IMG/VR virus record: IMGVR_UViG_2585427754_000011 | DNA from: a virus | Lineage: Duplodnaviria > Heunggongvirae > Uroviricota > Caudoviricetes | Direction: 5' to 3' (one strand) | Length of the DNA stretch: 39,448 nt | In this document: in pieces, positions 1-39,448 of the stretch | Layout: each line of letters opens with the position of its first letter | How positions within the stretch are numbered: position 1 is the stretch's first letter | Notes under the pieces: model-generated | Seen by the model: only the letters and a program-made list of their open reading frames with translations | Databases searched by the model: none | What the model was told of the DNA's origin: nothing | Position numbers and translations under genes: made by a program

Positions 1-1053
1 TTACGGGGTAATGCCAACCGCTGCCGCCACTTTGTCGCCACTTGGCAGCGTTGCCAGAGGATTGAAACGGAGCGCCGTTTCCAGATGATCCGGTGCCAGA
101 TGTGCGTAACGCATAGTCATTTTTATATCGTGGTGTCCGAGAATTTTTTGTAAGGCCAGAATGTTTCCACCCGACATCATGAAGTGCGCCGCAAACGTAT
201 GGCGCAGAACGTGTGTGAGTTGACCGCGAGGGAGCACGATAGACGTTTTTTCCATCACGGATAAAAATTGAAAATAGCAGTCTGTGAAGAAATTGAACCC
301 ATCAAGCGCCATGATCTCTTCGTAAAGCTCTTTACTGATAGGGATGCTTCTGTTTTTCTTCCCCTTCGTTCTTACAAAGGTAATTCGGTATTTGGTCACC
401 TGTGAGCGGGTAAGATTTACGGCTTCTCGCCAGCGTGCGCCTGTGCTTAAGCATATCTTAACTACCAGTGCCAGAATTGGGTCCTGACGTTTGCAATCAG
501 CCAGTAATTCAACAATCTGCTCATGGGTAAGCCATGCCATCTCTTTTTCTGCGATGGTGAATTTTCGCATGTTCTCCAGTGGGTTCGGATACGACCATTC
601 GCCCAGGCGGGATAGTTCGCTAAAAACACTACTTAGATAGCTTTGCTCCAGGTTAATGGTGACCGGGCTTGCTCCTTTCTTCCATTTCTCGCTGAAGTAG
701 ATCTCACCTGTCAGGCGTTTATCTCGATAGTGGGCAAACATTTTAGAGGTTAGATCAGTTGCAAGGGGATTGCCCAGAGCGTCAACCATCAGCAGCAATT
801 TGTCATAGACATGCTGCCCAGCAGTCAGAGATTTACCATGTAGTTTGAACCATAGCTCAACCACGTCTTTCAGTGTTCGACGATCCACTGATTCACCCAG
901 CCAGGGCTTTGCTTCGGTTTCTTCCATCGTGTGACGCTCAAAAGCCAGTGCTTCGCCTTTGGTGGCGAATTGTTTACGCACACGACGCCCACTACGTCCG
1001 GCGGGGTAACATTCGCAAAGCCATTTTCCTGTGGTGAGTTTTCGTACAGCCAT
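1..1053 (-). CDS. int: Tyrosine integrase, P2/186 family
   Basis: Translation from the internal ATG (MAVRKLTTGKW...) resembles P2 Int N-terminus (MAIKKL...) and carries the tyrosine recombinase C-terminal region (HVLRHTFAAHFMM...GHHDIKMTMRYAHL). The longer ORF start at 1131 would abut the upstream gene. Stop codon is at 1-3. Confidence 0.9.
   Translation of the reverse strand: MAVRKLTTGKWLCECYPAGRSGRRVRKQFATKGEALAFERHTMEETEAKPWLGESVDRRTLKDVVELWFKLHGKSLTAGQHVYDKLLLMVDALGNPLATDLTSKMFAHYRDKRLTGEIYFSEKWKKGASPVTINLEQSYLSSVFSELSRLGEWSYPNPLENMRKFTIAEKEMAWLTHEQIVELLADCKRQDPILALVVKICLSTGARWREAVNLTRSQVTKYRITFVRTKGKKNRSIPISKELYEEIMALDGFNFFTDCYFQFLSVMEKTSIVLPRGQLTHVLRHTFAAHFMMSGGNILALQKILGHHDIKMTMRYAHLAPDHLETALRFNPLATLPSGDKVAAAVGITP
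19..40. repeat. Putative attL core (22-bp direct repeat shared with 36594-36615)
   Basis: cgctgccgccaCtttgtcgcca at 19-40 versus cgctgccgccaTtttgtcgcca at 36594-36615; flanking sequence diverges on both sides. The core overlaps the int 3' end. Confidence 0.55.
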
Positions 1054-1054
1054 A

Positions 1055-1077
1055 AAAAATGCCCTCCAGTGGAGAGC
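1055..1077 (-). terminator. Hairpin plus T-run between the KAP NTPase gene and int
   Basis: Minus strand reads GCTCTCC-ACT-GGAGGGC followed by ATTTTTT immediately before the int ATG; the stem contains GGAGG, which could double as the int Shine-Dalgarno. Confidence 0.4.
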
Positions 1078-1132
1078 ATTTTTACTGTATATATAACCAG
1101 TGTCAATGTATGAATTTGTATAGCCATACATA

Positions 1133-2464
1133 TCACTGAAGTAAAAAAACTTTTAAAGCATCTTTCACAATATTTGTTGGTTCACCAATACCGCCACCAC
1201 CTTTTAAAAAATGGTATTCACTCATTTCTGCCCATTGTCTTTTTATATTTTCCTCAGCAGGTAAAAGAGATGAGTTTTCAGATAAGTATTTGTAAACTAT
1301 TCCAAATATAGCATATTCATAATTATCTACATTATATTCACTTGTTTGATATGAAAATTTAGATAAACCAAACAATTTCATGATTGATTGAGCATCAACT
1401 TTATCTTCAAGAAAGTTGAGAGCTAACTCTCGGTTAAAAGTGTAGATTATTATCGCTAGAGTCCTGTAATAACAATATCCATAAATATATTTGTTGCTAA
1501 TTTTGTCGCCTGATAGTAGTTGGTATATTTCAACATATCTAGCAAGTGTTTCAACCTCACGTAATGATAATTTTCTACTTTCAATGAACTGTAAGAAAAT
1601 ATCTTCGCTGGCTTCTACTGCAGCGGTCAGCCTTTCAGATTGCTCACATAGCATCATCCAATGATTTTTGGAAGTTAAAGTGTCATTATAATTATCTTCC
1701 TTAAAGGTAACAGGAAGGCTGTATGTAAATTTTATAAATTTGTCAAGATAACGGTTGGAGTCTACAGAAGAGCCATAGATATGATTTATGGATGCTTTTA
1801 GTTGAGTTGTGTTTGCAATTAATAAAAAGTTAATGTTTTTTATATCAAAAACATGTTTTATATTTTCAATAATAGAAATGGCAAAACTAGGCTTACATCT
1901 GTCTAACTCATCTATAATTATTGTTAGTTTACTTTCTCCAGCTAATTTGGTTAGTACTTCTTTTAGAGCAAGAACGTTCTTTTGTGCCTCGATATGATCT
2001 TCTAACAGAGCCTCGATGGTTCCATCGATAGCTGAATTTGCAGCGTCTTTGATAACCTCTTCAAATTCCTCATTAATTTCATCCGCATTTTGTTTTAATA
2101 CCCAACCAGCACCAGCTTTGAGTACAGTCTTAAGTCCGAATCTGAGGGCTGGCAATGCCTTAGATATTAATTCCTTTTTTTCATCGCTATTATATAGAGC
2201 TGCAATTGCGGCCATTATTGTAAGTATGGGAGCATCGTTGTGATCTTCAGTAAAAGCATCTATATAAACTACTTTATGATTGGTCGAGTTTATTTCAATT
2301 AAGGATGCTAACTTTTTTGAAAACTCTGTTTTTCCAGTCCCCCAGTCCCCATCTATGACCATAGGTGAAACAGGAATATTAGACTCTAGCAAACTTATTA
2401 TTTTTTCTGCAATGGCTTTTCTTTTATATTCATCACGTATATCGAAAGTTATATCTGTGCTCAT
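1133..2464 (-). CDS. KAP-family P-loop NTPase (443 aa)
   Basis: Walker A GDWGTGKT and the KAP-type Walker B IIIDELDRC are both present. ATG start confirmed; AT-rich relative to flanking phage genes. Sits 13 nt downstream of the small ORF stop. Confidence 0.8.
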   Translation of the reverse strand: MSTDITFDIRDEYKRKAIAEKIISLLESNIPVSPMVIDGDWGTGKTEFSKKLASLIEINSTNHKVVYIDAFTEDHNDAPILTIMAAIAALYNSDEKKELISKALPALRFGLKTVLKAGAGWVLKQNADEINEEFEEVIKDAANSAIDGTIEALLEDHIEAQKNVLALKEVLTKLAGESKLTIIIDELDRCKPSFAISIIENIKHVFDIKNINFLLIANTTQLKASINHIYGSSVDSNRYLDKFIKFTYSLPVTFKEDNYNDTLTSKNHWMMLCEQSERLTAAVEASEDIFLQFIESRKLSLREVETLARYVEIYQLLSGDKISNKYIYGYCYYRTLAIIIYTFNRELALNFLEDKVDAQSIMKLFGLSKFSYQTSEYNVDNYEYAIFGIVYKYLSENSSLLPAEENIKRQWAEMSEYHFLKGGGGIGEPTNIVKDALKVFLLQ

Positions 2465-2477
2465 TCATATTTTCTTA

Positions 2478-2660
2478 TTATTTGATGCATGTTTTTTTGG
2501 ATTTACTGATGGTTCCATCATTGCAAACAAATTTTCCATCAGAGGTACAGTGAGAGACACCTCCCTTTTTCCCAGAACAAGGATAATTTTTAGCATAGGT
2601 AGTTAGTGGGTTTAATAACAAAGAGCATGATAAAACCACAAAAAAAAACTTACCAAGCAT
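2478..2660 (-). CDS. Small secreted Cys-rich protein (60 aa)
   Basis: N-terminal hydrophobic signal-like segment ([12 protein letters not shown]...TYA), then a ~37-aa mature part with 4 Cys. GGAGG lies 6 nt upstream of the ATG. Stop is 13 nt before the KAP NTPase ATG, suggesting an operon. Confidence 0.55.
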
Positions 2661-2675
2661 AGTTTCCTCCAGGTA

Positions 2676-3245
2676 TTATCTAACATACTTAACTGTTAAG
2701 CTTATAATTTTTCCAATTATTTCAACATCTTCTATCTTGCACTCGAAGGCTCTGTTTCCACCTTCAACGAAAATTCTTCCACCGGGTAAACGAGTGATGT
2801 CGCGGATTGTTATTTCGCCATCAATACTTATTACCCATTTACCATCACGTATATCATCAAATTCTTTATCACAAATAAATTCAGAATTGTTATCTGTGAT
2901 GACAAAAGGTTTTTTAAACGTAGAGGGTAGAAATCCCTTATCAAAAATATAAAAACCGTCTTCCTGCAATGCTCCATCAGACAATAAATATTTTACTACT
3001 TCTATAGTATTTGTATTTGCTGATGCTTGCTTTGAACCATGCCCTGTTGTTAGCCAATTAAGCGAGGTACCCGTTTCAAGGGCGCACTGGATTACCCAAT
3101 CTGCCGGAAAAATATCACGCATATAACGCGTTGCCATGGTGCTCTTAGAAACACCTAAATGATCACAGAGAGCCTGACGGGTACCGAACCCGTATGCTTC
3201 AACCAAACGTTCTATGGCTTTCTTACCGCCGCTATTGAAATCCAC
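2676..3245 (-). CDS. cI: CI-like immunity repressor (phage 186 CI type)
   Basis: Resembles 186 CI as I remember it (EAYGF...HCALETG...LNWLTTGHG) with an HTH-like segment. The ORF-track start at 3332 is a GTG and would overrun the promoter region; I place the start at an internal GTG at 3245 preceded by GGAGG. Confidence 0.75.
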   Translation of the reverse strand: MDFNSGGKKAIERLVEAYGFGTRQALCDHLGVSKSTMATRYMRDIFPADWVIQCALETGTSLNWLTTGHGSKQASANTNTIEVVKYLLSDGALQEDGFYIFDKGFLPSTFKKPFVITDNNSEFICDKEFDDIRDGKWVISIDGEITIRDITRLPGGRIFVEGGNRAFECKIEDVEIIGKIISLTVKYVR

Positions 3246-3272
3246 AAATCCTCCAAAGAAATCCAAAATTCG

Positions 3273-3301
3273 TTGACAGATTCCAAAAGCGATCTTAAAG
3301 T
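3273..3301 (+). promoter_or_regulatory. Candidate pR-like early promoter
   Basis: TTGACA at 3273-3278, 17-bp spacer, TAAAGT at 3296-3301, upstream of apl; sits in the cI/apl switch region. Confidence 0.35.
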
Positions 3302-3390
3302 TGAACCAGAAGTCTTCTTTTGGAGCCTTCACTACTAATCACGACAAACAACGGCTCGCCAAAAGCCATATCTAGAAGGAATGTTGCCTT

Positions 3391-3594
3391 ATGACACCTA
3401 ACATTTCAATTACTCTGAATACACCACATGTCACAATCGAACGTTATAGCGAACTGACTGGCCTTTCTATTGATACGATTAACGACATGTTGGCTGATGG
3501 CCGACTACCTCGTCATCGTCTTCGTAAAGACAAAAAACGTGAAAAGGTAATGATTAACCTGGCTGCTCTGACTGTTGATGCTTTGTCTGCTTAA
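3391..3594 (+). CDS. apl: Apl/Cox-like small DNA-binding excision and regulatory protein
   Basis: 67-aa ORF in the position of 186 apl, between cI (divergent) and cII. Confidence 0.6.
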
Positions 3595-3658
3595 TAGACG
3601 TCTATTTTCGCAATAAGACGCTGAGTTCGATTTTGCGATAAGTTCGGAATTGAAAACC

Positions 3659-4168
3659 ATGTTTGATTACCAAGTTTCCAAACATCCACATTTTGATGAA
3701 GCCTGTCGTGCATTCGCACTGCGCCACAACCTGGTGCAGCTGGCAGGACGTGCAGGAATGAATGTGCAGATTCTGCGAAACAAGTTGAACCCTGCTCAAC
3801 CTCATTTATTAACCGCACCAGAAATTTGGCTGCTTACCGATCTGACTGAAGATTCGACGCTGGTAGATGGCTTTCTGGCTCAGATTCACTGTCTGCCATG
3901 TGTACCGATTAATGAGGTAGCAAAAGAGAAACTGCCACATTACGTCATGAGTGCAACCGCAGAGATCGGACGTGTTGCTGCAGGTGCGGTATCTGGCGAT
4001 GTAAAAACCAGTGCAGGTCGTCGTGATGCTATCAGCAGCATTAACTCTGTAACACGACTGATGGCGCTGGCTGCTGTTTCATTGCAGGCCCGTTTACAGG
4101 CTAATCCTGCGATGGCGAGTGCAGTTGATACCGTGACTGGCCTCGGTGCTTCATTCGGTTTGCTGTGA
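3659..4168 (+). CDS. cII: CII-like lysogeny establishment regulator (phage 186 CII type)
   Basis: [19 protein letters not shown]...[26 protein letters not shown] closely matches my recollection of 186 CII; start taken at the ATG at 3659. Confidence 0.85.
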
Positions 4169-4175
4169 GGTGCTT

Positions 4176-4409
4176 ATGCTGACGAAAGAACCATCATTTG
4201 CATCGCTGCTGGTAAAACAAAGTCCGGCAATGCACTACGGTCACGGCTGGATTTATTTACCTTGTGGGAAAAAGTGGCATCCAAGTTTTGAATTACAACC
4301 CCGGCAACAGGCTTACCGGGGAAGAAATAAAAAGCGATTCCTACAAAGATTTATGGTTAACGTGGCAAACAACCTGCGAACCAAGCGAAAAGTTTTTCTT
4401 GGAAGCTGA
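4176..4409 (+). CDS. Hypothetical early protein; its N-terminal coding segment is duplicated at 4996-5055
   Basis: ORF MLTKEPSFASLLVKQSPAMHYGHGW... overlaps the start of the duplicated 60-bp segment; the 3' part overlaps the antisense gene and may be non-functional. Confidence 0.3.
   Translation: MLTKEPSFASLLVKQSPAMHYGHGWIYLPCGKKWHPSFELQPRQQAYRGRNKKRFLQRFMVNVANNLRTKRKVFLGS
4193..4253. repeat. Direct repeat copy 1 (~60 bp, 2 mismatches against 4996-5055)
   Basis: atcatttgcatcgctgctggtaaaacaaagtccggcaatgcactacggtcacggctggat; weaker similarity continues ~35 bp further. Confidence 0.85.
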
Positions 4410-4815
4410 GGTTTACATCGTCAACCCGACCACAGGCAATAGCAGCTCTTTTGTAGGCAGGGTTTAACAAAGATCCGAATGTTGTGGAGTCAGAGTGATG
4501 CAAAGCTTTCAATTTTTGTGCAATGAACTGTGGAGACAATTCATCCTCGGCGTAAAGCAACTCACCATATTGTCGGCTTTGTACGCTTGCTCGTTCCGCA
4601 ATAATAGCTGGTTGCCATACAAGTTGGATTGTTGCGATTACAACAACAGGAAAAGCGAACAACCATTCCAGACCTGTATTAGCAAATACAGCTGTTCCGC
4701 TTATAAGTTGGATTGCTGTCATTAATTTATCAGCTCGACCATGGAACGTTGCTGTCATTAGTTCAAGGTAATAACAGTAGTGTAATTGGAAGTATTCGGA
4801 GCTTTGTTTAGTCAT
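4357..4815 (-). CDS. Predicted 2-TM membrane protein (152 aa), antisense to the early operon
   Basis: ATG start with AGGAA upstream; two hydrophobic stretches (LMTAIQLISGTAVFANTGL, WLFAFPVVVIATIQLVW) followed by a soluble C-terminal part. Hairpin ccccgg...ccgggg at ~4292-4316 lies downstream. Confidence 0.55.
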   Translation of the reverse strand: MTKQSSEYFQLHYCYYLELMTATFHGRADKLMTAIQLISGTAVFANTGLEWLFAFPVVVIATIQLVWQPAIIAERASVQSRQYGELLYAEDELSPQFIAQKLKALHHSDSTTFGSLLNPAYKRAAIACGRVDDVNLSFQEKLFAWFAGCLPR

Positions 4816-4824
4816 GCCGGATTC

Positions 4825-4905
4825 CTATTTCTTCTCTTGCCCCGGTTCAGGCTGAGGTGCTGGAGCCGGGCGAGGGAGTACATGAAAGTTGTCTGTTTCT
4901 GACAT
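4825..4905 (-). CDS. Pro-rich micropeptide (26 aa, MSETDNFHVLPRPAPAPQPEPGQEKK)
   Basis: Not in the ORF track (too short). ATG with GGAG 8 nt upstream; stop 9 nt before the ATG of the 2-TM gene. Confidence 0.3.
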   Translation of the reverse strand: MSETDNFHVLPRPAPAPQPEPGQEKK

Positions 4906-4995
4906 CAGTTTTCTCCTTTGAGGGGTAGATGATTGTTAGCACAAATAGTCTACCACTGAGGCACGCGCCGGGCGTGTAGAAAAATTCCCGGCACA

Positions 4996-5055
4996 ATCAT
5001 TTGCATCGCTGCTGGTAAAGCAAAGCCCGGCAATGCACTACGGTCACGGCTGGAT
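4996..5055. repeat. Direct repeat copy 2
   Basis: atcatttgcatcgctgctggtaaagcaaagcccggcaatgcactacggtcacggctggat. Confidence 0.85.
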
Positions 5056-5275
5056 CATGGGTGAGGATGGAAAACGCTGGCATCCATGTCATTCACAAGA
5101 TGAATTGCTGTCTGAATTGACCACGAGGAAACGGAGAAAGTCAAAATGTATGCAGCGGAAAGTGAAGTGGTTTATCAGTTTCGTTACAGAGGGGAGAGTT
5201 ATTCAGTACCTGAAGATGATTTGCTCTGTTGTTATCCGTCGTTGTCGGGCGATGGCAGTTACTTTTTCACGCTAA
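5033..5275 (+). CDS. Hypothetical early protein, paralogous start to 4176-4409
   Basis: MHYGHGWIMGEDGKRWHP... versus MHYGHGWIYLPCGKKWHP... in the first copy; overlaps the next ORF in another frame. Confidence 0.3.
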   Translation: MHYGHGWIMGEDGKRWHPCHSQDELLSELTTRKRRKSKCMQRKVKWFISFVTEGRVIQYLKMICSVVIRRCRAMAVTFSR

Positions 5276-5370
5276 AAGATGGGACGTTTTTACGGGGAGA
5301 GCAGGTTAAAGAGACGATACGAAAAAATGTATCTCCTCTTGAACGTTACCGTAATAACAAACAACGATAG
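5146..5370 (+). CDS. Hypothetical early protein (74 aa)
   Basis: ATG with AGGAAACGGAGAAAG upstream. Confidence 0.4.
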   Translation: MYAAESEVVYQFRYRGESYSVPEDDLLCCYPSLSGDGSYFFTLKDGTFLRGEQVKETIRKNVSPLERYRNNKQR

Positions 5371-5392
5371 TTGCGTTTTGGGGATATGAATT

Positions 5393-5734
5393 ATGGCAAT
5401 TAATGGCGCTGCGGCGACTGTTCCATTAAGCCCCGGTGAACGCCTGAATGGACTTAATCACATTGCGGAGCTAAGGGCGAAAGTTTTTGGCCTGAATATT
5501 GAGTCAGAGCTTGAGCGGTTTATTAAAGATATGCGTGATCCACGGGATATCAATAATGAACAAAATAAACGGGCACTGGCTGCCATATTCTTTATGGCAA
5601 AAATTCCAGCTGAACGTCATAGCATCAGCATTAATGAGCTGACCACTGACGAAAAGCGGGAGCTGATTAAAGCAATGAATCATTTTCGTGCAGTGGTGAG
5701 CTTATTTCCCAGACGGCTAACCATGCCCAATTAA
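5393..5734 (+). CDS. Hypothetical early protein (113 aa)
   Basis: ORF in the early operon, co-oriented with neighbours. Confidence 0.5.
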   Translation: MAINGAAATVPLSPGERLNGLNHIAELRAKVFGLNIESELERFIKDMRDPRDINNEQNKRALAAIFFMAKIPAERHSISINELTTDEKRELIKAMNHFRAVVSLFPRRLTMPN

Positions 5735-5801
5735 CCAACTAATGAAATTAATGGCGTAAACCCGCCGGGCATCCCTTTATCTAAATTCAGGAGAATTGAT
5801 T

Positions 5802-6035
5802 ATGCGTAATATTGAAACCCTCACGACTAAAACCGGACCGGATGACGCAGGGCTTAATATTTTACTGACAGAGGCTCGTCTGGAAGAACGCCGGGCAAGG
5901 GCTGAAGCAATGGCAGCTCGCCTTGATAGCCTGGCGTGTCATATCTCATCCCGTCAGCTAAACCACGTGGAAGCGGCAGAACTGCTGCGTGTGACTGCTG
6001 AAGCAATCCAGAACGAAGCGCAGGAGATCCACTAA
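5802..6035 (+). CDS. Hypothetical early protein (77 aa)
   Basis: ATG at 5802 with AGGAG 9 nt upstream; stop overlaps the next start (TAATG). Confidence 0.5.
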   Translation: MRNIETLTTKTGPDDAGLNILLTEARLEERRARAEAMAARLDSLACHISSRQLNHVEAAELLRVTAEAIQNEAQEIH

Positions 6036-6262
6036 TGGCTGATGCAATGGATCTCGTACAGCAGCGCGTTGAAGAAGAACGCCAGCGCCATATCCGTGCT
6101 GCCCGTGCCAAAACGCCGGGCGTGTCCCGCGTGCTTTGCGTTGAGTGTGAAGCGCCAATTCCGCCAGCACGCCGCCGTGCCATTCCGGGTGTGCAGCTTT
6201 GCATTACCTGTCAGGAAATCGCAGAGCTGAAAGGCAAACATTACAACGGAGGTGCTGTATGA
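6035..6262 (+). CDS. TraR/DksA-type C4 zinc-finger protein
   Basis: CVEC...CITC four-cysteine pattern in a 75-aa protein; stop overlaps the dam start (ATGA). Confidence 0.7.
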   Translation: MADAMDLVQQRVEEERQRHIRAARAKTPGVSRVLCVECEAPIPPARRRAIPGVQLCITCQEIAELKGKHYNGGAV

Positions 6263-7116
6263 GCACCATCCTGAAATGGGCGGGAAATAAAACCGCAATT
6301 ATGTCCGAACTGAAAAAACACCTTCCTGCTGGCCCGCGACTGGTTGAACCTTTCGCGGGTTCCTGTGCTGTGATGATGGAGACGGATTATCCCAGCTATC
6401 TGGTTGCGGATATTAATCCTGATTTAATCAACCTCTATAAAAAGGTTGCCGCTGATTGTGAATCATTTATATCTCGCGCCAGAGTTTTATTTAAGGAAGC
6501 AAACAGGGAGGTGGCTTATTACAACATAAGGCAGGAGTTTAATTACTCAACTGAAATTACTGATTTCATGAAAGCGGTATATTTCCTGTATCTCAATCGT
6601 CACGGTTACCGTGGTTTATGTCGCTATAACAAGAGCGGGCATTTCAACATTCCCTACGGTAATTATAAAAATCCGTATTTCCCTGAAAAAGAAATTCGCG
6701 CATTTGCAGAAAAAGCCCAGCGGGCAACGTTTATCTGCGCCAGCTTTGATGAAACGCTGGCGATGTTGAAGGCGGGGGATGTGGTGTATTGCGATCCGCC
6801 GTATGACGGCACGTTTTCCGGTTATCACACTGACGGCTTCACTGAAGATGACCAGTATCACCTGGCATCCGTTCTTGAACATCGGTCATCAGAAGGACAT
6901 CCGGTCATTGTTTCTAACAGTGACACATCCCTGATCCGTTCGCTGTATCGCAATTTTACTCACCACTACATCAAGGCAAAACGCAGCATCGGCGTAGCAG
7001 CTGGTGAGAGTAAATCTGCAACAGAAATCATCGCTGTTTCTGGGGCGTGCTGCTGGGTGGGATTTGATCCTTCGCGTGGCGTGGATAGTTCAGCCGTGTA
7101 CGGAGTGCGTGCATGA
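6259..7116 (+). CDS. dam: DNA adenine methyltransferase (Dam-like)
   Basis: ILKWAGNK N-terminus, FAGS, and DPPY catalytic motif. ATG at 6259 with GGAGGTG upstream. Confidence 0.85.
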
Positions 7117-9527
7117 GCCATGCTGATATGAACAACTGCAGCGGCTTTAACGAGGCCGCCGCAGCATTCTCATGGAACAGCCCGAAAAAGGCTATTAACC
7201 CTTATCTGGACCCGGCGGAAGTTGCGCCGGTTTCTGCGCTTTCAAACCTGATCACTCTGTACGCTGCCGATAACGAGCAGGAACAACTGCGCCGCGAGGC
7301 ACTGAGTGATCAGGTCTGGGAGCGTTATTTCTTTAATGAATCCCGTGATCCTGTCCAGCGCGAAATGGAGCAGGATAAGCTCATTAGCCGGGCAAAGTTG
7401 GCGCATGAGCAGCAGCGTTTTAACCCGGACATGGTCATTCTGGCAGACGTCAGCGTCCAGCCCTCCCATATCAGCAAGCCGCTGATGCAACGTATTGAAT
7501 ACTTCAGCAGCTTGGGCAGGCCAAAGGCTTATTCCCGCTATTTACGTGAGACGATTAAGCCATGTCTGGAACGACTGGAGCATGTACGCGACAGCCAGCT
7601 ATCTGCATCTTTTCGTTTTATGGCAAGCCATGTAGGGCTGGACGGCCTGCTGATTCTGCCTGAAATGAGTCAGGATCAGGTGAAACGCCTGTCTACCCTT
7701 GTCGCTGCGCATATGAGCATGTGCCTTGATGCAGCTTGTGGTGATTTGTATGCCACCGATGACGTTAAGCCGGAAGAAATCCGCAAGACATGGGAAAAGG
7801 TGGCAGCGGAAACCCTGCGTCTGGATGTCATCCCGCCTGCGTTTGAGCAACTCCGTCGGAAAAGAAACCGCCGTAAACCCGTGCCCTATGAACTCATTCC
7901 GGGTTCGCTGGCGCGTATGTTGTGCGCCGACTGGTGGTACCGGAAATTATGGAAAATGCGTTGCGAATGGCGGGAAGAGCAGTTGCGTGCTGTCTGCTTG
8001 GTCAGCAAAAAAGCATCTCCCTATGTCAGCTATGAAGCCGTGATGCATAAACGTGAGCAGCGCCGCAAGTCACTGGAGTTTTTCCGTTCTCATGAACTGG
8101 TGAACGAAGAGGGCGACACGCTGGATATGGAAGACGTGGTAAACGCCAGCAGCAGCAACCCGGCGCACCGCCGCAATGAGATGATGGCCTGTGTTAAAGG
8201 TCTGGAGCTTATCGCGGAAATGCGCGGTGACTGCGCCGTTTTCTACACCATTACCTGTCCGTCACGTTTCCATTCCACGCTCAATAACGGCAGACCAAAC
8301 CCAACCTGGACAAATGCGACGGTAAGACAAAGCAGCGATTATCTGGTCGGCATGTTTGCTGCATTTCGTAAGGCGATGCACAAAGCCGGGTTGCGCTGGT
8401 ATGGCGTGCGGGTGGCTGAGCCGCATCATGACGGTACAGTTCACTGGCACCTGTTGTGTTTCATGCGCAAAAAAGACCGCCGCGCCATTACTGCATTGTT
8501 GCGTAAGTTTGCCATCCGTGAAGACCGCGAGGAACTGGGTAATAACACTGGTCCACGCTTTAAATCTGAGCTGATAAACCCGCGCAAAGGAACGCCGACA
8601 AGCTACATCGCGAAATACATCAGTAAGAACATTGACGGGCGTGGTCTGGCTGGCGAGATCAGCAAGGAAACGGGTAAATCCCTGCGTGATAACGCTGAAT
8701 ACGTTAATGCCTGGGCGTCTCTGCATCGTGTTCAGCAATTCCGCTTCTTTGGCATTCCGGGGCGTCAGGCTTACCGTGAACTGCGATTGCTGGCTGGTCA
8801 GGCGGCAAGGCAACAGGGGGACAAAAAAGCAGGTGCGCCGGTACTGGATAACCCGCGCCTTGATGCCATCCTGGCTGCTGCTGATGCTGGTTGTTTTGCC
8901 ACCTACATCATGAAGCAGGGCGGCGTACTAGTTCCCCGCAAATATCACCTCATCAGAACCGCTTATGAAATCAACGAAGAGCCGACCGCCTATGGCGATC
9001 ACGGCATTCGTATTTATGGCATCTGGTCACCCATTGCAGAGGGCAAGATCTGCACTCATGCAGTGAAGTGGAAAATGGTTCGTAAAGCCGTTGACGTTCA
9101 GGAGGCGGCAGCCGACCAGGGCGCTTGCGCCCCTTGGACTCGTGGCAATAACTGTCCCCTTGCTGAAAATTTGTACCAACAAGGGAAAGACAAATCAGCT
9201 GATGGAGATACCAGAACGGATATCACCCGCATGGATGACAAGGAGTTGCACGATTACCTGCACAGTATGAGCAAAAAAGAGCGCCGGGAACTGGCTGCAA
9301 GGTTACGCCTGGTGAAACCGAAACGGCGTAAAGACTACAAACAGCGAATTACAGACCATCAGCGACAGCAGCTCGTCTATGAACTGGAGTCCAGAGGATT
9401 TAATGGCAGCGAGAAAGAGGTCGATTTACTCCTTCGCGGCGGCAGTATTCCGTCAGGAGCAGGCCTGCGTATCTTCTATCGGAACCAGCGTTTGCAGGAA
9501 GATGATAAGTGGCGGAACCTGTATTAA
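7113..9527 (+). CDS. A: Replication initiation protein A (rolling-circle HUH endonuclease, P2 gpA type)
   Basis: 804 aa with HUH-like TVHWHLL and a YIAKYISKN tyrosine motif; start overlaps the dam stop (ATGA). Confidence 0.9.
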
Positions 9528-9619
9528 TTACGCTGGTTAACAATTCGTGCTCTTAATAATACCAAGTATATCAGGCTGATAAGCGTAAAAAAACGTTTTA
9601 CATCAGTAAGATTATTATA

Positions 9620-9639
9620 TACTGTAAATATAAACAGTG
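9620..9639. promoter_or_regulatory. LexA box (SOS operator)
   Basis: TACTGTAAATATAAACAGTG fits CTGT-N8-ACAG; overlaps a TATACT -10-like hexamer upstream of the tum-like ORF. Confidence 0.6.
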
Positions 9640-9680
9640 TTTATACATACAGCATTGCGTGTGGTGTCATAGGAGGAAAG

Positions 9681-9869
9681 ATGCAGGACTATTTTTTGGA
9701 GTCTTTGAAGCTCCAGCGCATTGATTTTTTTCTTAAGCTTGTAGCGGCTAGTGAGTGTAGTGATGAAGAGAAGGGGCTGGCTCTGCAGTGGGTTTCTGAA
9801 TTGACTGATGAACTCATGGCAAAAATCAGAAGCCACGAATACAACCGCTCAATGGATGTCATCAGCTGA
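9681..9869 (+). CDS. Putative Tum-like antirepressor (62 aa)
   Basis: First ORF after the LexA box, strong AGGAGG RBS; position matches 186 tum. No sequence-level confirmation. Confidence 0.4.
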   Translation: MQDYFLESLKLQRIDFFLKLVAASECSDEEKGLALQWVSELTDELMAKIRSHEYNRSMDVIS

Positions 9870-9879
9870 GGTGACTTTT

Positions 9880-10113
9880 ATGCGCATTGAAATAATGATC
9901 GATAAAGAGCAGAAGATTAGCCAGTCTACCCTGGACGCCCTTGAATCCGAGCTTTACCGCAATCTGCGCCCCCTGTATCCCAAAACGGTAATTCGTATCC
10001 GCAAAGGTAGCTCTAACGGTGTGGAACTTACCGGATTGCAACTGGACGAAGAAAGAAAACAAGTGATGAAAATTATGCAGAAGGTGTGGGAAGACGACAG
10101 CTGGCTGCATTAA
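9880..10113 (+). CDS. DinI-like protein
   Basis: MRIEIMIDKEQK...WEDDSWL resembles E. coli DinI (MRIEVTIAK...WESADDWF) as recalled; GAGGTGA RBS. Confidence 0.7.
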   Translation: MRIEIMIDKEQKISQSTLDALESELYRNLRPLYPKTVIRIRKGSSNGVELTGLQLDEERKQVMKIMQKVWEDDSWLH

Positions 10114-10121
10114 GAAACGTT

Positions 10122-10151
10122 GCCCCCAGGAGGATTCATTCTGATGGGGGC
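10122..10151 (+). terminator. Hairpin downstream of the dinI-like gene
   Basis: Perfect 7-bp stem gccccca / tgggggc with a 16-nt loop. Confidence 0.4.
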
Positions 10152-10200
10152 TAGTTTAGGAAACGAGGCGTAAGGTGGGCGACCATTTTGATAATTGATC

Positions 10201-10274
10201 GTCCGCTTTGTGCTGTGAGTTCAACCGATGGATAGGGTTGCATCGATCCGTTGAACTCACAGCCATAAGCGGAC
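10201..10274. repeat. Long imperfect palindrome (~29-nt arms)
   Basis: gtccgctttgtgctgtgagttcaaccgatgg ... atccgttgaactcacagccataagcggac; roughly 25 of 29 arm positions pair. Confidence 0.7.
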
Positions 10275-10432
10275 TTAAATATCATATATACTAATTTGCC
10301 TTCAGGAGAAGGTAGTGAAATCCATCCTGCCGGAAAATCGTTAACGGCCCAAGAAAGGGCCGCTTGCTTATCAAAAATGTATCTATTTCTTAAAAATACA
10401 TTGAATTTATGGAAGTTTCCACTCTCAACATT

Positions 10433-11383
10433 TTAAACTATACCAGCGAAAGAGGTGCTTTTTGCTGGGGCTATGGCATATGAGAATGTTATTTCATTAC
10501 GATCATCGGCATCGCGACTACGATAAAGACTACTTTCAAGTTTAACGGCCAAATAATAACCATTAATATTTTGAATAACTGCAATATCGCCAACTTCAAG
10601 CGATTCTGTATCTTCACTCTTGAAGAATGCTTCAGAATTGGCATCTGTGATTTGATTGAAATCGGTAATGCCTTTAGCAAATACTAAGGAATGGAGACTT
10701 GGCTGACGCTTGTAAATGTAGGCTTGATTACGTCCCCCAACTCCCCACTTTGTCTCAAAAAGCATTTCACCTGAGCCAACCCAATAAGAGTCATAATTTC
10801 CATTTGGCACAAATGTAACTTTGCCTGTGCTTGTGGGGGATTGGTTAGCCCCATCTGGTTGAGATAAATTGACAGGGTTGATCGGAGGCGGTTTTCGGTT
10901 AAATGGGCTAGGTCCAGCCGCTGGGCGTGGTTTCATTTTCTCACCGTGCAAATCATGGATCAGCTCTACATAACTATTCTCATAATCCACAGCATCGAAA
11001 GAAAGCCGAAGGCGCGCACCTACGAAGGTTGGAACTGGCTCAGATAATGAGTTATTAACAATTACAGGGATAACGCGATTACTATTCAATTCTCGCATTA
11101 TCTGACTGGAAATGATCATTTTCTCATAACCTACCCCCCCTGATTTTTGCATATTGGCTTTAGCTACATATGGTTCTGTACAAATGACAAGCACTCGGTC
11201 AGCGCTTGTAAGCCCTTGCTCCATGAAAAGAGTAAGATCACTTCCCAATGTAATATCCCATTGGTCTAAGATTACGTGAACTCCATTTTGTTCAAGCCGG
11301 GTCGCAAGCTTTAACACCCATGCTTTATGCTCTTCACTATCATGAGAATAAGAAATAAAAAGTTTAGGTTTAGTTAGTTCCAT
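10433..11383 (-). CDS. TIR-domain protein with unknown C-terminal domain (316 aa)
   Basis: N-terminus KLFISYSHDSEEHKAW...VLVICTEPY is TIR-like, including a candidate catalytic Glu; ~180-aa C-terminal region without recognisable motifs. ATG start; AT-rich. Confidence 0.75.
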   Translation of the reverse strand: MELTKPKLFISYSHDSEEHKAWVLKLATRLEQNGVHVILDQWDITLGSDLTLFMEQGLTSADRVLVICTEPYVAKANMQKSGGVGYEKMIISSQIMRELNSNRVIPVIVNNSLSEPVPTFVGARLRLSFDAVDYENSYVELIHDLHGEKMKPRPAAGPSPFNRKPPPINPVNLSQPDGANQSPTSTGKVTFVPNGNYDSYWVGSGEMLFETKWGVGGRNQAYIYKRQPSLHSLVFAKGITDFNQITDANSEAFFKSEDTESLEVGDIAVIQNINGYYLAVKLESSLYRSRDADDRNEITFSYAIAPAKSTSFAGIV

Positions 11384-11748
11384 AAAAATCCCATTGTTTT
11401 ATATATGCCATACGATTCATACGATGAATACTAAGTGAAATCTGTGATTTATCTCGAAACTATTAAATTATAATGAGTCTTTAATTTAAATTATTTACAA
11501 CATGCATCTGATTCTAGTTTAAGTAACCATTTCAAACGGAACCATTCTCTTGTAGGTAGTGTCCAGCAGTCGGTTTAGGTAAATTCAAAGCCAGCGTTTG
11601 CCCTTCGCTCACTGTGGACTTTCATCTTTGTAAAACCGTATGTTTCGTTTTTCAAGCGGTCATACAGATACGGATTTGCACTTCCCTTAGTAGTGCATGA
11701 CTATGCCGCATGAAATCGCATGATCGTTTGAGGATCATCTTTGCTGAG

Positions 11749-11776
11749 GCCCGCCAGAATTGGCGGGCTTTTGCTT
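11749..11776 (+). terminator. Rho-independent terminator-like hairpin
   Basis: gcccgcc-agaatt-ggcgggc followed by ttttgctt. Confidence 0.5.
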
Positions 11777-11817
11777 ATCTCATGCAGGTGCATGAAAACC
11801 ACTACATAAAGCGGGCA

Positions 11818-11836
11818 GGCGTGGCGGGGATACGAG
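11818..11836. other. Candidate cos site (cohesive-end sequence)
   Basis: ggcgtggcgggga tacgag cgcgcgctg resembles the P2/186 cos ends as I recall them (GGCGAGGCGGGGAAAGCAC / GGCGTGGCGGGGAAAGCAT); sits in a GC-richer ~350-bp segment between AT-rich cargo. Confidence 0.4.
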
Positions 11837-11944
11837 CGCGCGCTGTATGCCTGAAGTGGCTAAAATAGTATCTGTCATAGGTACAACTTAGTGTAGTATC
11901 ATCCATATAATCCATTGAAATATAATCGACTCTCATTAGAGGTG

Positions 11945-12943
11945 ATGATGAACGGAATCTGGTACGAAAACACTCATACACGCATTCCTAATTTTGAAAC
12001 AACAGTACATCAAAAGCACAAATTCGGTTACGCTTATGAAACAACAAGTCATTTTGTGCATCTGTATGGGCGTGACATGGGATTTAATGTAATATCAGTT
12101 GGGTTAACTGTTATTGAGCAACGAAGTGGAACTCTCAATGATTGGGTTCGGAGAGTATTTGGGGCTCAGAACATATCTCCTTTAGATAATGAAATTGGAC
12201 ATGTAACTAGGGGAGTGTGGCGGCCATCCTTATATTATGTCAATGATACAGAAACAGCATTAGGTATCGATGAGTTTGAAAAAAGAGCAACAGAGCAAGC
12301 TCTAAGAGTTTTGATAGAAAAACTCGATGATATTTTTCTATATGTAGAACCAAGTGCCCATGGTTTGATTTCTTACAGTCATAAATGTAGAGAGCTATTA
12401 ATTCTTGCTTGTACTGAGGTTGAAAATCAATGGGTGTCAATCATTGGTAATTCGAATTTATCTCGTTCAAATGGTCGATACTCCACAAATGATTATGTGA
12501 AATTATTAGATAAGTGTTATTTGTCTGAATATAAAATTCAATATTTGAATTATGACGGATTAAGGCATTTCAAACCTTTTGATGGGTGGAATGCAAGTAC
12601 CCCTACAACATCTTTGTCATGGTATAATGCATATAATAAAACTAAACATGATAGATCAGGAGCATTCCACTTTTCCACTTTAGAAAATGTAATGGATGCA
12701 GTTGCTGCTTGTGTTGTAATGTACTGTGTAAAATATGGCCCGTTTAGCTTATTGGAAGCCAATACGTCTCTATCAACGATCGTTAATCAAAACTTTTCAA
12801 TTTCATTAGATAATAGCAATCCAGCAAGTTATTACATTCCTGAAATTGAACTTCCACCGGATACAAGAACGGATTTATTAATTTATGATTGTTATCGAGA
12901 AAACCATAATAAAGCATGGGTCACTGATCCCCTAGTGCTCTAA
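11945..12943 (+). CDS. Hypothetical protein (~332 aa), possibly HEPN/Abi-like
   Basis: ORF-track start at 11915 is TTG; ATG at 11945 follows GAGG. A single Rx4H-like motif (RSGAFH) is the only hint of a HEPN fold. AT-rich. Confidence 0.5.
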   Translation: MMNGIWYENTHTRIPNFETTVHQKHKFGYAYETTSHFVHLYGRDMGFNVISVGLTVIEQRSGTLNDWVRRVFGAQNISPLDNEIGHVTRGVWRPSLYYVNDTETALGIDEFEKRATEQALRVLIEKLDDIFLYVEPSAHGLISYSHKCRELLILACTEVENQWVSIIGNSNLSRSNGRYSTNDYVKLLDKCYLSEYKIQYLNYDGLRHFKPFDGWNASTPTTSLSWYNAYNKTKHDRSGAFHFSTLENVMDAVAACVVMYCVKYGPFSLLEANTSLSTIVNQNFSISLDNSNPASYYIPEIELPPDTRTDLLIYDCYRENHNKAWVTDPLVL

Positions 12944-12999
12944 TTTCCTGCTAAAGGGAGCTTTTAATTATAAACGCTCCCTTCGGTTGTCGCTATTTA

Positions 13000-13626
13000 T
13001 TATATATCAATAGAGTTTTGAAATTTTAATAACTGCCATCTTGTTAATAGTGGTTTTATTGCTATGTTGTGTTGTGTATTTATTTTTAAACCTTCGAATT
13101 TCGAATATCCATTTTCCAAGGCTTCCACTGAAAAATGAATGGTTTTTGTTATCGGGTTTATAGCACAAAGATTTAGGTCATATAAAGTATGAATGTCACT
13201 TCTGAGCAATAATCCATTGCTAATATGATTGTGACTATCGTTTCGATATACATTAATGTGAGCAGCATCAAGAATATCAACAAGCTTACAGCCCGTAACC
13301 GCACAAGTAGGATTTGATTTTAATAGCTGGTCGCGAAATGTTTTTTGCCCACTTCGTTGTTTTATTTGCCGTTCTACAATTTGCCGTTGATCTTCACCCA
13401 TTAAAGTGGGGGTGTCTTTATCAGCTTCGCTGGCGTTGAGCTCCAGAATAATAGTATGTTGGGCGGTAAGCAAAGCAACAGCCCATTGATAGTTAACTTC
13501 TTGGATGGACATTTGCCCATTGTAGCGTGGAGTTTCATCTATAAGTTGTGACATTGTAATATTGGATAATTTACGGTACTGGTTGCCGCAGTATGCTATA
13601 AATTCTTTAGCTGGCTCAAAAACCAC
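13000..13626 (-). CDS. HNH endonuclease-domain protein (HNH_2-like)
   Basis: DAAHI...NGLLLRSDIHTLYD matches the HNH motif pattern. Annotated start is GTG; true start uncertain. Confidence 0.65.
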   Translation of the reverse strand: MVFEPAKEFIAYCGNQYRKLSNITMSQLIDETPRYNGQMSIQEVNYQWAVALLTAQHTIILELNASEADKDTPTLMGEDQRQIVERQIKQRSGQKTFRDQLLKSNPTCAVTGCKLVDILDAAHINVYRNDSHNHISNGLLLRSDIHTLYDLNLCAINPITKTIHFSVEALENGYSKFEGLKINTQHNIAIKPLLTRWQLLKFQNSIDI

Positions 13627-13673
13627 TCTGGGTTCATCAAATTCATGGCCATTATCACAACGCCACTCTGATT

Positions 13674-13967
13674 TTATAGTTTTCCTTTGAAGAATTTTTT
13701 TGCTTTGCAGTCTAGGTTAATACATTTGTTACGCTTCTTATTAATGCTCTGTGTTTCTAATTTTTCAATAACAGATATACCTAATATATTTTCTCTGTTG
13801 GTAATAATATCACCGTCTTTTACATTTTTGTGGTTCGCTACAAAACTGTCATAGCGATAGAAAACTGATGAGTCATCGGGATAACTATCATTTCCCCAGT
13901 ATCTAAGATCGTCTTTCTCAATTGCCTTAAAAAAAACCATACTTGCTGTACCATGAACTTTTCCCAC
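13674..13967 (-). CDS. Hypothetical small protein (~90-97 aa)
   Basis: ORF 48 bp upstream of the HNH gene in a different frame; GTG start with an internal ATG at 13940. Confidence 0.3.
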   Translation of the reverse strand: MGKVHGTASMVFFKAIEKDDLRYWGNDSYPDDSSVFYRYDSFVANHKNVKDGDIITNRENILGISVIEKLETQSINKKRNKCINLDCKAKKFFKGKL

Positions 13968-14024
13968 TAATCAAATTTTGGTTTGTTCTATCGAACAGCA
14001 AAGCATGTTGATTTACAAGAGAAA

Positions 14025-15056
14025 TCATCCCAAAGAATATGGCTCAAATCGCAAAATTTTTTGTTCTAACCAGTCATTTACTTCACGCATCCTTTTTTGC
14101 AACGGTAATAATTCATTTCGCACAAACACATTTGCCGCCTTCTCCACATCCCCAAACCCCCCAACATTGCTAGGCATTATCCCCATCATTTGTGGTGGCA
14201 CACGATGCGCTGCCATCATGTCATCCCGACTCACGTTCTTGATGTTAAGAAATTCATCCTTCGCTGCGACTTCTGATAGCGGGATAATCTGAAGCCCGTC
14301 CTTTTTGCCGTTAGGCGAGTACATAAACAGGTTACGAAAGTTACCAGGACCTTTGGCACTTTTCATCGCGTTGCGGAGGTTGTTCACATCCTCCTGGTTC
14401 TGCGCGGCGTCGGTCATGTACATGATGAAGCCTGCATGGCTGCCGTTAATGTAATACTTCCGGCGGAACAGCGTGGCGGACTCGTTGAGCAGGGCGGATG
14501 GAATGGCAGAAAGGTAACCTGGCAGACCATAAATCTCCTGGTTGATATCCGGCTCCATCAGGTGGAAGACGTTACCTTTTGTGAACTGATACGGCTGTGT
14601 CGTCAGGCTGTATTGCACAAACCAGTAGGTATCCAGGTCTAATCCGCGTCGGGTGTATTTTGCCAGAGCTGGCTCAAGGGCGATAACTTCACCGAAGCGG
14701 TTCGTGCGTTTCTCCAGGTAGGCGTTACCAAATACCAGATAGTCCTGCACAAAACGTGAAAAAGCCTGCTGGCTGAGCAGCGGGTGAGGGATGTAGGTAC
14801 TGGTCAGAATGTTGCACTTTACTGCAATCGGGGAACTGTGATGCACAGCAGCGCGGAAGGTGCGCGCCAGTCCGTCAAAGCTGACGGGAGGCTCATACCA
14901 GCGATCTGTCTGTACGCATTCCACATAGTCCAGCAGTTCGCGGCGGTCAAGTACTGGAATGGGATCACCGAAGCTGAATGCTTCGGCTGTAGTCTGGCTT
15001 TTATGCTGGATCTGGTTCGTCGACGCAGCGCGGTTCTTCTTACTCTTTCCCATCAA
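14025..15056 (-). CDS. Q: Portal protein (P2 gpQ type)
   Basis: 343 aa, same size and position as P2 Q; overlaps the start of the terminase ATPase gene. Confidence 0.85.
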   Translation of the reverse strand: MMGKSKKNRAASTNQIQHKSQTTAEAFSFGDPIPVLDRRELLDYVECVQTDRWYEPPVSFDGLARTFRAAVHHSSPIAVKCNILTSTYIPHPLLSQQAFSRFVQDYLVFGNAYLEKRTNRFGEVIALEPALAKYTRRGLDLDTYWFVQYSLTTQPYQFTKGNVFHLMEPDINQEIYGLPGYLSAIPSALLNESATLFRRKYYINGSHAGFIMYMTDAAQNQEDVNNLRNAMKSAKGPGNFRNLFMYSPNGKKDGLQIIPLSEVAAKDEFLNIKNVSRDDMMAAHRVPPQMMGIMPSNVGGFGDVEKAANVFVRNELLPLQKRMREVNDWLEQKILRFEPYSLG

Positions 15057-16819
15057 AAAAACTCCACAATATTGCTGGTATTGGCGGATTCGCCCTGCAG
15101 CGGTTCGTTAAACAGTGCGTGCATCGTTGCCCAGGCCAGATCGGCGTGGCTGGCTTCTTCGCTGCGGCTGGCTTCATAGGTCGGGCGGTTGCCACTGGCG
15201 GTGGTGGCGCGACGGATTGCCATAAATGACTGGGCTATGTCGGTGTGTCCGGCGTCAAACTCCAGACGGCGGTGGCTGATAATGTCGTAGGCCTTGAGTA
15301 CCAGAGCGTTTTTAACGTTGGGGTTGTAGACAAACTCCCGGACGGCAGGAAAGAACGCTTTCACGTTCTCATAAACCCCGTGACCGACGCCTGTCGAGTC
15401 GATGCCGATATAGGTCACGTTGTACTGCTCGGTCAGTTTTTTGATTGCATCAGCCTGGGCGCGGAAGTCCATCCCGCGCCACTGGTGACGCTCAAGAATG
15501 CGAAACTTACCGCCTGGCACGGCTGGCGGTGCCACCACCACGCACCCGGCGCTGTCGCCGTTCTGCGTACCTTTTGCCGGGTCATAACCGATCCACACTT
15601 CGCGCCAGCCAAATGGGCGCAGCGCCAGTGCATGAAAGTCGGTCCAGACTTCCCAGCTGTCCACCATGCACGCCTGCAGCTCGCTGAGCGGGAACACGGA
15701 CGCGAGATCGTCCACGAACTCACACATCAGCAGGTTCTGGTATTCGTCCGGGCTGTACTCCATGCGTAACTGGTCGAGGTCGAACAGGTTACAGCCGCCG
15801 CGCACCGCATCTTCCACGGTGACTATCTGGCGGTATTGCCCGTCTGCGCACAGCAGGCCGGGGGCCAGATTGCTGTGGGACAGGTCGATGTCCACCTTAT
15901 CGGCTTTGTTGCGCCCACGGTTGAACAGCGCACCGGACCAGAGCGGATAAGCACTGTGTGTCAGGCTGGATGGCGTGGAAAAATAGGTTTGTCGCCATTT
16001 TTTGTGAATAGCCATACCGGAAGCCACTTTGCGCAGCTCCTGGAATTTCGGTATCCAGAAATATTCATCCAGATACAGGTTGCCGTGGTAACTCTGGGCC
16101 GTGCGGGCATTGGTGCCGAGGAAGTAAAGCGTGGCCCCGTTAGGAAGCACCATCGGATCGCCTTTCAGCTCCACCTCCACTTCTTTGGCAAAGTCGATGA
16201 TGTACTGTTTAAAGACGTGGGCCTGAGCCTTGCTGGCAGAAAGGAAAATCTGGTTACGCCCGGTCAGCAGGGCGTCAATCAGGGCTTCACGGGCAAAGTA
16301 AAAGGTCGCGCCGATCTGGCGAGACTTCAGCAGGTTGCGGATGCGATTGGTTTTTCCGGCTTCCCACCAGTGGCGCTGGTAGTTGAACATGGAGGAATGG
16401 AAGATTTCTTCCAGTTTCTCAATCTGTTCATCGGTGAAAACATTCTTTTCCGGCTGACGGCGCGGGCCCTTGTTGCGGTTGGCGACGTTAGGGTTTAAGT
16501 CAGCTTCGTTGCCGCCATTGTTAAACTTGCCGATCCGCGCGTGGCGCTCCGACTGGCGCGCCAGCAGGTCAATTTCTTTGAAATCTTTCCCTTCTTTATG
16601 CTCCTTCATGATGAGCTGGCAGTAGCGTGCGGCGGTGGTGAGCTGCATCTGATCCAGCGGCCCATAGTCACCCCACTTGTCGCGTTTTTTCCAGCTGTGA
16701 ACGGTTGCAACTTTCTCGCCCAGCATTTCAGCAATGCGGGCTACGCGGTATCCCTGAAAGTACAGCAGCATGGCCTGCCGACGGGGATCGAGATCTGCGG
16801 GTGTCAGTGTGGTGTTCAT
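15053..16819 (-). CDS. P: Terminase large subunit / ATPase (P2 gpP type)
   Basis: 588 aa, divergent from the capsid operon as in P2. Confidence 0.9.
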   Translation of the reverse strand: MNTTLTPADLDPRRQAMLLYFQGYRVARIAEMLGEKVATVHSWKKRDKWGDYGPLDQMQLTTAARYCQLIMKEHKEGKDFKEIDLLARQSERHARIGKFNNGGNEADLNPNVANRNKGPRRQPEKNVFTDEQIEKLEEIFHSSMFNYQRHWWEAGKTNRIRNLLKSRQIGATFYFAREALIDALLTGRNQIFLSASKAQAHVFKQYIIDFAKEVEVELKGDPMVLPNGATLYFLGTNARTAQSYHGNLYLDEYFWIPKFQELRKVASGMAIHKKWRQTYFSTPSSLTHSAYPLWSGALFNRGRNKADKVDIDLSHSNLAPGLLCADGQYRQIVTVEDAVRGGCNLFDLDQLRMEYSPDEYQNLLMCEFVDDLASVFPLSELQACMVDSWEVWTDFHALALRPFGWREVWIGYDPAKGTQNGDSAGCVVVAPPAVPGGKFRILERHQWRGMDFRAQADAIKKLTEQYNVTYIGIDSTGVGHGVYENVKAFFPAVREFVYNPNVKNALVLKAYDIISHRRLEFDAGHTDIAQSFMAIRRATTASGNRPTYEASRSEEASHADLAWATMHALFNEPLQGESANTSNIVEFF

Positions 16820-16865
16820 GGCACAAACCTACAGCCTTGAATGACGGCTTTCCCCGCCTGCGGTT

Positions 16866-16883
16866 TGTGTGGTTGTCGGTACA
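16866..16883. promoter_or_regulatory. Late-promoter activator site (TGT-N12-ACA)
   Basis: TGT gtggttgtcggt ACA, 79-96 bp upstream of O in the P/O divergent region. Confidence 0.4.
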
Positions 16884-16961
16884 AATACCGCGCATTGTTT
16901 CACTGCCCCCATCACCGCAACCATAAGGCTCCAGTAAGTTTTTTCTAACGGAGCACGGCTC

Positions 16962-17795
16962 ATGACAGTGAAAGCAAAGCGTTTTCGCATCGGGGTGGAA
17001 GGTGCCACCACCGACGGACGCGAAATCCAGCGTGAATGGCTGGAACAGATGGCAGCCAGCTACAACCCGGCGGTGTATACCGCGCTGATTAACCTTGAGC
17101 ACATCAAGTCTTATCTGCCGGACAGCACCTTTAACCGCTACGGCAAGGTGACGGCGCTGTTTGCTGAAGAAATCACGGAAGGTCCGCTGGCAGGCAAGAT
17201 GGCGCTGTATGCCGACGTTGAGCCAACGGAGTCCCTGGTGGAGCTGGTGAAAAAAGGCCAGAAATTATTCACCTCTATGGAAGTCAGCCCGAAGTTCGCT
17301 GATACGGGCAAAGCCTACCTGGTCGGCCTGGCTGCCACTGATGACCCTGCCAGTCTGGGCACTGAAATGCTGACATTCAGCGCCAGTGCAGCCCATAACC
17401 CACTGGCAAACCGCAAGCAGAATCCTGCCAATCTCTTTACCGCTGCAGAGGAAACGGTGATCGAACTGGAAGAAATCCAGGACGACAAACCGTCCCTGTT
17501 TGCCCGTGTCACGGCGCTGTTTACCAAAAAAGAGCAGTCCGATGACGCCCGGTTCTCTGATGTGCATAAGGCCGTGGAGCTGGTCGCCACTGAGCAGCAG
17601 AACCTGAGCGCACGCACCGAAAAATCCCTGTCTGAGCAGGAAGAACGCCTGTCTGAGCTGGAGACTGCCCTGCAGGCACAGCAAACCGCCTTTAACGAAC
17701 TGGTGGACAAGCTGAGTCATGAAGACAGCCGCCAGGACTACCGCCAGCGTGCAACAGGCGGTAACGCCCCCGCTGACACTCTGACCAATTGCTGA
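16962..17795 (+). CDS. O: Capsid scaffold protein (gpO)
   Basis: FRIGVEGATTDGREI...LVGLAATDDPASLGTE matches P2 gpO as recalled. Confidence 0.85.
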   Translation: MTVKAKRFRIGVEGATTDGREIQREWLEQMAASYNPAVYTALINLEHIKSYLPDSTFNRYGKVTALFAEEITEGPLAGKMALYADVEPTESLVELVKKGQKLFTSMEVSPKFADTGKAYLVGLAATDDPASLGTEMLTFSASAAHNPLANRKQNPANLFTAAEETVIELEEIQDDKPSLFARVTALFTKKEQSDDARFSDVHKAVELVATEQQNLSARTEKSLSEQEERLSELETALQAQQTAFNELVDKLSHEDSRQDYRQRATGGNAPADTLTNC

Positions 17796-17811
17796 TGGAG
17801 CACAAAACCCG

Positions 17812-18870
17812 ATGAAGAAGAATACCCGCTTTGCTTTTAACGCTTACCTGCAGCAGCTGGCGCGTCTGAACGGTGTGGCAGTTGAAGAACTGTCCAGCAA
17901 GTTCACCGTGGAGCCGTCTGTACAGCAGACGCTGGAAGACCAGATCCAGCAGTCCGCCGCTTTCCTGACGCTGATTAACGTCACGCCAGTGACTGAGCAG
18001 TCCGGTCAGCTGCTGGGGTTGGGTGTTGGCAGCACCATTGCCGGAACCACTGACACCACCGCGAAAGAGCGTGAACCTGTCGATCCTACGCTGATGGTCG
18101 ATGTGGAATACAAATGCGAGCAGACCAACTTTGACACGGTACTGACCTACGCGAAGCTGGACCTGTGGGCGAAGTTTCAGGATTTCCAGGTGCGTATCCG
18201 TGACGCCATCGTGAAACGTCAGGCACTGGACCGCATCATGATCGGCTTTAACGGCGTGAAGCGTGCGAAAACCTCCAACCGTAGCGAAAACCCGCTGCTG
18301 CAGGATGTGAACAAAGGCTGGTTACAGAAAATCCGTGAGGATGCACCGGATCACGTCATGGGCAGCAGCACCACGGGCGGTGAAACCACACCGCGTGCGG
18401 TGAAAGTCGGTAAAGGTGGCGAATATGCCAACCTGGACGCCGTGGTGATGGATGCCGTCAATGAGCTTATCGACGTTGTCTACCAGGACGATGACGATCT
18501 GGTGGTGATTTGCGGGCGTGAACTGCTGTCTGACAAGTATTTCCCGCTGGTCAACAAAGAGCAGGAAAACAGTGAAAAACTGGCTGCCGATATGATCATC
18601 AGTCAGAAACGCATGGGTGGCCTGCAGGCGGTGCGTGCGCCGTTCTTCCCGCCGAATGCGCTGCTGATCACCCGTCTGGATAACCTGTCCATCTACTGGC
18701 AGGAAGATACCCGCCGCCGTTCAGTTATCGACAACCCGAAACGTGACCGGATTGAAAATTTTGAATCCGTTAACGAAGCCTATGTGGTTGAGGACTATCG
18801 CTGCGCTGCACTGGTGGAAAACATCCAGATTGGTGACTTCAGCGCCGCCGCAGCAGAAACCGGAGCGTAA
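17812..18870 (+). CDS. N: Major capsid protein (gpN)
   Basis: RFAFNAYL...KFTVEPSV...LQDV..GWLQK matches P2 gpN as recalled. Confidence 0.9.
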   Translation: MKKNTRFAFNAYLQQLARLNGVAVEELSSKFTVEPSVQQTLEDQIQQSAAFLTLINVTPVTEQSGQLLGLGVGSTIAGTTDTTAKEREPVDPTLMVDVEYKCEQTNFDTVLTYAKLDLWAKFQDFQVRIRDAIVKRQALDRIMIGFNGVKRAKTSNRSENPLLQDVNKGWLQKIREDAPDHVMGSSTTGGETTPRAVKVGKGGEYANLDAVVMDAVNELIDVVYQDDDDLVVICGRELLSDKYFPLVNKEQENSEKLAADMIISQKRMGGLQAVRAPFFPPNALLITRLDNLSIYWQEDTRRRSVIDNPKRDRIENFESVNEAYVVEDYRCAALVENIQIGDFSAAAAETGA

Positions 18871-18873
18871 TTC

Positions 18874-19524
18874 ATGAGCCTGAGTCCCGCACGGCAGCAT
18901 CGCCTGCGCGTTCAGGCTGAACAGGCCGCTCGCGAGGGTGGTAGTGTTCGCCACGCGTCGGGCTATGACCTGATGCTGCTGCAACTGGCGGAAGACCGCC
19001 GTCGTCTCAAGGGCGTTCAGTCCACGGTCAAAAAAGCGGAAATCAAGGTGGAGCTGCTGCCGAAATATGCCGCCTGGGCGGAGGGCGTTCTGGCTGCCGG
19101 AGGCGCTCAACAGGATGACGTGCTGATGTACGTGATGCTGTGGCGCATTGATGCCGGAGATTATGCCGGGGCGCTGGAGATCGGGCGTCATGCCCTGCGT
19201 CATGGCTGGGTGATGCCGCTGGGTAACCGCAACGTGCAGACCGTGCTGGCAGAGGAAATGGCAGATGCAGCCCAGAGCGCAATGCTTGCCGCCACCTGCT
19301 TTGATGCCGACCTGTTGCTGCAGACGCTGGAGCTGACAGACGGTCTGGATATGCCGGACCAGTCACGGGCGCGTCTGCATAAAGCGATTGGCGCTGTCCT
19401 GAGTGAAAGCAACCCGGCTTCCGCCCTTAATCATCTCAACCATGCGTTACAGCTCGATCCTCGCTGTGGCGTGAAAAAAGACAAACAGCAGCTGGAGCGC
19501 AGACTGCGCAATGACAGCCGCTGA
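18874..19524 (+). CDS. M: Terminase small (endonuclease) subunit (gpM)
   Basis: Position and size (216 aa) in the O-N-M-L block. Confidence 0.75.
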   Translation: MSLSPARQHRLRVQAEQAAREGGSVRHASGYDLMLLQLAEDRRRLKGVQSTVKKAEIKVELLPKYAAWAEGVLAAGGAQQDDVLMYVMLWRIDAGDYAGALEIGRHALRHGWVMPLGNRNVQTVLAEEMADAAQSAMLAATCFDADLLLQTLELTDGLDMPDQSRARLHKAIGAVLSESNPASALNHLNHALQLDPRCGVKKDKQQLERRLRNDSR

Positions 19525-19619
19525 CAGAACGTGCCCCCGCGCACGGGCGGCACGGGGTGGCGAAAGGCACTGCCACATCAAAACCCCGTCCACCGCCCTC
19601 TATTTCAGGAGAAAGCAGC

Positions 19620-20084
19620 ATGAAGTTTGTTGCGCCAGAACAGGCACCGGAACAGGCGGAAATCATCAGGAATACGCCGTTCTGGCCTGATGTGGACCTG
19701 TCGGAGTTTCGCAGCGTGATGCGCACTGACGGCACGGTGACGCAGCCGCGTTTAAAGCAGGTTGCGCTGTCGGCAATTTCGGAGGTCAACGCAGAGCTGT
19801 ATGAGTTTCGCAGACGTCAGCAGATGCTGGGGTATGTGTCACTGGCTGAGGTTCCGGCGGAACAGCTGGACGGCAAAAGTGAGCGCATTCAGCACTATTT
19901 CAACGCGGTTTACTGCTGGGCACGCGCCATGCTCAACGAACGATACCAGGACTATGACGCCACGGCATCCGGTGTGAAGCGAGGCGAGGAACTGGCGGAA
20001 GCCAGCGGTGATTTGTGGCGTGACGCCCGCTGGGCCATCAGCCGGGTGCAGGATGCGCCGCACTGCACAGTGGAGCTTATCTGA
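19620..20084 (+). CDS. L: Head completion protein (gpL)
   Basis: ATG at 19620 with CAGGAG RBS (the ORF-track start at 19557 is GTG). Confidence 0.7.
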   Translation: MKFVAPEQAPEQAEIIRNTPFWPDVDLSEFRSVMRTDGTVTQPRLKQVALSAISEVNAELYEFRRRQQMLGYVSLAEVPAEQLDGKSERIQHYFNAVYCWARAMLNERYQDYDATASGVKRGEELAEASGDLWRDARWAISRVQDAPHCTVELI

Positions 20085-20287
20085 TGAAAGTGCGTGCGCA
20101 TCAGTATGACACGGTGGACGCGCTTTGCTGGCGTCATTACGGGCGCACGCAGGGTGTCACGGAGCAGGTACTGAAGGCAAATCCGGGGCTTGCCGAATTT
20201 GGCCCCTTTTTACCTCACGGGCTGCAGGTGGAGCTGCCGGACATTCCGACCACCACCACCGTGCAGACCGTCCAGCTATGGGACTGA
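20084..20287 (+). CDS. X: Tail protein X (gpX)
   Basis: 67-aa ORF in the gpX position. Confidence 0.6.
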   Translation: MKVRAHQYDTVDALCWRHYGRTQGVTEQVLKANPGLAEFGPFLPHGLQVELPDIPTTTTVQTVQLWD

Positions 20288-20290
20288 ATT

Positions 20291-20506
20291 ATGACGCTTG
20301 AGCGAATCAGCGCCTTTATCACGTATTGCATCGCCGTTGTGCTGGCCTGGCTGGGCGATTTGTCCATCAAGGATGCCTCAACGCTGGGCGGCCTGATGAT
20401 CGGTGTGCTGATGCTGGCTATCAACTGGTACTACAAACACAAAGCCTACCAGCTTCTGCGCGACGGGCAGATCTCGCGGGAGGACTATGAATCCATCAAT
20501 CGTTAA
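20291..20506 (+). CDS. Y: Holin (gpY-like)
   Basis: 71-aa protein with hydrophobic helices, directly upstream of the endolysin. Confidence 0.6.
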   Translation: MTLERISAFITYCIAVVLAWLGDLSIKDASTLGGLMIGVLMLAINWYYKHKAYQLLRDGQISREDYESINR

Positions 20507-20999
20507 ACGCTGCCTTGTCGGGGCCGTGCTGGCTATTGCTGCCACGCTGCCGGGGTTTCAGCAACTTCACACCTCCGTGGAGGGGCTGAAACTGATTGCC
20601 GATTACGAAGGCTGTCGTCTGCAGCCGTATCAGTGCAGCGCGGGTGTCTGGACCGACGGCATTGGTAATACGTCGGGCGTCATTCCCGGCAAAACTATTA
20701 CGGAACGACAGGCAGCAGAAGGGCTGATCTCCAACGTGCTACGTGTGGAGCGGGCGCTGGAAAGGTGTGTGAAGCAACAGCCGCCGCAGAAGGTGTATGA
20801 CGCTACGGTGTCGTTTGCCTTCAACGTGGGGACGGGCAATGCCTGTAGTTCCACGCTGGTGAAATTGCTCAATCAGCGGCGCTGGGCGGATGCGTGCCGA
20901 CAGTTGCCGCGCTGGGTTTATGTGAAAGGTGTTTTTAATCAGGGGCTGGATAACCGCCGTGCGCGGGAGATGGCCTGGTGCTTACAGGGAGCAAACTGA
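20487..20999 (+). CDS. K: Endolysin (phage lysozyme)
   Basis: EGLKLIADYEGCRLQPYQC...GVWTDGIGNT is lysozyme-like. Confidence 0.8.
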   Translation: MNPSIVKRCLVGAVLAIAATLPGFQQLHTSVEGLKLIADYEGCRLQPYQCSAGVWTDGIGNTSGVIPGKTITERQAAEGLISNVLRVERALERCVKQQPPQKVYDATVSFAFNVGTGNACSSTLVKLLNQRRWADACRQLPRWVYVKGVFNQGLDNRRAREMAWCLQGAN

Positions 21000-21000
21000 A

Positions 21001-21378
21001 ATGAAAAAGAAAGTAATCAGCGGGCTGTTTCTGATGTTATGGATGGCGCTGTTGATCGCAGCAATGGTGTATCCGCAGGGGATTTTTCCGGTACTGGCAG
21101 CGTCCGGTGTCTGGGTAGCCTGTCTGCTGACATGGGCGGTAATTCCGGTAGCACTGGCTGCGTTAATTAAGAACGGCCCGCTCTGGCAGGAGTTGAGGGC
21201 ATCTTTGCTAAAGACCATTACCCGAAAAGAAAACGTATTTATCAGCTGGGTGATGCGATTGCTGATTGTCGTAAGTTTCGCCTGGACGGGGTGGGCTATT
21301 ACCCTGGTCTTTTATCTGCTGACCGTTATTGCCTTCTGGATGATCCGTAATCAGATTGCGCAACAGGTAGCAGCATGA
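21001..21378 (+). CDS. lysA: LysA-like membrane protein
   Basis: Multiple hydrophobic segments; positional equivalent of P2 lysA. Confidence 0.5.
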   Translation: MKKKVISGLFLMLWMALLIAAMVYPQGIFPVLAASGVWVACLLTWAVIPVALAALIKNGPLWQELRASLLKTITRKENVFISWVMRLLIVVSFAWTGWAITLVFYLLTVIAFWMIRNQIAQQVAA

Positions 21379-21803
21379 ACCGGTTGCTGCTGGTTGTGCT
21401 GGCGTTATTACTGGCGGCGCTGGGCTGGCAGACGTGGCGGCTGGCTGATGCCAGCCAGACCATCAGCACGCAGGCAGACGAGCTTCGGAGCAAAAGCCAG
21501 GCACTGGCAAAGAGCAACAGCCAGCTTATCAGCCTGTCCATTCTGACTGAAACCAATAACCGGGAGCAGGCGCGGCTCTATGCCGAAGCAGAACAGACCA
21601 GTGTACTGCTGAGACAACGACAACACCGGATTGAGGAACTGAAACGTGAGAACGAGGATTTACGCCGCTGGGCTGATACTCCTTTGCCTGCTGACATTAT
21701 CCGGCTGCGGGAACGCCCCACACTCACCGGAGGTGCAGCTTACCGTCAGTGGTTGTCCGCGAGTGACGCCGTGTCGGCTGGATCAGGCAATGCCGCGCAC
21801 TAA
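21375..21803 (+). CDS. lysB: i-spanin (LysB/Rz-like)
   Basis: N-terminal TM segment then a coiled-coil-like region. Confidence 0.65.
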   Translation: MNRLLLVVLALLLAALGWQTWRLADASQTISTQADELRSKSQALAKSNSQLISLSILTETNNREQARLYAEAEQTSVLLRQRQHRIEELKRENEDLRRWADTPLPADIIRLRERPTLTGGAAYRQWLSASDAVSAGSGNAAH

Positions 21804-21936
21804 CGGTGATCTGAACGCGTTGCTGGATGAAACGGAGGCTGCCTGGGCGGTCTGTGCAGACAAAGTGGACATGATTATTGCGTGTCAGGAGCGAAACAGT
21901 GAACAAACCACAATCCCTGCGCCACGCCCTCAATAA
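21646..21936 (+). CDS. lysC: o-spanin lipoprotein (LysC/Rz1-like), embedded in and extending past lysB
   Basis: Signal peptide with lipobox LTLSGC; alternate frame overlapping the lysB 3' end; GTG start. Confidence 0.55.
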   Translation: MRTRIYAAGLILLCLLTLSGCGNAPHSPEVQLTVSGCPRVTPCRLDQAMPRTNGDLNALLDETEAAWAVCADKVDMIIACQERNSEQTTIPAPRPQ

Positions 21937-22330
21937 AGCGGTGCCTTATGTCCGCAATAACCCGGACAAACTGCATCTGTTTGTGGATAACGGTTCGCTA
22001 GTTGCTACGGGGGCCAGCTCCATGTCATGGGAGTACCGTTACACCCTGAACGTGGTGATTGAGGATTTCAGCGGCGACCAGAATCTGTTGATGGCCCCGG
22101 TTTTGCTGTGGCTGCGAGATAACCAGCCCGATGCAATCAATAACCCGGTGTTACGGGAAAAGTTATTCACCTTTGAAGTGGATATTTTGCGCAACGATGT
22201 CTGTGATATCAGCCTTAACCTGCAACTGACGGAACGTGTGCTGGTCAGCACTGACGGCACTGTGTCCAGCGTTGAAGCTGTAGCGGAACCCGATGAACCT
22301 GAAGAAGTGTGGACGGTGAAACGTGGCTGA
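21899..22330 (+). CDS. R: Tail completion protein R
   Basis: KPQSLRHAL...FVDNGS matches the P2 gpR N-terminus as recalled; GTG at 21899 after AGGAG. Confidence 0.75.
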   Translation: MNKPQSLRHALNKAVPYVRNNPDKLHLFVDNGSLVATGASSMSWEYRYTLNVVIEDFSGDQNLLMAPVLLWLRDNQPDAINNPVLREKLFTFEVDILRNDVCDISLNLQLTERVLVSTDGTVSSVEAVAEPDEPEEVWTVKRG

Positions 22331-22766
22331 ACTGCAGAAGGTGGACGACTGGCTGAGTGCTTTGCTGGCGAATCTGGAACCAGCCGCAAGAAGCCGCATG
22401 ATGCGCCAGCTGGCGCAGGAACTTCGGCGGACACAGCAGCAGAATATCAGGATGCAGCGCAACCCTGACGGCAGCAGCTATGAACCGCGACGGGTAACAG
22501 CACGCAGTAAAAAAGGCCGTATCAAACGTCAGATGTTTGCAAAGCTGCGCACCACAAAATACCTGAAAACTGCCGCCAGTGCCGATTCTGCCAGCGTGCA
22601 GTTTGAAGGCAAGGTACAGCGCATTGCCCGTGTTCATCACTACGGCCTGCGTGATCGCGTCAGTCGAAATGGACCAGAAGTGCGATATGCTGAGCGGCAG
22701 TTACTTGGCATAGATTCTAAAATAACCGCCGTTATTCGTAATAAGCTATTTGAGTTTATTAAATAA
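22323..22766 (+). CDS. S: Tail completion protein S (C-terminal tail encoded by AT-rich DNA)
   Basis: Position and size of gpS; the last ~18 codons switch abruptly to AT-rich sequence. Confidence 0.75.
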   Translation: MAELQKVDDWLSALLANLEPAARSRMMRQLAQELRRTQQQNIRMQRNPDGSSYEPRRVTARSKKGRIKRQMFAKLRTTKYLKTAASADSASVQFEGKVQRIARVHHYGLRDRVSRNGPEVRYAERQLLGIDSKITAVIRNKLFEFIK

Positions 22767-22772
22767 AAACTC

Positions 22773-24569
22773 TCAGGATTGTGATAAATTTATTAAACAT
22801 TGACAAAAATATTTAATGTCGTCACATATTTCATCTTTATTCATGTGTTCCAGAACTTCATCTCGAGTAATTGAGAAGTTATGTTTTAGTGAATTTTCGC
22901 CACTAATGAAAATTTCTTTTCCATGTGCGTCTTTTAAGGCTGCAGCTATATCTGTAGATGTTATCGAATCAGGGATAGCTAACGCATGCCTATCTCTAAA
23001 GAAGCTACGTATATCTTCTTCAGATGTCTCTGCAGCTCTTGCGATGGCTGATATATCTAGAAAGTAATTTTCAATGTGTCTGCGACGCCATTTCATGGCT
23101 AAAAAATCACTATCGCCGTGATTAGTTGATTTATCTTTAAGATCTGCTCCTACAGAATGGTCGCTATCATCATCACGATCGCGCATGCTAATGGCTTTTA
23201 AGTCAGGGATTTCATTTTTTAATTGTTTGTATAATTGAAACCTTTCTGAAGATTTTCCAGTCCAAAGCCATGTGACAATATTTTTTGGCCATGTTAGTTC
23301 TAACTTTTTAAATATTTTTTTTAGGAATCTTTCATCGCTAACACCTTCAACAATCAATAATCTTTTGTCTTCGGTAAGCTTATGGATTTTGGGGCTAAAG
23401 ATCGTGCCAATTCCACTTAATAGACCTATTTTTTCATTATCAGAACCAAGGTATTTCCCTCTGGAATTTGATAGTGCCAAAATTTTCTGTGGTTCATAAG
23501 CCCTGATTAACTCAGTAGAGTGTGTTGCCAATAGGACCTGCTTTCCTTTTTTAATTGTTATCTCTTCTAAACGTTCAGTTAGATTTTTCTGTAATTGTGT
23601 ATGTAGGTGAGCATCTGGTTCATCTAGTAGAATGACATTAAATTCTTCTGATAAGGCCAATGTATATACACTTAACCATTGAAGAAAACCGCTTCCTTCA
23701 ACCATAATATCTCTAGCATTGAAGTTTTTGTGTTTTTTAAATTGATAACCATTGACAACGCCAGCGACACATTCAATTTTTAAGTAACTATGATATTGTT
23801 CATTAAATGGAGTTACTTCAAGTTTTAAAGAAAAAAGGTCAAAGAGTGTTTTTTGTAATATTTCCCAAGGGTCTGTTTCCCTTAATAAATTAAGGTCTTT
23901 ATTGGCGATTTTGTTTCGCCCTTCTTTTAACCTCCGGCGTTTGTTTTGATTCTCTAGGTGAATATCGTAAATAGAATTTCTGATTACTCCACCAGAAAGC
24001 CCCTGACCGATTAGTCGATTCCTCATTGCTGGGCTAAGACGGCTTTCTCGGTCTGTAATACCTGCAAATGGAGGGAGATAAGCTATCTGGGGTATATTCT
24101 CATTATTTGGAGAACCATCGTCATTCTGTATTTCTTGTAAAGCAAGGTTGCTAGATGTATTTTTTATAAATAATCTATCATTTGCTAATGATAAACCGAT
24201 CTCTAAAAACTTCTCATTTTTTAAACTATCATCCCAAAAAAGCTTTATCTTTAGAGTATAACCATCATCTTCTGTTTGTTTTTGAGATTTTAAATTGGTC
24301 CATAAGTGGCTTAAAGACGGTATAAACATCGGCGTGAAATCGACAATGCCTAGTCCGACACCTTGATTTGTCGCATTTTCAGTCCAACTCACTCTTCCTT
24401 TTTCAATTTCTAAAAGAGTCTTACAGAATTGCCACGTTGCCATTGCTTGCAGTAACGATGATTTACCGGAATTGTTCCCGCCGACCAGGAGGCTTAATTC
24501 GTCATTTAATTGTATTGTTGAGTTTTTATATTTTTTAAATTTCTTAAGCTCTACTTTTTTTATGTACAT
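22773..24569 (-). CDS. OLD-family nuclease (ABC-type ATPase + Toprim), 598 aa
   Basis: Walker A GGNNSGKSS, Walker B ILLDEPDAHLH, H-loop LLATHS, then Toprim-like LLIVEGVSDE and RDRDDD. Convergent with S, sharing a terminator hairpin; strongly AT-rich. Confidence 0.75.
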   Translation of the reverse strand: MYIKKVELKKFKKYKNSTIQLNDELSLLVGGNNSGKSSLLQAMATWQFCKTLLEIEKGRVSWTENATNQGVGLGIVDFTPMFIPSLSHLWTNLKSQKQTEDDGYTLKIKLFWDDSLKNEKFLEIGLSLANDRLFIKNTSSNLALQEIQNDDGSPNNENIPQIAYLPPFAGITDRESRLSPAMRNRLIGQGLSGGVIRNSIYDIHLENQNKRRRLKEGRNKIANKDLNLLRETDPWEILQKTLFDLFSLKLEVTPFNEQYHSYLKIECVAGVVNGYQFKKHKNFNARDIMVEGSGFLQWLSVYTLALSEEFNVILLDEPDAHLHTQLQKNLTERLEEITIKKGKQVLLATHSTELIRAYEPQKILALSNSRGKYLGSDNEKIGLLSGIGTIFSPKIHKLTEDKRLLIVEGVSDERFLKKIFKKLELTWPKNIVTWLWTGKSSERFQLYKQLKNEIPDLKAISMRDRDDDSDHSVGADLKDKSTNHGDSDFLAMKWRRRHIENYFLDISAIARAAETSEEDIRSFFRDRHALAIPDSITSTDIAAALKDAHGKEIFISGENSLKHNFSITRDEVLEHMNKDEICDDIKYFCQCLINLSQS

Positions 24570-24659
24570 AGTGGAGATACCTAACCTTTATTAAACCAAA
24601 TCGCCTCATCATGAGAACTGGGACAGTTTACTATCTACTGAATTGTTTCTAAAGAGAAT

Positions 24660-24677
24660 TGTATCAAGTTCCAGACA
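24660..24677. promoter_or_regulatory. Candidate late-promoter activator site (TGT-N12-ACA) upstream of V
   Basis: TGT atcaagttccag ACA, 49-66 bp upstream of the V ATG; a little close for a canonical late promoter. Confidence 0.3.
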
Positions 24678-24725
24678 ATTACAATCCATTTTGGACACGC
24701 CCAATATGTGGCAATTTTTTAAGCT

Positions 24726-25304
24726 ATGAACGCACAATTAACCGAAATCATGCGCCTTATCACCAACCTGATCCGCACTGGGGTAGTCACCGAAGTGGAC
24801 CGGGAGAACTGGCTTTGCCGGGTGAAAACGGGCGACCTTGAAACCAACTGGATCAGCTGGCTGACGCTGCGTGCCGGGAATGCCCGCACATGGTGGCGAC
24901 CATCGGAAGGTGAACAGGTGGTGCTGCTGAGTCTGGGCGGAAATCTTGAAACCGCCTTTGCGCTGCCCGCCATCTATTCGAATCAGTTCGCACCACCGTC
25001 GACGTCGGCGGACGCCTGCGTGACAGAACATCCTGACGGTGGCTGGTTTGAATACGAACCCGCCACCGGGCGCTGGTATGTCAGAGGCATCAAATCAATG
25101 GTCATTGAGGCCGCTGACAACATCACCCTGAAAACCAGTGAGTTTGTGCTGGAGGCTGACCACACGCGTATTAACAGCGAAGTGGTGATCAATGGTGGCG
25201 TTACCCAGGGCGGCGGTGCAATGAGTTCTAACGGAATTGTGGTTGATGCACATCAGCATACTGGCGTCCTGAAAGGCGGCGACACAACCGGAGGCCCGGT
25301 ATGA
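24726..25304 (+). CDS. V: Baseplate spike protein V
   Basis: 192-aa ORF in the gpV position, first gene of the baseplate block. Confidence 0.8.
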   Translation: MNAQLTEIMRLITNLIRTGVVTEVDRENWLCRVKTGDLETNWISWLTLRAGNARTWWRPSEGEQVVLLSLGGNLETAFALPAIYSNQFAPPSTSADACVTEHPDGGWFEYEPATGRWYVRGIKSMVIEAADNITLKTSEFVLEADHTRINSEVVINGGVTQGGGAMSSNGIVVDAHQHTGVLKGGDTTGGPV

Positions 25305-25660
25305 CGCTTTATAGCGGGATGAACAATACCAGCGGCAAAGCTATTACTGATATTGACCATCTGCGCCAGTCGGTGCGGGACATTCTGCTGACACCGCAGG
25401 GTAGCCGCATTGCCCGCCGGGAATATGGTTCCCTGCTGTCGGCACTGATAGACCAGCCACAAAATCCGGCGTTACGCCTGCAGGTCATGTCGGCAGTGTA
25501 TGTGGCGCTGAGTCGCTGGGAGCCACGGCTGACGCTGGATTCCATCACCATCAACAGCAACTTTGACGGTTCTATGGTGGTGGAGCTGACCGGGCGGCGG
25601 AATAACGGTGTGCCTGTGTCCCTTTCCGTATCAACAGGAGCAGAGAATGGCAGTGATTGA
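25301..25660 (+). CDS. W: Baseplate protein W
   Basis: 119-aa ORF overlapping V and J starts, as in P2. Confidence 0.75.
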   Translation: MTLYSGMNNTSGKAITDIDHLRQSVRDILLTPQGSRIARREYGSLLSALIDQPQNPALRLQVMSAVYVALSRWEPRLTLDSITINSNFDGSMVVELTGRRNNGVPVSLSVSTGAENGSD

Positions 25661-26555
25661 CCTTTCGCAGTTGCCTGCGCCGCAGATTGTGGATGTGCCG
25701 GACTTTGAGACGCTGCTTACCGAACGCAAGGCAGAATTTGTGGCGCTTCATCCGAAAGATGAGCAGGAAGCAGTGATCCGCACGCTGGAACTGGAATCTG
25801 AACCCGTCACCAAATTGTTGCAGGAGAATGCTTACCGTGAGTTGCTTCTGCGCCAGCGCATTAACGAAGCCGCGCATGCTGTGATGGTGGCTTACGCGAT
25901 GGGCGGCGATCTTGACCAGCTCGCTGCCAACTACAACGTGAAACGCCTGACGGTGACGCCTGCTGATAATGACGCTGTGCCACCCGTTGCGGCTGTGATG
26001 GAAAGCGATGAAGCGTTACGCCTGCGTGTGCCTGCGGCTTTTGAAGGGCTTTCGGTTGCGGGGCCAACCGCAGCTTATGAATTTCATGCCCGAAGCGCCG
26101 ACGGTCGGGTGGCGGATGCCAGTGCAACCAGCCCGGCACCTGCAGAGGTGGTACTGACTGTCCTTAGCCGCGAAGGCGACGGAACAGCAGAAAAAGACCT
26201 GCTGGATGTGGTGGAGAACGCCCTGAACAGTGAGAACGTCCGCCCGGTGGCTGACCGTCTGACGGTTCGCAGCGCAGAAATCATACCGTACCGCGTGGAA
26301 GCCACCATTTTTCTCTATCCGGGGCCGGAAGCAGAGCCGGTAATGGCAGCGGCAAAAGCCAGCCTGCAGAAGTACATCGCCAGTCAGACGCGGCTTGGTC
26401 GGGATATTCGCCGTAGCGCCATCTTTGCCGCCCTGCATGTTGAGGGTGTGCAGCGTGTGGAGCTGGCTTCGCCGCTGGCGGATGTGGTTTTGAACAAAAC
26501 GCAGGCGGCATCATGTACGGAGTGGAGCGTGACCAACGGGGGAACGGATGAATAG
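25647..26555 (+). CDS. J: Baseplate protein J
   Basis: ATG at 25647 with AGGAGCAGAGA RBS (ORF-track start at 25608 is upstream). Confidence 0.85.
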   Translation: MAVIDLSQLPAPQIVDVPDFETLLTERKAEFVALHPKDEQEAVIRTLELESEPVTKLLQENAYRELLLRQRINEAAHAVMVAYAMGGDLDQLAANYNVKRLTVTPADNDAVPPVAAVMESDEALRLRVPAAFEGLSVAGPTAAYEFHARSADGRVADASATSPAPAEVVLTVLSREGDGTAEKDLLDVVENALNSENVRPVADRLTVRSAEIIPYRVEATIFLYPGPEAEPVMAAAKASLQKYIASQTRLGRDIRRSAIFAALHVEGVQRVELASPLADVVLNKTQAASCTEWSVTNGGTDE

Positions 26556-27153
26556 TCTGCTGCCATCGGGGTCAACTTCACTGGAGCGCCGACTGGCGCA
26601 GACCTGTAGCGGGATTTCTGATCTGCAGGTGCCGCTGCGTGACTTGTGGAATCCGGCTACCTGCCCGGTCAGCTTCCTGCCTTATCTCGCCTGGGCGTTC
26701 TCTGTGGATCGCTGGGACGAAGGCTGGACAGAAAGCGTCAAGCGCCAGGTGGTGAAGGATGCTTTTTATATTCATCAGCATAAAGGGACCACCAGTGCCG
26801 TGCGGCGGGTGGTGGAGCCGTTCGGCTTTCTGATCCGCATTATTGAGTGGTGGCAGACCGGAGAGGCACCGGGCACGTTTCGTCTGGATATCGGCGTGCA
26901 GGACCAGGGCATCACTGAAGATACCTATCTGGAACTTGAGCGGCTGATAAGCGATGCCAAACCATGTAGCCGTCACATGATCGGCATGTCCATCAATCTG
27001 CAGACCAGCGGTCCGCATTGGGTGGGGGCCGCCAGCTATCTTGGCGAAGAAATCACGATCTATCCGTATATCAACGAAACAATTATTTCCGGCGGCACCG
27101 CGCATGAAGGTGGGGCGGTCCATGTTATTGACACAATGAGAGTGAATCCATGA
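26548..27153 (+). CDS. I: Baseplate protein I
   Basis: 201-aa ORF between J and the tail fibre gene. Confidence 0.75.
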   Translation: MNSLLPSGSTSLERRLAQTCSGISDLQVPLRDLWNPATCPVSFLPYLAWAFSVDRWDEGWTESVKRQVVKDAFYIHQHKGTTSAVRRVVEPFGFLIRIIEWWQTGEAPGTFRLDIGVQDQGITEDTYLELERLISDAKPCSRHMIGMSINLQTSGPHWVGAASYLGEEITIYPYINETIISGGTAHEGGAVHVIDTMRVNP

Positions 27154-28880
27154 GCACAAAATTTTATACCCTGCTGACGGATATTGGCGCGGCGAAACTT
27201 GCCAGCGCCGCCGCGCTCGGTGTGCCTTTAAAAATTACCCATATGGCGGTCGGCGATGGCGGCGGAACATTGCCAACGCCGGACGCAAAGCAGACAGCAT
27301 TGGTAAATGAGAAACGCCGGGCTGCGCTGAATATGCTCTATATCGACCCGCAGAACAGCAGCCAGATTATTGCCGAACAGGTGATCCCAGAAAACGAGGG
27401 CGGTTGGTGGATACGTGAAGTGGGCCTGTTTGATGAGTCCGGGGCATTGATTGCCGTGGGCAACTGCCCGGAAAGCTATAAGCCACAACTGGCTGAAGGC
27501 AGCGGGCGCACCCAGACCGTGCGCATGGTGCTGATTACCAGCAGTACGGACAATATCACCCTGAAAATCGACCCTGCTGTCGTGCTGGCAACCCGTCATT
27601 ATGTAGATCAACAAATAGAAATTCATGAGCAATCGCGCCGCCATCCTTCTGCGTCTTTGACAGAAAAGGGATTTGTACGTCTGTATAGCGGTGTGGAAAG
27701 CAATGATGAAACAGTCGCTGCAACGCCAAAAGCAGTGAAAATAGCGATGGATAATGCCAGCGCCAGACTGGCAAAAGACCGCAATGGTTCTGATATTCCC
27801 AATCCGGCACTGTTTGTTCAGAATCTGGGATTGAAAACGACTGTTGATAAAGCTGCATCAGCGATTCAGCCAGGAGATTATGGAATTGGCCTGGCTTATC
27901 TGAAAACCATGGGAACCAAATCGCAATTTTTTGCTTATGGTACAGCTGTCGGCTATCCAGAAGTGCCAACACATGGTGCTGGTTTCCAGGCCTGTTACAA
28001 CGACAATCGACGTGCACAGATTTATGTCGCTAATGATGGCAAGATGTACTGTCGATTCAGCATGTTATCGAAAATTGCCGATGATGAAACACCGTGGAAT
28101 CAGGTGTTCACCAGTGCACATTATCCAGAAGCATCAGTGAGTGTTAAAGGAATGGTGCAACTGGGGAACGATGTAAACAGCGTGTCAGAAAATGTTGCGG
28201 CGACATTGAAAGCGGTAAAAATTGCGATGGACAACGCCAGCGCGAGACTGGCAAAGGACCGCAATGGTGCTGATATTCCTGACCCGACTTTGTTTATTCA
28301 GAATCTGGGACTTAAACCGACGGTTGATAAGGCTGAAAGTGCTCTGCAACAGGGAGCATACGGAATCGGTAGCAATAATAACTACGAAATGGGTGAGGTT
28401 TCACAGTTTCTTGCATATTCAGGTAATGCAGATGAAGTGCCATCGAATGGTGCAGGTTTTCAGGCTGCGTATAACAAGAACAGACGCGCGCAGATTTTCA
28501 TCACCGGAGCAGGGGAAATGTATCACCGTTTCAGCGGCTCTGATACGGTTAAAGACAATACAACACTATGGCGTCGGGGTGTTTGTGAAGATGAATTTTC
28601 ATTTGGCAGCAATTATCACCGAATAACTGGCGGTGTGCTGAAGCAGTTTTTTAACAGTTATTTTTCCGGGGCAACTGGTGTGGTGAATAAAGAGTATCAG
28701 GTGAATTTTCCGACACCATTTGCCCGTCAGTGCTGGTACGTGATCCCCGTTTTCCGTTCGTCACACGGTGGGAGTGTTGAGGGTGTCGCCATTACAGCTA
28801 TTACTGCAACTGGCTTTACTCTGAGCATCACCGGAGATAACGGTGGATGGAATATTGGGTTTATTGCGGAGGGGGTCTGA
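27150..28880 (+). CDS. H: Tail fibre protein H, with an internal tandem duplication
   Basis: Conserved N-terminus MSTKFYTLLTDIGAAKLA...; two ~150-aa repeat units in the C-terminal half. Confidence 0.8.
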   Translation: MSTKFYTLLTDIGAAKLASAAALGVPLKITHMAVGDGGGTLPTPDAKQTALVNEKRRAALNMLYIDPQNSSQIIAEQVIPENEGGWWIREVGLFDESGALIAVGNCPESYKPQLAEGSGRTQTVRMVLITSSTDNITLKIDPAVVLATRHYVDQQIEIHEQSRRHPSASLTEKGFVRLYSGVESNDETVAATPKAVKIAMDNASARLAKDRNGSDIPNPALFVQNLGLKTTVDKAASAIQPGDYGIGLAYLKTMGTKSQFFAYGTAVGYPEVPTHGAGFQACYNDNRRAQIYVANDGKMYCRFSMLSKIADDETPWNQVFTSAHYPEASVSVKGMVQLGNDVNSVSENVAATLKAVKIAMDNASARLAKDRNGADIPDPTLFIQNLGLKPTVDKAESALQQGAYGIGSNNNYEMGEVSQFLAYSGNADEVPSNGAGFQAAYNKNRRAQIFITGAGEMYHRFSGSDTVKDNTTLWRRGVCEDEFSFGSNYHRITGGVLKQFFNSYFSGATGVVNKEYQVNFPTPFARQCWYVIPVFRSSHGGSVEGVAITAITATGFTLSITGDNGGWNIGFIAEGV

Positions 28881-29314
28881 TGAGTTATTTTTACAGTCCA
28901 TCAAGAAATGCATTTTATAACAGTGAACTGAAATCTGATTATTACGATGCTCTCGATGCGTGGCCGGATGACTGTATTGAGGTAAGTGATGCAGTCTATC
29001 AGGAGTTTTATCTTGGTTATCGGGAAGGGTACAAAATGGTTGCAGGCACTGATAACCAGCCATCATGGGAAGAACGTCCACCATTGACCCATGAGGAACA
29101 GGTGGAACAGGCAGAAATGATGAAACAGATGCGCATTAATGAGGCTAACAACCTGATTAATGAAAAACAATGGCCATCAAAATTACAGCTTGGCAGGCTG
29201 AACGAAATGGAGACAACCAGATTTAATGCGATGCTGGATTATCTTGAGTTACTTGAAAATATTAATGTAAGTGATGCCCCGGATATAGTCTGGCCTTTAT
29301 CACCAGAAGTCTGA
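28880..29314 (+). CDS. G: Tail fibre assembly chaperone G
   Basis: ATG overlaps the H stop (TGATG). Confidence 0.7.
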   Translation: MSYFYSPSRNAFYNSELKSDYYDALDAWPDDCIEVSDAVYQEFYLGYREGYKMVAGTDNQPSWEERPPLTHEEQVEQAEMMKQMRINEANNLINEKQWPSKLQLGRLNEMETTRFNAMLDYLELLENINVSDAPDIVWPLSPEV

Positions 29315-29328
29315 ATACATCCCCGCGT

Positions 29329-29348
29329 CTGCGGGGATTCCTGTATCC
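29329..29348 (+). terminator. Hairpin after G
   Basis: atccccgc-gtct-gcggggat. Confidence 0.45.
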
Positions 29349-29353
29349 GCCGT

Positions 29354-29371
29354 TGTGCCATTTTTCATACA
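29354..29371. promoter_or_regulatory. Late-promoter activator site (TGT-N12-ACA) upstream of FI
   Basis: TGT gccatttttcat ACA, 76-93 bp upstream of the FI ATG. Confidence 0.45.
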
Positions 29372-29446
29372 AACCACATAACGTGCATCCTGCTCGTATC
29401 AACCAGAACATAGGCAGACCCCCTCTACTACCGGAGAGACTGCCTT

Positions 29447-30619
29447 ATGGCTCAGGATTACCACCACGGGGTGCGCGTTGTTGAAGTCAACGAAGGCACC
29501 CGATCCATTACCACGGTGAGCACCGCCATCGTGGGTATGGTCTGCACGGGCGATGATGCCGATGCAAAAATGTTTCCTCTTAATAAACCCGTGCTGATCA
29601 CTGATGTGCTGACTGCCAGCGGTAAAGCGGGTGAGTCCGGTACGCTGGCCCGTTCGCTGGACGCCATCGCTGACCAGGCAAAACCCGTGACCGTTGTTGT
29701 GCGTGTGCCGCAGGGTGAAACGGAAGAAGAAACCACGACCAATATCATCGGCGCAGTGACTGCTGAAGGTAAAAAAACAGGCATGAAAGCCCTGTTATCT
29801 GCCCAGTCACAGCTCGGCGTTAAACCGCGCATTCTCGGCGTGCCAGGTCACGACACGAAGGCGGTAGCTACTGAGTTGCTGAGCGTGGCGCAAAGCCTGC
29901 GTGGGTTTGCTTACCTGTCAGCGTATGGTTGCAAGACGGTGCAGGAAGCAATCACTTACCGTGAAAACTTCAGTCAGCGTGAAGGAATGCTGATCTGGCC
30001 TGACTTTACTGGCTGGGACACGGTGCTGAATGCCGAAGCAACGGCATATGCCACCGCCCGTGCGCTTGGTCTGCGCGCCAAAATTGACGAGCAGACCGGA
30101 TGGCACAAAAGCCTGTCCAACGTGGGCGTGAACGGTGTCACCGGAATTTCTGCAGATGTGTTCTGGGATCTGCAGGACCCGGCAACTGATGCGGGACTGC
30201 TTAACCAGAACGACGTCACCACGCTTGTGCGCAAGGATGGTTTCCGCTTCTGGGGTTCCCGCTGTCTGAGCGATGATCCGCTTTTTGCTTTCGAAAACTA
30301 CACTCGCACGGCGCAGGTGCTGACGGACACAATGGCAGAAGCGCACATGTGGGCGGTGGACAAACCGCTGAACCCGTCGCTGGCGCGCGACATTATCGAG
30401 GGTATCCGCGCCAAAATGCGCAGCCTGGTAAGTCAGGGGTATCTCATTGGTGGTGATTGCTGGCTGGACGAGTCGGTGAACGACAAAGACACCCTGAAAG
30501 CCGGAAAACTCACCATCGATTACGACTACACGCCAGTGCCGCCACTTGAAAACCTGATGCTGCGTCAGCGCATCACCGATCAGTACCTGGTGAATTTCTC
30601 CAGCCAGGTCAGCGCGTAA
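29447..30619 (+). CDS. FI: Tail sheath protein FI
   Basis: 390 aa, position after G. Confidence 0.9.
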
Positions 30620-30628
30620 GGGGACAAC

Positions 30629-31144
30629 ATGGCTTTACCACGCAAATTAAAACACCTGAACCTGTTTAATGACGGGAACAACTGGCAGGGAATCGTTGAG
30701 TCGCTGACGCTGCCGAAATTCACCCGCAAATATGAGAAGTATCGCGGCGGCGGAATGCCGGGGGCGGTGGATGTGGATCTGGGACTGGATGACAGTGCAC
30801 TGGATACAGAATTTTCCATTGGTGGTACTGAACTGCTGCTGTTTAAGCAGATGGGCAAATCCACGGTGGATGGCATCCAGCTGCGCTTTACCGGCTCTAT
30901 CCAGCGTGACGATACCGGGGAAGTGCAGGCCGTGGAGCTTGTCGTGCGTGGACGTCACAAAGAAGTGGATTCCGGCGAGTGGAAGACGGGCGAAAGCAAC
31001 ACCACCAAAGTGACCAGTACCAACAGCTACGCGAAGCTGACCATCAATGGTGAGGTGCTCTATGAAGTGGACCTTATCAACATGGTGGAAATTGTGGACG
31101 GTGTGGACCTGATGGAAGCGCACCGCAACGCCCTCGGCCTCTGA
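30629..31144 (+). CDS. FII: Tail tube protein FII
   Basis: 171 aa, directly after the sheath gene. Confidence 0.85.
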   Translation: MALPRKLKHLNLFNDGNNWQGIVESLTLPKFTRKYEKYRGGGMPGAVDVDLGLDDSALDTEFSIGGTELLLFKQMGKSTVDGIQLRFTGSIQRDDTGEVQAVELVVRGRHKEVDSGEWKTGESNTTKVTSTNSYAKLTINGEVLYEVDLINMVEIVDGVDLMEAHRNALGL

Positions 31145-31198
31145 TATATCTGAACGGCGCGGGATACCGCGCCAGAACCCAATTGACAGGACAGCAAA

Positions 31199-31501
31199 AT
31201 GAGCGATAAGCAGACTGAAAAGACCATTCAACTGGATACCCCCATCAAGCGCGGTAAAACAGAAATCACCGAAATTGTGCTGCGTAAACCGCAGTCCGGT
31301 GCGCTGCGCGGTACACGCCTGCAGGCCATTATGGATATGGATGTAAACGCGATGATGACCGTGATCCCCCGCATCTCCAGTCCGGCACTGACTGCACAGG
31401 AAATTGCAGAGATGGACCCGGCAGATCTCACTGCCATGTCGGTTGAGGTTGTCACTTTTTTGTTGAAGAAGTCGGTGCTTGCCGGTTTACCGACAGCCTG
31501 A
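31199..31501 (+). CDS. E: Tail assembly chaperone E
   Basis: 100-aa ORF containing the T_TTT_TTG slippery site at 31456-31462. Confidence 0.7.
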   Translation: MSDKQTEKTIQLDTPIKRGKTEITEIVLRKPQSGALRGTRLQAIMDMDVNAMMTVIPRISSPALTAQEIAEMDPADLTAMSVEVVTFLLKKSVLAGLPTA

Positions 31502-31635
31502 CGGTTGACGATCTGGTGGCAGATATCGCCACCATTTTTCACTGGCCGCCATCCGTTACTGACGTTATGCCGCTGACCGAAGTGCTGGAATGGCGGTATA
31601 AAGCGATTCAGAGAAGCGGGGCCAACGATGAGTGA
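31199..31635 (+). CDS. E': E+E' frameshift fusion (predicted -1 frameshift at 31456-31462)
   Basis: The -1 frame after the slippery heptamer stays open to a TGA at ~31633-31635, overlapping the T start. Confidence 0.5.
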
Positions 31636-34600
31636 TAACAACCTGCGTCTGCAGGTCATTCTTAATGCGGTTGACAAGCTCACCCGCCCATTTCGATCTG
31701 CGCAGGCCAGTTCAAGAGAACTGGCTGCTGCTGTCAAAAAATCCCGCGATGCAATAAAGCAGCTTGATCAGGCCGGGAGCAGTCTGGACAGCTTCCGAAA
31801 GCTGCAGGCAGAAAATCAGAAATTAGGCGACAGGCTGAACTATGCCCGCCAGCGTGCAAATTTGCTCAGTCAGGAACTGGGAGCGATGGGGCCGCCTTCG
31901 CAACGTCAGGTTGTTGCTCTGGGCCGTCAACGGCTGGCTGTTCAGCGCCTGGAAGAACGCCAGAAAAAGCTGCAGCAGCAGACGGCGCTTGTGCGTGCTG
32001 AACTGTACCGGGCGGGAATTTCTGCGAAAGATGATGCGGGAGCAACTGCCCGTTTAGCCCGTGAAACATCACGTTATAACCAGGAACTGTCGAAACAGGA
32101 GGCGCGGCTGAAGCGACTGGGGGAAGCTCAGCGCAGGATGAATGCAGCGCGTGCCAGTTATGCCCGTTCGCTGGAGGTGCGTGATCGTATTGCAGGTGCC
32201 GGAGCCACTACCACGGCGGCAGGGCTGGCAATGGGCGCGCCAGTGATGGCGGCAGTAAAAAGCTATACCAGCATGGAAGATGCCATGAAAGGTGTGGCAA
32301 AGCAGGTCAATGGTCTGCGTGACGATAATGGCAACCGCACTGCACGTTTTTATGAAATGCAGGATGCCATCAAGGCTGCCAGCGAACAGTTGCCGATGGA
32401 AAACGGTGCGGTAGACTTCGCTGCACTGGTTGAAGGTGGTGCGCGCATGAACGTCGCAAACCCTGACGACAGCTGGGAAGACCAGAAACGTGACCTGCTG
32501 GCCTTCGCCAGCACGGCAGCAAAGGCGGCAACAGCCTTTGAGCTGCCAGCGGATGAACTGTCAGAAAGTCTGGGGAAAATCGCCCAGCTCTACAAAATAC
32601 CTACCCGCAATATTGAACAGCTCGGCGATGCACTGAACTATCTGGATGATAACGCCATGTCGAAAGGGGCGGACATCATTGATGTGATGCAACGTCTGGG
32701 CGGTGTGGCTGACCGTCTGGATTATCGTAAAGCGGCGGCACTGGGTTCCACCTTTCTGACACTGGGCGCTGCGCCGGAGGTTGCAGCCAGTGCAGCAAAC
32801 GCGATGGTGCGTGAATTGTCCATTGCCACCATGCAAAGCAAGAGTTTCTTTGAAGGGATGAATCTGCTGAAACTCAATCCTGAAGTGATTGAAAAGCAGA
32901 TGACGAAGGATGCGATGGGAACTATCCAGCGTGTGCTGGAGAAGGTGAACGCACTGCCGCAGGACAAGCGTCTGTCTGCCATGACTATGTTGTTTGGCAA
33001 AGAGTTTGGCGATGACGCGGCGAAACTGGCAAACAACCTGCCGGAACTGCAGCGTCAGTTAAAACTGACAGCGGGCAATGATGCGCTTGGCTCCATGCAG
33101 AAAGAATCCGACATTAACAAGGATTCACTTTCTGCGCAGTGGTTGCTGGTCAAAACCGGAGCGCAGAACACCTTCAGCAGCCTGGGCGAAACGCTGCGCC
33201 AGCCGCTGATGGATATTCTGTACACGGTGAAAAGCGTCACGGGGGCGTCGCGTCGCTGGGTGGAAGCTAACCCGGAACTGACAGGCACACTGATGAAAGC
33301 ATCGGCTGTTGTGGCTGCGGTTACCGTCGGCCTCGGCACCTTAGCGGTGGCGCTGGCTGCAGTGCTGGGGCCGCTGGCAGTCATCCGTCTGGGATTCTCT
33401 GTGTTGGGTATCAAAACGTTATCTTCCGTTACGGCAGCAGTAACTCGAACCAGCAGCGCGTTGTCCTGGCTGGCTGGCGCACCACTGGCACTGCTGCGAC
33501 GCGGGCTTGCTTCATCCGGCAACGCCGCAGGTTTACTTACTGCGCCGTTGTCGTCTTTGCGCCGCACGGCATCACTGACGGGAAATGTCCTGAAAACTGT
33601 AGCAGGTGCGCAGGTTGCACTTTTGCGGTCTGGATTATCCGGTTTACGTGCTGTTGCTGTGATGTTTATGAATCCTCTGGCGGTACTGCGCGGTGGACTG
33701 GCCGCCGCAGGCACGGTGCTGCGAGTACTGGCATCTGGTCCACTGGCGATGCTGCGCGTTGCCCTGTATGCCGTATCTGGTCTGTTAGGTGCTCTGCTCA
33801 GTCCGATAGGTCTTGTGGTTACTGCACTGGCGGGCGTGGCGCTGGTTGTCTGGAAATACTGGCAACCCATCACCGCATTTCTTGGTGGCGTGGTGGAAGG
33901 ATTCAAAGCGGCGGCAGGTCCCGTCAGTGCAGCATTCGAACCGCTTAAGCCCGTGTTCCAGTGGATTGGCGACAAAGTACAGGCGTTGTGGGGCTGGTTT
34001 ACTGATCTGCTGACGCCCGTTAAGTCGACCTCTGCCGAACTGCAGAGTGCAGCGGCAATGGGGCGGCGATTCGGGGAGGCACTGGCGGAAGGGCTGAATA
34101 TGGTCATGCATCCGCTGGACTCCCTGAAATCCGGCGTTTCCTGGTTGCTGGAGAAGCTCGGCATTGTCAGTAAAGAGGCCGCAAAGGCAAAACTGCCGGA
34201 AAGCGTGACGCGTCAGCAACCTGCGACGGTGAATGCAGACGGTAAAGTGATGACGCCATCGGGTGGTTTTCCATCATGGGGATATGGCTTTGCGGGGATG
34301 TATGACAGCGGCGGGGATATCCCGCGCGGGCAGTTTGGCATCGTCGGTGAAAACGGGCCGGAAATTGTTAACGGCCCGGCAAATGTGACCAGCCGGAGAA
34401 ATACAGCTGCACTGGCTGCCGTTGTTGCCGGAATGATGGGCGTTGCTGCCGCGCCTGCAGAGCTTCCACCGTTGCATCCTTTGGCACTTCCCGCGAAAGG
34501 CGGCGAAGCGATGGTGAGTCGTGCAGCCACTGTGCCGCTCGTTCAACGGATTGAGGCACCGACGCAGATCATCATTCAGACGCAGCCAGGACAAAGTGCG

Positions 34601-34705
34601 CAGGATATTGCGCGGGAGGTGGCACGCCAGCTTGATGAACGTGAACGCAGGCTGAAGGCAAAGGCCAGGAGTAACTACAGCGATCAGGGGGGATACGACG
34701 CATGA
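31628..34705 (+). CDS. T: Tail tape measure protein T
   Basis: 1025 aa, coiled-coil and Ala/Gly-rich hydrophobic repeats typical of tape measure proteins. Confidence 0.85.
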   Translation: MSDNNLRLQVILNAVDKLTRPFRSAQASSRELAAAVKKSRDAIKQLDQAGSSLDSFRKLQAENQKLGDRLNYARQRANLLSQELGAMGPPSQRQVVALGRQRLAVQRLEERQKKLQQQTALVRAELYRAGISAKDDAGATARLARETSRYNQELSKQEARLKRLGEAQRRMNAARASYARSLEVRDRIAGAGATTTAAGLAMGAPVMAAVKSYTSMEDAMKGVAKQVNGLRDDNGNRTARFYEMQDAIKAASEQLPMENGAVDFAALVEGGARMNVANPDDSWEDQKRDLLAFASTAAKAATAFELPADELSESLGKIAQLYKIPTRNIEQLGDALNYLDDNAMSKGADIIDVMQRLGGVADRLDYRKAAALGSTFLTLGAAPEVAASAANAMVRELSIATMQSKSFFEGMNLLKLNPEVIEKQMTKDAMGTIQRVLEKVNALPQDKRLSAMTMLFGKEFGDDAAKLANNLPELQRQLKLTAGNDALGSMQKESDINKDSLSAQWLLVKTGAQNTFSSLGETLRQPLMDILYTVKSVTGASRRWVEANPELTGTLMKASAVVAAVTVGLGTLAVALAAVLGPLAVIRLGFSVLGIKTLSSVTAAVTRTSSALSWLAGAPLALLRRGLASSGNAAGLLTAPLSSLRRTASLTGNVLKTVAGAQVALLRSGLSGLRAVAVMFMNPLAVLRGGLAAAGTVLRVLASGPLAMLRVALYAVSGLLGALLSPIGLVVTALAGVALVVWKYWQPITAFLGGVVEGFKAAAGPVSAAFEPLKPVFQWIGDKVQALWGWFTDLLTPVKSTSAELQSAAAMGRRFGEALAEGLNMVMHPLDSLKSGVSWLLEKLGIVSKEAAKAKLPESVTRQQPATVNADGKVMTPSGGFPSWGYGFAGMYDSGGDIPRGQFGIVGENGPEIVNGPANVTSRRNTAALAAVVAGMMGVAAAPAELPPLHPLALPAKGGEAMVSRAATVPLVQRIEAPTQIIIQTQPGQSAQDIAREVARQLDERERRLKAKARSNYSDQGGYDA

Positions 34706-35187
34706 TGATGGTGCTGGGATTGTACGTGTTTATGCTGCGCACCGTTCCGTATCAGGAACTGCAGTATCAACGCAGCTGGCGACATGCGGCAAACAGTCGG
34801 GTAAACCGTCGTCCGTCCACGCAGTTTCTGGGACCGGAAAACGACATGCTGACGCTTTCCGGTGTTCTTATGCCGGAAATAACAGGCGGCAGGCTGTCGT
34901 TGCTGGCACTGGAGCAGATGGCAGAACAGGGGAAAGCATGGCCCCTGATTGAAGGCAGCGGCATGATTTATGGCATGTATGTGATTGAGGGACTGAATCA
35001 GACTAAAACGGAGTTTTTCCGCGATGGTATGCCGCGCCGGATTGAGTTTACCCTGTCGCTCAAACGGGTGGATGAATCCCTGTCCGATATGTTCGGTGAT
35101 CTCAGTGCGCAGCTGAATAATTTGCAGGATACGGCAACGTCTGCCTTAAGCGATATCAGTAAAACGGTGGGAGGGCTGCTGTCGTGA
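34702..35187 (+). CDS. U: Tail protein U
   Basis: 161-aa ORF between T and D. Confidence 0.8.
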   Translation: MMMVLGLYVFMLRTVPYQELQYQRSWRHAANSRVNRRPSTQFLGPENDMLTLSGVLMPEITGGRLSLLALEQMAEQGKAWPLIEGSGMIYGMYVIEGLNQTKTEFFRDGMPRRIEFTLSLKRVDESLSDMFGDLSAQLNNLQDTATSALSDISKTVGGLLS

Positions 35188-36284
35188 ATTTCAGCTCTGA
35201 ACTGCTTAACAAAGGCAACAAAACTCCCGCATTCAGCATCAGTATTGAGGGGAAGGATATCACCACTGTGCTGGATAACCGCCTGATGAGTCTGACGTTG
35301 ACGGACAATCGGGGCTTTGAAGCAGACCAGCTTGATCTGGAGCTGGACGACGCCGACGGAAAAATCGTGCTGCCGCGCCGTGGTGCGGTCATCACGCTGG
35401 CGCTGGGCTGGAAGGGGCAGCCGCTTTTCCCGAAAGGGGCATTCACGGTGGACGAGATTGAACACACCGGCGCACCGGATCGCCTGACTATCCGGGCGCG
35501 AAGTGCTGATTTTAGGGAAACGCTGAATCCCCGCCGTGAAAAATCGTGGCACAAGACCACTGTCGGGGAAGTGGTGAAGGAAATAGCCGCGCGTCATAAG
35601 CTGAAGATGGCACTGGGTAAAGACCTGTCGGATAAGCCCGTGGAGCATATAGACCAGACTAATGAGAGTGACGGCAGTTTTCTGATGCGGCTGGCGCGCC
35701 AGTACGGTGCCATCGCGTCGGTGAAAAATGGCAATCTGTTATTCATCCGGCAGGGACAGGGCAAAAGCGCCAGCGGTAAACCACTGCCGGTGATCTCAAT
35801 CACACGTAAGGACGGCGACAGTCACCGCTTTACCCTGGCAGATCGCGGAGCCTACACGGGCGTAATTGCCAGTTGGTTGCATACCCGCGAACCCGCGAAG
35901 AAAGAAAGCACCACGGTGAAGCGTAAGCGCAGGACTAAGAAGCAGAAGAAAGAGCCGGAAGCGAAGCAGGGCGATTACCTGGTGGGTACGGATGAAAACG
36001 TGCTGGTACTTAATCGCACTTATGCCAACCGGAGCAACGCCGAACGGGCAGCGAAAATGCAGTGGGAACGCCTGCAACGCGGCGTTGCATCATTCTCGCT
36101 ACAACTGGCGGAAGGGCGGGCAGATCTCTACACAGAAATGCCTGTGAAGGTCAGTGGCTTTAAACAGCCGATAGATGATGCGGAATGGACCATTACGACT
36201 CTGACGCATACCGTCAGCCCCGATAACGGTTTTACAACCAGTCTGGAGCTTGAAGTGAGGATTGATGATTTCGAAATGGAATGA
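35184..36284 (+). CDS. D: Tail protein D
   Basis: 366-aa ORF, last structural gene before ogr. Confidence 0.85.
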   Translation: MNFSSELLNKGNKTPAFSISIEGKDITTVLDNRLMSLTLTDNRGFEADQLDLELDDADGKIVLPRRGAVITLALGWKGQPLFPKGAFTVDEIEHTGAPDRLTIRARSADFRETLNPRREKSWHKTTVGEVVKEIAARHKLKMALGKDLSDKPVEHIDQTNESDGSFLMRLARQYGAIASVKNGNLLFIRQGQGKSASGKPLPVISITRKDGDSHRFTLADRGAYTGVIASWLHTREPAKKESTTVKRKRRTKKQKKEPEAKQGDYLVGTDENVLVLNRTYANRSNAERAAKMQWERLQRGVASFSLQLAEGRADLYTEMPVKVSGFKQPIDDAEWTITTLTHTVSPDNGFTTSLELEVRIDDFEME

Positions 36285-36374
36285 TTCTTCGCAATGGAGA
36301 ACTTTTAAGTTTGCAAAATGGAATAATGCGGTATCATTATTGTGAATTTAGCAAAAATGGGGAGAACTCGAAAA

Positions 36375-36593
36375 ATGATGATTTGCCCACTGTGTGGAAG
36401 TGCCGCCCATACTCGCAGCAGTTTTCAGGTATCTTCATTGACCAAAGAGCGTTACAACCAGTGCCAGAATATTAACTGCAGTCATACTTTTGTAACCCAT
36501 GAAACTTTTGTTCGTTCGATTGCAACGCCAAAAGAGTCAAATCCGGTTCAGCCGCATCCAATGAAATCAGGACAGGTGGCGCTCTCTCTTTGA
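36375..36593 (+). CDS. ogr: Late gene transcription activator (Ogr / 186 B zinc-finger)
   Basis: CPLCGSAAH...ERYNQCQNINCSHTF matches the Ogr/B Cys4 zinc-finger pattern as recalled. Confidence 0.8.
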   Translation: MMICPLCGSAAHTRSSFQVSSLTKERYNQCQNINCSHTFVTHETFVRSIATPKESNPVQPHPMKSGQVALSL

Positions 36594-36615
36594 CGCTGCC
36601 GCCATTTTGTCGCCA
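36594..36615. repeat. Putative attR core
   Basis: Direct repeat of 19-40, starting immediately after the ogr stop codon. Confidence 0.55.
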
Positions 36616-36828
36616 TCGTTAAAAAACAGTGCTTCTAACGTCATGATTTTAAACGGCATAAATTTCAGGCAACAAAAAACCCATCAACCTTGAACCGAAA
36701 TGGCGGGGGTGATGGGCTCCACAAAATGGGGACATCAAAGAAAAGCAGTGGCACTAATTAAGACTGATGCCCTGCGGAAAAGTTCTGCGGTTGTGCAAAA
36801 AAATTTCATTTTCAGGGCAACTTCAGTT

Positions 36829-38514
36829 TTATCCTAATCCTGGCCATACCATGACGATGATTGTCCCTGCCAGCGTCAGCAGGACGTTGGCGATTGCGTA
36901 GGTGCCCGCGTAGCCCAGCGCAGGGATGTTACTGCGAGCTGTATCACTGATGATCTCCATTGCCGGCGCGCAGGTGCGTGCGCCCATCATTGCGCCGAAC
37001 AACAGTGCGCGGTTCATTCGCAATACATAAGCACCGAACAAGAAACAGATAACCACGGGCACAAGACTGACAATTAATCCGGCAATCAACATCTGACCGC
37101 CAATCGCGCCCAGGCCGTTATTAATACCGCTACCGGCGCTCAGACCAACGCCTGCCATAAACACCATCAAGCCGAACTCTTTCACCATGCTTAATGCACC
37201 TTGCGGAATGTAACCGAAGGTCGGGTGGTTAGCACGCATAAAGCCCAGCATAATTCCGGCGAATAACAACCCGGCAGCGTTCCCCATGCCGAAACTGAAT
37301 GTGCTGAACTGGAAGGTGATCATCCCGATCATCAGCCCAATAACAAAGAAGGCGCAAAATGCCAGCAGGTCAGTGACCTGGCTGTGAATCGAGATAAAGC
37401 CGATGCGATCGGCGATGGTTTTTACGCGACGGGCATCACCGCTGACTTGTAAAACGTCACCTTTGTTAAGCACGACGTTGTCATCTATCGGCATCTCAAT
37501 CTGGCTACGAATGACGCGGTTAAGGAAGCAACCGTGATCGGTCAACTTCAGTTGTGCGAGACGTTTACCTACAGCGTTATGGTTTTTAACGACCACTTCT
37601 TCAGTGACGATACGCATGTCGAGAAGGTCACGATCGAAAACTTCTTTACCGTTACGGAAGCTGGGATCGAGTCGGGCATGGGCGTCGGGATAGCCTACCA
37701 ACGCTATTTCATCGCCCATTTGTAGCACGGCATCACCGTCTGGATTTGCCAGAATCCCGTTACGTCGAATACGTTCAATGTAGCAGCCGGTTTGTCGATA
37801 AATACCCAGTTCACGCAGATTTTTGCCGTCGGTCCAGGCCACCAGCTCCGGGCCGACGCGATAGGCGCGGATCACCGGTAAATAAACCTTACGGTTGGCA
37901 TCAGTGTCCAGGCCACGTTCGCGGGCGATTTGCTGGGCGCTGGTCTGTAAGTCCTGATGCTGCAATTTCGGCAAGTAACGCGCACCAACAATCAAACTCA
38001 CCAGACCGATTAAATAGGTTAAGGCATACCCGAGGCTCAGATTATCCAGTGCCAGTGAGAGCTGCCTGCTTTCCATGCCGGAATGACGCAGTGTATCGCC
38101 AGCACCGACCAGAACCGGTGTCGACGTCATAGAGCCTGCTAACATACCGGCCGTCAGGCCAATATCCCAGCCAAACAGCTTACCTAACCCTAAGGCGATC
38201 ACCAGCGCACTGCCAACCATCACCAGTGCTAACATTAGGTAATTTTTCCCATCGCGAAAAAAAATGGAAAAAAAGTTCGGTCCGGCTTCGACCCCGACGC
38301 AGAAAATAAACAGCATAAAGCCAAGATTAAGCGCATCGGTGTTAATGCTGAAATGTTGTTGGCCTAATAACAGCGATACGACTAAAACGCCAATGGAATT
38401 ACCCAGTTGGATCGAACCAAGTCGTAACTTTCCGAGACATAGCCCAAGCGCGAGGACCACAAATAATAACAGAATGTAATTCCCATTTAACAATTCGGCG
38501 ACGTTTATATTCAC
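36829..38514 (-). CDS. ybjL: Putative transport protein YbjL (host)
   Basis: 561 aa; full-length match to E. coli YbjL as recalled ([25 protein letters not shown]...). Confidence 0.9.
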
Positions 38515-38783
38515 GGAGGCTAACTTCTTGTTTACTAGTAAGCTGTTGAAAGAAATGGTAATTTACGATAATGTTTTTTACCAGAATTCAGGGCGCAGAT
38601 TCATTCAGCGCACCTAAACGATAGTAAAGTAACAATATATTTTACTAGTGTAATCACATTAGGTATCAACGGCTATATGAATTGCGTTGGCCTATATTAG
38701 CATGGAATGCGAAGCGGCTTTATCTTACTGAACGCCACACTGGCGAAAAATGTGTTCGATAGACGCAGTGTCAGGAGGAACGA

Positions 38784-39161
38784 GTGAAACATAAACAACG
38801 TTGGGCGGGGGCAATCTGCTGTTTTGTCCTCTTCATTGTGGTGTGCCTTTTTCTGGCGACGCACATGAAAGGCGCTTTTCGGGCTGCCGGGCATCCTGAA
38901 ATCGGCTTGCTATTTTTCATTCTTCCTGGAGCAGTCGCCAGCTTCTTTTCACAGCGTAGAGAAGTCCTGAAACCTCTGTTTGGCGCAATGCTGGCGGCAC
39001 CCTGTTCGATGCTCATTATGCGGCTGTTTTTTTCACCGACGCGCTCATTCTGGCAAGAGCTGGCATGGTTACTAAGCGCGGTGTTCTGGTGTGCGCTGGG
39101 GGCACTGTGTTTCTTATTTATCAGTAGTTTGTTTAAACCACAGCACAGAAAAAATCAGTAA
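38784..39161 (+). CDS. ybjM: Inner membrane protein YbjM (host)
   Basis: 125-aa membrane protein between ybjL and grxA, as in the E. coli K-12 gene order. Confidence 0.75.
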   Translation: MKHKQRWAGAICCFVLFIVVCLFLATHMKGAFRAAGHPEIGLLFFILPGAVASFFSQRREVLKPLFGAMLAAPCSMLIMRLFFSPTRSFWQELAWLLSAVFWCALGALCFLFISSLFKPQHRKNQ

Positions 39162-39180
39162 AGCCCTCAACGCGAGGGCT
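39162..39180. terminator. Hairpin between convergent ybjM and grxA
   Basis: agccctc-aacgc-gagggct. Confidence 0.5.
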
Positions 39181-39190
39181 TGTCAGACGA

Positions 39191-39448
39191 TCAGGCGTCC
39201 AGATTTTCTTTCACCCATGCAGCAAAATCGGTATAGCCGCCGATATGTTGCTGATCGACAAAAATCTGCGGCACGGTTTCTACGGGTTTACCTGCCTTTT
39301 GTTGTAGATCTTCTTTAGTGATCCCTTCCGCACGAATATCTACATACTGATACTGAAAATCATCGCGTTCATTGCTCAATTTCTCAGCCAGATCTTTTGC
39401 ACGCACACAGTAAGGGCAACCCGGACGACCAAAAATAACGGTTTGCAT
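39191..39448 (-). CDS. grxA: Glutaredoxin 1 (host)
   Basis: 85 aa with CPYC active site (MQTVIFGRPGCPYCVRAKDLAEKL...). Confidence 0.9.
   Translation of the reverse strand: MQTVIFGRPGCPYCVRAKDLAEKLSNERDDFQYQYVDIRAEGITKEDLQQKAGKPVETVPQIFVDQQHIGGYTDFAAWVKENLDA

Follow-up and report, generated by a model that had tools for sequence, protein, structure and literature searches.

[quoted passage not shown] These elements are present in the sequence, stand out statistically and are conserved in a fixed geometry among relatives. From them we infer binding by LexA and CII, a transcription start belonging to int itself, termination of transcripts arriving from upstream and occlusion of int translation on those transcripts. 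With the hairpin at its downstream end, the module would uncouple int from the lysogenic cI operon. On balance we lean slightly towards this model as a whole (insulation, own promoter, LexA gating and CII activation) being substantially right. An earlier note on this DNA had described the hairpin and a possible promoter; the LexA box, the CII-like repeat and membership in an int module were absent from it.

Hairpin and Shine-Dalgarno sequence upstream of int

The int gene (1..1053, minus strand; ATG at 1053..1051) encodes a P2/186-type tyrosine integrase of 350 aa (Pfam Int_N 3e-32, Phage_integrase 7e-22). The same ATG is annotated by RefSeq in the genome of E. coli CI5, which is 100% identical across window positions 1000-1200, and int homologues begin at the aligned ATG. 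Upstream of it the minus strand contains a hairpin, AAAAAUGCUCUCC-ACU-GGAGGGCAUUUUU (1083..1055), whose helix comprises 13 bp including flanking U-A/A-U pairs. Its core, GCUCUCC-ACU-GGAGGGC (1061..1077), consists of a 5' arm at 1077..1071 (GCTCTCC in DNA letters), a loop at 1070..1068 (ACT) and a 3' arm at 1067..1061 (GGAGGGC), and is followed by A1060 and a U6 tract (T6 in the DNA, 1059..1054). Folding of the 30-nt element yielded -15.8 kcal/mol, compared with -3.9 +/- 2.0 for 200 dinucleotide shuffles, none of which was as good (z -5.85), while the 19-nt core alone folded at -11.0 kcal/mol (z -3.55). The hairpin is thus real, and the earlier description of a hairpin with a T-run at this place is borne out by both sequence and folding. 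Its arms and loop were given correctly, while the helix extends further than was described, and the T-run, said to end 1 nt before the ATG, abuts it with a gap of 0 nt.

The core stem consists of 8 bp (UGCUCUCC/GGAGGGCA) with five G-C pairs and a 3-nt loop, as in intrinsic terminators, and the U6 tract directly 3' of GGAGGGCA completes the resemblance. A terminator scan omitted this hairpin; the A/T tails were absorbed into the stem, leaving too few T downstream, so that the omission is a scanning artefact and no evidence against the hairpin. An Rfam scan of positions 900-1300 returned a single match, STnc100, below threshold (18 bits, gathering score 47, E 0.08), which we take as chance. The hairpin lies about 55 nt after the stop codon of a cargo gene for a KAP-family P-loop NTPase (1133..2464, minus strand; Pfam KAP_NTPase 1e-53; PADLOC candidate defence protein PDC-S20, 2e-171) and is therefore positioned downstream of a transcription unit. 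The cI repressor gene of the lysogenic operon (2676..3332, minus strand; Pfam Phage_CI_repr and Phage_CI_C; shorter in RefSeq, 189 aa) is on the same strand, and transcription from cI would run through the cargo toward int. We consider terminator activity probable. The terminator proposed in the earlier note gains comparative support, as a hairpin and U-run after the cI-cargo genes. Among 45 loci bearing the LexA box, 24 had only the U-run, 11 had only a separate upstream terminator, 10 had neither and none had both. Homologous hairpins in Serratia, Yersinia, Rahnella and Pantoea loci have no U-run. Since Rahnella-type loci keep the hairpin despite a separate upstream terminator, it may have a role beyond insulation from read-through.

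The sequence GGAGG (1063..1067, minus strand), with a spacer of 9 nt to the int ATG, lies wholly within the 3' arm. The 20 nt preceding the ATG contain no other SD-like sequence, in agreement with the earlier claim that it was the sole candidate. GGAGG is fully paired in the hairpin, whose 3' arm covers the ribosome-binding site as in fold-back inhibition. The pairing is also seen in relatives: the SD was paired at three or four of its 4 nt in all 27 homologous leaders with a recognizable SD (27/27).

Conservation of the module with int

On sequence comparison, the hairpin is part of the int module rather than of the cargo cassette, because relatives with other genes between cI and int keep the same module (window 1054-1131). 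In comparisons with phages that have other cargo, homology extends 60-90 nt beyond int and ends at about 1111-1141. At least six different sets of cargo genes are found alongside the conserved int and module, and ESSI2_ev129 carries the module with no cargo. Defence genes found at the cI-int junction include those for the PDC-S20 KAP NTPase, PD-Lambda-1, PDC-M18A and others. Box and hairpin are both absent from 186, Fels-2 and ST13-OXA48phi12.1, where the stop codon of cI overlaps or directly adjoins the int ATG.

The combination of box, -35 hexamer and SD-occluding hairpin occurred in 43 of 77 Int-related Enterobacterales loci, with many unrelated stems. A search of viral contigs with the composite motif, LexA box included, placed 104 of 116 usable matches directly upstream of an Int homologue, so that at least 104 viral contigs carry this combination, and the same design was found in 70 further distinct IMG/VR leaders. 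The clade with the module is represented in 784 of 5,426 complete E. coli genomes, including BL21, which has the complete module, and in many other Enterobacterales. Because the leader stems are unrelated in sequence and cannot be aligned by MAFFT, per-sequence shuffles replaced an alignment-wide covariation test. By this measure 26 of 31 distinct homologous leaders folded at z < -2 (mean -3.9) with many unrelated stem sequences, and the other five showed no convincing hairpin. Covariation within classes was weak, amounting to one compensatory C-G to U-A pair per class, a score that 43/500 and 45/500 shuffles reached and that is not significant.

The stem repeat could also be read as a DNA operator for a phage protein (Int, CI or Apl/Cox) rather than as an RNA structure. 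It is a palindrome beside a promoter, its sequence varies by lineage as do the operators of heteroimmune phages, and across all classes the sense strand was not significantly more stable than the antisense strand (p 0.13). An operator for Int or CI can be rejected, as stem class follows neither protein: the Int of 813R9 is 100% identical to that of the window and is preceded by a different stem, and class-1 stems occur with CI proteins 44-100% identical to the window's. Moreover, the SD is without exception part of the 3' arm, and the loops, at 3-10 nt, are short for an operator bound by a dimer. In the window's own stem class, the only one with a clear strand difference, 1-3 G.U pairs favour the RNA, making sense 3.7-5.5 kcal/mol more stable than antisense. 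We therefore regard a DNA operator as very improbable and treat the repeat as a structure of the transcript.

The predicted int promoter, its LexA box and the CII-like repeat

A promoter scan paired a -35 hexamer TTGACA (1101..1106, minus strand) with a -10 hexamer AAAAAT (1078..1083, minus strand; alternative register TAAAAA, 1084..1079) at a spacing of 17 nt, scoring 10/12 matches. The -10 hexamer is weak (4/6), and an A-rich hexamer directly follows the LexA box in all relatives, which also keep TTGA(C/T) or TTTAC at -35. An int promoter at TTGACA had been suggested before. Its position (1106..1101) was right, and TTGAC, the spacing and the -10 are conserved in 43/77 Int-related loci from many genera. 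We are fairly confident in predicting an int-specific promoter here. Transcription would start at 1070..1071 (minus strand), 7 nt after AAAAAT or 8 nt after TAAAAA. Measured from the centre of the CII-like half-site nearer to int, the same position is 38 nt away, as in the geometry of the 186 promoter pE, which was taken from PMC6593788 and the curated 186 GenBank features. Two independent rulers, -10 spacing and the -38 half-site, therefore set the predicted +1 at about 1071, the 3' end of the 5' arm of the hairpin.

This geometry recurs in all stem classes: the 5' arm begins 0-7 nt after the -10 hexamer and ends 12-15 nt past the first base of that hexamer, with +1 predicted at nt 13. As the 5' arm ends where transcription is predicted to begin, mRNA from this promoter would lack that arm and keep its SD free, and the hairpin would therefore affect only transcripts from upstream. 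We give a start inside the hairpin, and hence the escape of this mRNA from it, slightly better than even chances. The prediction is good to about +/-2 nt, and were transcription to begin a few nt earlier, the int mRNA would retain some of the 5' arm. This uncertainty leaves some weight for an arrangement in which int mRNA starts at or before 1083 and contains the whole hairpin, which would act as a constitutive translational damper or a 5' stabilizing stem-loop, with termination secondary. Such a role would fit the retention of SD occlusion in lineages without a U-run and in those with a separate upstream terminator. However, no -10-like hexamer is placed for a start upstream of the 5' arm, and both rulers point to about 1071. 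We thus consider this arrangement doubtful and retain the start at the arm end.

The earlier note had proposed that translation of int requires either read-through or a melted hairpin. In its full form, this explanation makes the hairpin a terminator of the cargo operon that masks the only SD, with Int produced mainly by read-through or melting and any mRNA from TTGACA retaining the hairpin. The hairpin, the U-run and the placement of the SD are real, and there is a precedent in 186 and P2, whose int is made from the lysogenic transcript. Yet the only sigma-70-like promoter puts +1 at the end of the 5' arm, with the same geometry in all stem classes, and a strongly conserved LexA box with -35 and -10 hexamers directly upstream would be purposeless if int relied on read-through. 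With the start predicted at the arm end, the dependence on read-through or melting is unsupported as it was stated, and we judge the explanation unlikely compared with a promoter that serves int on its own.

The LexA box (minus CACTGGTTATATATACAGTA, plus TACTGTATATATAACCAGTG; 1083..1102) matches the consensus at 17/20 positions, fills the 17-nt spacer between the hexamers and spans -31 to -12 of the predicted promoter. It is a CTG-N10-CAG palindrome with an AT-rich centre, near to TACTG(TA)5CAGTA, which overlaps the predicted promoter and is kept at the orthologous position in related genomes. Two LexA-box matches were found in the whole 39-kb window where 0.00 were expected. The second (9620..9639) lies upstream of tum-like/DinI-like ORFs, as an analogue of the 186 promoter p95; the ORF at 9808..10113 matches Pfam DinI at 1e-22. 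Among relatives, 43 loci spread over more than 15 genera, whose Int proteins are as little as 55% identical, have CTG-N10-CAG at 27-34 nt ahead of the int ATG, and CTG and CAGT are invariant among 31 distinct box sequences. Strong LexA boxes are confined largely to this site, which accounts for 23 of the 26 in 653 kb of related loci. Taken together, the sequence and its conservation make this a very likely LexA operator at the int promoter. Keyword and box-sequence searches of the searchable, openly accessible literature turned up no LexA box described for an int of the P2/186 type. If true, this would be, as far as we found, the first described LexA-operated integrase promoter in the P2/186 family.

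Upstream of the -35 lies the inverted repeat ATGTATG-N12-CATACAT (1106..1131), 3 nt from the LexA box at its proximal half-site and 1 nt from the cargo stop codon at its distal one. The phage encodes a CII protein (3650..4168; PF06892, Phage_CP76, 1.9e-41), and a pE-type CII operator, ATGTTTG-N13-CAAACAT, is present at the start of cII (3659..3685), matching the annotated CII site of 186. The repeat upstream of int is the only match to ATGTWTG-N12-CAWACAT in the window (0.03 expected), and the pE operator is the sole N13 match. Each int-upstream half-site agrees with ATGTTTG/CAAACAT at 6/7 positions, and the exact half-sites are present at this repeat in several relatives. Relative to the predicted +1 at 1071 the half-sites are centred at -38/-57, compared with -38/-58 at 186 pE (PMC6593788; also the curated 186 record), and the distance from half-site to -10 is 21-22 nt at int and 21 nt at 186 pE. 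Two features depart from pE-like promoters. The half-site centres are 19 bp apart (N12) rather than 20 bp, and the -35 is the consensus TTGACA rather than the poor, CII-dependent type. N12 occurs in about half of the relatives and N13 (20 bp) in the others, for example in loci L009, L010, L012, L016 and L018, in Rahnella loci and in ev129. According to Shearwin and Egan, writing in 2000, 186 CII reportedly loses affinity upon a spacing change of +/-1 bp. We moderately favour a putative CII site upstream of int. Given its -35, the promoter may, after removal of LexA, fire without help from CII, and an activator may perhaps be unneeded. If, on the other hand, bound LexA blocks CII at the adjacent half-site, the source of Int when lysogenizing an undamaged cell would be unexplained.

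Ogr/B late-promoter elements have the form TGT-N12-ACA at -55; with TGT...ACA spaced by 18-19 nt and a site at -38/-57, such an element is ruled out here. A similar repeat stands upstream of ogr in Rahnella-type loci, which would be odd for a lysogeny activator.

It could be argued that CTG-N10-CAG and the ATGTWTG repeats are kept for some other host or phage factor, the promoter being constitutive or otherwise regulated and the hairpin a plain terminator. The N12 spacing and the ogr-associated repeat would speak for this. Against it, the box closely approaches the LexA consensus and never varies in CTG and CAG, the one other such box in the phage occupies the expected position of an SOS-controlled tum, and the pE operator of this phage has the same half-site sequence at the same -38 position. 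We find a different factor quite unlikely and continue with LexA and CII as the predicted regulators.

Proposed control of int and known systems

In the model that we propose, transcripts from upstream (from pL/pE via cI, a small ORF and the KAP NTPase cargo) would carry both arms of the hairpin. They would either stop in U6 before the int AUG or read through with GGAGG locked in the stem (-11 to -16 kcal/mol), so that the constitutive lysogenic transcript would yield little Int. The promoter of int itself would start at about 1071/1070 and give an mRNA, 5'-(C)ACUGGAGGGCAUUUUUUAUG, that should be unable to form the hairpin, would escape termination and would have a free SD. With a LexA operator in its spacer, the promoter would be repressed in the undamaged lysogen and would open upon LexA cleavage. 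The other LexA box of the prophage, which precedes the tum-like antirepressor gene, would open simultaneously, and SOS opening would thus provide Int, together with Apl, for excision. After infection, CII at the -38/-57 repeat would probably raise int transcription for integration, functionally like lambda pI.

We extend this to the 186-like clade only tentatively, at slightly less than even chances. There, int would be cut off from the cI transcript by a terminator/anti-SD hairpin whose 5' arm lies upstream of int's own start, the promoter would read both LexA loss and CII, and the insulation would let the cI-int junction hold constitutive defence genes without flooding the cell with integrase. 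In the accepted P2/186 picture, the integrase rides the lysogenic repressor transcript. If true, our model would describe a common alternative, in which integrase expression from that transcript is shut off and control passes directly to the host SOS response and the establishment activator, in parallel with integron integrases and, via CII, with lambda pI. It would also offer a mechanistic reason for the variable defence genes at the cI-int junction. This would be relevant to reading prophage defence hotspots and to predicting prophage stability and excision in clinical and laboratory strains.

The window resembles the canonical P2/186 lysogenic operon (186 pL/pE - cI - int - orf69) in belonging to the Peduoviridae with a 186-type switch (CI, Apl, CII, Fil and a tum-like gene), in gene order, in having int downstream of cI on the same strand, and in its pE CII operator. 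It differs by 1.6 kb of cargo and the module of promoter, LexA box and terminator-like hairpin between cI and int. PMC7708051 and PMC2951348 describe lambda pI as a CII-activated int promoter that makes Int independently of the main operon. The window shares with it a specific promoter adjacent to int and a predicted activation by the CII that establishes lysogeny. However, the 186-type CII is unrelated to that of lambda and its binding in the window is predicted, and control would be exerted at the 5' end of int, through termination and occlusion of the SD rather than through a 3' sib site, with a LexA operator added. Integron intI promoters are LexA-repressed, which ties recombination to SOS (PMC3108266, PMC3323433). 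As in intI, the LexA box in the window overlaps the promoter of a tyrosine recombinase, and as at 186 p95, the LexA-repressed tum promoter, the window's second box precedes a tum/DinI-like gene. In contrast to both, the gene is a P2/186-type phage integrase, and its box lies in the -35/-10 spacer together with an activator site and a leader hairpin.

The hairpin itself has parallels in transposons and in prophage cargo. In IS10 and IS50, transcripts from outside carry a 5' segment that pairs the ribosome-binding site, while the element's own promoter starts inside the structure. Davis, Simons and Kleckner are said to have described in 1985 how this fold-back inhibition protects the transposase genes from outside promoters. 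The own-promoter mRNA of these elements lacks the pairing segment and is translated, a likeness that for the window depends on a predicted start. Unlike theirs, the hairpin of the window also has a U-tract and should terminate as well, and it precedes the gene of a phage integrase instead of a transposase. Terminators of prophage moron or cargo cassettes share with it a G+C-rich stem, a short loop and the U6 tract, whereas the hairpin described here overlaps the -10/+1 region of the int promoter, contains the int SD and travels with int.

Predicted promoter, operator-like sites and hairpin in front of int

The window begins at the left end of a 186-like (Peduoviridae) prophage. On the minus strand lie int (1..1053), a cargo gene for a KAP-family NTPase (1133..2464; PADLOC PDC-S20, 2e-171), a 60-aa ORF between cI and the cargo (2478..2660) and cI (2676..3332), and on the plus strand an apl/cox-like gene (3391..3594) and cII (3650..4168). 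Over window positions 1000-1200 the genome of E. coli CI5 matches at 100% identity; its prophage adjoins rcdA, and its RefSeq annotation uses the same int ATG. The mechanical cI ORF starts with GTG and encodes 218 aa, but translation probably begins at an internal ATG, since RefSeq CI of E. coli CI5 is shorter (189 aa, 570 nt). The 60-aa ORF has a signal-peptide-like N-terminus and several cysteines and no match in Pfam or PADLOC; small ORFs resembling it occupy the same place in BL21 (63 aa) and in related loci L004 and L005.

The minus strand before int reads AAAAATGCTCTCC-ACT-GGAGGGCATTTTTT-ATG, with core hairpin arms at 1077..1071 and 1067..1061, a loop at 1070..1068, a U-run at 1059..1054 and the ATG at 1053..1051. 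A-U pairs lengthen the stem to 13 bp, and a terminator scan overlooks it because the A/T tails are counted into the stem. The 30-nt element folds at -15.8 kcal/mol, compared with -3.9 +/- 2.0 in shuffles (z -5.85; 0/200 shuffles as good), and the 19-nt core at -11.0 kcal/mol (z -3.55). The hairpin proposed in an earlier note is thus real, although its U-run touches the ATG rather than ending 1 nt before it. As that note also held, the only Shine-Dalgarno sequence (SD) is the GGAGG within the 3' arm, 9 nt from the ATG.

A promoter scan joined TTGACA (1106..1101) to AAAAAT (1083..1078) over a 17-nt spacer (10/12 match). The suggestion that TTGACA belongs to an int-specific promoter is supported by its conservation in relatives. 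The spacer is itself a LexA box (plus strand TACTGTATATATAACCAGTG, 1083-1102; 17/20 to TACTG(TA)5CAGTA). The whole 39-kb window holds two LexA boxes with at most 3 mismatches, against 0.00 expected; the second and only other consensus-like box in the prophage, TACTGTAAATATAAACAGTG (9620-9639), lies upstream of a DinI-domain ORF. The repeat ATGTATG-N12-CATACAT (1106-1131) adjoins the -35; no other N12 repeat of this kind occurs in the window, where 0.03 are expected. The only N13 version, ATGTTTG-N13-CAAACAT, lies at the start of cII and corresponds to the annotated CII operator of pE, the CII-activated promoter of phage 186. Neither the LexA operator nor the CII-like site figured in the earlier account.

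The two CII half-sites of 186 pE have their centres at -38 and -58 (PMC6593788). According to the curated 186 record, 21 nt separate the end of the proximal half-site from the -10 TAAAGT, and the distance from the centre of that half-site to +1 is 38 nt. Subtracting 38 from the proximal half-site centre in the window (1109) gives 1071. The same +1 follows from the -10 hexamer, AAAAAT or its one-register-earlier alternative TAAAAA, so that the two rulers agree on the predicted start. This position is the last base of the hairpin 5' arm, 1070 being the first of the loop, and places the LexA box at -31..-12. The transcript predicted from 1071, (C)ACUGGAGGGCAUUUUUUAUG, is essentially unstructured (-2.8 kcal/mol, z +0.67) and leaves the SD free. 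The half-sites of 186 pE are spaced by 20 bp, compared with 19 bp (N12) in the window, and pE has a poor -35 where the window has the consensus. Because of these differences we term the repeat CII-operator-like and refrain from classing the promoter as pE-type.

A second predicted RNA hairpin (1094-1139, minus; -12.2 kcal/mol, z -2.85), extending over the -35 and the stop codon of the KAP gene, is made up of the CII-like inverted repeat with CAGTG/CACTG on either side. It lacks a U-run and most likely reflects DNA palindromes of protein sites, not an RNA element. The box at 9620-9639 precedes a 62-aa ORF (9681-9869, plus) and an overlapping 101-aa ORF (9808-10113, plus; DinI domain, 1e-22). 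By position this box matches p95, the LexA-repressed tum promoter of 186, and box and ORFs are probably the counterpart of p95/tum; Tum is a single protein in 186, whereas the tum-like reading frame of the window appears split or overlapping.

Linkage of the module to int

Relatives were collected by an Int protein scan with one genome per species, yielding 77 loci. CTG-N10-CAG was found 27-34 nt before the int ATG in 43 of them (Escherichia, Klebsiella, Raoultella, Citrobacter, Enterobacter, Serratia, Yersinia, Rahnella, Pantoea, Pectobacterium, Brenneria, Mixta and others), with Int identities down to 55%; the rest had no such box at the pre-int position. Ahead of the box lie TTGAC or TTTAC and an ATGTWTG-N12/13-CAWACAT repeat, and CTG and CAGT are invariant among 31 distinct sequences. 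Strong LexA-type boxes number 26 in 653 kb of related loci, 23 of them pre-int. Scanned for exact matches to the composite motif, IMG/VR yielded at least 120 contigs, and an Int homologue starts directly downstream in 104/116 usable matches listed. In a 186-type group of the loci lacking the box (L048-L060), as in 186, Fels-2 and ST13-OXA48phi12.1, the cI stop overlaps the int ATG or lies within a few nt of it, and neither box nor hairpin was found. Expression of P2 and 186 int from the lysogenic transcript has been described (PMC2951348; PMC7708051).

By megablast against phage genomes, Klebsiella phages KP12 and 4LV2017 and E. coli phage 813R9 share int and ~60-80 nt upstream of it with the window (96-97% identity). 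Beyond this stretch homology ends, and the genes located between cI and int differ in these phages (a 558-aa protein; a 349-aa and 201-aa pair). The int-upstream stretch was matched in 784 of 5,426 complete E. coli genomes, the KAP gene in only 34, and in ESSI2_ev129 the element sits within a 77-nt cI-int spacer devoid of cargo. From the break in homology, the differing cargo and the cargo-free ESSI2_ev129, sequence comparison indicates that the hairpin travels with int. A terminator role, as the earlier note proposed for the upstream cargo operon, is supported; ownership by the cargo is not.

E. coli BL21 carries the full module, which is therefore directly testable in this strain. Its degraded prophage of the window's type at rcdA (L086 3555-3640; NZ_CP060121.1 about 842681-842766) has pseudogenes for cII and a replication gene. 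The int module is intact, with the CII-like repeat, TTGACA and the LexA box in place, and its hairpin contains two G.U pairs and has U6 after it.

Leader hairpins and terminators across relatives

Between -10 and ATG, relatives carry many unrelated stem classes, among them GCUCUCC/GGAGGGC, AGCCCUCA/UGAGGGCU, ACCCCCUU/AAGGGGGU, UCACAUUCUC/GAGAAUGUGA, UCCUCCAU/AUGGAGGA and AAACUCUCCUAA/UUAGGAGAGUUU. Folding gave z < -2 in 26/31 distinct leaders (mean -3.9), and five had no hairpin. The SD falls within the 3' arm in all 27 leaders with a recognisable SD, and the 5' arm ends 12-15 nt past the first -10 base, i.e. at the predicted +1; 70 further distinct leaders from IMG/VR share this design. Two alignable classes each show one compensatory C-G to U-A pair and several C-to-U changes giving U.G, covariation that is not significant within them. 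In the window's stem class, the sense strand exceeds the antisense in stability by 3.7-5.5 kcal/mol; over all classes the difference is not significant. Stem class tracks neither Int nor CI type: 813R9 has an Int 100% identical to that of the window but carries the other stem, and CI proteins found alongside the class-1 stem range from 44 to 100% identity. This argues against the hairpin being a DNA operator.

The U-run is confined to Escherichia/Klebsiella-type classes. Among 45 box-bearing loci, 24 have a leader U-run and no separate upstream terminator, 11 a separate GC-hairpin and T-run terminator just upstream of the distal half-site and no leader U-run, 10 neither and 0 both, counts that are not independent as the groups are clades. 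Even so, the pattern fits a leader hairpin that came to serve as terminator in the lineage of the window; of the two properties, SD occlusion is conserved more widely.

In Rahnella-type prophages (L033 Rahnella rivi 3575-3650, 3862-4003; also L028-L038, L079), int comes after gpD and ogr, which share its strand, and after an ogr terminator that is separate; the LexA box, the CII-like repeat and an SD-occluding hairpin lacking a U-run are all retained. A second pE-like element (ATGTATG-N13-CATACAA, 23 nt, CAAAAT) lies just upstream of ogr, an unexpected place for a lysogeny activator; it might be a counterpart of lambda paQ.

Proposed mechanism, precedents and the cargo slot

The analysis establishes the sequence elements, with their statistics, conservation and geometry; LexA and CII binding, the start site, and the termination and translation steps are inferred. 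Transcripts from upstream would end at the U6 tract or else retain a paired SD, while mRNA from int's own promoter would start past the 5' arm and be translated. LexA would repress this promoter, like that of the tum-like gene, until SOS induction, and CII would probably boost it after infection. The earlier note's terminator, arm-borne SD and separate promoter are thus retained, but its logic, in which int translation needs read-through or melting, is probably reversed, the predicted +1 lying at the end of the 5' arm; the hairpin most likely targets foreign transcripts rather than the mRNA of int itself. Weak points are the weak -10, the N12 rather than N13 spacing in the window, the consensus -35 unlike pE, the persistence of the hairpin where a separate terminator exists, and the five leaders without one.

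Every single part has precedent. Translation of IS10 transposase is subject to fold-back inhibition, in which outside transcripts pair the ribosome-binding site, whereas the transcript of the element itself begins within the structure, a precedent for SD pairing. Intrinsic terminators provide one for the hairpin and U-run, 186 pE and lambda pI for the CII-like site and int promoter, and 186 p95 for the SOS box, as do integron intI promoters, which carry SOS boxes (PMC3108266). No description of the combination or of its use at P2/186-type int was found in the searchable literature.

Nearly all box-bearing loci with a recognisable CI have one to three same-strand ORFs between cI and int, ending 74-145 nt before the int ATG (1133-2464, minus, in the window; 4637-6313 in L001, 2099-3337 in L018 and 2461-3912 in L014). 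The KP12 cargo is PD-Lambda-1 (7e-120; 'SNIPE associated' in RefSeq), that of L018 PDC-M18A and that of L014 another PDC-S20. By its gene content the junction behaves as a variable slot for known or candidate anti-phage defence genes. These would be co-transcribed with cI in the lysogen, and a block before int would therefore be useful. The slot also holds a HEPN-like protein and several proteins without family match. Just past the tum-like gene, on the opposite strand, a 316-aa protein (10433-11383, minus) with an N-terminal TIR/SEFIR domain (TIR_2, 3e-21) is probably another defence-type cargo gene.

Follow-up and report, generated by a model that had tools for sequence, protein, structure and literature searches.

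The window, a 39,448-nucleotide stretch of DNA, carries on its minus strand the lysogenic operon of a 186-like prophage together with the integrase gene. The first gene of the operon encodes a 186-type CI repressor (2676..3245, minus strand; Pfam Phage_CI_repr and Phage_CI_C), whose start was placed at the GTG at 3245 (189 aa) following the RefSeq annotation of an identical prophage, the mechanically called ORF reaching 3332. It is followed after a 15-nt spacer by ydcA (2478..2660, minus strand), which encodes a 60-aa secreted mini-protein of the YdcA family, and the ydcA stop codon is in turn separated by 13 nt from the ATG of a gene for a 443-aa soluble P-loop NTPase of the KAP family (KAP, 1133..2464, minus strand). 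The tyrosine integrase gene (int, 1..1053, minus strand; 350 aa from the RefSeq start; Pfam Int_N and Phage_integrase) completes the region. KAP and ydcA thus share the orientation of cI and int and are packed tightly behind cI, as a first, sequence-only reading of this DNA had described, and they are AT-rich to the degree it reported, with a GC content of 0.327 for KAP and 0.339 for ydcA against 0.487 for int and 0.494 for the whole window.

Comparison with KAP-less relatives by blastn and inspection of the junction sequences delimited a segment of 1350 bp (1142..2491, minus strand) that stands in place of a 123-bp spacer. Relative to one such relative (L021), window positions 3218–2492 are 86% identical and positions 1141–1 are 98.7% identical, with the left break falling within the final codons of ydcA and the right one 8 nt ahead of the stop codon of KAP. 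The 123-nt spacer, which 74 of 75 relatives share, shows no similarity to the KAP alleles, and a search of it for KAP remnants, which would bear on insertion versus deletion, found none. In phage 186 itself int directly adjoins cI, so that KAP and ydcA constitute extra cargo. These data support the view, already put forward from the sequence, that the NTPase and ydcA stretch is accessory cargo within the lysogeny operon of this 186-like E. coli prophage.

A hairpin with a U-run (1055..1083, minus strand; ΔG −19.2 kcal/mol, z −6.8), in which six U residues are followed by the int AUG, probably terminates the transcript of cI, ydcA and KAP. The hairpin had been assigned to the cargo as its own; the structure is real but is part of a conserved module that precedes int. 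It sits in the int-proximal segment (window 1–1141) that is 98.7% identical in L021, and it is kept in the diverged loci L002 and L011 with compensatory changes in the stem; because it is also present in KAP-less relatives, it is a feature of the phage backbone. A promoter-like element, TTGACA-17-AAAAAT (1078..1106, minus strand; 10 of 12 matches in the scan), lies just upstream of int and is overlapped by a LexA-box-like site (1083–1102, minus strand; 3 mismatches to the consensus, 0 expected by chance), and in L002 and L011 a perfect CTGT-N8-ACAG is found at that position. Across the region the promoter scan returned 8 sites against 10.9 expected by chance, so no internal cargo promoter is claimed, and no pL-like promoter exceeded the scan threshold. 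Judging from synteny, KAP is most likely co-transcribed with cI.

The 443-aa product is a genuine member of the KAP family, as had been read from its motifs. It matches Pfam KAP_NTPase (PF07693) with 182.5 bits (E 1.4e-53), well above the gathering cut-off of 20, and residues 15–316 align to positions 1–291 of the 293-position profile. Both the Walker A motif GDWGTGKT (38–46) and the Walker B motif IIIDELDRC (182–190) are intact, and Gly42, Gly44, Lys45, Asp185, Glu186 and Asp188 are invariant among 40 diverse homologues. The protein consists of a conserved NTPase core (approximately residues 1–92 and 176–317), a long helical hairpin (residues 93–175) that interrupts the core between the two Walker motifs and is soluble in the AF2 model, and a C-terminal helical domain of ~125 aa (residues 318–443) that is hypervariable among homologues. 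It has neither a signal peptide nor a transmembrane helix (the highest mean hydropathy over 19 residues is 0.93) and so departs from classical KAP proteins, of which transmembrane helices are typical; it is nevertheless eligible as a member, since the founding member PifA also has none. It contains no recognisable effector domain, be it a nuclease, a protease or another, and a Pfam scan detected no DNA-binding domain. The closest solved fold is that of RADAR RdrA (8fnt, 8fnu), at 12–16% identity. A PDB sequence-profile search with the KAP alignment returned nothing at E ≤0.01, and a BFVD structure search returned only generic AAA+ and clamp-loader matches (TM 0.2–0.35).

When compared with the PADLOC models, the NTPase matched PDC-S20 (PDLC04956) over its full length (E 2.4e-171, 569 bits; residues 1–441 to positions 1–447 of 450), and its relatives from every genomic context match the same model with E values of 1e-154 to 1e-184. 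PDC-S20 is a single-gene candidate predicted by guilt-by-embedding and one of 145 PDC systems, all of them predictions (Payne et al., bioRxiv 10.1101/2024.01.29.577857). In keeping with a system that has no partner gene, the upstream neighbour of the NTPase gene is ydcA, nothing, or a gene for a protein of 160, 329 or 341 aa, and for the relatives in lambdoid prophages or islands the neighbours differ again. A full-text literature search gave no mention of 'PDC-S20', and in the literature searched no description was found of its residence in the cI–int and Q-adjacent prophage slots. Together with weaker matches to PifA and QatA and the RdrA fold, the full-length PDC-S20 match supports the identification of the NTPase as a defence-type protein.

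The 60-aa protein passes the NCBIfam model for YdcA-type proteins (NF007463; 108.8 bits, cut-off 93), and E. coli K-12 YdcA is among its closest known counterparts; it also matches phrog_6000 (E 2e-32), and its homologues carry PF27300 YdcA. An N-terminal Sec-type hydrophobic signal segment with a probable cleavage site after TYA23 precedes a mature domain of 37 aa, and Cys28, Cys38, Cys46 and Cys58 in the mature part are invariant or nearly so in the family, which agrees with the signal peptide and four cysteines seen at the outset. A fifth cysteine, Cys12, lies inside the signal peptide, and a lipoprotein reading (VLSC, 9–12) was rejected because this residue is not conserved in the family. 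The mature core is almost invariant in the family alignment, the AF2 model shows the signal helix and a small beta hairpin, and the mature protein is probably periplasmic with two disulfides. The family profile matches chain 7muc_AN of the Legionella Dot/Icm type IV secretion system (7muc/7mud), a small Cys-rich component of its outer-membrane complex, with E 3e-4, a score to which the signal peptide contributes in part; the two have in common the motif CS-K-GG-x-x-C...G-x-x-VCN-[DN]G-x-S. The same chain is the best Foldseek match, although a weak one (E 0.6). A literature search for the function of YdcA yielded nothing useful. In the index of an assembly collection the commonest ydcA allele appears in 19,603 blocks, and homologues with no KAP gene occur in Haemophilus phage HP2, in Moraxella, Acinetobacter and Pseudomonas phages, on plasmids and in chromosomes.

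The distributions of the two genes are independent. Among 76 IMG/VR loci with the cI type of the window, 74 have ydcA after cI and no KAP, a layout that HP2 shares, and ydcA lies upstream of KAP in only 10 of 80 viral KAP loci, being absent from the other 70, including loci in the cI–int slot. Of these 80 loci, 28 occupy the cI–int interval of 186-like prophages, where a different gene or no gene stands upstream, and 47 are antisense and adjoin the Q gene of lambdoid prophages; the KAP gene is exchanged between the E. coli 186-like cI–int interval and the lambdoid Q-adjacent slot. More distant homologues lie in type I restriction–modification defence islands, also outside phages, and the family repeatedly adjoins known defence genes. 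Whereas phage 186 has an empty cI–int slot, elsewhere it holds ydcA, ydcA with either of two KAP alleles, KAP alone, KAP preceded by a gene for a protein of 160, 329 or 341 aa or, in HP2, ydcA with orf1; other cargo genes occupy it in Yersinia-type loci, in L139 and L140 and in HP2. Int, by comparison, is at least 98% identical (tblastn) across prophages with differing cI and cargo alleles. The interval therefore has the conserved flanks and exchangeable content of a hotspot, which supports the initial suggestion that this is a position where prophages carry defence genes. PADLOC and Pfam searches with the 329-aa and 223-aa upstream proteins and HP2 orf1 found no match; PDC-S48 was matched weakly by the 160-aa protein (E 2.3e-4), and for the 341-aa protein Pfam gave TPR and Troponin, both below threshold.

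Taken together, these observations favour, with somewhat better than even confidence, the view that the stretch comprises two separate accessory genes (morons) and not a two-gene system, with the NTPase as a lone anti-phage sensor expressed in the lysogen and YdcA as an independent protein. Transcribed with cI, the NTPase would act alone as a sensor-switch: the hypervariable C-terminal domain, perhaps with the inserted helical hairpin, may recognise a product of the infecting phage, and the conserved core may then drive an NTP-dependent conformational or oligomeric change like that of RdrA or of AAA+ proteins. Such a change would block infection. Since the protein lacks an effector domain, the outcome would most probably be abortive, through consumption of NTP or a PifA-like perturbation of a membrane or complex, the step downstream of sensing being drawn by analogy. 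What the analysis shows are the identities of the genes, their domain layout and independent distribution, the hotspot behaviour and the neighbourhoods in defence islands; transcription with cI, the defence activity, the sensing domain and the abortive outcome we infer. YdcA, the usual gene after cI in this lineage and in HP2, plausibly works independently of the NTPase, at the envelope.

A more elaborate version, which we regard as doubtful, would make the CI operon a layered immunity cassette of three independent parts, namely CI, YdcA as an exclusion factor and a lone abortive KAP NTPase. YdcA, coupled to CI, conserved from HP2 to the 186-like phages of E. coli and akin to a Cys-rich Dot/Icm component, would then be a novel type of superinfection-exclusion factor at the envelope, while the minimal NTPase with no effector would abort infection by itself in a way so far undescribed among KAP proteins, for example through a trigger-induced ring and runaway NTP hydrolysis. 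A LexA-controlled promoter inside the operon terminator would uncouple int from the cassette.

That the NTPase is instead a selfish or neutral passenger which recombination among 186-like prophages carries along, such as a toxin-like gene, an addiction module or a factor for lysogenic conversion that has nothing to do with phages, would accord with its AT-rich, foreign composition, its mosaic junctions and its low prevalence (~2% of E. coli genomes). We consider this improbable, however, since 34 independent complete genomes have the ORF intact and at least 99.7% identical, none of the 40 diverse homologues departs from the catalytic motifs, and the family is found repeatedly beside known defence genes.

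The sequence-only reading had treated the NTPase and the secreted Cys-rich peptide as one pair, which could form a single two-gene system with the peptide serving as, for example, a periplasmic sensor, signal or antitoxin. The genes are tightly spaced, by 13 nt here and by 11 nt in the 71%-identical allele, and they are adjacent in four diverged allele pairs (the window type, the L118 type, L122 and L128; spacers of 11–13 nt). The left break within ydcA furthermore implies that in the donor, too, ydcA preceded KAP. Against this, KAP occurs with no ydcA in most of its loci, cI–int loci included, ydcA stands without KAP in nearly all loci of the same cI type, and its homologues occur alone in HP2, other phages, plasmids and chromosomes. 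The two products lie in different compartments, as the NTPase has no transmembrane segment or signal peptide, and there is no sign of co-evolution, given that the YdcA core is near-invariant and the C-terminus of the KAP protein hypervariable; PADLOC, moreover, models the KAP family as a single gene. A common two-gene system is accordingly very unlikely, although functional coupling may exist in the four lineages in which the juxtaposition recurs. Nor is the pair unrecognised, as the sequence-only reading had it, for the peptide belongs to the YdcA family and the NTPase to a single-gene family listed by PADLOC. Of the database hits to a known system that would have refuted that reading, half were found, namely those of the NTPase, and there to a candidate system only.

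A role in the phage life cycle or in competition between mobile elements, as an ORC/Cdc6/DnaA-like factor for replication or the control of lysogeny or as a function directed at P4-type satellites, is likewise very improbable for an NTPase that is absent from phage 186 and most close relatives, that has family members in an unrelated antisense lambdoid slot and in non-phage defence islands, and in which the Pfam scan revealed no DNA-binding domain.

NTPase defence candidates carried by prophages at hotspots have become common, and none of the results on the NTPase or YdcA would surprise a specialist. If the NTPase, as a lone defence protein, does protect against phages, the PADLOC candidate PDC-S20 would gain validation as a system. 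The protein, soluble, 443 aa long and with no recognisable effector, would then be among the smallest KAP defence proteins and a handy model for how PifA, QatA and RdrA sense and stop phages. No close homologue of the KAP protein was found in deposited phage genomes; the identical prophage, with a locus of 99.9% identity, is present in the widely used mouse-gut E. coli strains NC101 and NGF-1, which makes a test in a natural lysogen feasible. The YdcA-type mini-protein, as a widespread repressor-linked prophage gene, deserves a test of its own.

Several known systems were compared with the NTPase. Tmn, a transmembrane NTPase of the YobI family, has two transmembrane helices inserted in its P-loop domain; the NTPase has no such helix and matches no tmn model at E ≤0.1, and membership was rejected. 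RdrA is larger (~790 aa) and is partnered with the adenosine deaminase RdrB, whereas no RdrB-like gene adjoins the NTPase gene and the PADLOC RdrA model is not matched, which rules out assignment to RADAR. QatA, a KAP-type ATPase, gives partial HMM matches (PADLOC, 1.5e-11; NCBIfam NF041923, 8e-11), but the NF041923 score of 41.3 bits compares with a cut-off of 600, and the neighbours are cI, ydcA and int, with no QatB, QatC or QatD nearby; the NTPase is therefore not a Qat protein. PifA of the F plasmid, responsible for Pif exclusion of T7, resembles it in being a KAP NTPase with no transmembrane helix that is borne by a mobile element; PifA acts as a single protein and causes abortive infection (PMC13001434). 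The PADLOC PifA model matches with E 7e-16; only residues 11–252 align, however, to profile positions 17–255 of 720, and the large C-terminal part of PifA (~720 aa) has no counterpart in the NTPase, which has its own variable domain of 125 aa. Since the similarity is not full-length, membership of Pif was also rejected.

The literature found on KAP defence in E. coli prophages was limited to a study of KAP proteins from Enterococcus and metagenomes, work on Tmn, and papers on P2 and P4 hotspots. EF_KAP and others from Enterococcus and gut metagenomes are validated KAP P-loop defence proteins, and protection by EF_KAP depends on Walker B (PMC12632615); EF_KAP is a single KAP protein at a mobile-element hotspot, but it has two N-terminal transmembrane helices and a 322-aa effector region. 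Reve is a single-gene ATPase/KAP system from a P4 hotspot that protects E. coli and was picked among genes missed by PADLOC and DefenseFinder, its KAP domain being found through HHpred only (bioRxiv 10.64898/2026.02.27.708500); by its description, on which the comparison rests, it is like the NTPase a single KAP-domain protein at a mobile-element hotspot. Defence hotspots have been described for the cI–int interval of the K139-like Vibrio phages, which are P2-related (Rousset et al. 2022, PMC9122126), and for the integrase–primase region of P2-like phages (2026 preprint). The present interval resembles them in carrying variable cargo, here between a conserved repressor and integrase, and neither account includes the E. 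coli 186-like slot or the KAP family as cargo. PDC-S20, whose relatives lie in or beside type I restriction–modification and other defence loci, has the same single-gene architecture as the NTPase and does not differ from it at the sequence level.

The window is a 186-like (Peduoviridae) prophage whose locus is present at 99.9% identity in 34 complete E. coli genomes, including those of NC101 and NGF-1; at the one locus inspected for its flank (L001), rcdA adjoins the prophage. In minus-strand order, cI (2676–3245) is followed after a 15-nt spacer by a 60-aa ORF, ydcA (2478–2660), after a further 13 nt by the 443-aa KAP NTPase ORF (1133–2464), and finally by int (1–1053), with apl/cox and cII lying divergently beyond cI on the plus strand. 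The two cargo genes have a GC content of 0.33–0.34 vs 0.49 in both int and the window as a whole, and in phage 186 cI directly abuts int with no cargo between them. The ORFs, motifs, spacing, orientation and composition described in the sequence-only reading were all correct. Some relatives hold cargo at a second position, on the att side of int: extra genes lie between int and rcdA, either one for a 327-aa DUF4917 protein (L028, 5508–6491) or an 89-aa ORF (L022, 5471–5740; L008, 7971–8240). Antisense within the early lytic operon of the window lies a 152-aa ORF (4357–4815, minus strand) that may be another moron; in L001, the identical prophage, RefSeq annotates a Fil-family gene on either side of it. 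The ORF matches phrog_6315 (E = 4e-76) and had no match in Pfam, PADLOC or NCBIfam.

The 443-aa protein matched Pfam KAP_NTPase (182.5 bits), as the sequence-only reading had anticipated from its motifs. That reading did not recognise the NTPase–peptide pair as a described system; the NTPase by itself matches the PADLOC candidate PDC-S20 (model PDLC04956) over its full length (E = 2.4e-171), and sequence similarity thus places it in both the KAP family and this candidate set. The PDC collection comprises 145 candidate systems predicted by 'guilt-by-embedding' inside BREX, DISARM, type I RM and Hma loci (bioRxiv 10.1101/2024.01.29.577857), and a full-text literature search found no mention of PDC-S20 by name. 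Assignment to PifA, QatA, RdrA or Tmn was rejected by membership tests, the PADLOC PifA (7e-16) and QatA (1.5e-11) models matching the N-terminal NTPase region only and NCBIfam QatA scoring 41 bits against a cut-off of 600. No transmembrane helix was found in the NTPase sequence. The AF2 model (pLDDT 80.4, pTM 0.76) consists of an ASCE NTPase core, a lid, a C-terminal helical domain and a long inserted helical hairpin (residues 93–175, low AF2 confidence at 109–151) that separates Walker A from Walker B. The catalytic residues do not vary among 40 homologues, whose mean pairwise identity falls from 0.51–0.62 in the core to 0.38 in the lid and 0.22 over the C-terminal 125 residues. Immune sensors usually combine an engine that is conserved with a recognition domain that evolves fast.

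Among the candidates that were scored, more than 1,300 homologues of the NTPase reached an E-value of 1e-5 or lower, mainly in Enterobacterales and Vibrionaceae; blastn detected the family in 123 of 5426 complete E. coli genomes, and no close homologue was found in deposited phage genomes. Among the 80 best IMG/VR KAP loci, 28 occupy the cI–int slot of 186-like prophages, 47 have the KAP gene antisense and adjoining the Q antiterminator of lambdoid prophages (with a holin gene or lysis cassette detected on the opposite side in 11 of these 47), and the context of the remaining five is unplaced. The Q-adjacent position is a classical moron site of lambdoid phages. In the lambdoid-type loci L013–L018 and L141–L190, from Citrobacter, Cronobacter and related hosts, DUF968 lies beyond Q. 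More distant homologues (about 41–43% identity) are housed in chromosomal defence islands, where they adjoin a type I RM system (L197), lie amid genes for a type I S subunit, an AAA_15/21 ATPase, a UvrD-PDDEXK helicase, DUF4145 and VWA-PP2C-kinase proteins (L198), or adjoin DUF4238 (a Photobacterium locus). KAP proteins from all these contexts match the same PADLOC model (1e-154 to 1e-184), and the distribution of the family is that of an accessory, horizontally exchanged, defence-associated gene. Uncharacterised companions, none with a significant Pfam domain, accompany KAP homologues in other elements: a 160-aa protein of a Yersinia-type prophage (L011, 5494–5976) that weakly matches PADLOC PDC-S48 at its C-terminal end (E = 2e-4), a 329-aa protein (L139, 4003–4992), a 341-aa protein with predicted TM helices (L140, 3752–4777) and a 223-aa ORF overlapping the KAP stop codon in Photobacterium (L019, 6347–7018).

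The 60-aa protein exceeded the cut-off of the NCBIfam YdcA-type model NF007463 (108.8 bits; cut-off 93), and RefSeq names it 'YdcA family protein'. In the family alignment the Sec-type signal peptide varies, whereas the 35-residue core, with its four conserved cysteines, hardly changes. The family profile matches chain AN of the Legionella Dot/Icm outer-membrane complex (PDB 7muc/7mud; E = 3e-4), with a motif in common, CS-K-GG-x-x-C...VCN-[DN]G-x-S, and the same chain is the best, though weak, Foldseek match (37–39% identity over 33–35 residues). Chain AN is a Cys-rich protein of 124 aa, entered in the PDB under the name 'Neurogenic locus notch protein homolog', and two copies of the motif seem to be present in it. 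A periplasmic, envelope-associated role of YdcA-type proteins is plausible; a role as an exclusion factor is speculation.

The proposal that the NTPase and this peptide act as one undescribed two-gene system is retained only because the two genes are found side by side, 11–13 nt apart, in four diverged allele pairs. However, among 76 IMG/VR loci whose CI is 87–100% identical to that of the window and whose sequence reaches int, 74 have cI–ydcA–int without KAP and only two contain it. The commonest ydcA allele (19,603 indexed blocks in the assembly collection) stood alone between cI and int in all eight places read, and ydcA lies upstream of KAP in only 10 of the 80 best IMG/VR KAP loci and not in the other 70. 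In L007, a KAP locus, cI and KAP are separated by 31 nt with nothing between them, and elsewhere in the slot KAP is preceded by the genes for the 160-aa, 329-aa and 341-aa (membrane) proteins of L011, L139 and L140. Phages of Moraxella, Acinetobacter and Pseudomonas, as well as plasmids and chromosomes, carry ydcA homologues too. Haemophilus phage HP2 (NC_003315), like phage S2, has an unannotated 60-aa YdcA-like ORF (2486–2668, minus strand) whose ATG overlaps the cI stop; in HP2 the next gene is orf1(S), whose 254-aa product is a different secreted protein bearing a signal peptide, and int comes after it, so that a distant Peduoviridae genus has the cI, ydcA, cargo, int layout of the window. 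The predicted compartments of the two proteins differ, and the two show no sign of having co-evolved: the C-terminal domain of the NTPase is hypervariable, the peptide invariant. Independent distribution, separate predicted compartments and the lack of any sign of co-evolution therefore make a joint system improbable.

The 1350 bp at 1142–2491 stand where KAP-less relatives have a 123-bp spacer, which fits insertion and deletion alike; no KAP remnant was found in that spacer. The left break falls in the final ydcA codons (C-terminus ...KKTCIK here vs ...KKICTKNSR in the KAP-less relatives) and the right break 8 nt before the KAP stop codon. Prophages that differ by 14–45% in their cI, ydcA and KAP alleles share an int that is at least 98% identical; this points to homologous recombination among 186-like prophages as the means by which an immunity-plus-cargo module was exchanged.

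The hairpin and T-run 3' of the NTPase gene (1055–1083, minus strand) had been assigned to the cargo. The structure is real (dG −19.2 kcal/mol, z −6.8), yet it belongs to the prophage backbone: it sits in the int-proximal segment (1–1141), which is 98.7% identical in the KAP-less relative L021, and is retained with other stem sequences in the diverged relative L002 and in L011. It probably terminates transcription of the cI operon, and it forms part of a conserved module (1055–1106, minus strand) that lies between the KAP stop and the int ATG. Here a promoter-like TTGACA-17-AAAAAT overlaps a LexA-box-like site (1083–1102; 3 mismatches to consensus, 0 expected by chance), and the strong hairpin with U6 comes directly after, followed by the int AUG. 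L002 and L011 have the box as a perfect CTGT-N8-ACAG. The putative −10 is located in the 5' arm of the hairpin, so the terminator would form in cI read-through transcripts and not in a LexA-controlled int transcript. Phage 186 has no such module. The layout suggests that int in this lineage is uncoupled from the cI operon and SOS-controlled. A second LexA-box-like site (9620–9639, 3 mismatches) lies just past replication gene A (7113–9527) and upstream of a 62-aa ORF (9681–9869) and a DinI-like 101-aa ORF (9808–10113); this region is probably the counterpart of the tum (p95) operon of phage 186, which is LexA-controlled.

Alongside the observed architecture, motifs, contexts and operon geometry of the NTPase gene, we propose a mechanism largely by analogy. 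Synteny with 186 suggests that the gene is co-transcribed with cI from the lysogenic promoter(s), so that the NTPase would be present in every lysogen; no convincing terminator was found in either the cI–ydcA or the ydcA–KAP spacer, and the hairpin that precedes int is the probable 3' end of the transcript. The variable C-terminal domain may sense a phage product, whereupon the KAP core would switch or oligomerise in an NTP-dependent manner, like the ring-forming RdrA, and infection would be aborted. Because the NTPase has no recognisable effector domain, the likeliest outputs would be NTP consumption or perturbation of the membrane or of a protein complex, as reported for PifA. On balance we favour single-gene anti-phage defence by the NTPase, with some reserve, and hold any particular output with much less confidence.

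Among known systems, PifA is likewise a TM-less KAP protein, for which depolarisation and nucleotide leakage have been reported (PMC13001434). Validated KAP-domain defence proteins of Enterococcus are Walker-B dependent (PMC12632615), and 'Reve', a single-gene ATPase/KAP system from a P4 hotspot, protects E. coli (bioRxiv 10.64898/2026.02.27.708500). The slot between cI and int resembles the published cI–int hotspot of K139-like Vibrio phages (PMC9122126) and, in P2-like phages, the integrase-primase region, home to 8% of P2 defence systems; the study of that region lists KAP_NTPase among unclassified P2 genes (2026 preprint). Set beside these systems, the stretch read from sequence as acquired defensive cargo is indeed cargo and plausibly defensive, with its NTPase a catalogued candidate rather than half of an unrecognised two-gene system.

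What the first reader, a model, noticed from the sequence alone, without database searches (positions are those of the whole stretch)
4176..5060. Direct-repeat-flanked antisense cassette in the early operon: 2-TM protein plus Pro-rich micropeptide
A 60-bp segment (4193-4253) is repeated at 4996-5055 with 2 mismatches, and both copies encode the same protein start (SFASLLVKQSPAMHYGHGW). Between them, on the opposite strand to the early operon, lie a 26-aa proline-rich ORF with a good RBS (4825-4905) and, 9 nt later, a 152-aa protein with two predicted TM helices (4357-4815), ending before a hairpin at ~4292-4316. This looks like a cassette swapped in by recombination within a duplicated gene start. 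A small membrane protein expressed antisense to the lytic early transcript could be an exclusion or abortive-infection effector, or a toxin-like element.
Basis: partly seen in the sequence, partly recalled or inferred. Interest (0 to 1): 0.6.

Follow-up and report, generated by a model that had tools for sequence, protein, structure and literature searches.

The report
Prophage micropeptide plus SLATT-like membrane protein
A 186-like E. coli prophage carries a self-contained, backward-facing two-gene unit, a conserved 26-aa proline-rich micropeptide followed by a distant relative of the SLATT pore-type defence effectors, and the flanking "direct repeat" is a recombination scar between two versions of the phage's fil gene.

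Summary
A 63-nt direct repeat (4190-4252 / 4993-5055, 60/63 identical) brackets a minus-strand pair: a 26-aa Pro-rich ORF (4825-4905) and, 9 nt later, a 152-aa two-TM protein (4357-4815), followed by a terminator-like hairpin (4299-4321).

The repeat is not a cassette end. It is the conserved 5' coding region of two diverged fil (cell-division inhibitor) alleles: a complete 77-aa Fels-2-type fil and a 98-aa-type fil lacking codons 1-6. Only an Escherichia lineage (about 40 of 5,426 complete genomes) has the duplication. Salmonella, Citrobacter, Klebsiella, Enterobacter, Yersinia and Pectobacterium prophages carry the same cassette without it.

The cassette looks like a genuine transcription unit (extended -10 promoter-like element, two coupled ORFs, hairpin) under strong purifying selection (dN/dS about 0.05-0.1 for both ORFs). 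The 152-aa protein belongs to a family of at least 170 clusters found in 17 prophage contexts, on the strand opposite to the phage genes flanking it in every context whose annotation could be read, and nearly always preceded by a small Pro-rich ORF. The family is a sub-threshold SLATT relative (closest to SLATT_4).

Best reading: a lysogen-expressed membrane effector with a micropeptide regulator, probably for phage exclusion or abortive infection. Function is untested.

The parts
4176..4409 (+). Complete fil gene, 77-aa Fels-2-type allele (cell-division inhibitor of the early lytic operon). Its last 53 nt overlap the 3' end of the 152-aa gene on the other strand.
   Evidence: Pfam PF10893 Phage_186_Fil E 7.8e-24; phrog_816 'cell division inhibitor'; 78% aa identity to Fels-2 Fil.
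4190..4252 (+). Direct repeat copy 1: from within codon 5 to within codon 26 of fil77.
   Evidence: the repeat finder family D1.
4299..4321 (-). Terminator-like GC-rich hairpin (9 pairs, 6 of them G-C) 36 nt after the 152-aa stop codon. It lies inside the fil77 coding sequence on the other strand.
   Evidence: Terminator scan; conserved in Fels-2 (alignment A1).
4357..4815 (-). 152-aa SLATT-like 2TM protein (RefSeq WP_000166365.1, 'hypothetical'; phrog_6315). Likely N-in/C-in helical hairpin plus a helical C-terminal domain of about 75 aa.
   Evidence: phrog_6315 E 4e-76; family of 170 clusters; AF2 pLDDT 93.9; SLATT_4/SLATT_1 sub-threshold hits; PADLOC 2TM/RTasSLATT hits; BFVD SLATT fold hits; dN/dS 0.04-0.05.
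4825..4905 (-). 26-aa proline-rich micro-ORF MSETDNFHVLPRPAPAPQPEPGQEKK, not annotated in RefSeq. Its stop codon overlaps the Shine-Dalgarno sequence (TAGGA) of the 152-aa gene 9 nt downstream.
   Evidence: Conserved in frame in Salmonella, Citrobacter, Klebsiella, Enterobacter, Yersinia, Pectobacterium and Pasteurellaceae; dN/dS 0.05-0.11 in frame against >1 in the other frames.
4947..4955 (-). Extended -10 promoter-like element TGGTAGACT (TGnTAnAnT), 41 nt upstream of the micro-ORF ATG.
   Evidence: GTGGTA-A-T is invariant in 8 loci; it reads TATATT in Yersinia and TAAAAT in Pectobacterium. The two-hexamer scan finds nothing, so this rests on inference from conservation.
4962..4992 (.). Conserved upstream block: palindrome CACGCGCCGGGCGTG (4962-4976), an A/T run, and CCCGGC (4987-4992). 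Possibly an operator or UP-like region. Conservation of the cassette stops here.
   Evidence: Alignment of 8 loci.
4993..5055 (+). Direct repeat copy 2. The junction between the cassette and the truncated fil98 lies at 4996/4997 (…CACAA|TCATTT…).
   Evidence: Alignment A1 shows Fels-2 diverging exactly after CACAA and 813R9 resuming at TCATTT.
4997..5275 (+). 5'-truncated fil, 98-aa-type allele (codons 7-98). The first possible start is Met19 at 5033, with no obvious Shine-Dalgarno sequence. RefSeq annotates 5033-5275 as a Fil family protein.
   Evidence: phrog_32377 positions 19-98 of 98, E 1.8e-55; tblastn q7-98; RefSeq annotation in strain NGF1.

Best explanation
The interval holds an autonomous, leftward-reading 'moron' embedded antisense in the early lytic operon of a 186/Fels-2-like prophage.

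It consists of its own extended -10 promoter-like element, a 26-aa proline-rich micropeptide, a translationally coupled 152-aa inner-membrane protein of a divergent SLATT-like family, and a terminator-like hairpin.

Because it points the same way as the lysogenic genes (cI, int) and against pR transcription, it should be expressed in the lysogen and shut down by convergent early transcription when the prophage itself is induced.

The most likely function is a minimal membrane-acting phage-exclusion or abortive-infection module. The SLATT-like hairpin would be the effector that compromises the inner membrane when triggered. The co-translated micropeptide would be its regulator, either as an antitoxin-like inhibitor or sensor acting in trans, or, less likely, as a cis-acting leader.

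The flanking direct repeat has no role in the module. It is the scar of an illegitimate join (4996/4997) between a phage carrying fil77+cassette and one carrying fil98-orf74, which left two partial copies of fil's conserved 5' end.

Shown: the anatomy, conservation, purifying selection, prophage-only contexts, opposite-strand placement, the remote SLATT relationship, and the origin of the repeat.
Inferred: the promoter, lysogen-specific expression, membrane-damaging activity, the defence role, and the peptide's mode of action.
For: - Unit boundaries and promoter. The conserved block starts about 95 nt upstream of the micro-ORF and ends at the hairpin. GTGGTA-A-T is invariant across 8 loci. The Pasteurellaceae versions have a consensus TTGTAT-17-TATAAT promoter.
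- Both ORFs are real. Window, Yersinia, Pectobacterium and Pasteurellaceae micro-ORFs share HV-x-x-RP-x-P-x-P-x-P even though the partner proteins are only about 24% identical. The gap to the downstream ATG is mostly 9-10 nt (range 5-16), and the downstream SD overlaps the micro-ORF stop codon in the window, Yersinia, Pectobacterium and Pasteurellaceae loci read. dN/dS is 0.05-0.11 for the micro-ORF and 0.04-0.05 for the 152-aa gene.
- Family. 170 clusters at 50% identity, nearly all 146-180 aa and matching full length.
- Context. All 17 contexts examined are prophages or temperate phages, in three kinds of site: after cII in P2/186-like phages, the immunity/early-left region of lambdoid phages next to GmrSD+HEPN, GAPS4-like or Abi_2 genes, and the gap between Q and holin. 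In every context whose annotation could be read, the pair lies on the strand opposite to the phage genes flanking it on at least one side, usually both.
- SLATT relationship. 41 of 127 members hit NCBIfam SLATT_4 and 9 hit SLATT_1. A Haemophilus member matches SLATT_4 across the 2TM core at E 1.1e-5. The family consensus scores E 3.5e-7 against SLATT_4, and SLATT_4 is also the top Pfam hit. 10 members hit the PADLOC CBASS '2TM effector' model and 4 hit RT-associated SLATT models. A pLDDT 93.9 model finds giant-virus SLATT proteins as its best BFVD matches (prob 0.9-1.0, TM 0.5-0.62).
- Architecture. Two N-terminal TM helices plus a helical cytoplasmic C-terminal region match the published description of the SLATT superfamily (PMC9812332).
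- Function of SLATT. These proteins are described as predicted pore-forming effectors of CBASS, DRT and RADAR systems (PMC9226505; bioRxiv 10.64898/2026.04.29.721553).
- Origin of the repeat.
Against: - There are no expression, toxicity or phage-challenge data, and no paper mentions the gene.
- Every SLATT hit is below the curated cutoffs. The window protein and its own Enterobacterales subfamily consensus give no SLATT hit by themselves, so the link is transitive through the family profile.
- No sensor or signal-generating partner typical of SLATT systems (SMODS, SLOG, RT, RADAR) is nearby.
- The -35 region is poor and the standard promoter scan finds nothing.
- Prophage morons can serve functions other than defence.
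Confidence: 0.5

Rival explanations
1. Same module, but the micro-ORF is a cis-acting leader. Ribosome pausing on the Pro-rich tract, or at its stop codon, occludes or exposes the overlapping Shine-Dalgarno sequence of the SLATT-like gene. Effector translation would then depend on the state of host translation (EF-P, prolyl-tRNA, or phage-induced shut-off). The peptide itself would have no trans function.
For: The downstream SD overlaps the micro-ORF stop codon (TAGGA, TAAGGA, TGAGGA) in the window, Yersinia, Pectobacterium and Pasteurellaceae loci, with gaps to the ATG mostly 9-10 nt. Several versions contain PPP or PPPP runs (Pasteurella, Providencia, EKP1), which are classic EF-P-dependent stall motifs (established knowledge, not tested here). 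The motif stays conserved while the partner protein diverges to about 24% identity, which suggests a conserved target such as the ribosome.
Against: The distance from the Pro tract to the stop codon varies (1, 5 and 10 residues), and the peptides range from 20 to 54 aa. The Enterobacterial PxPxP tract is a weak stall motif. There is no conserved mRNA structure (z = +0.47, unfavourable covariation term). Conserved non-proline residues (F-H-V-L, R) and an acidic N-terminus suggest a folded or binding peptide.
Confidence: 0.2
2. The pair is a lysogenic-conversion or prophage-housekeeping membrane factor, not a defence system. Examples would be modulating host envelope physiology, ion balance or stress tolerance, or damping spontaneous induction or lysis.
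For: There is no hit to any validated defence-system protein for the window protein, and no sensor partner. Some members sit between Q and holin, where fitness and virulence morons also occur. It has been stably retained across many genera under purifying selection.
Against: The family-level relationship to SLATT effectors, which are known from conflict systems. It is frequently adjacent to defence genes in lambdoid immunity regions (GmrSD+HEPN, GAPS4-like, Abi_2). The gene order, a small upstream ORF followed by a membrane protein, is typical of toxin-antitoxin or abortive-infection pairs.
Confidence: 0.2
3. First-reader model: the 63-nt direct repeats are the functional ends of a mobile cassette (a target duplication, or recombination sites that allow swapping in and out).
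For: The 803-bp unit is missing precisely in many relatives. 63-bp repeats could mediate RecA-dependent excision. The SNP pattern of 813R9 (copy1-copy1-copy2) is compatible with such a deletion.
Against: Six other genera carry the cassette with no repeat, and Yersinia has no fil. The repeat is fil coding sequence, and in-register homology continues beyond it at lower identity. No integrase, transposase or inverted repeats are associated with it. All E. coli carriers are at least about 99% identical, which suggests a single event.
Confidence: 0.05

Closest known systems
[quoted passage not shown]
   Same: A pair of N-terminal TM helices plus a helical cytoplasmic C-terminal region. SLATT is the consistent top hit, though sub-threshold, in NCBIfam, Pfam and PADLOC, and gives the best fold matches in BFVD. 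The family occurs in mobile conflict-type loci (prophage morons next to defence genes).
   Different: It scores below every curated cutoff (30 bits against 55 for the family consensus), and the window protein is undetectable on its own. It is not linked to SMODS, SLOG, RT, RADAR or CBASS partners. Instead it is invariably paired with a tiny Pro-rich ORF, and it was found in prophages only.
Prophage superinfection-exclusion or abortive-infection membrane morons (lambda SieB and RexB, P22 SieA/SieB, HK97 gp15); this comparison is from my own knowledge
   Same: Small inner-membrane proteins expressed from their own promoters in the lysogen and embedded in or beside lytic operons.
   Different: No sequence similarity was detected (no Pfam or PHROG functional hit). 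None of those proteins has a conserved Pro-rich micropeptide partner.
Proline-rich antimicrobial peptides (pyrrhocoricin [20 protein letters not shown], oncocin, apidaecin)
   Same: The micropeptide core LPRPAPAP (window) or PPRPTPPPKP (Pasteurellaceae) resembles the YLPRPTPP core. It contains a PRP motif and has 23-32% proline.
   Different: The window peptide has net charge -1 and 23% Pro, so it fails the published criteria. It is made inside the cell with no signal or export features. The resemblance is a short low-complexity motif and may be chance.
Type II toxin-antitoxin gene organisation
   Same: A small upstream ORF translationally coupled to a downstream, potentially toxic protein, carried on mobile elements.
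   Different: A 26-aa Pro-rich peptide with no DNA-binding domain is unlike known antitoxins. Toxicity and neutralisation are untested.

Membership tests
SLATT superfamily | Significant match to a curated SLATT HMM (Pfam SLATT_1-6/fungal/DUF4231; NCBIfam NF03363x) above the family cutoff | tested here: not met
   The window protein has no hit even at E<=10. Across the family, 41 of 127 members hit SLATT_4 (best E 2.2e-5) and the consensus scores E 3.5e-7 at 30 bits against a cutoff of 55. The Pfam SLATT_4 hit is E 0.015. The signal is consistent but sub-threshold, so this is a remote relative outside the current models.
SLATT superfamily | Architecture: two N-terminal TM helices followed by a helical cytoplasmic C-terminal region (PMC9812332; '2-3 TM helices', PMC9226505) | tested here: met
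   Hydropathy peaks at 31-47 and 50-73. The AF2 model (pLDDT 93.9) has helices 3-45, 50-67/69-88, 95-106, 114-127 and 138-146. SLATT proteins are enriched among the top BFVD fold hits.
SLATT superfamily | Genomic association with nucleotide-signalling or RT conflict modules (SMODS, SLOG, CBASS, DRT, RADAR) | tested here: not met
   None of the 17 contexts has such a neighbour in the same transcription unit. The only constant partner is the Pro-rich micro-ORF.
SLATT superfamily | Pore-forming or membrane-disrupting effector activity | not testable with these tools
   This needs expression-toxicity and membrane-integrity assays. It is still only predicted for most SLATT proteins themselves.
Phage 186 Fil family (the repeated gene) | Match to Pfam PF10893 above cutoff, and position directly after cII in the early operon | tested here: met
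   Copy 1 scores 83.6 bits against a cutoff of 25. Copy 2 matches phrog_32377 positions 19-98. The position after cII is as in 813R9, Fels-2 and NGF1.
Proline-rich antimicrobial peptides (criteria of PMC7736402, Box 1) | >=25% proline and net charge >= +1 | tested here: not met
   The window peptide has 6/26 = 23% Pro and net charge -1. The Pasteurellaceae versions (27-32% Pro, charge +3 to +5) would pass these two criteria.
Proline-rich antimicrobial peptides | Antimicrobial activity with an intracellular target (DnaK or 70S ribosome) | not testable with these tools
   Requires biochemical assays.
Known anti-phage defence systems (PADLOC-DB v2) | Match of the window proteins to a defence-system model | tested here: not met
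   No hit at E<=1 for the 152-aa protein, the 26-aa peptide or fil77.

The most novel reading that the evidence does not exclude
The pair is a previously unrecognised, minimal two-component prophage immunity system in which a 20-50-aa proline-rich micropeptide is the sensor or safety catch of a stand-alone SLATT-like pore. In one version the peptide engages a conserved host machine (the ribosome exit tunnel or DnaK, as its PRP-type core hints) and reports phage-induced translation shut-off to the membrane effector. This would be the first SLATT effector shown to be controlled by a micropeptide instead of a nucleotide signal or reverse-transcriptase product.
Probability: 0.2. Interest if true: 0.8.

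Novelty: new variant of a known kind. Interest (0 to 1): 0.55.

Why it matters
How SLATT effectors are switched on is an open question, stated explicitly for DRT10. This family offers the simplest possible setting: one small membrane protein and one micropeptide, with no enzyme partner, carried by common E. coli, Salmonella, Klebsiella, Yersinia and Pasteurellaceae prophages. That makes the question directly testable by genetics.

It also shows a systematic annotation gap. The micro-ORF is unannotated in RefSeq, and in two phage records the SLATT-like gene is replaced by a spurious ORF on the wrong strand. The family is missing from Pfam and PADLOC.

The direct repeat itself is of minor interest. 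It is a clear example of mosaic joining between two phage lineages, and a substrate for loss of the cassette by recombination.

Tried and rejected
- Pfam, PADLOC and NCBIfam on the window protein alone: no hits.
- PDB sequence search with the family profile: only designed helical proteins.
- UniRef's 'DUF4231' label on a Salmonella family member could not be reproduced with the current Pfam.
- Structured RNA attenuator in the 5'UTR and micro-ORF: rejected.
- Standard sigma-70 promoter scan: zero sites. The promoter call rests on conservation of an extended -10.
- Foreign base composition of the cassette: none seen.
- Literature searches for STM2734 and WP_000166365: nothing. The PANGU NAP-effector system was considered and rejected as unrelated.
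- The search for related loci with the broad alignments failed for lack of conserved stretches.
- Spurious-ORF explanation for either gene: rejected by dN/dS and cross-family conservation.
- SieB-like identity: no Pfam support.
Full report
**1. Context**

The window is a 186/Fels-2-like (Peduoviridae) prophage. Its left end reads as follows:
- int (1-1131, minus strand)
- KAP-family NTPase (1133-2464, minus)
- cI (2676-3332, minus)
- apl (3391-3594, plus)
- cII (3650-4168, plus; PF06892)
- the interval in question
- DUF5347, DUF2732, a TraR/DksA-like gene, dam, and replication gene A

The closest complete genomes are E. coli chromosomes such as NGF1 and NC101, at 99.3% identity.

**2. The observation**

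The repeat finder reports one strong direct repeat, 4190-4252 vs 4993-5055: 63 nt, 60/63 identical, spacing 803. In-register similarity continues more weakly at 4265-4286 vs 5068-5089 (77%).

Between the copies, on the minus strand, lie a 26-aa ORF (4825-4905) with AAGGAG 7 nt upstream of its ATG, and a 152-aa ORF (4357-4815) 9 nt further on. A GC-rich hairpin at 4299-4321 scores as terminator-like on the minus strand. The description is therefore accurate.

**3. What the repeat is**

The repeated sequence is the 5' coding region of fil, the phage 186 cell-division inhibitor.
- Copy 1 belongs to a complete 77-aa gene (4176-4409). It matches Pfam PF10893 at 83.6 bits over profile positions 1-51 of 56.
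- Copy 2 begins at Ser7 (TCA, 4997) of a different, 98-aa-type allele. It matches phrog_32377 positions 19-98. It has no start codon before Met19 at 5033.

A three-way alignment (A1) shows three architectures:

| Phage | Gene order |
|---|---|
| vB_EcoM-813R9 | cII – fil98 – orf74 – DUF5347 (exactly 803 bp shorter) |
| Fels-2 | cII – fil77 – cassette – DUF5347 (no second fil, no orf74) |
| Window | cII – fil77 – cassette – truncated fil98 – orf74 – DUF5347 |

The cassette's conserved sequence ends at …CCCGGCACAA. In Fels-2 the DUF5347 leader follows that point. In the window, TCATTT (fil98 codon 7) follows it, with at most 1 nt of microhomology.

A tblastn survey finds the double-fil form only in Escherichia (window, NGF1, E1V33). 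Citrobacter, Klebsiella, Enterobacter and Salmonella have the single-fil form. Yersinia has cII directly abutting the cassette with no fil.

Among 5,426 complete E. coli genomes, 1,239 match the region and 40 carry the full arrangement. The best-matching carriers listed are about 99% identical, which suggests a single event.

The repeat is thus the scar of an illegitimate join between a fil77+cassette phage and a fil98-type phage. It is not a cassette terminus. It could mediate loss of the cassette by homologous recombination. The SNP pattern of 813R9 (copy1-copy1-copy2) is compatible with that but does not prove it.

**4. The cassette is a real, self-contained unit**

*Promoter region.* Aligning the region upstream of the micro-ORF in eight loci shows that conservation starts abruptly about 95 nt upstream of the ATG. 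In the window this is 4-5 nt inside the junction. The conserved block contains:
- an A/T run
- a GC-rich palindrome (4962-4976)
- an invariant GTGGTA-A-T, which reads as an extended -10: TGGTAGACT in E. coli and Salmonella, TGGTATATT in Yersinia, TGGTAAAAT in Pectobacterium

The Pasteurellaceae versions have a consensus TTGTAT-17-TATAAT promoter.

*The micro-ORF* is conserved in frame:

| Source | Peptide |
|---|---|
| Window | MSETDNFHVLPRPAPAPQPEPGQEKK |
| Fels-2 | MSDSDNFHVLPRPAPAPKPEPGQDKK |
| Yersinia | MADTEDFHVLHRPAPKPQPEPNEDKK |
| Pectobacterium | MADREDFHVLHRPAPAPAPVPEPSQDKK (a 6-nt insertion) |

In all of these it lies 9 nt from the next ATG, and the downstream Shine-Dalgarno sequence overlaps its stop codon.

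*Selection.* Nei-Gojobori estimates give dN/dS of 0.05-0.11 in the ORF's own frame, against more than 1 in the other two frames. For the 152-aa gene the value is 0.04-0.05.

*RNA structure.* None is conserved in the leader.

**5. The protein family**

The word-indexed search found only 152-aa Enterobacterales homologues. An exhaustive profile search found 170 clusters at 50% identity, 91 of them at E<=1e-10, and nearly all 146-180 aa and matching full length.

A 127-sequence alignment raised the AlphaFold model from pLDDT 67 to 93.9. The model shows a long helical hairpin containing the two hydrophobic segments (about 31-47 and 50-73), followed by a small helical C-terminal domain. The model, the short loop between the two helices, and the SLATT superfamily description suggest N-in/C-in; the charge counts are balanced and do not decide it.

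Seventeen genomic contexts were examined, and all are prophages or temperate phages. They fall into three kinds of site:
- after cII in P2/186-like phages
- the immunity/early-left region of lambdoid Pasteurellaceae and Providencia phages, beside GmrSD+HEPN, GAPS4-like or Abi_2 genes
- the gap between the Q antiterminator and holin (Phytobacter, Photorhabdus, Sodalis, phage EKP1)

In every context whose annotation could be read, the pair lies on the strand opposite to the phage genes flanking it on at least one side, usually both.

A small hydrophilic Pro-rich ORF precedes the gene in 16 of the 17 contexts:

| Source | Peptide |
|---|---|
| Haemophilus | MKIEKEERSHVPPRPTPQPKPR |
| Pasteurella | MERKRDGRGHVPPRPTPPPKPR |
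| L026 | MKREREERGHIPPKPTPPPKPR |
| Providencia | …KPIRPTPPPPSTP… |
| EKP1 | …TPTPPPPT… |
| Sodalis | …QPKPVTPPSQ… |

The remaining context, Phytobacter L014, is ambiguous. The H-V-x-x-R-P-x-P-x-P-x-P core persists even where the partner proteins share only about 24% identity.

**6. Relationship to SLATT**

Four independent lines point the same way, and all are sub-threshold:
- *NCBIfam.* 41 of 127 members hit SLATT_4 and 9 hit SLATT_1, while no other family is hit by more than 4. A Haemophilus member aligns residues 29-105 to SLATT_4 positions 25-106 at E 1.1e-5. The family consensus gives E 3.5e-7 for SLATT_4, 1.8e-4 for SLATT_1 and 8e-3 for SLATT_5.
- *Pfam.* The top hit for the consensus is SLATT_4, at E 0.015.
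- *PADLOC.* 10 members hit the CBASS '2TM effector' model and 4 hit RT-associated SLATT models.
- *Fold.* The best BFVD matches are giant-virus SLATT proteins, with probability 0.9-1.0 and TM-score 0.5-0.62.

The architecture also fits the published description of the superfamily (PMC9812332).

Against this, the window protein and its own subfamily consensus are undetectable on their own, and no solved structure matches. I therefore file it as a remote SLATT-like family outside the current models, not as a curated member.

**7. Mechanism**

SLATT proteins are regarded as pore-forming effectors in CBASS, DRT and RADAR systems, and how they are activated is unknown. This version lacks all the usual partners and is paired only with a micropeptide.

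Its orientation matches the lysogenic genes and opposes the lytic operon. That predicts expression in the lysogen and silencing by convergent transcription when the prophage is induced. This would be a plausible self-immunity arrangement for a suicide or exclusion effector, but it is an inference.

I favour a minimal exclusion or abortive-infection module in which the micropeptide acts as regulator (confidence about 0.5). Whether the peptide acts in trans or as a translational leader is unresolved. The variable distance between the Pro tract and the stop codon, together with the conserved non-proline residues, leans towards trans. The overlap of stop codon and SD, and the PPP runs in some versions, keep the leader model alive. 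A non-defence conversion function cannot be excluded.

**8. The PrAMP resemblance**

LPRPAPAP (window) and PPRPTPPPKP (Pasteurellaceae) resemble the pyrrhocoricin core YLPRPTPP (sequence confirmed). The window peptide fails the published PrAMP criteria, with 23% Pro and net charge -1. I treat this as a lead only.

**9. Verdict**

The repeat is ordinary mosaicism. The cassette is a conserved, largely unannotated pairing of a micropeptide with a SLATT-like protein, and its function is unknown. I rate it a new variant of a known kind, of moderate to good interest, and readily testable.

Noticed in passing
window 1133-2660 (minus strand): A 443-aa KAP-family NTPase and a 60-aa signal-peptide, Cys-rich ORF sit between int and cI, which is the P2-like defence hotspot. 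Relatives carry Kiwa (KwaA/KwaB), AAA_15+DUF4435 (PARIS-like) or SMC-like ATPases at the same spot.
   Followed up: partly
L002 (Fels-2) 2341-2745; L023 (Yersinia phage vB_YenM_42.18) 2812-3477: Both GenBank records annotate an ORF on the wrong strand across the conserved SLATT-like gene. The micro-ORF is unannotated in RefSeq E. coli genomes.
   Followed up: yes
window 5146-5275: The 98-aa-type fil reading frame runs on for about 43 codons, out of frame, over the start of orf74 (5146-5370; phrog_4312, E 2e-52). Either this is a real overlap or the fil98 tail is non-functional read-through.
   Followed up: no
window 4598-4640 vs 4682-4724: There is an internal 43-nt repeat (72% identity, 84-nt offset) inside the 152-aa gene. 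It aligns TM2 with TM1 (ATIQLVWQPAIIA vs TAIQLISGTAVFA), which may be an ancient helix duplication or chance.
   Followed up: no
L009 and L012, about 40-90 nt upstream of the micro-ORF: The Pasteurellaceae cassettes have a consensus promoter (TTGTAT-17-TATAAT) whose -10 is flanked by direct repeats TGCGACTACA, which look like operator sites for an unknown regulator.
   Followed up: no
L004-L007 6395-8279: Yersinia 186-like prophages carry two or three tandem CI-repressor paralogues (Phage_CI_repr + Phage_CI_C) upstream of int.
   Followed up: no
L018 (whole 1.5-kb contig): A 'Parachlamydiaceae MAG' contig carries an 89%-identical cassette plus DUF5347. This is almost certainly enterobacterial prophage DNA mis-binned into the MAG.
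   Followed up: no
L025 (Elizabethkingia phage EKP1) vs L014 (Phytobacter): The Q–cassette–holin region of EKP1 and its upstream ORF (MSESKRQVTGDSMPKGL…) match a Phytobacter prophage, so the phage looks enterobacterial-lambdoid despite its stated Bacteroidota host. In L014 the small ORF and the SLATT-like gene appear fused or frameshifted, and are called as one 176-aa gene.
   Followed up: partly
L001 (813R9) fil 5' end vs window 4190-4252 / 4993-5055: At the three positions where the window's two repeat copies differ, the cassette-less phage 813R9 reads copy1-copy1-copy2. A deletion by recombination between the repeats would produce this pattern, but ordinary polymorphism explains it equally well.
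   Followed up: partly

Follow-up and report, generated by a model that had tools for sequence, protein, structure and literature searches.

A predicted orphan Dam methyltransferase in the early lytic operon of a Felsduovirus-like prophage and the retention of GATC sites among P2-like phages

The window examined in the present study, a 39,448-nt stretch of DNA, carries on its plus strand a dam-like gene (6259..7116) predicted to encode an orphan D12-class (Dam family) N6-adenine DNA methyltransferase of 285 amino acids. We consider it probable that this is an active, GATC-specific Dam of a Felsduovirus-like prophage, produced early in the lytic cycle, which fully methylates the phage DNA and thereby frees the lineage to keep its GATC sites. 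The proposal draws on protein family, motifs, recognition residues, gene overlaps, purifying selection, operon position and a contrast in GATC density between phages with and without the gene; from these we infer enzymatic activity, GATC specificity, timing of expression, translational coupling and the identity of the selective agent. Phage dam is itself a long-known and ordinary gene, routinely annotated as 'DNA adenine methylase', and as a gene it changes nothing.

The ORF runs from an ATG at 6259 to a TGA at 7114-7116, boundaries that are annotated alike in RefSeq for identical or sibling prophages. Its product matches Pfam PF02086 over profile positions 1-253 of 253 (E=2.4e-77, 260.5 bits against a cutoff of 22), NCBIfam TIGR00571 'dam' with 324.4 bits (cutoff 114.85), and the E. 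coli Dam structures at E=6e-74 (PDB 2g1p). These matches, together with a DPPY motif, bear out the preliminary description of a Dam-type adenine methyltransferase, and assignment to the Dam family, D12 class, lies far beyond chance. The cutoff of the chromosomal-Dam equivalog NF008152 was missed (290.9 bits vs 441), and the enzyme is assigned to a paralogous phage lineage, not to the orthologues of host dam. Purifying selection is evident across codons 1-260 in 26 diverged homologues, with a dN/dS of about 0.08-0.14. Domain matches give a gene order of CI / (apl) - cII - fil - DUF2732 - TraR-like - variable slot - gene A, followed by DinI/tum, cargo and portal-terminase, which is co-linear with the 186, Fels-2 and RE2010 records, and positions 5300-7600 share 95-97% nucleotide identity with Felsduovirus-type phages. 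On this sequence evidence the window is classed as a Felsduovirus-like (P2/186-type, Peduoviridae) prophage with dam in its early lytic operon.

Observed/expected ratios for GATC were computed from the base composition of complete genomes. Among phages with a D12 Dam the ratio was 0.78 in the window prophage, 0.87 in RE2010, 0.90 in Fels-2, 1.12 in Kp4846-1, 1.24 in Kp4860-2 and 1.52 in SEN4, whereas without a D12 Dam it was 0.12 in 186, 0.19 in P2, 0.31 in YenM_06.16-2, 0.38 in Kp4887-2, 0.40 in 535AP1, 0.58 in P88_4B11, 0.71 in ESSI2 and 0.75 in 919TP; the two groups separate completely at genus level (Mann-Whitney p=0.004, not phylogenetically corrected). Of the 16 palindromic 4-mers, none is depleted more strongly than GATC in P2, 186, YenM_06.16-2 and Kp4887-2, and GATC ranks 3rd to 16th in the Dam-carrying genomes. 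The same contrast appears within orthologous gene A, which holds 7-17 GATC sites in Dam-carrying and 1-3 in Dam-less phages, and in IMG/VR loci around gene A, where Dam-carrying loci have a median of 3.6 GATC/kb (n=66) compared with 0.9 for P2-type (n=77) and 1.3 for 186-type loci (n=76). Listing the GATC positions in 186 and P2 revealed no convincing clustering. Because GATC is near-normal in Dam carriers and lower in Dam-less phages, the contrast suggests that GATC is the target of the phage enzyme and that host Dam does not make it superfluous. The preliminary description had raised the prospect of an enzyme both identical in specificity to host Dam and redundant with it; the first part stands as a prediction, and the second is at odds with the GATC densities.

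Shared ancestry could account for part of this clade-level contrast. Within the Felsduovirus-like clade, five loci without dam and one with a frameshifted copy still have 2.6-3.8 GATC/kb, and recent loss or mosaic exchange is needed at these loci for the explanation to hold. Two Dam-less genera, ESSI2 and 919TP, are only mildly depleted, and may carry a GATC methylase outside the D12 class.

In the mechanism that we favour, dam would be transcribed only once the early lytic operon under CI control is switched on, and its translation would be linked to that of the TraR-like protein and gpA, placing the enzyme in the cell as phage replication begins. Host Dam would be scarce and outpaced by phage replication, so that it would fall to the phage enzyme to complete methylation of the phage genome, with its roughly 110 GATC sites, before packaging. 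The cost of un- or hemi-methylated GATC, namely cutting by MutH and by restriction enzymes that cleave unmethylated GATC, would thus be removed and a lineage with dam could keep a normal GATC content, its Dam-less relatives having purged theirs. It has been reported that GATC is counter-selected in enterobacteriophages, that phage yield falls in a MutH-dependent manner and that host Dam leaves phage DNA under-methylated (PMC5014478, citing McClelland 1984 and Deschavanne & Radman 1991). The wider proposition, that a phage-borne Dam releases a whole P2-like lineage from GATC avoidance and that host Dam is then insufficient for these phages, is one on which we are nearly evenly divided, leaning slightly towards doubt.

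An account in which the main benefit is anti-restriction or host range shares the same molecular mechanism and differs only in the selective agent: methylated GATC would shield incoming DNA from DpnII/MboI-type systems in the next host, with escape from MutH secondary. Protection against restriction by phage-borne orphan methylases is well documented (e.g. PMC4190342). Other restriction sites are strongly avoided in the other P2-like genomes examined, including CCGG (0.02) and GGCC (0.13) in HP1 and CATG (0.04) and GCGC (0.06) in a Mannheimia phage, and restriction therefore does shape genomes of this type. Against this, all hosts of the present clade are Enterobacterales, which have their own Dam, and DNA leaving them is already largely methylated. 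Furthermore, depletion in the Dam-less relatives is specific to GATC among 4-mers, which fits the published Dam/MutH explanation (PMC5014478). We therefore regard restriction as a possible but rather unlikely principal agent, and retain relief from GATC counter-selection, with MutH included, as the preferred reading.

The specificity on which this reading depends is predicted from the catalytic and DNA-binding regions. Catalytic motif IV, DPPY (6793..6804, +; aa 179-182), aligns with D181-Y184 of E. coli Dam (EcoDam) and is kept in 101-102 of 103 homologues, while the SAM-binding motif I region EPFAGS (6346..6363, +; aa 30-35), aligned by phmmer with EPFVGAGS of EcoDam, is without variation across 39 homologues. 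A DNA-recognition hairpin occupies 6607..6666 (+; aa 117-136), in which Y117, R118, L120, R122, P132 and Y136 align with EcoDam Y119, N120, L122, R124, P134 and Y138. In the EcoDam-DNA structure, GATC is read by K9, Y119, N120, L122, R124, P134 and Y138 (PMC4417163), and six of these seven residues are identical in the phage enzyme (K9, Y119, L122, R124, P134 and Y138 in EcoDam numbering). The exception is N120, a residue that contacts a base through a hydrogen bond in the cognate complex and for which 103/103 clade members have Arg; EcoDam R137 is replaced by Asn or His. With six of seven recognition residues kept and ~45-50% identity to E. coli Dam, GATC specificity is predicted; both activity and specificity are homology-based predictions.

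The D12 class includes enzymes with other specificities, and an enzyme recognising a different sequence would add a new mark instead of reinforcing that of the host. The clade-wide Arg at the base-contacting position N120 and the sub-threshold NF008152 score (291 vs 441 bits) are in keeping with such a departure. It is nevertheless very improbable in view of the 45-50% identity to EcoDam across the catalytic and DNA-binding region, where R124, L122, P134, Y119, K9 and Y138 are all kept, and because, among the tetramers, it is GATC whose density goes with the presence of dam. In addition, the homologue from the retron-Ec67 prophage was published with 'Dam methylase function', going by the title of Hsu et al. 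1990 (PMC7826664).

The phage enzymes end in a C-terminal tail (7039..7113, +; aa 261-285) that is absent from EcoDam and has a W-x-G-x-D...G-x-D pattern, with W266, G268, D270, G274, D276 and V283 conserved. An AlphaFold2 model built from a 39-sequence alignment was of moderate quality (mean pLDDT 73), with residues 264-285 below 50, and the tail is accordingly predicted to be disordered. Several divergent tail alleles exist, all of which keep the W-x-G-x-D...G-x-D motif; the ORFs preceding gene A in the 186, P2, SEN4, Yersinia, Mannheimia, HP1 and EC958 phages lack it at their C-termini, and the tail is thus specific to this Dam clade. The conserved disordered tail might hold the methylase close to gpA or to the replisome. 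Tail alleles and the N-terminus of gpA switch together, but the two segments lie next to each other and linkage explains this co-switching equally well.

The gene lies between a TraR/DksA-like C4 zinc-finger gene (6035..6262, +; PF01258 E=4.4e-11, TIGR02419 67 bits) and replication gene A, encoding the rolling-circle initiator / nickase (7113..9527, +; PF05840 Phage_GPA E=2.1e-127), whose product is 88% identical to Fels-2 gpA. Both junctions are ATGA overlaps, as the preliminary description had it: the TraR-like stop overlaps the dam start at 6259..6262 (+; ctgtATGAgc) and the dam stop overlaps the gene A start at 7113..7116 (+; gtgcATGAgc). A Shine-Dalgarno sequence was read for dam within the end of the TraR-like ORF (GGAGG, 6248..6252, +; 7 nt 5' of the ATG) and another for gene A within the end of dam (GGAG, 7102..7105, +; 8 nt 5' of the ATG). 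The dam/A overlap is found at most clade loci (1, 7, 13, 17 or 28 nt before the dam stop; a few loci are unscorable). The phage 186 record states that translation of A depends on translating the upstream ORF, orf84, to its end. By analogy, dam and A may be translationally coupled, given the overlap and internal Shine-Dalgarno sequence here and a dependence documented only for orf84-A of 186.

A consensus scan of positions 3200-9800 returned a single promoter-like site on the plus strand, a sigma-70-like, pR-like match (TTGACA-17-TAAAGT, 3273..3301, +; consensus match only) that overlaps the start of the gene for a CI-type immunity repressor (2676..3332, -; PF07022, PF16452). Its position corresponds to pR of phage 186, the record of which documents repression of pR by CI. 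By analogy, CI is expected to silence the early operon, dam included, in the lysogen.

This arrangement bears on the suggestion, made in the preliminary description and a generic one for prophage methylases, that the enzyme is expressed in the lysogen and alters Dam-dependent regulation or phase variation in the host. Such lysogenic conversion is very unlikely here: dam sits in the middle of an early lytic operon downstream of a CI/pR-like switch, is overlapped on both sides and has no plus-strand promoter-like site of its own, the operon is CI-repressed in the 186 model, and GATC is already methylated by the host. The morons of this prophage are, moreover, located elsewhere and on the opposite strand.

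Could the ORF owe its retention mainly to a role as translational coupler or spacer, bringing ribosomes to gene A, with its enzymatic activity dispensable? The corresponding slot in 186 is occupied by the unrelated, non-essential orf84, which must be translated to its end for A to be translated, and in some clade members TraR is followed directly by A or the slot holds an ASCH-like ORF. Strong purifying selection over the whole catalytic body (dN/dS about 0.1) and near-invariant catalytic and DNA-recognition motifs nonetheless make this account highly improbable, and it would leave the GATC contrast unexplained.

With a DksA/TraR zinc finger (PF01258) and a Phage_GPA protein (PF05840) as the flanking gene products, no restriction enzyme adjoins the methylase, in agreement with the preliminary description. 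Its orphan status is further indicated by the lack of a restriction endonuclease gene in the dam cluster, by the occurrence of the same dam with differing cargo genes, and by PADLOC, for which the best model is orphan-MTase ('oMTase', E=6.6e-112). An HNH_2 ORF 6 kb downstream (13000..13626), weakly similar to the PADLOC 'HNH / Type II restriction enzyme' model, was considered as the nuclease half of a Type II restriction-modification system and rejected as exceedingly improbable: it lies on the opposite strand in a variable cargo slot, none of the sibling prophages examined has it, dam genes that are identical or 96% identical occur with other cargo (PIN-domain genes, retron Ec67, AIPR), and a nuclease that cuts GATC would serve no purpose in a Dam+ host.

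If the preferred reading of an active phage Dam that offsets GATC counter-selection is correct, phages of Dam+ bacteria take one of two routes, either purging GATC, as P2 and 186 do, or retaining it and encoding a Dam of their own, and both solutions occur in one phage family. The dam gene would then exemplify a counter-measure to a host constraint, and Felsduovirus (Dam) and P2/186 (Dam-less) would form a natural, genetically tractable pair for studying whether MutH, restriction or SeqA underlies GATC counter-selection. In methylome studies, the gene is expected to go unexpressed in lysogens and to contribute no motif other than GATC.

The preliminary description regarded the methylase as a known feature of some P2-like phages, a view upheld by its occurrence in Fels-2 (STM2730), RE2010 (gp10) and the retron-Ec67 prophage; the same gene also occurs in about 23% of complete E. 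coli genomes. Both Felsduovirus homologues share with the window the slot (TraR-like, dam, gpA), the gene length and the overlap with gene A. Identity to the window enzyme is 98% for RE2010 and 74% for Fels-2, the latter having another tail allele and a 10-nt overlap with A, in contrast to 4 nt in the window. The Fels-2 record labels its homologue as similar to 'retron EC67 DNA adenine methylase'. The retron-Ec67 prophage carries the same gene and belongs to the same prophage family as the window, and is reportedly 186-related, as attributed to Dodd and Egan in 1996. Its Dam ORF was published in 1990 by Hsu, Inouye & Inouye, according to PMC7826664. In one complete E. coli genome, the cargo slot of a co-linear prophage holds a retron-Ec67-family RT; the first 5 kb of this prophage match the window at about 99.9% nucleotide identity, and its dam has the same coordinates, with 274/285 residues identical. 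The cargo slot itself differs, the window having a bSEFIR/TIR gene, an unknown ORF and the HNH ORF where the retron-Ec67 family has the retron.

The papers on DuoHS, the P2-like prophage of E. coli HS, contained nothing on a methylase. M.EcoMIV, the prophage 'Dam homolog' of ST131 strain EC958, has been reported as untranscribed (PMC4659465); we dropped a link to it as evidence for silence in lysogens, as the P2-like prophage located in EC958 lacks dam.

A second D12 Dam lineage of Peduoviridae, the SEN4_41 type, is found in SEN4, Kp4846-1 and Kp4860-2, in which GATC is likewise undepleted. These enzymes are nearer one another than to the window enzyme, to which they are only about 38-42% identical. 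In SEN4 the gene also lies in the block directly upstream of gene A, with a second, unrelated methylase alongside and a third downstream of A. The Dams of T4/T2, P1, VT-2 and HP1 are similarly orphan GATC adenine methylases from phages of Dam+ hosts. T4 Dam is a distant D12 relative (PDB 1yfj, E=2.6e-18), whereas the P2-like phage HP1 has an unrelated small methylase of 173 aa encoded downstream of rep, the gene in the window being upstream. E. coli Dam (PDB 2G1P and related) has the fold family, DPPY, SAM motif and GATC-recognition residues in common with the phage enzyme, at an identity of about 45% globally and about 50% over the aligned core; the phage enzyme is set apart by the replacement of N120 with Arg, by an additional conserved tail of 25 residues that is predicted to be disordered, and by being phage-borne and, as predicted, under lytic-operon control.

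The dam gene lies on the + strand, running from an ATG at 6259 to a TGA at 7114-7116, and encodes 285 aa with a DPPY motif at residues 179-182 (nt 6793-6804). Its start codon shares an ATGA with the stop of the 75-aa ORF before it (6035..6262), a TraR-like zinc finger, and its stop shares a second ATGA with the start codon of the next ORF (7113..9527; 804 aa), replication gene A; GGAGG is found 7 nt 5' of the dam ATG and GGAG 8 nt 5' of the gene A ATG. A mechanical ORF list gives a TTG at 6199, further upstream, as an alternative start; in the NCBIfam profile alignment ATG 6259 is the start matching position 1 of the family profile, and the boundaries in RefSeq are identical in identical and sibling prophages. 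The coordinates, DPPY motif and flanking ATGA overlaps reported in the preliminary description were all correct on reading the sequence, and domain matches of the neighbours confirm the placement between the TraR-like gene and gene A. The product matches Pfam PF02086 (D12-class N6-adenine methyltransferases) over the whole profile (E=2.4e-77) and the NCBIfam model TIGR00571 ('Dam family site-specific DNA-(adenine-N6)-methyltransferase') with 324 bits against a cutoff of 115. The threshold of NF008152, the chromosomal Dam equivalog, was not reached (291 bits vs 441), and these scores identify a phage paralogue rather than the chromosomal dam of the host. Its nearest solved structures are those of E. 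coli Dam (EcoDam; E=6e-74, residues 4-260 aligned), with which it shares 45% global identity, while DpnM and T4 Dam are more distant structural-database matches; the top PADLOC model is 'orphan methyltransferase' and the PHROGs label 'DNA methyltransferase'. The assignment to the Dam family is unambiguous, as had been proposed from the motif.

EcoDam-DNA structures assign recognition roles to seven residues: reading of the first base pair falls to K9 and Y138, of the third to L122 and P134, and of the guanine in the fourth to R124, while Y119 intercalates and N120 forms a hydrogen bond to a base (PMC4417163). In a phmmer alignment and an alignment of 103 full-length members of the Dam clade, six of these positions (K9, Y119, L122, R124, P134 and Y138) are kept, with V replacing L122 in 3/103 and S replacing P134 in 1/103 members. 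The seventh, N120, is Arg in 103/103, and the position of R137 is Asn or His. Because six of the seven positions are conserved, prediction by homology points to GATC, the specificity of host Dam, with N120R the sole reason for caution.

Avoidance of GATC by enterobacterial phages is an old observation, and a drop in phage yield in dam- mutH+ cells and under-methylation of phage DNA by host Dam have been reported as well (PMC5014478, citing McClelland 1984 and Deschavanne & Radman 1991). Dam carriers should tolerate GATC and Dam-less relatives avoid it if the phage enzyme methylates this site and host Dam falls short, and this pattern was found. In complete genomes, the observed/expected ratio of GATC (O/E, expectation from base composition) was 0.78 in the window prophage, 0.87 in RE2010, 0.90 in Fels-2, 1.12 in Kp4846-1, 1.24 in Kp4860-2 and 1.52 (over-represented) in SEN4, all with a D12 Dam. 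In genomes where Dam was not found it was 0.12 in 186, 0.19 in P2, 0.31 in YenM_06.16-2, 0.38 in Kp4887-2, 0.40 in Mannheimia 535AP1, 0.58 in P88_4B11, 0.59 in the EC958 P2-like prophage, 0.71 in ESSI2 and 0.75 in Vibrio 919TP; HP1, with an unrelated small Dam, stood at 0.62 and host flanks at 0.96-1.17. The two groups separated fully at genus level (Mann-Whitney p=0.004, uncorrected for phylogeny). Under a second-order Markov model, GATC was the most depleted of the 16 palindromic tetramers in P2, 186, YenM_06.16-2 and Kp4887-2 (0.13-0.35), whereas it ranked 3rd to 16th in Dam-carrying genomes. Orthologous gene A holds 1-3 GATC sites in Dam-less and 7-17 in Dam-carrying phages, with about 9 expected, and IMG/VR loci that span 8 kb or more around gene A have median densities of 3.6 GATC/kb with Dam (n=66), 0.9/kb in the P2 type (n=77) and 1.3/kb in the 186 type (n=76). 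As the Dam proteins of SEN4, Kp4846-1 and Kp4860-2 are only about 38-42% identical to that of the window, at least two Dam lineages show the pattern. Other 4-bp palindromes are depleted to an extreme degree in the whole genomes of HP1 (CCGG 0.02, GGCC 0.13) and 535AP1 (CATG 0.04, GCGC 0.06, CGCG 0.09, GGCC 0.12), presumably through avoidance of host restriction sites.

The GATC contrast is largely one between clades. Within the Felsduovirus-like clade, TraR is directly followed by A in four IMG/VR loci (L075, L080, L086 and L088), a fifth (L085) has a 157-aa ASCH-like ORF retaining the dam 3' end (…KSADEIIAVS…), and in a sixth (L040) dam is frameshifted; all six have host-like densities of 2.6-3.8 GATC/kb. 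The association is therefore not absolute, and these densities are compatible with recent loss of dam or mosaic exchange with Dam carriers. The methylase screen covered D12 Dam, the HP1-type enzyme and the SEN4 methylases, and the mildly depleted 'Dam-less' genomes may carry some other GATC methylase. The selective agent may be MutH, restriction at unmethylated GATC or SeqA. An enzyme with a specificity other than GATC is possible, given N120R throughout the clade, but is disfavoured by the conserved recognition residues and by a GATC density that follows Dam carriage. The preliminary description had counted a specificity identical to and redundant with host Dam as a refutation: the predicted specificity is almost certainly that of host Dam, but the density contrast argues against redundancy. 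Found in a single phage family, the contrast is a neat, if unsurprising, confirmation of a decades-old idea.

A second role suggested for the enzyme, lysogenic conversion through changed host methylation and hence perturbed Dam-dependent regulation, is unlikely because of the position of dam in the early operon. From the CI/early-operon switch (3273-3301) as far as gene A, a consensus scan found no sigma-70-like + strand site, and in phage 186 the pR promoter at the corresponding position is CI-repressed; dam is therefore expected to stay off in the lysogen and to be produced alongside the replication initiator once the prophage is induced or a cell infected. By placement it would be a lytic-cycle function rather than a lysogen modifier. 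The sole pR-like promoter match (3273-3301) has a GATC in its spacer (3291-3294), a few bases ahead of the -10 hexamer. P2 retains few GATCs, one of which (25899) lies within the O1 operator at the early promoter, and one in 186 (28610) is 34 nt away from the nick site annotated at the origin (28576). These positions may be coincidence.

According to the 186 record, translation of the last upstream ORF to its end 'appears necessary for translation of A protein', and a terminator early in A is active when A is untranslated. The dam/A overlap is present at most Dam-clade loci despite differing tail alleles (a few loci being unscorable), with gene A starting 1, 7, 13, 17 or 28 nt 5' of the dam stop, and from these two lines translational coupling of dam and A is a reasonable inference. 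A purely structural role for dam as a coupler for gene A is contradicted by strong purifying selection on the catalytic body (dN/dS 0.08-0.14 over 26 comparisons, amino-acid identity 69-92%); the enzyme is evidently in use. Residues 261-285 (7039-7113) form a tail without counterpart in EcoDam. It keeps the pattern W266-x-G268-x-D270...G274-x-D276...V283 across the clade, which includes several very divergent alleles. The AlphaFold2 model, built from a 39-sequence alignment, is moderate (mean pLDDT 73), with residues 264-285 below 50 (a tail predicted to be disordered) and low confidence in the DNA-recognition hairpin, as expected without DNA. The tail motif was not found at the C-termini of unrelated ORFs preceding gene A in other P2-like phages, and the tail is possibly a partner-binding peptide. 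Tail alleles switch together with the gpA N-terminus; since the segments adjoin, linkage is inseparable from co-evolution.

Domain profile, PADLOC and PHROGs matches combined with the ORF list show a P2/186-like prophage. It opens on the - strand with an integrase cut by the window end (1..1131), a KAP-family P-loop NTPase (1133..2464) with a near full-length match to the candidate defence family PDC-S20 of PADLOC (E=2.4e-171), and the CI repressor (2676..3332). The + strand early operon starts with CII (3650..4168) and continues through fil, DUF5347 and DUF2732 ORFs to the TraR-like gene, dam and gene A; a + strand DinI-like gene (9808..10113) follows. Within the operon lies a - strand 152-aa ORF (4357..4815; phrog_6315, unknown function) with a terminator-like hairpin (4321-4299); in a co-linear RefSeq prophage 'Fil family' ORFs (4176..4409 and 5033..5275) flank this ORF, which looks like an insertion into or beside fil. 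A mixed-strand cargo slot (about 10.4-13.6 kb; ORFs spanning 10433-13626) separates the DinI-like gene from the portal and holds three ORFs: a bacterial SEFIR/TIR protein (10433..11383, -; PADLOC bSEFIR, E=4.6e-70), a 342-aa ORF of unknown function (11915..12943, +; phrog_19461) and an HNH_2 ORF (13000..13626, -), which may be N-terminally truncated or mis-started, as its match to a 319-position PHROG profile is confined to positions 112-319. Portal and terminase genes (14025..16819, -) are followed by mostly + strand capsid, lysis and tail genes, ending with gpD at 36284, and a host transporter gene (36829..38514, -). On the opposite strand to the tail genes, a 598-aa AAA_15/AAA_21 ATPase (22773-24569, -) with GajA/AriA/PtuA-like matches occupies the position of P2 orf30, with tail-completion genes on one side and baseplate gene V on the other, so it is probably another defence moron. 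Membership of dam in a restriction-modification system is excluded for practical purposes: its neighbours are the TraR-like gene and gpA, so that no restriction enzyme adjoins it, as originally noted, and the sole nuclease-like ORF, HNH_2, lies on the other strand in the variable cargo slot and is replaced by unrelated genes in prophages sharing the same dam. In sibling prophages that slot holds retron Ec67, PIN-domain genes or an AIPR protein.

Phage records and IMG/VR loci show that the TraR-like/gene A interval is variable in Peduoviridae. It holds three non-essential ORFs in 186 (exonuclease-like, DUF5405 and PAPS-reductase-like), one in P2 (DUF5405) and two methylases in SEN4, and is empty or occupied by an ASCH-like ORF in some Felsduovirus-like contigs. 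The two SEN4 genes (region 26561-32049) encode different DNA methyltransferases and immediately precede gene A; a third methyltransferase gene lies beyond it, and the interval looks like a general methylase slot in the family. Over 5300-7600 the window shares 95-97% identity with many sequences, among them Klebsiella phage 4LV2017 and Salmonella phage RE2010, and the 858-bp dam gene was found in 1,239 of 5,426 complete E. coli genomes. Three NCBI E. coli proteins (P0008, P0009 and P0076; 456-496 aa) join a Dam domain, 95-98% identical to that of the window over 72-91% of the query, to PF05954, which we take to be the phage gene-D family; if so, they would stem from degraded prophages with a deletion that joined dam to tail gene D. 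One dam-positive E. coli genome has a co-linear prophage whose cargo slot holds a reverse transcriptase of the retron-Ec67 family; this prophage is about 99.9% identical to the window over the first 5 kb and carries dam at the same coordinates, with 274/285 residues identical. RE2010 gp10 is 98% and Fels-2 STM2730 74% identical to the window Dam, and in the Fels-2 record STM2730 is likened to 'retron EC67 DNA adenine methylase'. PMC7826664 cites Hsu et al. for the publication, in 1990, of the Dam ORF in the 34-kb Ec67 element. Given the Ec67-prophage match, the Fels-2 record and this publication, dam has long been known in the retron-Ec67/Fels-2 prophage family, in agreement with its description as a known feature of some P2-like phages.

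Follow-up and report, generated by a model that had tools for sequence, protein, structure and literature searches.

Nature of the Palindrome

Between a dinI-like gene and a TIR domain gene of a P2-like prophage lies a long imperfect palindrome, and the question that it raises is whether it represents a terminator, a structured RNA, a protein-binding site or a mark left at the edge of a block of exchangeable genes, all of which had been considered in an earlier note on this DNA. It occupies positions 10201-10274 of the window, by which is meant the whole 39,448-nucleotide stretch that was analyzed (IMG/VR record IMGVR_UViG_2585427754_000011), whose genes in this region (a gpA-like replication endonuclease, a DinI-like protein, portal and terminase) identify the prophage as P2-like. 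The dinI-like gene (9880-10113) precedes the palindrome and the TIR gene, which is on the opposite strand, follows it. The arms, estimated previously at ~29 nt with a loop of 13 nt, were measured as 33 nt each (10201-10233 and 10242-10274), with 28 of 33 positions (85%) complementary and 8 nt between them, which is close enough to the estimate. Folded as RNA, the 74 nt have energies of -46.6 kcal/mol on the + strand and -46.9 kcal/mol on the - strand, corresponding to z values of -8.78 and -9.81 against dinucleotide shuffles, so that the folding advantage on both strands is real; folded as DNA, the values are -28.5 kcal/mol and z -8.79, and in each of the three cases none of 200 shuffles equalled the palindrome.

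The palindrome was not called by the terminator scan because there is no T run on either side of the stem, which is followed by TTAAATATC on the + strand and GATCAATTATC on the - strand; this agrees with the earlier view that it is not needed as a terminator. The terminator hairpin assigned to the dinI-like gene was confirmed at 10122-10151. The one assigned to the TIR gene at ~10372-10400 held up less well; read from the sequence, 10376-10402 contains only a weak AT-rich hairpin, and the single GC-rich terminator-like hairpin between the palindrome and the TIR gene is at 10345-10362. A search of Rfam 15 found no family overlapping 10201-10274 even at E ≤ 10, and the permissive search gave chance-level matches elsewhere in the searched region only; with no Rfam match and an element that is a singleton, the proposal of a structured RNA has no support. 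A sub-threshold match to Fusobacteriales-1 at 9569-9673 (23.5 bits versus a gathering score of 52.1, E 1.7) is in an AT-rich spacer upstream of the small gene preceding dinI and is probably due to chance.

These results bear on the view that the whole 74 nt is a native phage hairpin, either a bidirectional transcription barrier separating the early operon from the convergent TIR gene or a structured RNA. The great stability of the predicted stem on both strands and its position between convergent genes would suit such a role, but the stem has no U/T tail and no Rfam counterpart and is not called as a terminator, both neighboring genes have hairpins of their own, relatives of the prophage have only a 24-bp core or other insertion sequence (IS) fragments at this place, and a mobile element on Klebsiella plasmids matches the inner arms with 96% identity; we consider this explanation very improbable. 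The phage database INPHARED contains nothing matching 10150-10320, and therefore classical P2, 186 and similar phages lack the segment. In our assessment the palindrome is, with high probability, the sum of two nested palindromes, the inverted repeats of an IS lying inside the split halves of a shorter palindrome, here designated P_L (Table 1).

Table 1. Positions in the window of the components of the palindrome and of the adjoining cassette
Feature	Position	Strand	Remarks
Left half of P_L, GTCCGCTTTGT	10201..10211		Kept after backbone motif TTTGATAAnTGATC in related P2-like prophages; PWM score 18.2 bits
Left copy of target duplication, GC	10212..10213		Same dinucleotide flanks both sides of full-length copies elsewhere
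Transposase-distal end (IRR), nt 1-20, TGTGAGTTCAACCGATGGAT	10214..10233	+	20/20 identical to L003
Transposase-proximal end (IRL), nt 1-32	10230..10261	-	30/32 identical to L003
Right copy of target duplication, GC	10262..10263		Same logic as for the left copy
Right half of P_L, CATAAGCGGAC	10264..10274		Excision of 10214-10263 restores GTCCGCTTTGTGCCATAAGCGGAC; PWM score 18.5 bits
Cassette between palindromes	10275..11595	-	One gene, TIR domain protein
TIR domain gene	10433-11383	-	Pfam TIR_2, E 3.4e-21
Decayed right-border palindrome P_R, GTTTGCCCTTCGCTCACTGTGGAC	11596..11619		Other P2-like prophages have aacGTCCGCTTTTCGCTCACAGCGGAG or the like at the aligned position

Inner Arms: Two Ends of an IS30 Family Element

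In blastn searches of plasmids, half of the palindrome matches sequences beside genes annotated as "IS30-like element ISCfr4 family transposase." The full element on Klebsiella pneumoniae plasmid NZ_CP082800 (L003) is bounded by the two arm sequences of the window, and direct blastn places IS positions 2-35 on window 10200-10233 with 97% identity and IS positions 1205-1248 on window 10230-10273 with 93% identity. The ORF of the plasmid element (2819-3979 on the - strand, 386 residues) matches the IS30 family transposase profile NCBIfam NF033563 (1e-85, 287.7 bits versus a cut-off of 80); it is missing from the window element, in which 48 bp separate the target duplications, and the 39-kb window contains no further IS30-like sequence. 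The distal end, TGTGAGTTCAACCGATGGAT, is homologous to the IS30 terminus TGTAGATTCAA annotated in Escherichia coli MG1655.

The limits of the IS were set through homology to IS30 and comparison of copies. Among copies that are at least 91% identical, about 15 of them full-length, the sequence inward of TGTGAG/TGTGAGTTCAAC is almost invariant and the outer 13-15 nt vary from copy to copy, with both outer flanks of the full-length copies ending in the same dinucleotide. IS30A of MG1655 is annotated as 1221 bp and starts with TGTAGATTCAATTGGTCAACGCAAC, the ISCfr4-type element starts with TGTGAGTTCAACGGGTCGATGCAAC, and the latter, when trimmed to TGTGAG, is exactly 1221 bp in length. The invariant interior, the alignment with IS30A and the common length therefore indicate that the IS spans TGTGAG...CTCACA and generates a 2-bp target duplication, which is a property of IS30 (PMC9333248). 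The flanking dinucleotides are mostly GC in the full-length copies (CG in L170 and AC in L166) and agree with one another in the window and in 12 of the 13 full-length copies that have both flanks, the exception being L173 with GT and GC. A different reading, in which the outer GTCCGCTTTGTG tips are part of the IS and the 24-bp relatives are "IS scars" of one ancient insertion, was rejected because near-identical copies differ in these tips, TGTGAG is the point at which the ends align with IS30 and the duplication is of 2 bp. A composite transposon (IS-cargo-IS) was also ruled out; the right border of the cassette has no IS sequence, only the palindrome P_R.

The parent element thus belongs to the IS30 family by its transposase profile, by terminal repeats of ~26 bp and a length of ~1.2 kb, and by its 2-bp duplication and preference for a palindromic hot spot, while the remnant, having no transposase of its own, is not an autonomous insertion sequence. 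Its two ends overlap in a 4-nt microhomology, GGAT (10230-10233), and since GGAT occurs at both deletion end points of the full-length element, it can be concluded that 1173 bp, including the transposase gene, were lost by microhomology deletion. The left inverted repeat of the remnant keeps 20 of ~25 nt. The suggestion of a protein-binding site proved apt, in that the element is made up of protein-recognition sequences, the inner 48 bp corresponding by homology to putative sites for an IS30 family transposase. An IS-end promoter was also sought, with one weak match (9/12), which is below the number found in shuffles.

The presence of one IRL and one IRR of an IS30 family element close together is also a feature of an active IR-IR junction, in which the ends of a circle or of a tandem dimer abut to form a reactive intermediate of transposition that is highly recombinogenic (PMC9333248). 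In a true junction, however, the tips abut, 2 bp apart, whereas here the tips TGTGAG and CTCACA point outwards to the halves of the target and IS interior lies between them; this orientation refutes the proposal, which has a negligible probability.

Outer Arms: A Palindromic Insertion Target

The empty site reconstructed by excision, GTCCGCTTTGTGCCATAAGCGGAC, is the same as unoccupied sites in other prophages at 23 of 24 positions (L123), 22 of 24 (L151) and 21 of 24 (L005), and is similar to that in L104. It should be noted that this is a direct comparison of strings, and that in a MAFFT alignment of occupied and empty sites the insertion did not appear as a single gap. The P2-like relatives that have the same backbone (...TTTGATAAnTGATC) and other cargo continue with GTCCGCTTTGTGCCAGAAGCGGAC in L123, ...GCGAAC in L151 and GTCCGCTTTGTGCTAGAAGCGGTC in L005, and the BL21 prophage has a more diverged version of P_L at the same place. 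When a position weight matrix (PWM) was derived from 28 flanks of other IS copies, which give a half-site consensus of aA(C/T)GTCCGCTT..GC, the two half-sites of the palindrome were its best two matches in the 39 kb (scores in Table 1), the next scoring 14.2 bits. The idea that the palindrome marks a cargo junction is correct with respect to its position, exactly at the junction, but only the outer 24 bp are common to relatives with other cargo. Likewise, when related junctions are checked for the element, the outer palindrome is present and the 74 nt as a whole are absent.

Other prophages have fragments of the same group of IS in P_L. In L002-type prophages (HEPN cargo), nt 1-37 of the distal end are kept; L105 and L205 (CDI-immunity/RNase A-like cargo) contain nt 1-25 of another IS variant, with TGATGGAC in place of CGATGGAT; and in L078 and L206 (DarTG cargo), nt 1-52 of the proximal end are present in the opposite orientation, the remainder of the IS having been removed by a deletion between copies of the 8-nt repeat GGACGTTG, one in the IS leader and the other in the P_L arm/cassette start. 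ISCfr4-type elements have thus entered P_L in either orientation and have decayed there to at least four distinct products, and insertion in both orientations into a palindromic target is what would be predicted for an IS30-type hot spot. No full-length IS copy was found at P_L in the P2-like prophages examined. We are confident that P_L is native to this P2-like lineage, in which a variable cassette lies downstream of the dinI-like gene and has P_L as its left edge.

Full-length copies of the IS are present in IMG/VR contigs L163 (2946-4183) and L165 (2933-4181), where they share a flank (aatcaaacac.tttgctaggtctgaCAGTCGGCTTAGTGC) and are in opposite orientations, which means that either the one site has been used repeatedly or the element has been inverted in place. 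In the E. coli chromosomes L087, L088 and L006, full-length or remnant ISCfr4-type copies, mostly pseudogenes, adjoin defense-like genes (a restriction endonuclease, an ATP-dependent nuclease, and a DEAD/DEAH helicase plus methyltransferase), which fits target palindromes that are cassette borders. A distant relative of the transposase (65% amino acid identity) is encoded in L168 (IMG/VR 3300009036_000417) ~2 kb from a P2-like portal gene, at the portal-proximal hotspot of another P2-like phage.

Origin of the Remnant

The composition of the palindrome, the IS termini, the 2-bp duplication, the GGAT junction and the empty site in relatives are direct observations, and their most satisfactory explanation, which we regard as very likely, is that the palindrome is a gutted remnant of an ISCfr4-type IS30 family element, produced by insertion into native P_L at the border of the cassette and subsequent internal deletion. 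The 1221-bp element would have transposed into the exact center of the 24-bp P_L, duplicating its central GC, presumably by the copy-out/paste-in route via a circle with abutted ends that is suggested by knowledge of IS30. A later internal deletion of 1173 bp between two GGAT tetranucleotides would have taken out the transposase gene, so that one terminal inverted repeat is now represented by 20 nt and the other by 32 nt. The order of these events, with insertion preceding deletion in place, is one that we infer.

[quoted passage not shown] The unit is non-coding, its 2-bp duplication is intact and both IS ends are present, and there are other two-ended miniatures of this IS group, in Citrobacter sp. 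OP27 (43 bp, L159), in a metagenome (L161) and in a Colwellia bin (L158). Such two-ended miniatures thus arise recurrently. However, the junctions of L158, L159 and L161 differ from that of the window, which is present only in the window's own contig and in a twin in E. coli ZYS9073, and other prophages show independent decay in place of the same IS at the same site. These statements are based on a search for closely spaced ends with a pattern that specifies no more than a 12-nt core at either end and accepts any interior, which was applied to IMG/VR, to one genome per GTDB species and to JGI metagenomes, and on a search for the 74-nt element in 5426 complete E. coli genomes. The end-pair matches comprise only the window's own contig, UViG_2778261093_000001, in IMG/VR, L158 and L159 in the GTDB species genomes and one relevant match, L161, in the JGI metagenomes; the 74-nt element is present in one of the 5426 E. 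coli genomes (ZYS9073). In its small size, its lack of coding sequence and its terminal inverted repeats with a target duplication the remnant resembles a MITE, but dispersed copies of the same miniature were not found in the E. coli genomes, GTDB species, IMG/VR or JGI metagenomes. Since the junction is unique to the prophage and its ZYS9073 twin, the remnant is a fossil and not a member of an amplified MITE family. We consequently regard arrival as a MITE as unlikely, and the 48-bp remnant is most likely an internally deleted single copy that was cut down in place.

The miniatures themselves are located at 6404-6473 in L159, 132-208 in L161 and 441-483 in L158. The junction in L159 uses a repeated GTTCAAC, and this Citrobacter copy adjoins an ORF with a TOPRIM/OLD-like motif.

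The remnant most likely has no function of its own today. It is non-autonomous and, as judged from its sequence, represents at most a pair of putative transposase-binding sites that a related transposase could use; in this regard, targeting of its own ends has been described for IS30 (PMC9333248). It may also add a hairpin, predicted from folding to be strong, between the convergent transcription units. It is an example of an already known kind of element, in itself an ordinary genomic fossil, and the interpretation given in the earlier note is on the whole partly supported.

P_L and P_R as Borders of Exchangeable Cassettes

The similarity of the window prophage to other prophages ends exactly at both edges of the cassette and, in other P2-like prophages, resumes at P_R. 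Among the 5426 complete E. coli genomes, the TIR cargo is found only in strain ZYS9073, whose prophage is also the single near-identical relative of the window prophage. The P_R of the window has decayed to the extent that its fold is no better than those of shuffles (z -0.03). In the commonest class of prophages with an identical DinI (L012, L017, L022 and others), the block matching window 10177-11689 is absent; the missing block consists of ~25 nt, P_L, the cassette, P_R and ~90 nt, and GAGGCGTTAGCTCT joins GTAGTGCATG directly.

P_L and P_R have a wide distribution. A 32-mer containing P_L occurs in 2718 of the 5426 E. coli genomes, at up to 4 places per genome, 181 of the places being on plasmids, and a scan of IMG/VR with an exact pattern gave 73 loci with P_L. 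The P_L loci represent 48 distinct combinations of backbone and cassette, with 32 left contexts and 42 cassette starts. P_R (GTCCGCT..TCGCTCA.AGCGGAC) has the same arms as P_L and a different center; the two share 8-bp arms, GTCCGCTT and AAGCGGAC, and their conserved 8-nt centers are TGTGCCAG in P_L and yTCGCTCA in P_R. P_L is often followed by GTT and P_R is often preceded by AAC. In 40 of the 76 loci that were oriented on P_L, P_R is found downstream in the same orientation at a distance of 0.4-4.1 kb, and it is never upstream save in junctions of the form "P_R - 15-18 nt - P_L," which suggest arrays. Loci with the pair include L207 (3501, 6546), L208 (3501, 5039), L123 and L210-L281.

In a lambdoid backbone that reads ...gcgtggtt immediately before P_L and tagaaggttagc... 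immediately after P_R, the two sites enclose unrelated cassettes of 1466, 1707, 3333 or 4108 bp. The 1466-bp cassette, which encodes a HAD hydrolase and a second ORF, is also present between P_L and P_R in the P2-like prophage L123, where the flanks have no relation to those of the lambdoid backbone. P_L in its right half and P_R in its left half change with the cassette; in its right half, P_R changes with the backbone, being CTCAAAGCGGAC in the lambdoid and CTCACAGCGGAG in the P2-like prophage for the same cassette. This pattern of variation places the exchange points inside the palindromes, near the central GC; in P_L, this GC is the dinucleotide that the IS duplicates. Cassettes bracketed by the pair occur in P2-like phages, lambdoid phages and plasmids, with cargo that includes TIR proteins, a retron-like reverse transcriptase, AbiEii, a cyclase with an AGS_C domain, a DarG-like Macro domain protein beside a shorter ORF, and proteins without a Pfam match. 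The Rac prophage of MG1655 has no P-type palindrome.

Based on these observations, it is possible, although we put it forward only tentatively and at less than even probability, that P_L and P_R are exchange sites for cassettes, mostly of anti-phage or toxin-antitoxin genes, among unrelated temperate phages and plasmids. If this were so, the cassette-side half of each site would travel with the cassette while the other half would stay with the backbone, exchange would be site-specific or hairpin-directed and performed by some enzyme, and the ISCfr4-type elements would be specialized parasites of the sites. The alternative is short-homology recombination through the 24-bp sites. Of 2146 genomes that have the lambdoid backbone, none showed a single-site "empty" state of the locus, where the shortest filler is ~215 nt, and this absence speaks against a circular cassette simply integrating at a single site; the remaining candidates are two-site exchange by a site-specific mechanism and exchange driven by short homology.

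No description of the P_L/P_R sites was found in the papers searched, and a search with the palindrome sequences gave one irrelevant match. Judging from its title, the paper of Nilsson et al. 2004 (Mol Biol Evol 21:1-13) appears to have put forward a recombination site in this region already, and part of the idea of exchange at P_L and P_R may already be present in that work. For the P2 hotspot, neither repeats nor IS are mentioned by Rousset et al. 2022, who leave the mechanism of exchange open, with only speculation on cos-proximal recombination (PMC9122126). Defense-gene swapping in phage hotspots is an acknowledged open question, which defined 24-bp sites at the break points would make directly testable. 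P_L may mark where phages exchange defense genes, and the pair of palindromes is a more interesting lead than the remnant.

Comparison with Known Systems

IS30 of E. coli K-12 is similar to the parent element in having homologous terminal repeats (the parent is identical to the IS30 IRL at 18 of 25 positions), a length of 1221 bp, a 2-bp target duplication and a nearly palindromic hot spot (PMC9333248). In contrast with IS30, only 48 bp are left here, without a transposase, and the target preferred by the ISCfr4-type subgroup is a specific palindrome, GTCCGCTT-N8-AAGCGGAC. The papers searched contain no description of this target, ISCfr4 being merely mentioned in papers on resistance plasmids. 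The present analysis provides an IS30 family element with a sharply defined 24-bp palindromic target, which, together with its partner site, brackets exchangeable defense cassettes in at least two unrelated phage families and in plasmids. For annotation, its value is that a long "mystery" palindrome at a prophage cargo junction can be read as two IS ends nested in a target palindrome.

Bacterial MITEs such as MITEAba12 are like the remnant in consisting of two IS terminal repeats with a target duplication, in having no coding sequence and in depending on a transposase acting in trans. The remnant differs from them in being single-copy and confined to one prophage lineage, with no sign of amplification and one truncated repeat, and its 48 bp are at or below the usual size range of MITEs.

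Insertion into inverted repeats has a precedent within the family, since IS1630, also of the IS30 family, targets inverted repeats. Outside it, IS1397 and ISKpn1, in BIME/REP sequences, and ISPpu9, in REP sequences (PMC12288879), likewise insert centrally in dispersed short palindromes (survey, PMC1525189). The target of the ISCfr4-type element is P_L/P_R rather than REP, however, and its sites border mobile gene cassettes of phages and plasmids.

With regard to the exchange of cassettes, P_L and P_R resemble the attC sites of integrons, which are also short imperfect palindromes that bound exchangeable gene cassettes, and the heterospecific lox and FRT sites used in engineered cassette exchange, where site types share their arms and differ, in lox, in the central 8 nt. 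An integron cassette has one attC of 57-141 bp with an R''-L''/L'-R' architecture, recognized by the IntI integrase, a description that P_L and P_R do not fit, being 22-24 bp long with two sites to each cassette. They also differ from integron, lox and FRT systems in that no dedicated recombinase has been identified for them and no single-site "empty" state has been found.

Other Segments of the Window Prophage

The window and the ZYS9073 prophage (L001) are 97% identical up to window position 11842 and again from the portal gene at 14137. The second variable region between these points (window 11843-14136, L001 7694-9788) has unrelated contents, with ORFs of 342 and 208 amino acids in the window and an AIPR family gene in L001, and looks like a recent swap of cargo beside the portal gene; no P-type palindromes are visible at its break points.

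Downstream of P_R in the window there are ~90 nt of conserved backbone (11620-11709), followed by a region with a conserved small ORF. The 90-nt segment contains GTTTCGTTTTTCAAGCGGTCAT, possibly a degenerate P_L, ~22 nt downstream of P_R, and the arrangement resembles the "P_R-spacer-P_L" junctions of arrays elsewhere. The conserved 52-amino acid "hypothetical" ORF at 11710-11868 holds a sequence with the textbook shape of an intrinsic terminator, GGCCCGCCAGAATTGGCGGGCTTTTGC, at ~11748-11774 on the + strand, and the conservation here may reflect a terminator of the early operon rather than a protein.

Follow-up and report, generated by a model that had tools for sequence, protein, structure and literature searches.

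In the 186/Fels-2-like prophage (Peduoviridae) analysed here, the accessory region between the replication gene A (gpA) and the portal gene very probably holds the cos site, and the 152-bp conserved island around this site separates two cargo slots that assort independently of each other among relatives. The prophage was studied in a stretch of 39,448 nucleotides with an E. coli-type chromosomal context, hereafter the window (Table 1). An earlier note on this DNA had suggested that a cos-like site inside the hotspot would imply two separate cargo slots, and the segments on both sides of the island are indeed variable and recombine independently, as seen from breakpoints and clusters in relatives.

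The cos region of the window prophage

Besides the genes listed in Table 1, CII and Dam methylase genes lie between CI and gpA in the gene order, gpO is also on the map and tail genes follow downstream. The attL site lies beyond the window, which begins at the integrase stop codon. At the other end, the attachment site is at or adjoining the 3' end of the sRNA gene rybB, because the right end of the prophage abuts rybB (36590-36750). An OLD/Gabija-GajA-like gene on the opposite strand within the tail-gene block forms an additional cargo locus, and the prophage carries at least four cargo loci.

Table 1 Features of the window prophage and its surroundings
Feature	Position	Strand	Basis or remark
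Integrase	1-1131	-	Full-length ORF, strong Pfam match
KAP-family P-loop NTPase	1133-2464	-	Between integrase and CI; accessory position
CI repressor	2676-3332		Full-length ORF, strong Pfam match
gpA (replication gene A)	7113-9527	+	Pfam Phage_GPA 2e-127; conserved left anchor of accessory region
DinI/Tum-like gene	9808-10113	+	Pfam DinI 1e-22; PHROG 189; kept in relatives
Left cargo slot (gpA/DinI side of cos; predicted right end of virion DNA)	10233-11598		Homology breaks
bSEFIR/TIR-domain defence-type gene, 316 aa	10433-11383	-	Pfam TIR_2 3e-21, SEFIR 1.5e-15
Conserved cos island, 152 bp	11693-11844		Per-column conservation; -125 to +26 from the first cohesive-end base
Three direct GCATG repeats	11695-11722	+	At -123, -110 and -100; columns >90% conserved
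Intrinsic terminator in the cos island	11746-11776	+	Hairpin 11746-11771, then U-run; homolog of 186 t95b
Two further GCATG copies	11781-11794		Inverted at -37, direct at -28
Predicted 19-nt 5' cohesive end (cos cleavage region)	11818-11836	+	Homology to 186, P2 and SEN8
Right cargo slot (cos to portal stop; predicted left end of virion DNA)	11845-14024		Homology breaks
332-aa cargo gene, putative HEPN-like helical domain	11945-12943	+
Hairpin between the convergent cargo genes	12950-12987	both	-16.8 kcal/mol; z = -2.8 and -3.9
HNH_2 endonuclease gene	13000-13967	-	Pfam HNH_2; frameshifted; 319 aa in SEN8
Portal (gpQ/W homolog)	14025-15056	-	Pfam Phage_portal; conserved right anchor
Large terminase (gpP homolog)	15053-16819	-	Pfam Terminase_6N, Terminase_6C, Terminase_5; expected cos cutter
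Small terminase (gpM homolog)	18874-19524	+	Pfam Phage_term_smal 2e-40
AAA_15/AAA_21 + DUF3226 gene, 598 aa, OLD/Gabija-GajA-like	22773-24569	-
gpD	35184-36284		Full-length ORF, strong Pfam match
Ogr-like zinc-finger ORF	36376-36594		Last prophage ORF before the chromosomal genes
rybB sRNA gene	36671-36749		Rfam 100 bits; chromosomal; ybjL and ybjM next

The GenBank records of phages 186 (NC_001317) and P2 (NC_001895) annotate 19-nt cohesive ends; we joined the right end of each record to its left end and aligned the junctions with the window. The 19-mer GGCGTGGCGGGGATACGAG agrees with the cohesive end of 186 at 15/19 positions and with that of P2 at 14/19, which bears out the likeness to P2 and 186 that the earlier note had pointed out; the string it quoted, ggcgtggcgggga-tacgag-cgcgcgctg, is found exactly at 11818-11845. 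The first 13 nucleotides are those of 186, four of the last six bases differ from it, and the sequence directly 3' of the 19-mer in the window is CGCGCGCTG. Over positions -37 to +26 around the cut, ungapped identity was 50/63 to 186 and 47/63 to P2, falling just past +26 to only 4/14 and 3/14, respectively. This match agrees with the conserved P2/P4 core of about 55 bp that spans the cut in cos sites of the P2 family (described by Ziermann & Calendar 1990, as cited in PMC5694545), and the same boundaries were seen in 133 relatives. The 19-mer is identical to the cos of Salmonella phage SEN8, published as ggcgtggcggggatacgag and assigned by annotation. As in P2 and 186, the site carries an overhang of the GGCG(A/T)GGCGGGG... 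cohesive-end family, lies between the gpA side and the portal/terminase operon, and is accompanied by gpP- and gpM-type terminase genes. The 39.4-kb window contains a single exact copy of the 13-mer GGCGTGGCGGGGA, and a search of its whole sequence found no second cos-like core. There is also a rise in GC content, to 0.42-0.50 over 11500-11900 compared with 0.28-0.36 in the flanks, much as had been noted for about 11520-11900. We conclude with high confidence that this site is the cos of the window prophage, with cut positions predicted from the annotated ends of 186 and P2.

The site sits in an island in which columns are 80-100% conserved among 133 distinct relatives, and conservation in both flanks falls sharply to the random level of about 35%. 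The island reaches left to about 11600 in close E. coli relatives, and it matches 83-86 phage records at 85-95% identity. Conservation peaks (99-100% per column) at the 19-mer and its immediate flanks, not at the terminator; the 19-mer is unchanged in 99/133 relatives, and on the portal side only 7-8 bp beyond the overhang (CGCGCGC) are conserved. The intrinsic terminator that had been claimed at 11749-11776 was recovered by folding (-23.7 kcal/mol, z = -3.4, with 0/200 shuffles as stable). It aligns with the annotated t95b of 186, which likewise has a terminator of this type upstream of cos, and its stem columns pair in 81-95% of the 133 relatives. The GCATG motifs are candidate terminase-binding elements, and GCAT(G/T) repeats align in P2 and 186 too. 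A search of Rfam gave no match for the cos island, with one sub-threshold chance match at 11941-11969.

The enzymes encoded by the prophage itself, gpP (15053-16819) and gpM (18874-19524), would be expected to nick the two strands in a staggered manner, leaving GGCGTGGCGGGGATACGAG as a 19-nt 5' overhang. Nearly all conserved determinants, namely the GCATG repeats, the terminator hairpin and a core of about 37 bp, would then lie on the gpA side of the cut, and binding of the terminase to the repeats is suggested by their position and conservation. In the literature searched, no statement was found on which end of P2 or 186 DNA is packaged or injected first.

We also looked for DNA ends at the site. 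None of the 83-86 matching phage records shows a physical end there; SEN8 alone begins at cos, at a start set by annotation. An exact 26-mer scan of IMG/VR, where the matches are mostly prophage predictions, returned at least 120 stretches (84 new loci), and no locus end abutted the site among the matches listed. One locus, L317 (IMGVR_UViG_3300011853_000021), has the 26-nt cos core twice in inverted orientation, at 3440-3465 (-) and 6704-6729 (+), 3.2 kb apart, a pattern that may reflect either misassembly or rearrangement at cos. In the genome of Escherichia sp. E1V33, two short contigs (L089 and L097) both stop 51 nt past the cos core; these ends are consistent with assembly breaks in a cos island common to two P2-like prophages, not with physical ends.

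The cos could be of the right kind but no longer in use, in a defective or cryptic prophage whose slots are only historical. The frameshift already present in the HNH cargo gene and the position of attL outside the window would fit such a prophage, but the core genes that were checked (integrase, CI, CII, gpA, portal, both terminase subunits, gpO and gpD) are full-length with strong Pfam matches, and the cos island has not decayed relative to the consensus of the 133 relatives. We therefore regard disuse as improbable.

Still less probable, to the point of being very unlikely, is that the island is a transcriptional element (a terminator of the DinI/p95 operon plus a promoter for the cargo) and that the true packaging site lies elsewhere, for example beside the portal gene as P2 has it. 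The strong terminator homologous to 186 t95b agrees with this, and conservation of the terminator and of the GCATG repeats could be transcriptional and not packaging-related. In addition, the longest ORF in 75/78 right-slot clusters (one representative per cluster) reads from cos towards the portal, convergent with the late operon and away from the island as if from an adjoining promoter; the left slot has no orientation bias (20 vs 15). However, the search for another cos-like core in the window was negative, and neither a cos motif nor a stable hairpin occurs in the 57 bp that separate the cargo from the portal stop. Furthermore, the best-conserved columns correspond base for base to the annotated cohesive ends of 186 and P2.

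Two cargo slots on either side of cos

The limits of the two slots were set from the homology breaks between the window and related E. coli prophages. Homology past the DinI gene stops at about 10212-10232, and from about 10232 to about 11600 the window has no homology to the prophages of E. coli C21, AF3, 2018-11-3CC and K56-43, while both sides of this segment are conserved. This left slot has the same position as old/tin in P2 and orf97 in 186. The island itself is bounded by pairwise breakpoints at about 11600 and at 11842-11844 (11866 in 1/5 comparisons). On the portal side, conservation collapses at +27, and the match to E. coli relatives breaks off at 11842-11866 and returns at 14037-14094. 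The last 4-23 portal codons thus travel with the right cassette, and the C-terminal tail of the portal protein is part of the variable segment, because homology resumes only inside the gene. Because portal 3' ends vary, nothing could be learned from an ungapped conservation profile at the portal stop. The portal gene is 2188 bp from cos in the window but 176 bp in 186 and 167 bp in P2, in line with the near absence of a spacer in P2 that the earlier note had pointed to.

Comparison with individual prophages showed each slot being exchanged without the other. E. coli ZYS9073 shares 9000-11842 with the window at 98.6% identity (the end of gpA, DinI, the same TIR gene and cos), its portal homology resumes at 14074 at 91.5%, and its right slot holds an AIPR gene instead of the 332-aa/HNH pair. 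Conversely, E. coli C21 shares 11599-15500 at 97% (cos, the 332-aa gene, the split HNH gene and the portal), and CdiI-like and RNase-A-like genes stand in its left slot instead of TIR. What the prophages of AF3, 2018-11-3CC and K56-43 have in common with the window is limited to the anchors and the island (about 11600 to 11842-11866). In AF3, DUF8087 occupies the gpA side, and an RT of the retron Ec67 family directly follows this same cos towards the portal. The gpA-side and portal-side cargoes are, respectively, DarTG and an AAA ATPase in 2018-11-3CC, and a KAP NTPase and RES in K56-43. Among 111 relatives resolved on both sides, 71 right clusters and 44 left clusters formed 103 distinct pairs, and recurrent right clusters nearly always had different left partners. 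The two slots therefore assort independently, with the cos island as their common anchor.

These patterns can be accounted for if cos is an indispensable island of 152 bp that divides the gpA-portal accessory region into two cassettes. The left cassette would run from DinI to the left edge of cos and the right cassette from cos +26 to the 3' end of the portal gene, and each would be swapped by recombination, presumably homologous, between conserved anchors. As both slots are variable and recombine separately, the TIR gene would lie near the right end of the virion DNA and the 332-aa/HNH group at the left end, before the portal; the homology of the cos to those of 186 and P2 supports this arrangement, as had been proposed.

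The TIR gene in the left slot had been recognised in the earlier note, and profile searches agree: apart from its Pfam TIR_2 match (3e-21), the protein matches the PADLOC bSEFIR profile PDLC03957 over residues 4-302 (4.6e-70), and it is a predicted defence gene. The left slot corresponds to the P2 TO (tin-old)/gpA-cos hotspot, with the TIR/bSEFIR gene between DinI and cos and 44 left clusters in relatives.

In the right slot, the earlier note had listed a 332-aa gene, an HNH gene and a small ORF. These reading frames are present, but the 'HNH' (208 aa) and the 'small ORF' (97 aa) belong to a single 319-aa HNH gene that is split by the loss of one nucleotide from a poly-A run (A8 to A7; T7 on the + strand at 13695-13701). 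Both ORFs match PHROG 21425, at positions 7-91 and 112-319, and alignment with SEN8 and E. coli C21 showed the same lesion in C21. The split gene is either a pseudogene or a slippage-prone tract, and the protein database lists 54 member sequences for the 208-aa version. The hairpin between the two convergent cargo genes is likely to be a bidirectional terminator. We considered the 332-aa and HNH genes as a two-gene system and rejected this, as no HNH gene adjoins the homologs of the 332-aa protein in Acinetobacter, Vibrio and Ereboglobus.

It is highly unlikely that the HNH gene is a packaging accessory, comparable to the HK97 gp74-type HNH that aids terminase cleavage, and that there is accordingly no second cargo slot: the gene does follow the portal directly, without an intervening terminator, shares its strand and is next to cos, but it is frameshifted in both the window and E. 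coli C21, its domain is HNH_2 with restriction-enzyme-type PADLOC and NCBIfam matches, and the large terminase carries an RNaseH-like nuclease domain of its own. An HK97-type gene would be needed for cos cleavage and conserved beside the terminase and portal in all relatives; here 0/137 other resolved relatives (of 160 fetched) cluster with the right slot of the window, the segment is matched by two SEN8 records only among 50,697 phage records, and related prophages have retron RT, AIPR, RES or AAA-ATPase genes at the HNH position. On the frameshift, the absence from the fetched relatives that were resolved and the unrelated genes at the same position, an HK97-style role was rejected.

Slot occupancy in the 186/Fels-2-like and P2-proper lineages

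To place the window in its lineage, we collected 160 loci with relatives of the window portal (the best 80 from IMG/VR and the best 80 GTDB species representatives; L008-L167) and mapped gpA, the cos core and the end of the portal gene in every locus. Many prophage portals are 89-94% identical to that of the window. A slot was called occupied by heuristic thresholds, at least 250 bp on the right and at least 800 bp on the left, where the interval includes the DinI region; on this basis the right slot was occupied in 104 of 111 relatives (94%), the left in 74 and both in 68. The median distance from portal stop to cos was 1685 bp in the IMG/VR relatives (n = 74, two of them below 300 bp) and 1548 bp in the species-representative genomes (n = 63, 12 below 300 bp). 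An occupied cos-portal slot is thus the rule in the window's own lineage.

P2-proper prophages, defined by a portal at least 99% identical to gpQ (L176-L255, again the best 80 of a search), gave a different picture. Their median distance was 169 bp (n = 79), and the right slot was empty in 77/79, with spacers in the narrow range of 156-170 bp. Their left slots are hypervariable (52 clusters in 72 loci), so the sample is not clonal. The second slot had been called a non-classical cargo position in the earlier note; this description holds for P2 itself, with its 77/79 short spacers, but not for the lineage of the window, where the position is occupied in 94%; the cos-gpQ position had been proposed as a hot spot in 1996-1999 (as cited in PMC5694545).

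Relatives in the empty state keep a tW-like terminator after the portal gene; folding of the window found no stable hairpin there. In 186 and P2 the tW/tQ terminator stands in the short stretch (176 and 167 bp) between cos and the portal stop; the window, with 2188 bp between them, has lost it.

The retention of the P2-proper spacer in 97% of prophages despite a hypervariable left slot may point to a functional requirement there. We offer tentatively, as a reading that is somewhat less probable than its opposite, that use of the cos-portal slot is lineage-specific and arises from differing constraints on cos or on the late operon. The 186/Fels-2-like cos would be self-contained (-125 to +26), allowing swaps up to +27, the cos-Q spacer of about 169 bp in P2-proper phages would be functionally required, and catalogues of the gpA-gpQ interval would mix two cassettes. 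If this is true, some of the inferred multi-gene defence systems may be chance neighbours across cos.

Relation to known systems and significance

The type of cos, the slot and even the exact module are already on record, and for the biology of P2-like phages these results are confirmatory. The closest precedent is SEN8 (NC_047753), a plaque-purified, plaque-forming and CsCl-banded Felsduovirus, with a 'putative cos site' at position 1 followed by the 332-aa, HNH and portal genes. Its right slot (SEN8 30-2213) is 91.4% identical to that of the window at the DNA level and its last 128 bp match the left part of the window cos island, but its HNH gene is intact, at 319 aa.

A 'left-arm' hot spot between cos and gpQ was proposed from retrons Ec67 and Ec86 in 186-related prophages (Dodd & Egan 1996, as cited in PMC5694545); according to the title of that paper, the DNA from cos to a terminator is replaced by the retrons. 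In phiCTX, the interval from cos to the equivalent of gpQ contains ctx (Nakayama 1999, as cited in PMC5694545), and ORF1-4 of phiRSY1 are a further insertion in this hot spot (PMC5694545). The window agrees with these cases in having foreign genes between cos and portal, as an insert of 2188 bp with two genes. It differs in its cargo, and in the extent of the replacement, which has removed the terminator after the portal gene and runs up to the portal stop. As a whole, the interval is the defence hotspot between gpA and gpQ that surveys of P2-like prophages describe as 'adjacent to the cos site' (Rousset et al. 2022, PMC9122126, with 18,150 loci; Egorov et al. 2024; PMC13586616). These surveys concern the same interval and the same kind of cargo, defence genes, as the window; however, they are gene-based and treat whole arrangements as a single hotspot, and the dividing cos island is not used. 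What the present analysis adds are the occupancy figures, the independent assortment of the slots, the contrast with P2-proper phages, the orientation bias of the right cargo and the comparative boundaries of cos.

The significance of these results is more practical than conceptual. From the conservation profile, the minimal cos of this lineage can be estimated comparatively as -125 to +26, which is of use for the design of cosmids and transduction. The gpA-gpQ hotspot is among the main sources of anti-phage systems and has been analysed as a single arrangement (PMC9122126, PMC13586616, Egorov 2024). Since the 152-bp cos island cuts the 186/Fels-2-like region into independent cassettes, genes across cos should not be assumed to form one system; this applies, for example, to KAP NTPase and RES, to DarTG and an AAA ATPase, and to TIR and the 332-aa/HNH module. 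If loci were split at cos, guilt-by-association predictions would become sharper.

Follow-up and report, generated by a model that had tools for sequence, protein, structure and literature searches.

The interval between gpA and gpQ of P2-like phages is a published defence hotspot (Rousset et al. 2022, PMC9122126), and a recent survey of the P2/P4 hotspots found defence pseudogenes to be rare, at about 2% of the P2 pseudogenes, and argued that defence genes are exchanged before decay sets in. Among restriction enzymes, VcaM4I exemplifies EVE-HNH modification-dependent restriction (PMC7897488, PMC6765204), and its catalytic residues have been described (PMC7897488). The main text of two papers on the P2/P4 hotspots, one of them PMC9122126, never mentions HNH. 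HEPN RNases have composite sites that arise where the two subunits of a dimer meet. In the characterised members the histidine of the Rx4-6H motif is essential, and PrrC as well as other HEPN RNases are described as occupying a niche inside type I restriction-modification (R-M) loci (PMC3710099).

The window analysed here, a stretch of 39,448 nucleotides from a virus of the Caudoviricetes (IMG/VR record IMGVR_UViG_2585427754_000011), carries gpA at 7113-9527 (PF05840), a 19-nt cohesive-end sequence, cos, at 11818-11836 (GGCGTGGCGGGGATACGAG, no strand assigned), and, on the minus strand, the portal gene Q at 14025-15056, recognised from the list of open reading frames and the annotation of relatives, and the terminase gene P at 15053-16819, named from relatives. 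These positions place the cargo of this E. coli P2-like prophage, bordered by cos on its left and by Q on its right, where the P2 gpA-gpQ hotspot lies. The cos of the window agrees letter for letter with the putative cos annotated in the Salmonella phage SEN8. It can be aligned with P2 cosL/cosR, 14 of 19 positions being shared with cosL, and the flank upstream of it aligns to the right end of P2. The GC content is 35.4% over 11945-13967 compared with 56.1% over the backbone at 14025-22000. In P2 itself, cos and Q are separated by 167 bp holding the tQ terminator and no cargo. At least 80% of the query is held by only 12 of the 1279 matching E. coli genomes, and the 12 RefSeq carriers, strain C21 among them, are 98.2-98.3% identical over the region, while SEN8 is the sole carrier among 50,697 phage records. 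An earlier, sequence-only reading had taken the interval for a prophage cargo slot with candidate anti-phage functions, and these distributions describe variable cargo in a prophage defence slot; the interval does not belong to the conserved backbone of related phages.

The two sides of cos differ in their inheritance. The block between cos and Q is inherited as a unit, and the block on the gpA side varies, with bSEFIR, an RNase A-like toxin and others found there. In the window, the tin/old side of cos is occupied by a bSEFIR/TIR defence gene (10433-11383, minus strand; PADLOC bSEFIR E 4.6e-70; Pfam TIR_2 and SEFIR), which is swapped independently of the cos-Q cargo: in E. coli C21 an RNase A-like toxin and an immunity gene take its place, and the bSEFIR gene was not found in the three IMG/VR loci L023-L025. 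The cos-Q side of the hotspot behaves as a module inherited separately from the gpA-cos side. We lean slightly towards reading these 2.15 kb as the cos-left half of the P2 gpA-gpQ hotspot, filled by two independent, convergent single-gene cassettes, one of them a dead HNH gene and the other, here called gene A, a candidate effector.

Three open reading frames occupy the cargo, one of 332 aa on the plus strand and two on the minus strand, of 208 aa and of 97 aa (previously given as about 95 aa), the latter two lying 47 bp apart in different frames. They can be regarded as real genes because gene A has at least 811 homologues and a dN/dS of 0.09-0.19, and because both minus-strand frames match one phage family, phrog_21425 (319 aa). 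The earlier description of three AT-rich genes upstream of the portal was right as to the AT-rich frames, but the genes are two, since the minus-strand frames are parts of a single broken gene. Gene A runs from an ATG at 11945 to 12943 on the plus strand (the mechanically delimited frame starts at a TTG at 11915) and encodes an intact 332-aa protein. Between it and the convergent HNH gene, an inverted repeat was read from the letters at 12954-12983 (no strand assigned; AAGGGAGC, 14 nt, GCTCCCTT), which is possibly a bidirectional terminator; a consensus terminator scan did not report it.

The HNH gene (13000-13954, minus strand, with its ancestral ATG at 13954-13952 and its stop at 13002-13000) belonged ancestrally, judging by fold and PDB matches, to a sort already known, the PUA/EVE-HNH type IV restriction enzymes similar to VcaM4I. 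In SEN8, in the IMG/VR loci L026, L027 and L031, and in Pseudescherichia it is a single open reading frame of 313-319 aa, in which the two window frames, at 13674-13967 and 13000-13626, are fused. This bears out the suspicion that the small frame is the remnant of a frameshifted longer gene, and disposes of its alternative role as a partner protein. Altogether, 1152 homologues were found, those listed as full length having 313-332 aa, and the clade inhabits the P2 and P4 hotspots of Enterobacterales. In the intact protein, a PUA/EVE-like sensor that contains a Zn ribbon is followed by a linker and then by an HNH_2 nuclease. The N-terminal domain was recognised by a fold match as a beta-barrel of the PUA superfamily (EVE/SRA/YTH/ASCH-like); for residues 1-160, in the window fragments as well as in the intact SEN8 protein, no Pfam match was obtained even at E<=1. 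The Zn ribbon is inserted in the sensor (C79, C84, C101 and H105, CxxxxC...CxxxH). As for the nuclease, PF13391 matches the window frame with E 6.3e-9 (residues 108-157) and the SEN8 protein with E 9.5e-10, the domain can be aligned with its counterpart in VcaM4I (6yex; E 1.2e-8), and H234, N248, H257 and D261 are invariant. By analogy with VcaM4I, the ancestral PUA/EVE-like domain would recognise a modified base by flipping it out, and the HNH_2 nuclease would then cut the modified (phage) DNA.

In the window this gene is most likely a non-functional pseudogene. Its 5' fragment, the 97-aa frame (13674-13967, minus strand), comprises most of the sensor, starts at a fortuitous upstream GTG and aligns to positions 7-91 of the 319-aa phrog_21425 (E 7.4e-41). 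The 3' fragment, the 208-aa frame (13000-13626, minus strand), comprises the end of the sensor, the linker and the HNH domain, and covers positions 119-222 of the 286 of the PADLOC HNH model, that is, only its C-terminal part. The stand-alone HNH nuclease previously recognised in this frame does contain a genuine HNH domain, with the catalytic motif still intact (AAH...NHISNGLLLRSDIHTLYD), but it is a fragment of a gene with three lesions, all on the minus strand. Lesion 1 adds 2 nt to a T run, now T8, at 13929-13936 (insertion at nt 18 of the coding sequence), which puts the ancestral ATG out of frame, so that reading from it remains open for 38 codons and then meets a stop, and destroys the invariant A5-W6-S7. 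Lesion 2, at 13803-13810 (deletion at nt 144), is an in-frame deletion of 6 nt that turns GDIVIIT into GDIIT within a strand at the core of the sensor, with loss of the near-invariant V50 and I51. Lesion 3, at 13695-13701 (deletion at nt 258), shortens A8 to A7, a -1-nt frameshift which splits the gene into the two frames and is common to E. coli C21 and the IMG/VR loci L023-L025. The +2-nt and -1-nt homopolymer indels are carried by this E. coli lineage, the 6-nt deletion being an addition specific to the window. Sequencing error was rejected as the cause of the frameshifts because the same indels recur in C21, in three IMG/VR contigs and in the truncated 208-aa product, which forms a cluster of 54 sequences with E. 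coli as source name. The dN/dS of the gene, 0.09-0.23 among intact copies, becomes 0.19-0.35 when the frameshifted lineage is included. The decay documents, for a P2 hotspot, a defence gene that turned into a pseudogene where it stood, with lesions shared across a prophage lineage. A conflict of the enzyme with the methylation of its own host is one speculative cause.

Two explanations that would give the minus-strand frames a present function have to be weighed against this decay. Residual expression is conceivable because the HNH motif is intact and the heptamer A_AAA_AAA stands at lesion 3; read in the zero frame it fits X_XXY_YYZ, and a -1 shift there restores the ancestral frame exactly. 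Since both frame-breaking lesions lie in homopolymer runs and the catalytic residues are kept, -1 ribosomal frameshifting, or slippage of transcription, on A7 might yield a full-length protein that starts at an internal ATG (MVFFKAIE...), the gene then being a phase-variable or programmed switch. Nevertheless, intact relatives have A8 and require no frameshift, no stimulatory structure was found downstream of A7 (z -0.29), lesions 1 and 2 remove residues of the sensor that are otherwise invariant or nearly so, codon 149 has in addition become a nonsense codon in the sister E. coli lineage, and dN/dS is elevated on the frameshifted lineage; a programmed frameshift was rejected on the missing structure and the other lesions, and we consider a working split gene very improbable. 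As little credence can be given to a single cooperative system of sensor, effector and partner formed by gene A, the HNH nuclease and the small frame. In its favour, gene A adjoins the HNH gene in every P2-like phage that has either of them in this slot (SEN8, the IMG/VR loci L022-L027 and L031, Pseudescherichia and 12 E. coli). However, the small frame is a piece of the HNH gene, the two genes are convergent rather than an operon, and gene A has remained intact and constrained alongside a decaying HNH gene. Elsewhere they are independent: none of the seven non-P2 contexts inspected individually has an HNH gene next to gene A, the neighbours of gene A in 75 genome loci include no recurrent HNH family, and in P4 hotspots the HNH homologues lie beside a different, unrelated 291-aa protein, for which BLASTP detected no similarity to gene A. 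The cooperative system is therefore largely refuted, and with it falls the notion of an unrecognised gene combination, the HNH gene being of a known type IV kind and the slot a published one (PMC9122126).

The reading preferred here, of two independent cassettes, leaves gene A as the intact one, and it is under purifying selection. Its protein has a family-specific, beta-rich N-terminal domain at about residues 1-95 and a conserved helical core at about 100-270, and the distant members of the superfamily share just positions ~110-270. Conserved in the core are R149, E158-x-E160, T181-x-D183-Y184 and W226-Y227-x2-Y230-N231-x2-K234-H235-x-R237. The superfamily amounts to 2598 cluster representatives (50% identity) at E<=1e-3, and matches to its motif were confirmed in 218 species-level genomes; the labels of the best 80 of these span no fewer than 10 phyla, with the candidate phyla radiation among them. 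The homology searches that had been proposed were productive for the HNH gene (VcaM4I, phrog_21425), but gene A matched nothing in Pfam, NCBIfam or PADLOC, and in PHROGs only a phrog of unknown function. No family of PADLOC-DB v2 (5027 models) was hit by gene A at E<=0.1, and among 41 superfamily members a single one gave a single weak match (PtuB, E 1.6e-4); the Pfam, PADLOC and NCBIfam libraries returned nothing useful for 40 distant members. A sequence search of the PDB with two gene A profiles yielded no meaningful match, and no papers were found by protein accession or phrog id. Likenesses to known motifs (tyrosine-recombinase RKHRY, ART R-S-ExE, HD, Fic, PLD) were discarded on a misfit of order, spacing or fold.

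What gene A does can be approached from its predicted fold, its conservation and its genomic company. Its structural model has a helical core that appears HEPN-like, but a Foldseek search with the model found nothing in the PDB below E 0.3. The hint of a HEPN/Abi-type RNase taken earlier from an Rx4H motif is correct in that RSGAFH stands at residues 237-242, with R237 conserved in 38 of 38 close and 38 of 41 distant relatives, and in the close family a pair E117-x3-R121 resembles the secondary HEPN motif (PMC3710099). However, H242, present in the window protein, is kept in only 4/38 close and 6/41 distant relatives, no other conserved histidine lies 4-6 residues past a conserved arginine among the relatives of gene A, and the invariant residues are elsewhere (K234, H235, E158, E160). 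In addition, the Pfam models of the HEPN clan matched neither gene A nor 40 distant relatives, and hhalign of the family and superfamily against DUF4145 (HEPN, RNKAAH) gave a probability of 0.1-0.3%. Rx4H was therefore ruled out as the catalytic motif on conservation, and a canonical HEPN RNase acting through R237-x4-H242 is improbable. Another explanation, to which more weight was given but which we still regard as rather unlikely, is that gene A is a mobile accessory of another sort, which might counter defences, act as a regulator, modify DNA or nucleotides as an enzyme, or be a selfish gene of the addiction type. Its immediate neighbours in 75 genomes are mostly unrelated singletons, the association with defence being qualitative; the near absence of PADLOC matches points the same way, and an enzyme binding a small molecule or nucleotide could also have so many aromatic and charged residues that are invariant. 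Against this stands its presence in P2 defence hotspots and its sporadic distribution over many phyla at 48-60% identity, which is typical of horizontally mobile defence genes. Its relatives occur as solitary genes beside Gabija and a NACHT protein, near DUF4238, DUF4145, AIPR with a methyltransferase, RloB with an ATPase and toxin-antitoxin genes (BrnT is also among the neighbours), as well as in an ICE and in conjugative plasmids. Moreover, a subclade sits between hsdS and hsdR, inside a type I R-M operon (hsdM-hsdS-[gene]-hsdR), in 7 of the 75 genomes; an all-against-all BLAST of the +/-3 neighbours in these genomes disclosed no universal partner, only this subclade.

Gene A is accordingly best described as a candidate self-contained, single-gene abortive-infection or defence effector. 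In the mechanism proposed, the N-terminal domain would be the sensor of infection and the HEPN-like core the effector, which would damage nucleic acid, RNA being the likeliest target, and halt phage growth, and the members embedded in type I R-M loci may back up restriction in the manner of PrrC. More specifically, and at clearly less than even confidence, the family could be a new and widespread group of single-gene anti-phage proteins built on a HEPN-like scaffold, with a non-canonical site (E158-x-E160 and K234-H235-x-R237), swappable N-terminal sensors and, in some lineages, a place within type I R-M operons as a second line resembling PrrC. On the whole, little here is out of the ordinary: the hotspot is a known one, and the restriction enzyme, now dead, is of a known type. 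Gene A is of some value as a clean, testable candidate from a large superfamily that Pfam, NCBIfam, PADLOC and the PDB do not cover. Should it protect against phage, a single-gene system of broad distribution would be added, and perhaps a HEPN scaffold with a new kind of catalysis.

For gene A, the nearest known systems are the HEPN Abi and toxin RNases, namely the MNT-HEPN pairs (8xdj, 7ae2, 5yep), AbiV (9bj5), the HEPN domain of Csm6 and the R-M-embedded PrrC and RloC. Unlike these, it is without a conserved Rx4-6H and has invariants of its own (ExE, TxDY, WYxxYNxxKHxR), is accompanied by neither an ABC-ATPase nor an MNT partner, and bears no profile similarity to the Pfam HEPN families or DUF4145; in the model, its helical bundle also appears to have an insertion of ~55 residues and extra N- and C-terminal beta elements. 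For the HNH gene, the closest system is the VcaM4I/TspA15I group (6yex; PMC7897488, PMC6765204), in which a sensor is likewise joined to an HNH nuclease. The sensor of the window's clade differs in having no sequence match to Pfam EVE or VcaM4I and in holding the inserted Zn ribbon, and in the decayed window copy, unlike VcaM4I, sensor and nuclease are no longer one polypeptide. As regards the locus, tin and old of the P2 old/tin locus are all on the gpA side of cos, whereas the window has a second block on the Q side. Like the P2 gpA-gpQ hotspot, the cargo of the window is cos-proximal, AT-rich, filled with defence genes and swapped among near-identical prophages.

The prophage is P2-like (Peduoviridae), belongs to E. 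coli and is integrated beside ybjL/ybjM, the right flank of the window being 100% identical to E. coli chromosomes. It comprises an integrase (1-1131, minus strand), a CI-type repressor (2676-3332), gpA (7113-9527), a DinI-like gene (9808-10113), cos (11818-11836), the portal gene Q (14025-15056) and the terminase gene P (15053-16819). In P2, where the accessory genes tin and old lie across cos, the stretch from cos to Q measures only 167 bp and holds the tQ terminator, and the approximately 2.15 kb found here are therefore inserted cargo. The gpA-gpQ interval adjoining cos is a published P2 defence hotspot (PMC9122126). The sequence-only reading had placed three AT-rich ORFs in this interval and had taken the region as cargo rather than conserved backbone. 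Its observation is confirmed, since the positions are exact and the GC content is 35.4%, compared with 56.1% in the late genes, while its interpretation is partly supported. The cargo is rare, being carried by 12 of 5426 complete E. coli genomes (1279 match some part of the query, mainly around cos and at the portal edge) and, among 50,697 phage records, only by Salmonella phage SEN8. Upstream of it, about 270 bp proximal to cos (11600-11866) show 87-94% conservation, both in over 1200 E. coli genomes and in P2-like phages of Klebsiella, Salmonella and Yersinia. Some annotations place a small hypothetical ORF in this region (in the window, a 52-aa ORF at 11710-11868); it more likely serves recognition in packaging (cos) than constitutes a gene.

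The two minus-strand ORFs, of 208 aa (13000-13626) and 97 aa (13674-13967), are fused in SEN8, where the counterpart DNA (91.5% identity) holds one gene for a 319-aa 'HNH endonuclease'. Such a fusion was the outcome of the frameshift check proposed earlier, and of the two origins then considered for the small ORF, the remnant of a frameshifted longer gene stood and the partner protein did not; likewise, the supposed stand-alone 208-aa HNH protein proved to be the C-terminal piece of one broken gene. In fact, the 97-aa ORF aligned with the 319-aa phrog_21425 over positions 7-91 (E 7.4e-41), and the 208-aa ORF matched the C-terminal part alone of the PADLOC HNH model (286 positions). The database search gave 1152 homologues, the full-length ones listed having 313-332 aa, and 54 sequences, under the source name E. 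coli, make up a cluster of the 208-aa version.

Lesions were called against intact copies, which are present in SEN8/L026, in two other P2-like IMG/VR loci (L027 and L031) and in a Pseudescherichia P2 remnant, by DNA alignment and codon-level comparison. Expansion of a T run by 2 nt (13929-13936) shifts the ancestral ATG (13954-13952) out of frame, with loss of the invariant A5-W6-S7; a 6-nt in-frame deletion at about 13803-13810 removes the near-invariant V50-I51; and a contraction from A8 to A7 (13695-13701) is the frameshift producing both ORFs. The first and third lesions are common to E. coli C21, which has an additional stop at codon 149, and to the P2-like loci L023-L025; this recurrence rules out a sequencing artefact, and the pseudogenisation is lineage-wide. 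The dN/dS values were 0.09-0.23 between intact copies and 0.19-0.35 in comparisons with the frameshifted lineage. A -1 frameshift at the A_AAA_AAA of the third lesion, which lies in frame, would restore the reading frame; however, a downstream structure was looked for and none was found, the genes of the relatives need no frameshift, and the other lesions persist even after the shift. The HNH gene (13000-13954, minus strand) is almost certainly a pseudogene. No obvious hairpin lies between the Q stop and the pseudogene (13968-14024, minus strand), where P2 has tQ directly after Q, so that the late P-Q transcript may run on into it.

The idea that the trio acts as a system was abandoned: the 332-aa gene (11945-12943, plus strand; gene A) and the HNH gene do not form one. 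The two converge on an inverted repeat (12954-12983), outside P2 either one is found without its neighbour, the P4-borne HNH gene has a different neighbour unrelated to gene A, and the HNH gene has decayed while gene A is conserved. P2-like phages transmit the pair as a unit, while what they carry on the gpA side of cos is exchanged, being bSEFIR in the window, an RNase A-like toxin with an immunity gene in C21 and something else in L023-L025.

The gene A ORF is intact, with GAGGTG 3 nt ahead of ATGATG, and is under purifying selection (dN/dS 0.09-0.19). At least 811 homologues of near constant length were found, 48-60% identical across Proteobacteria, Bacteroidota and Verrucomicrobiota. An exhaustive profile search extended this to 2598 cluster representatives (E<=1e-3), the distant superfamily members aligning over positions ~110-270 only. 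Among 100,044 species genomes, a motif scan confirmed 218 loci; the best 80 of them, going by the labels on the source genomes, come from several classes of Proteobacteria, Arcobacter, Bacillota, Cyanobacteria, Melainabacteria, Bacteroidota, Ereboglobus, Planctomycetota, Treponema, Acidobacteria, Sorangium, Fusobacterium and Patescibacteria. Neither the close family nor 40 distant members matched Pfam, NCBIfam (June 2026), PADLOC or PDB sequences. R149, E158, E160, T181, D183, Y184, F212, W215, W226, Y227, Y230, N231, K234, H235 and Y297 are invariant in the superfamily, and an N-terminal cluster (H22, E32, H36, H39) is confined to the close family. The pair E117-x3-R121 resembles a described secondary HEPN motif (PMC3710099) and is conserved in the close family only; therefore, a HEPN-like fold is held to be probable and a HEPN RNase unproven. 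It is rather unlikely that the protein works by cleaving RNA.

Neighbour comparison across genome loci gave no conserved partner. Homologues occur as solitary genes. One lies in a Pectobacterium ICE; in Acinetobacter the neighbour is a DUF4238 protein, and in E. coli FY10 it is a DUF4145 protein. Another has Gabija on one side and a NACHT protein on the other, in an island that a conjugative IncF plasmid of Klebsiella also carries. AIPR and a methyltransferase fragment are near the Mucilaginibacter homologue, BrnT adjoins the one in Ereboglobus, and a Bacteroides plasmid has RloB and an ATPase nearby. Plasmids with a homologue number 14, 10 of them conjugative. A subclade, found in 7 of the 75 analysable genomes, is embedded in type I R-M operons, ordered hsdM, 241-aa ORF, hsdS, gene A homologue, hsdR and YgjP, a niche shared with prrC and several HEPN families (PMC3710099). 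These loci (L073, L080-L084 and L087; e.g. L084, 1115-9379) belong to gut Alphaproteobacteria and Oxalobacter MAGs, the 241-aa ORF being unannotated and a YgjP-like metallopeptidase following hsdR. Type I R-M subunits were the commonest Pfam families among 142 immediate neighbours; most other neighbours are unrelated, and the association with defence is only qualitative. A defence role is slightly favoured. Gene A stands as a well-defined though uncharacterised candidate for a defence gene, whose core is HEPN-like and whose conserved site departs from the canonical one. In the FY10 locus (L015), the homologue (7001-7996; 74% identical) is followed by the 449-aa DUF4145 protein (8149-9498; also PF27235), which has a canonical RNKAAH HEPN motif; both genes are surrounded by a patchwork of IS elements and integrase fragments. 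In Mucilaginibacter (L019), a 371-aa ORF (5872-6987) with no Pfam match ends 14 bp upstream of the homologue, so both may be co-transcribed; at other loci this ORF was not seen as a partner.

The prophage holds other cargo as well. A bSEFIR/TIR protein (10433-11383, minus strand; PADLOC bSEFIR E 4.6e-70, Pfam TIR_2 and SEFIR) fills the slot classically taken by tin/old on the gpA side of cos; in C21 that slot holds the RNase A-like toxin and its CDI-type immunity gene beside the same cos-Q cargo. Adjoining the integrase, in an island of 32-35% GC, a 443-aa KAP-family P-loop NTPase (1133-2464, minus strand) matches the PADLOC candidate system PDC-S20 along its whole length (E 2.4e-171). Furthermore, an ATPase-Toprim protein of 598 aa and the OLD/PARIS-fusion type (22773-24569, minus strand; PADLOC AriAB 1e-25, GajA-like; Pfam AAA_15/AAA_21 and DUF3226) is encoded in an island of 35% GC, on the strand opposite to the late-region ORFs that flank it. 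This island, presumed to lie among the tail genes and possibly in the orf30 slot of P2, would give the prophage a third cargo site.

As regards the ancestral HNH protein, a Pfam scan of its sensor domain gave no match. The fold and PDB matches included, further down the list, McrB N-terminal domains, ASCH, YTH, THYN1 bound to 5mC DNA and the 5hmC-specific PD-T4-3; a Zn ribbon inserted in the sensor has C79, C84, C101 and H105 invariant. The fold matches and the domain make-up therefore point to the PUA/EVE-HNH architecture of type IV enzymes, and the protein was in all likelihood a modification-dependent (type IV) restriction enzyme. Close homologues (78% identity) lie in P4-satellite hotspots, adjoining psu, delta and the alpha primase gene, a location consistent with a defence role. 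In five P4-like satellites (L007-L011), the intact homologue (6001-6957, plus strand) is always convergent with a 291-aa protein (7036-7911, minus strand) that has no Pfam match and no similarity to gene A; the two could be a recurring pair or mere neighbours. In VcaM4I, which restricts T4gt, the EVE domain flips the 5mC or 5hmC base into a pocket (PMC7897488, PMC6765204). The ancestral HNH protein very likely shared the PUA/EVE-HNH architecture of VcaM4I-like enzymes; the HNH gene adds a new member to this already known kind of enzyme and is dead in the window.
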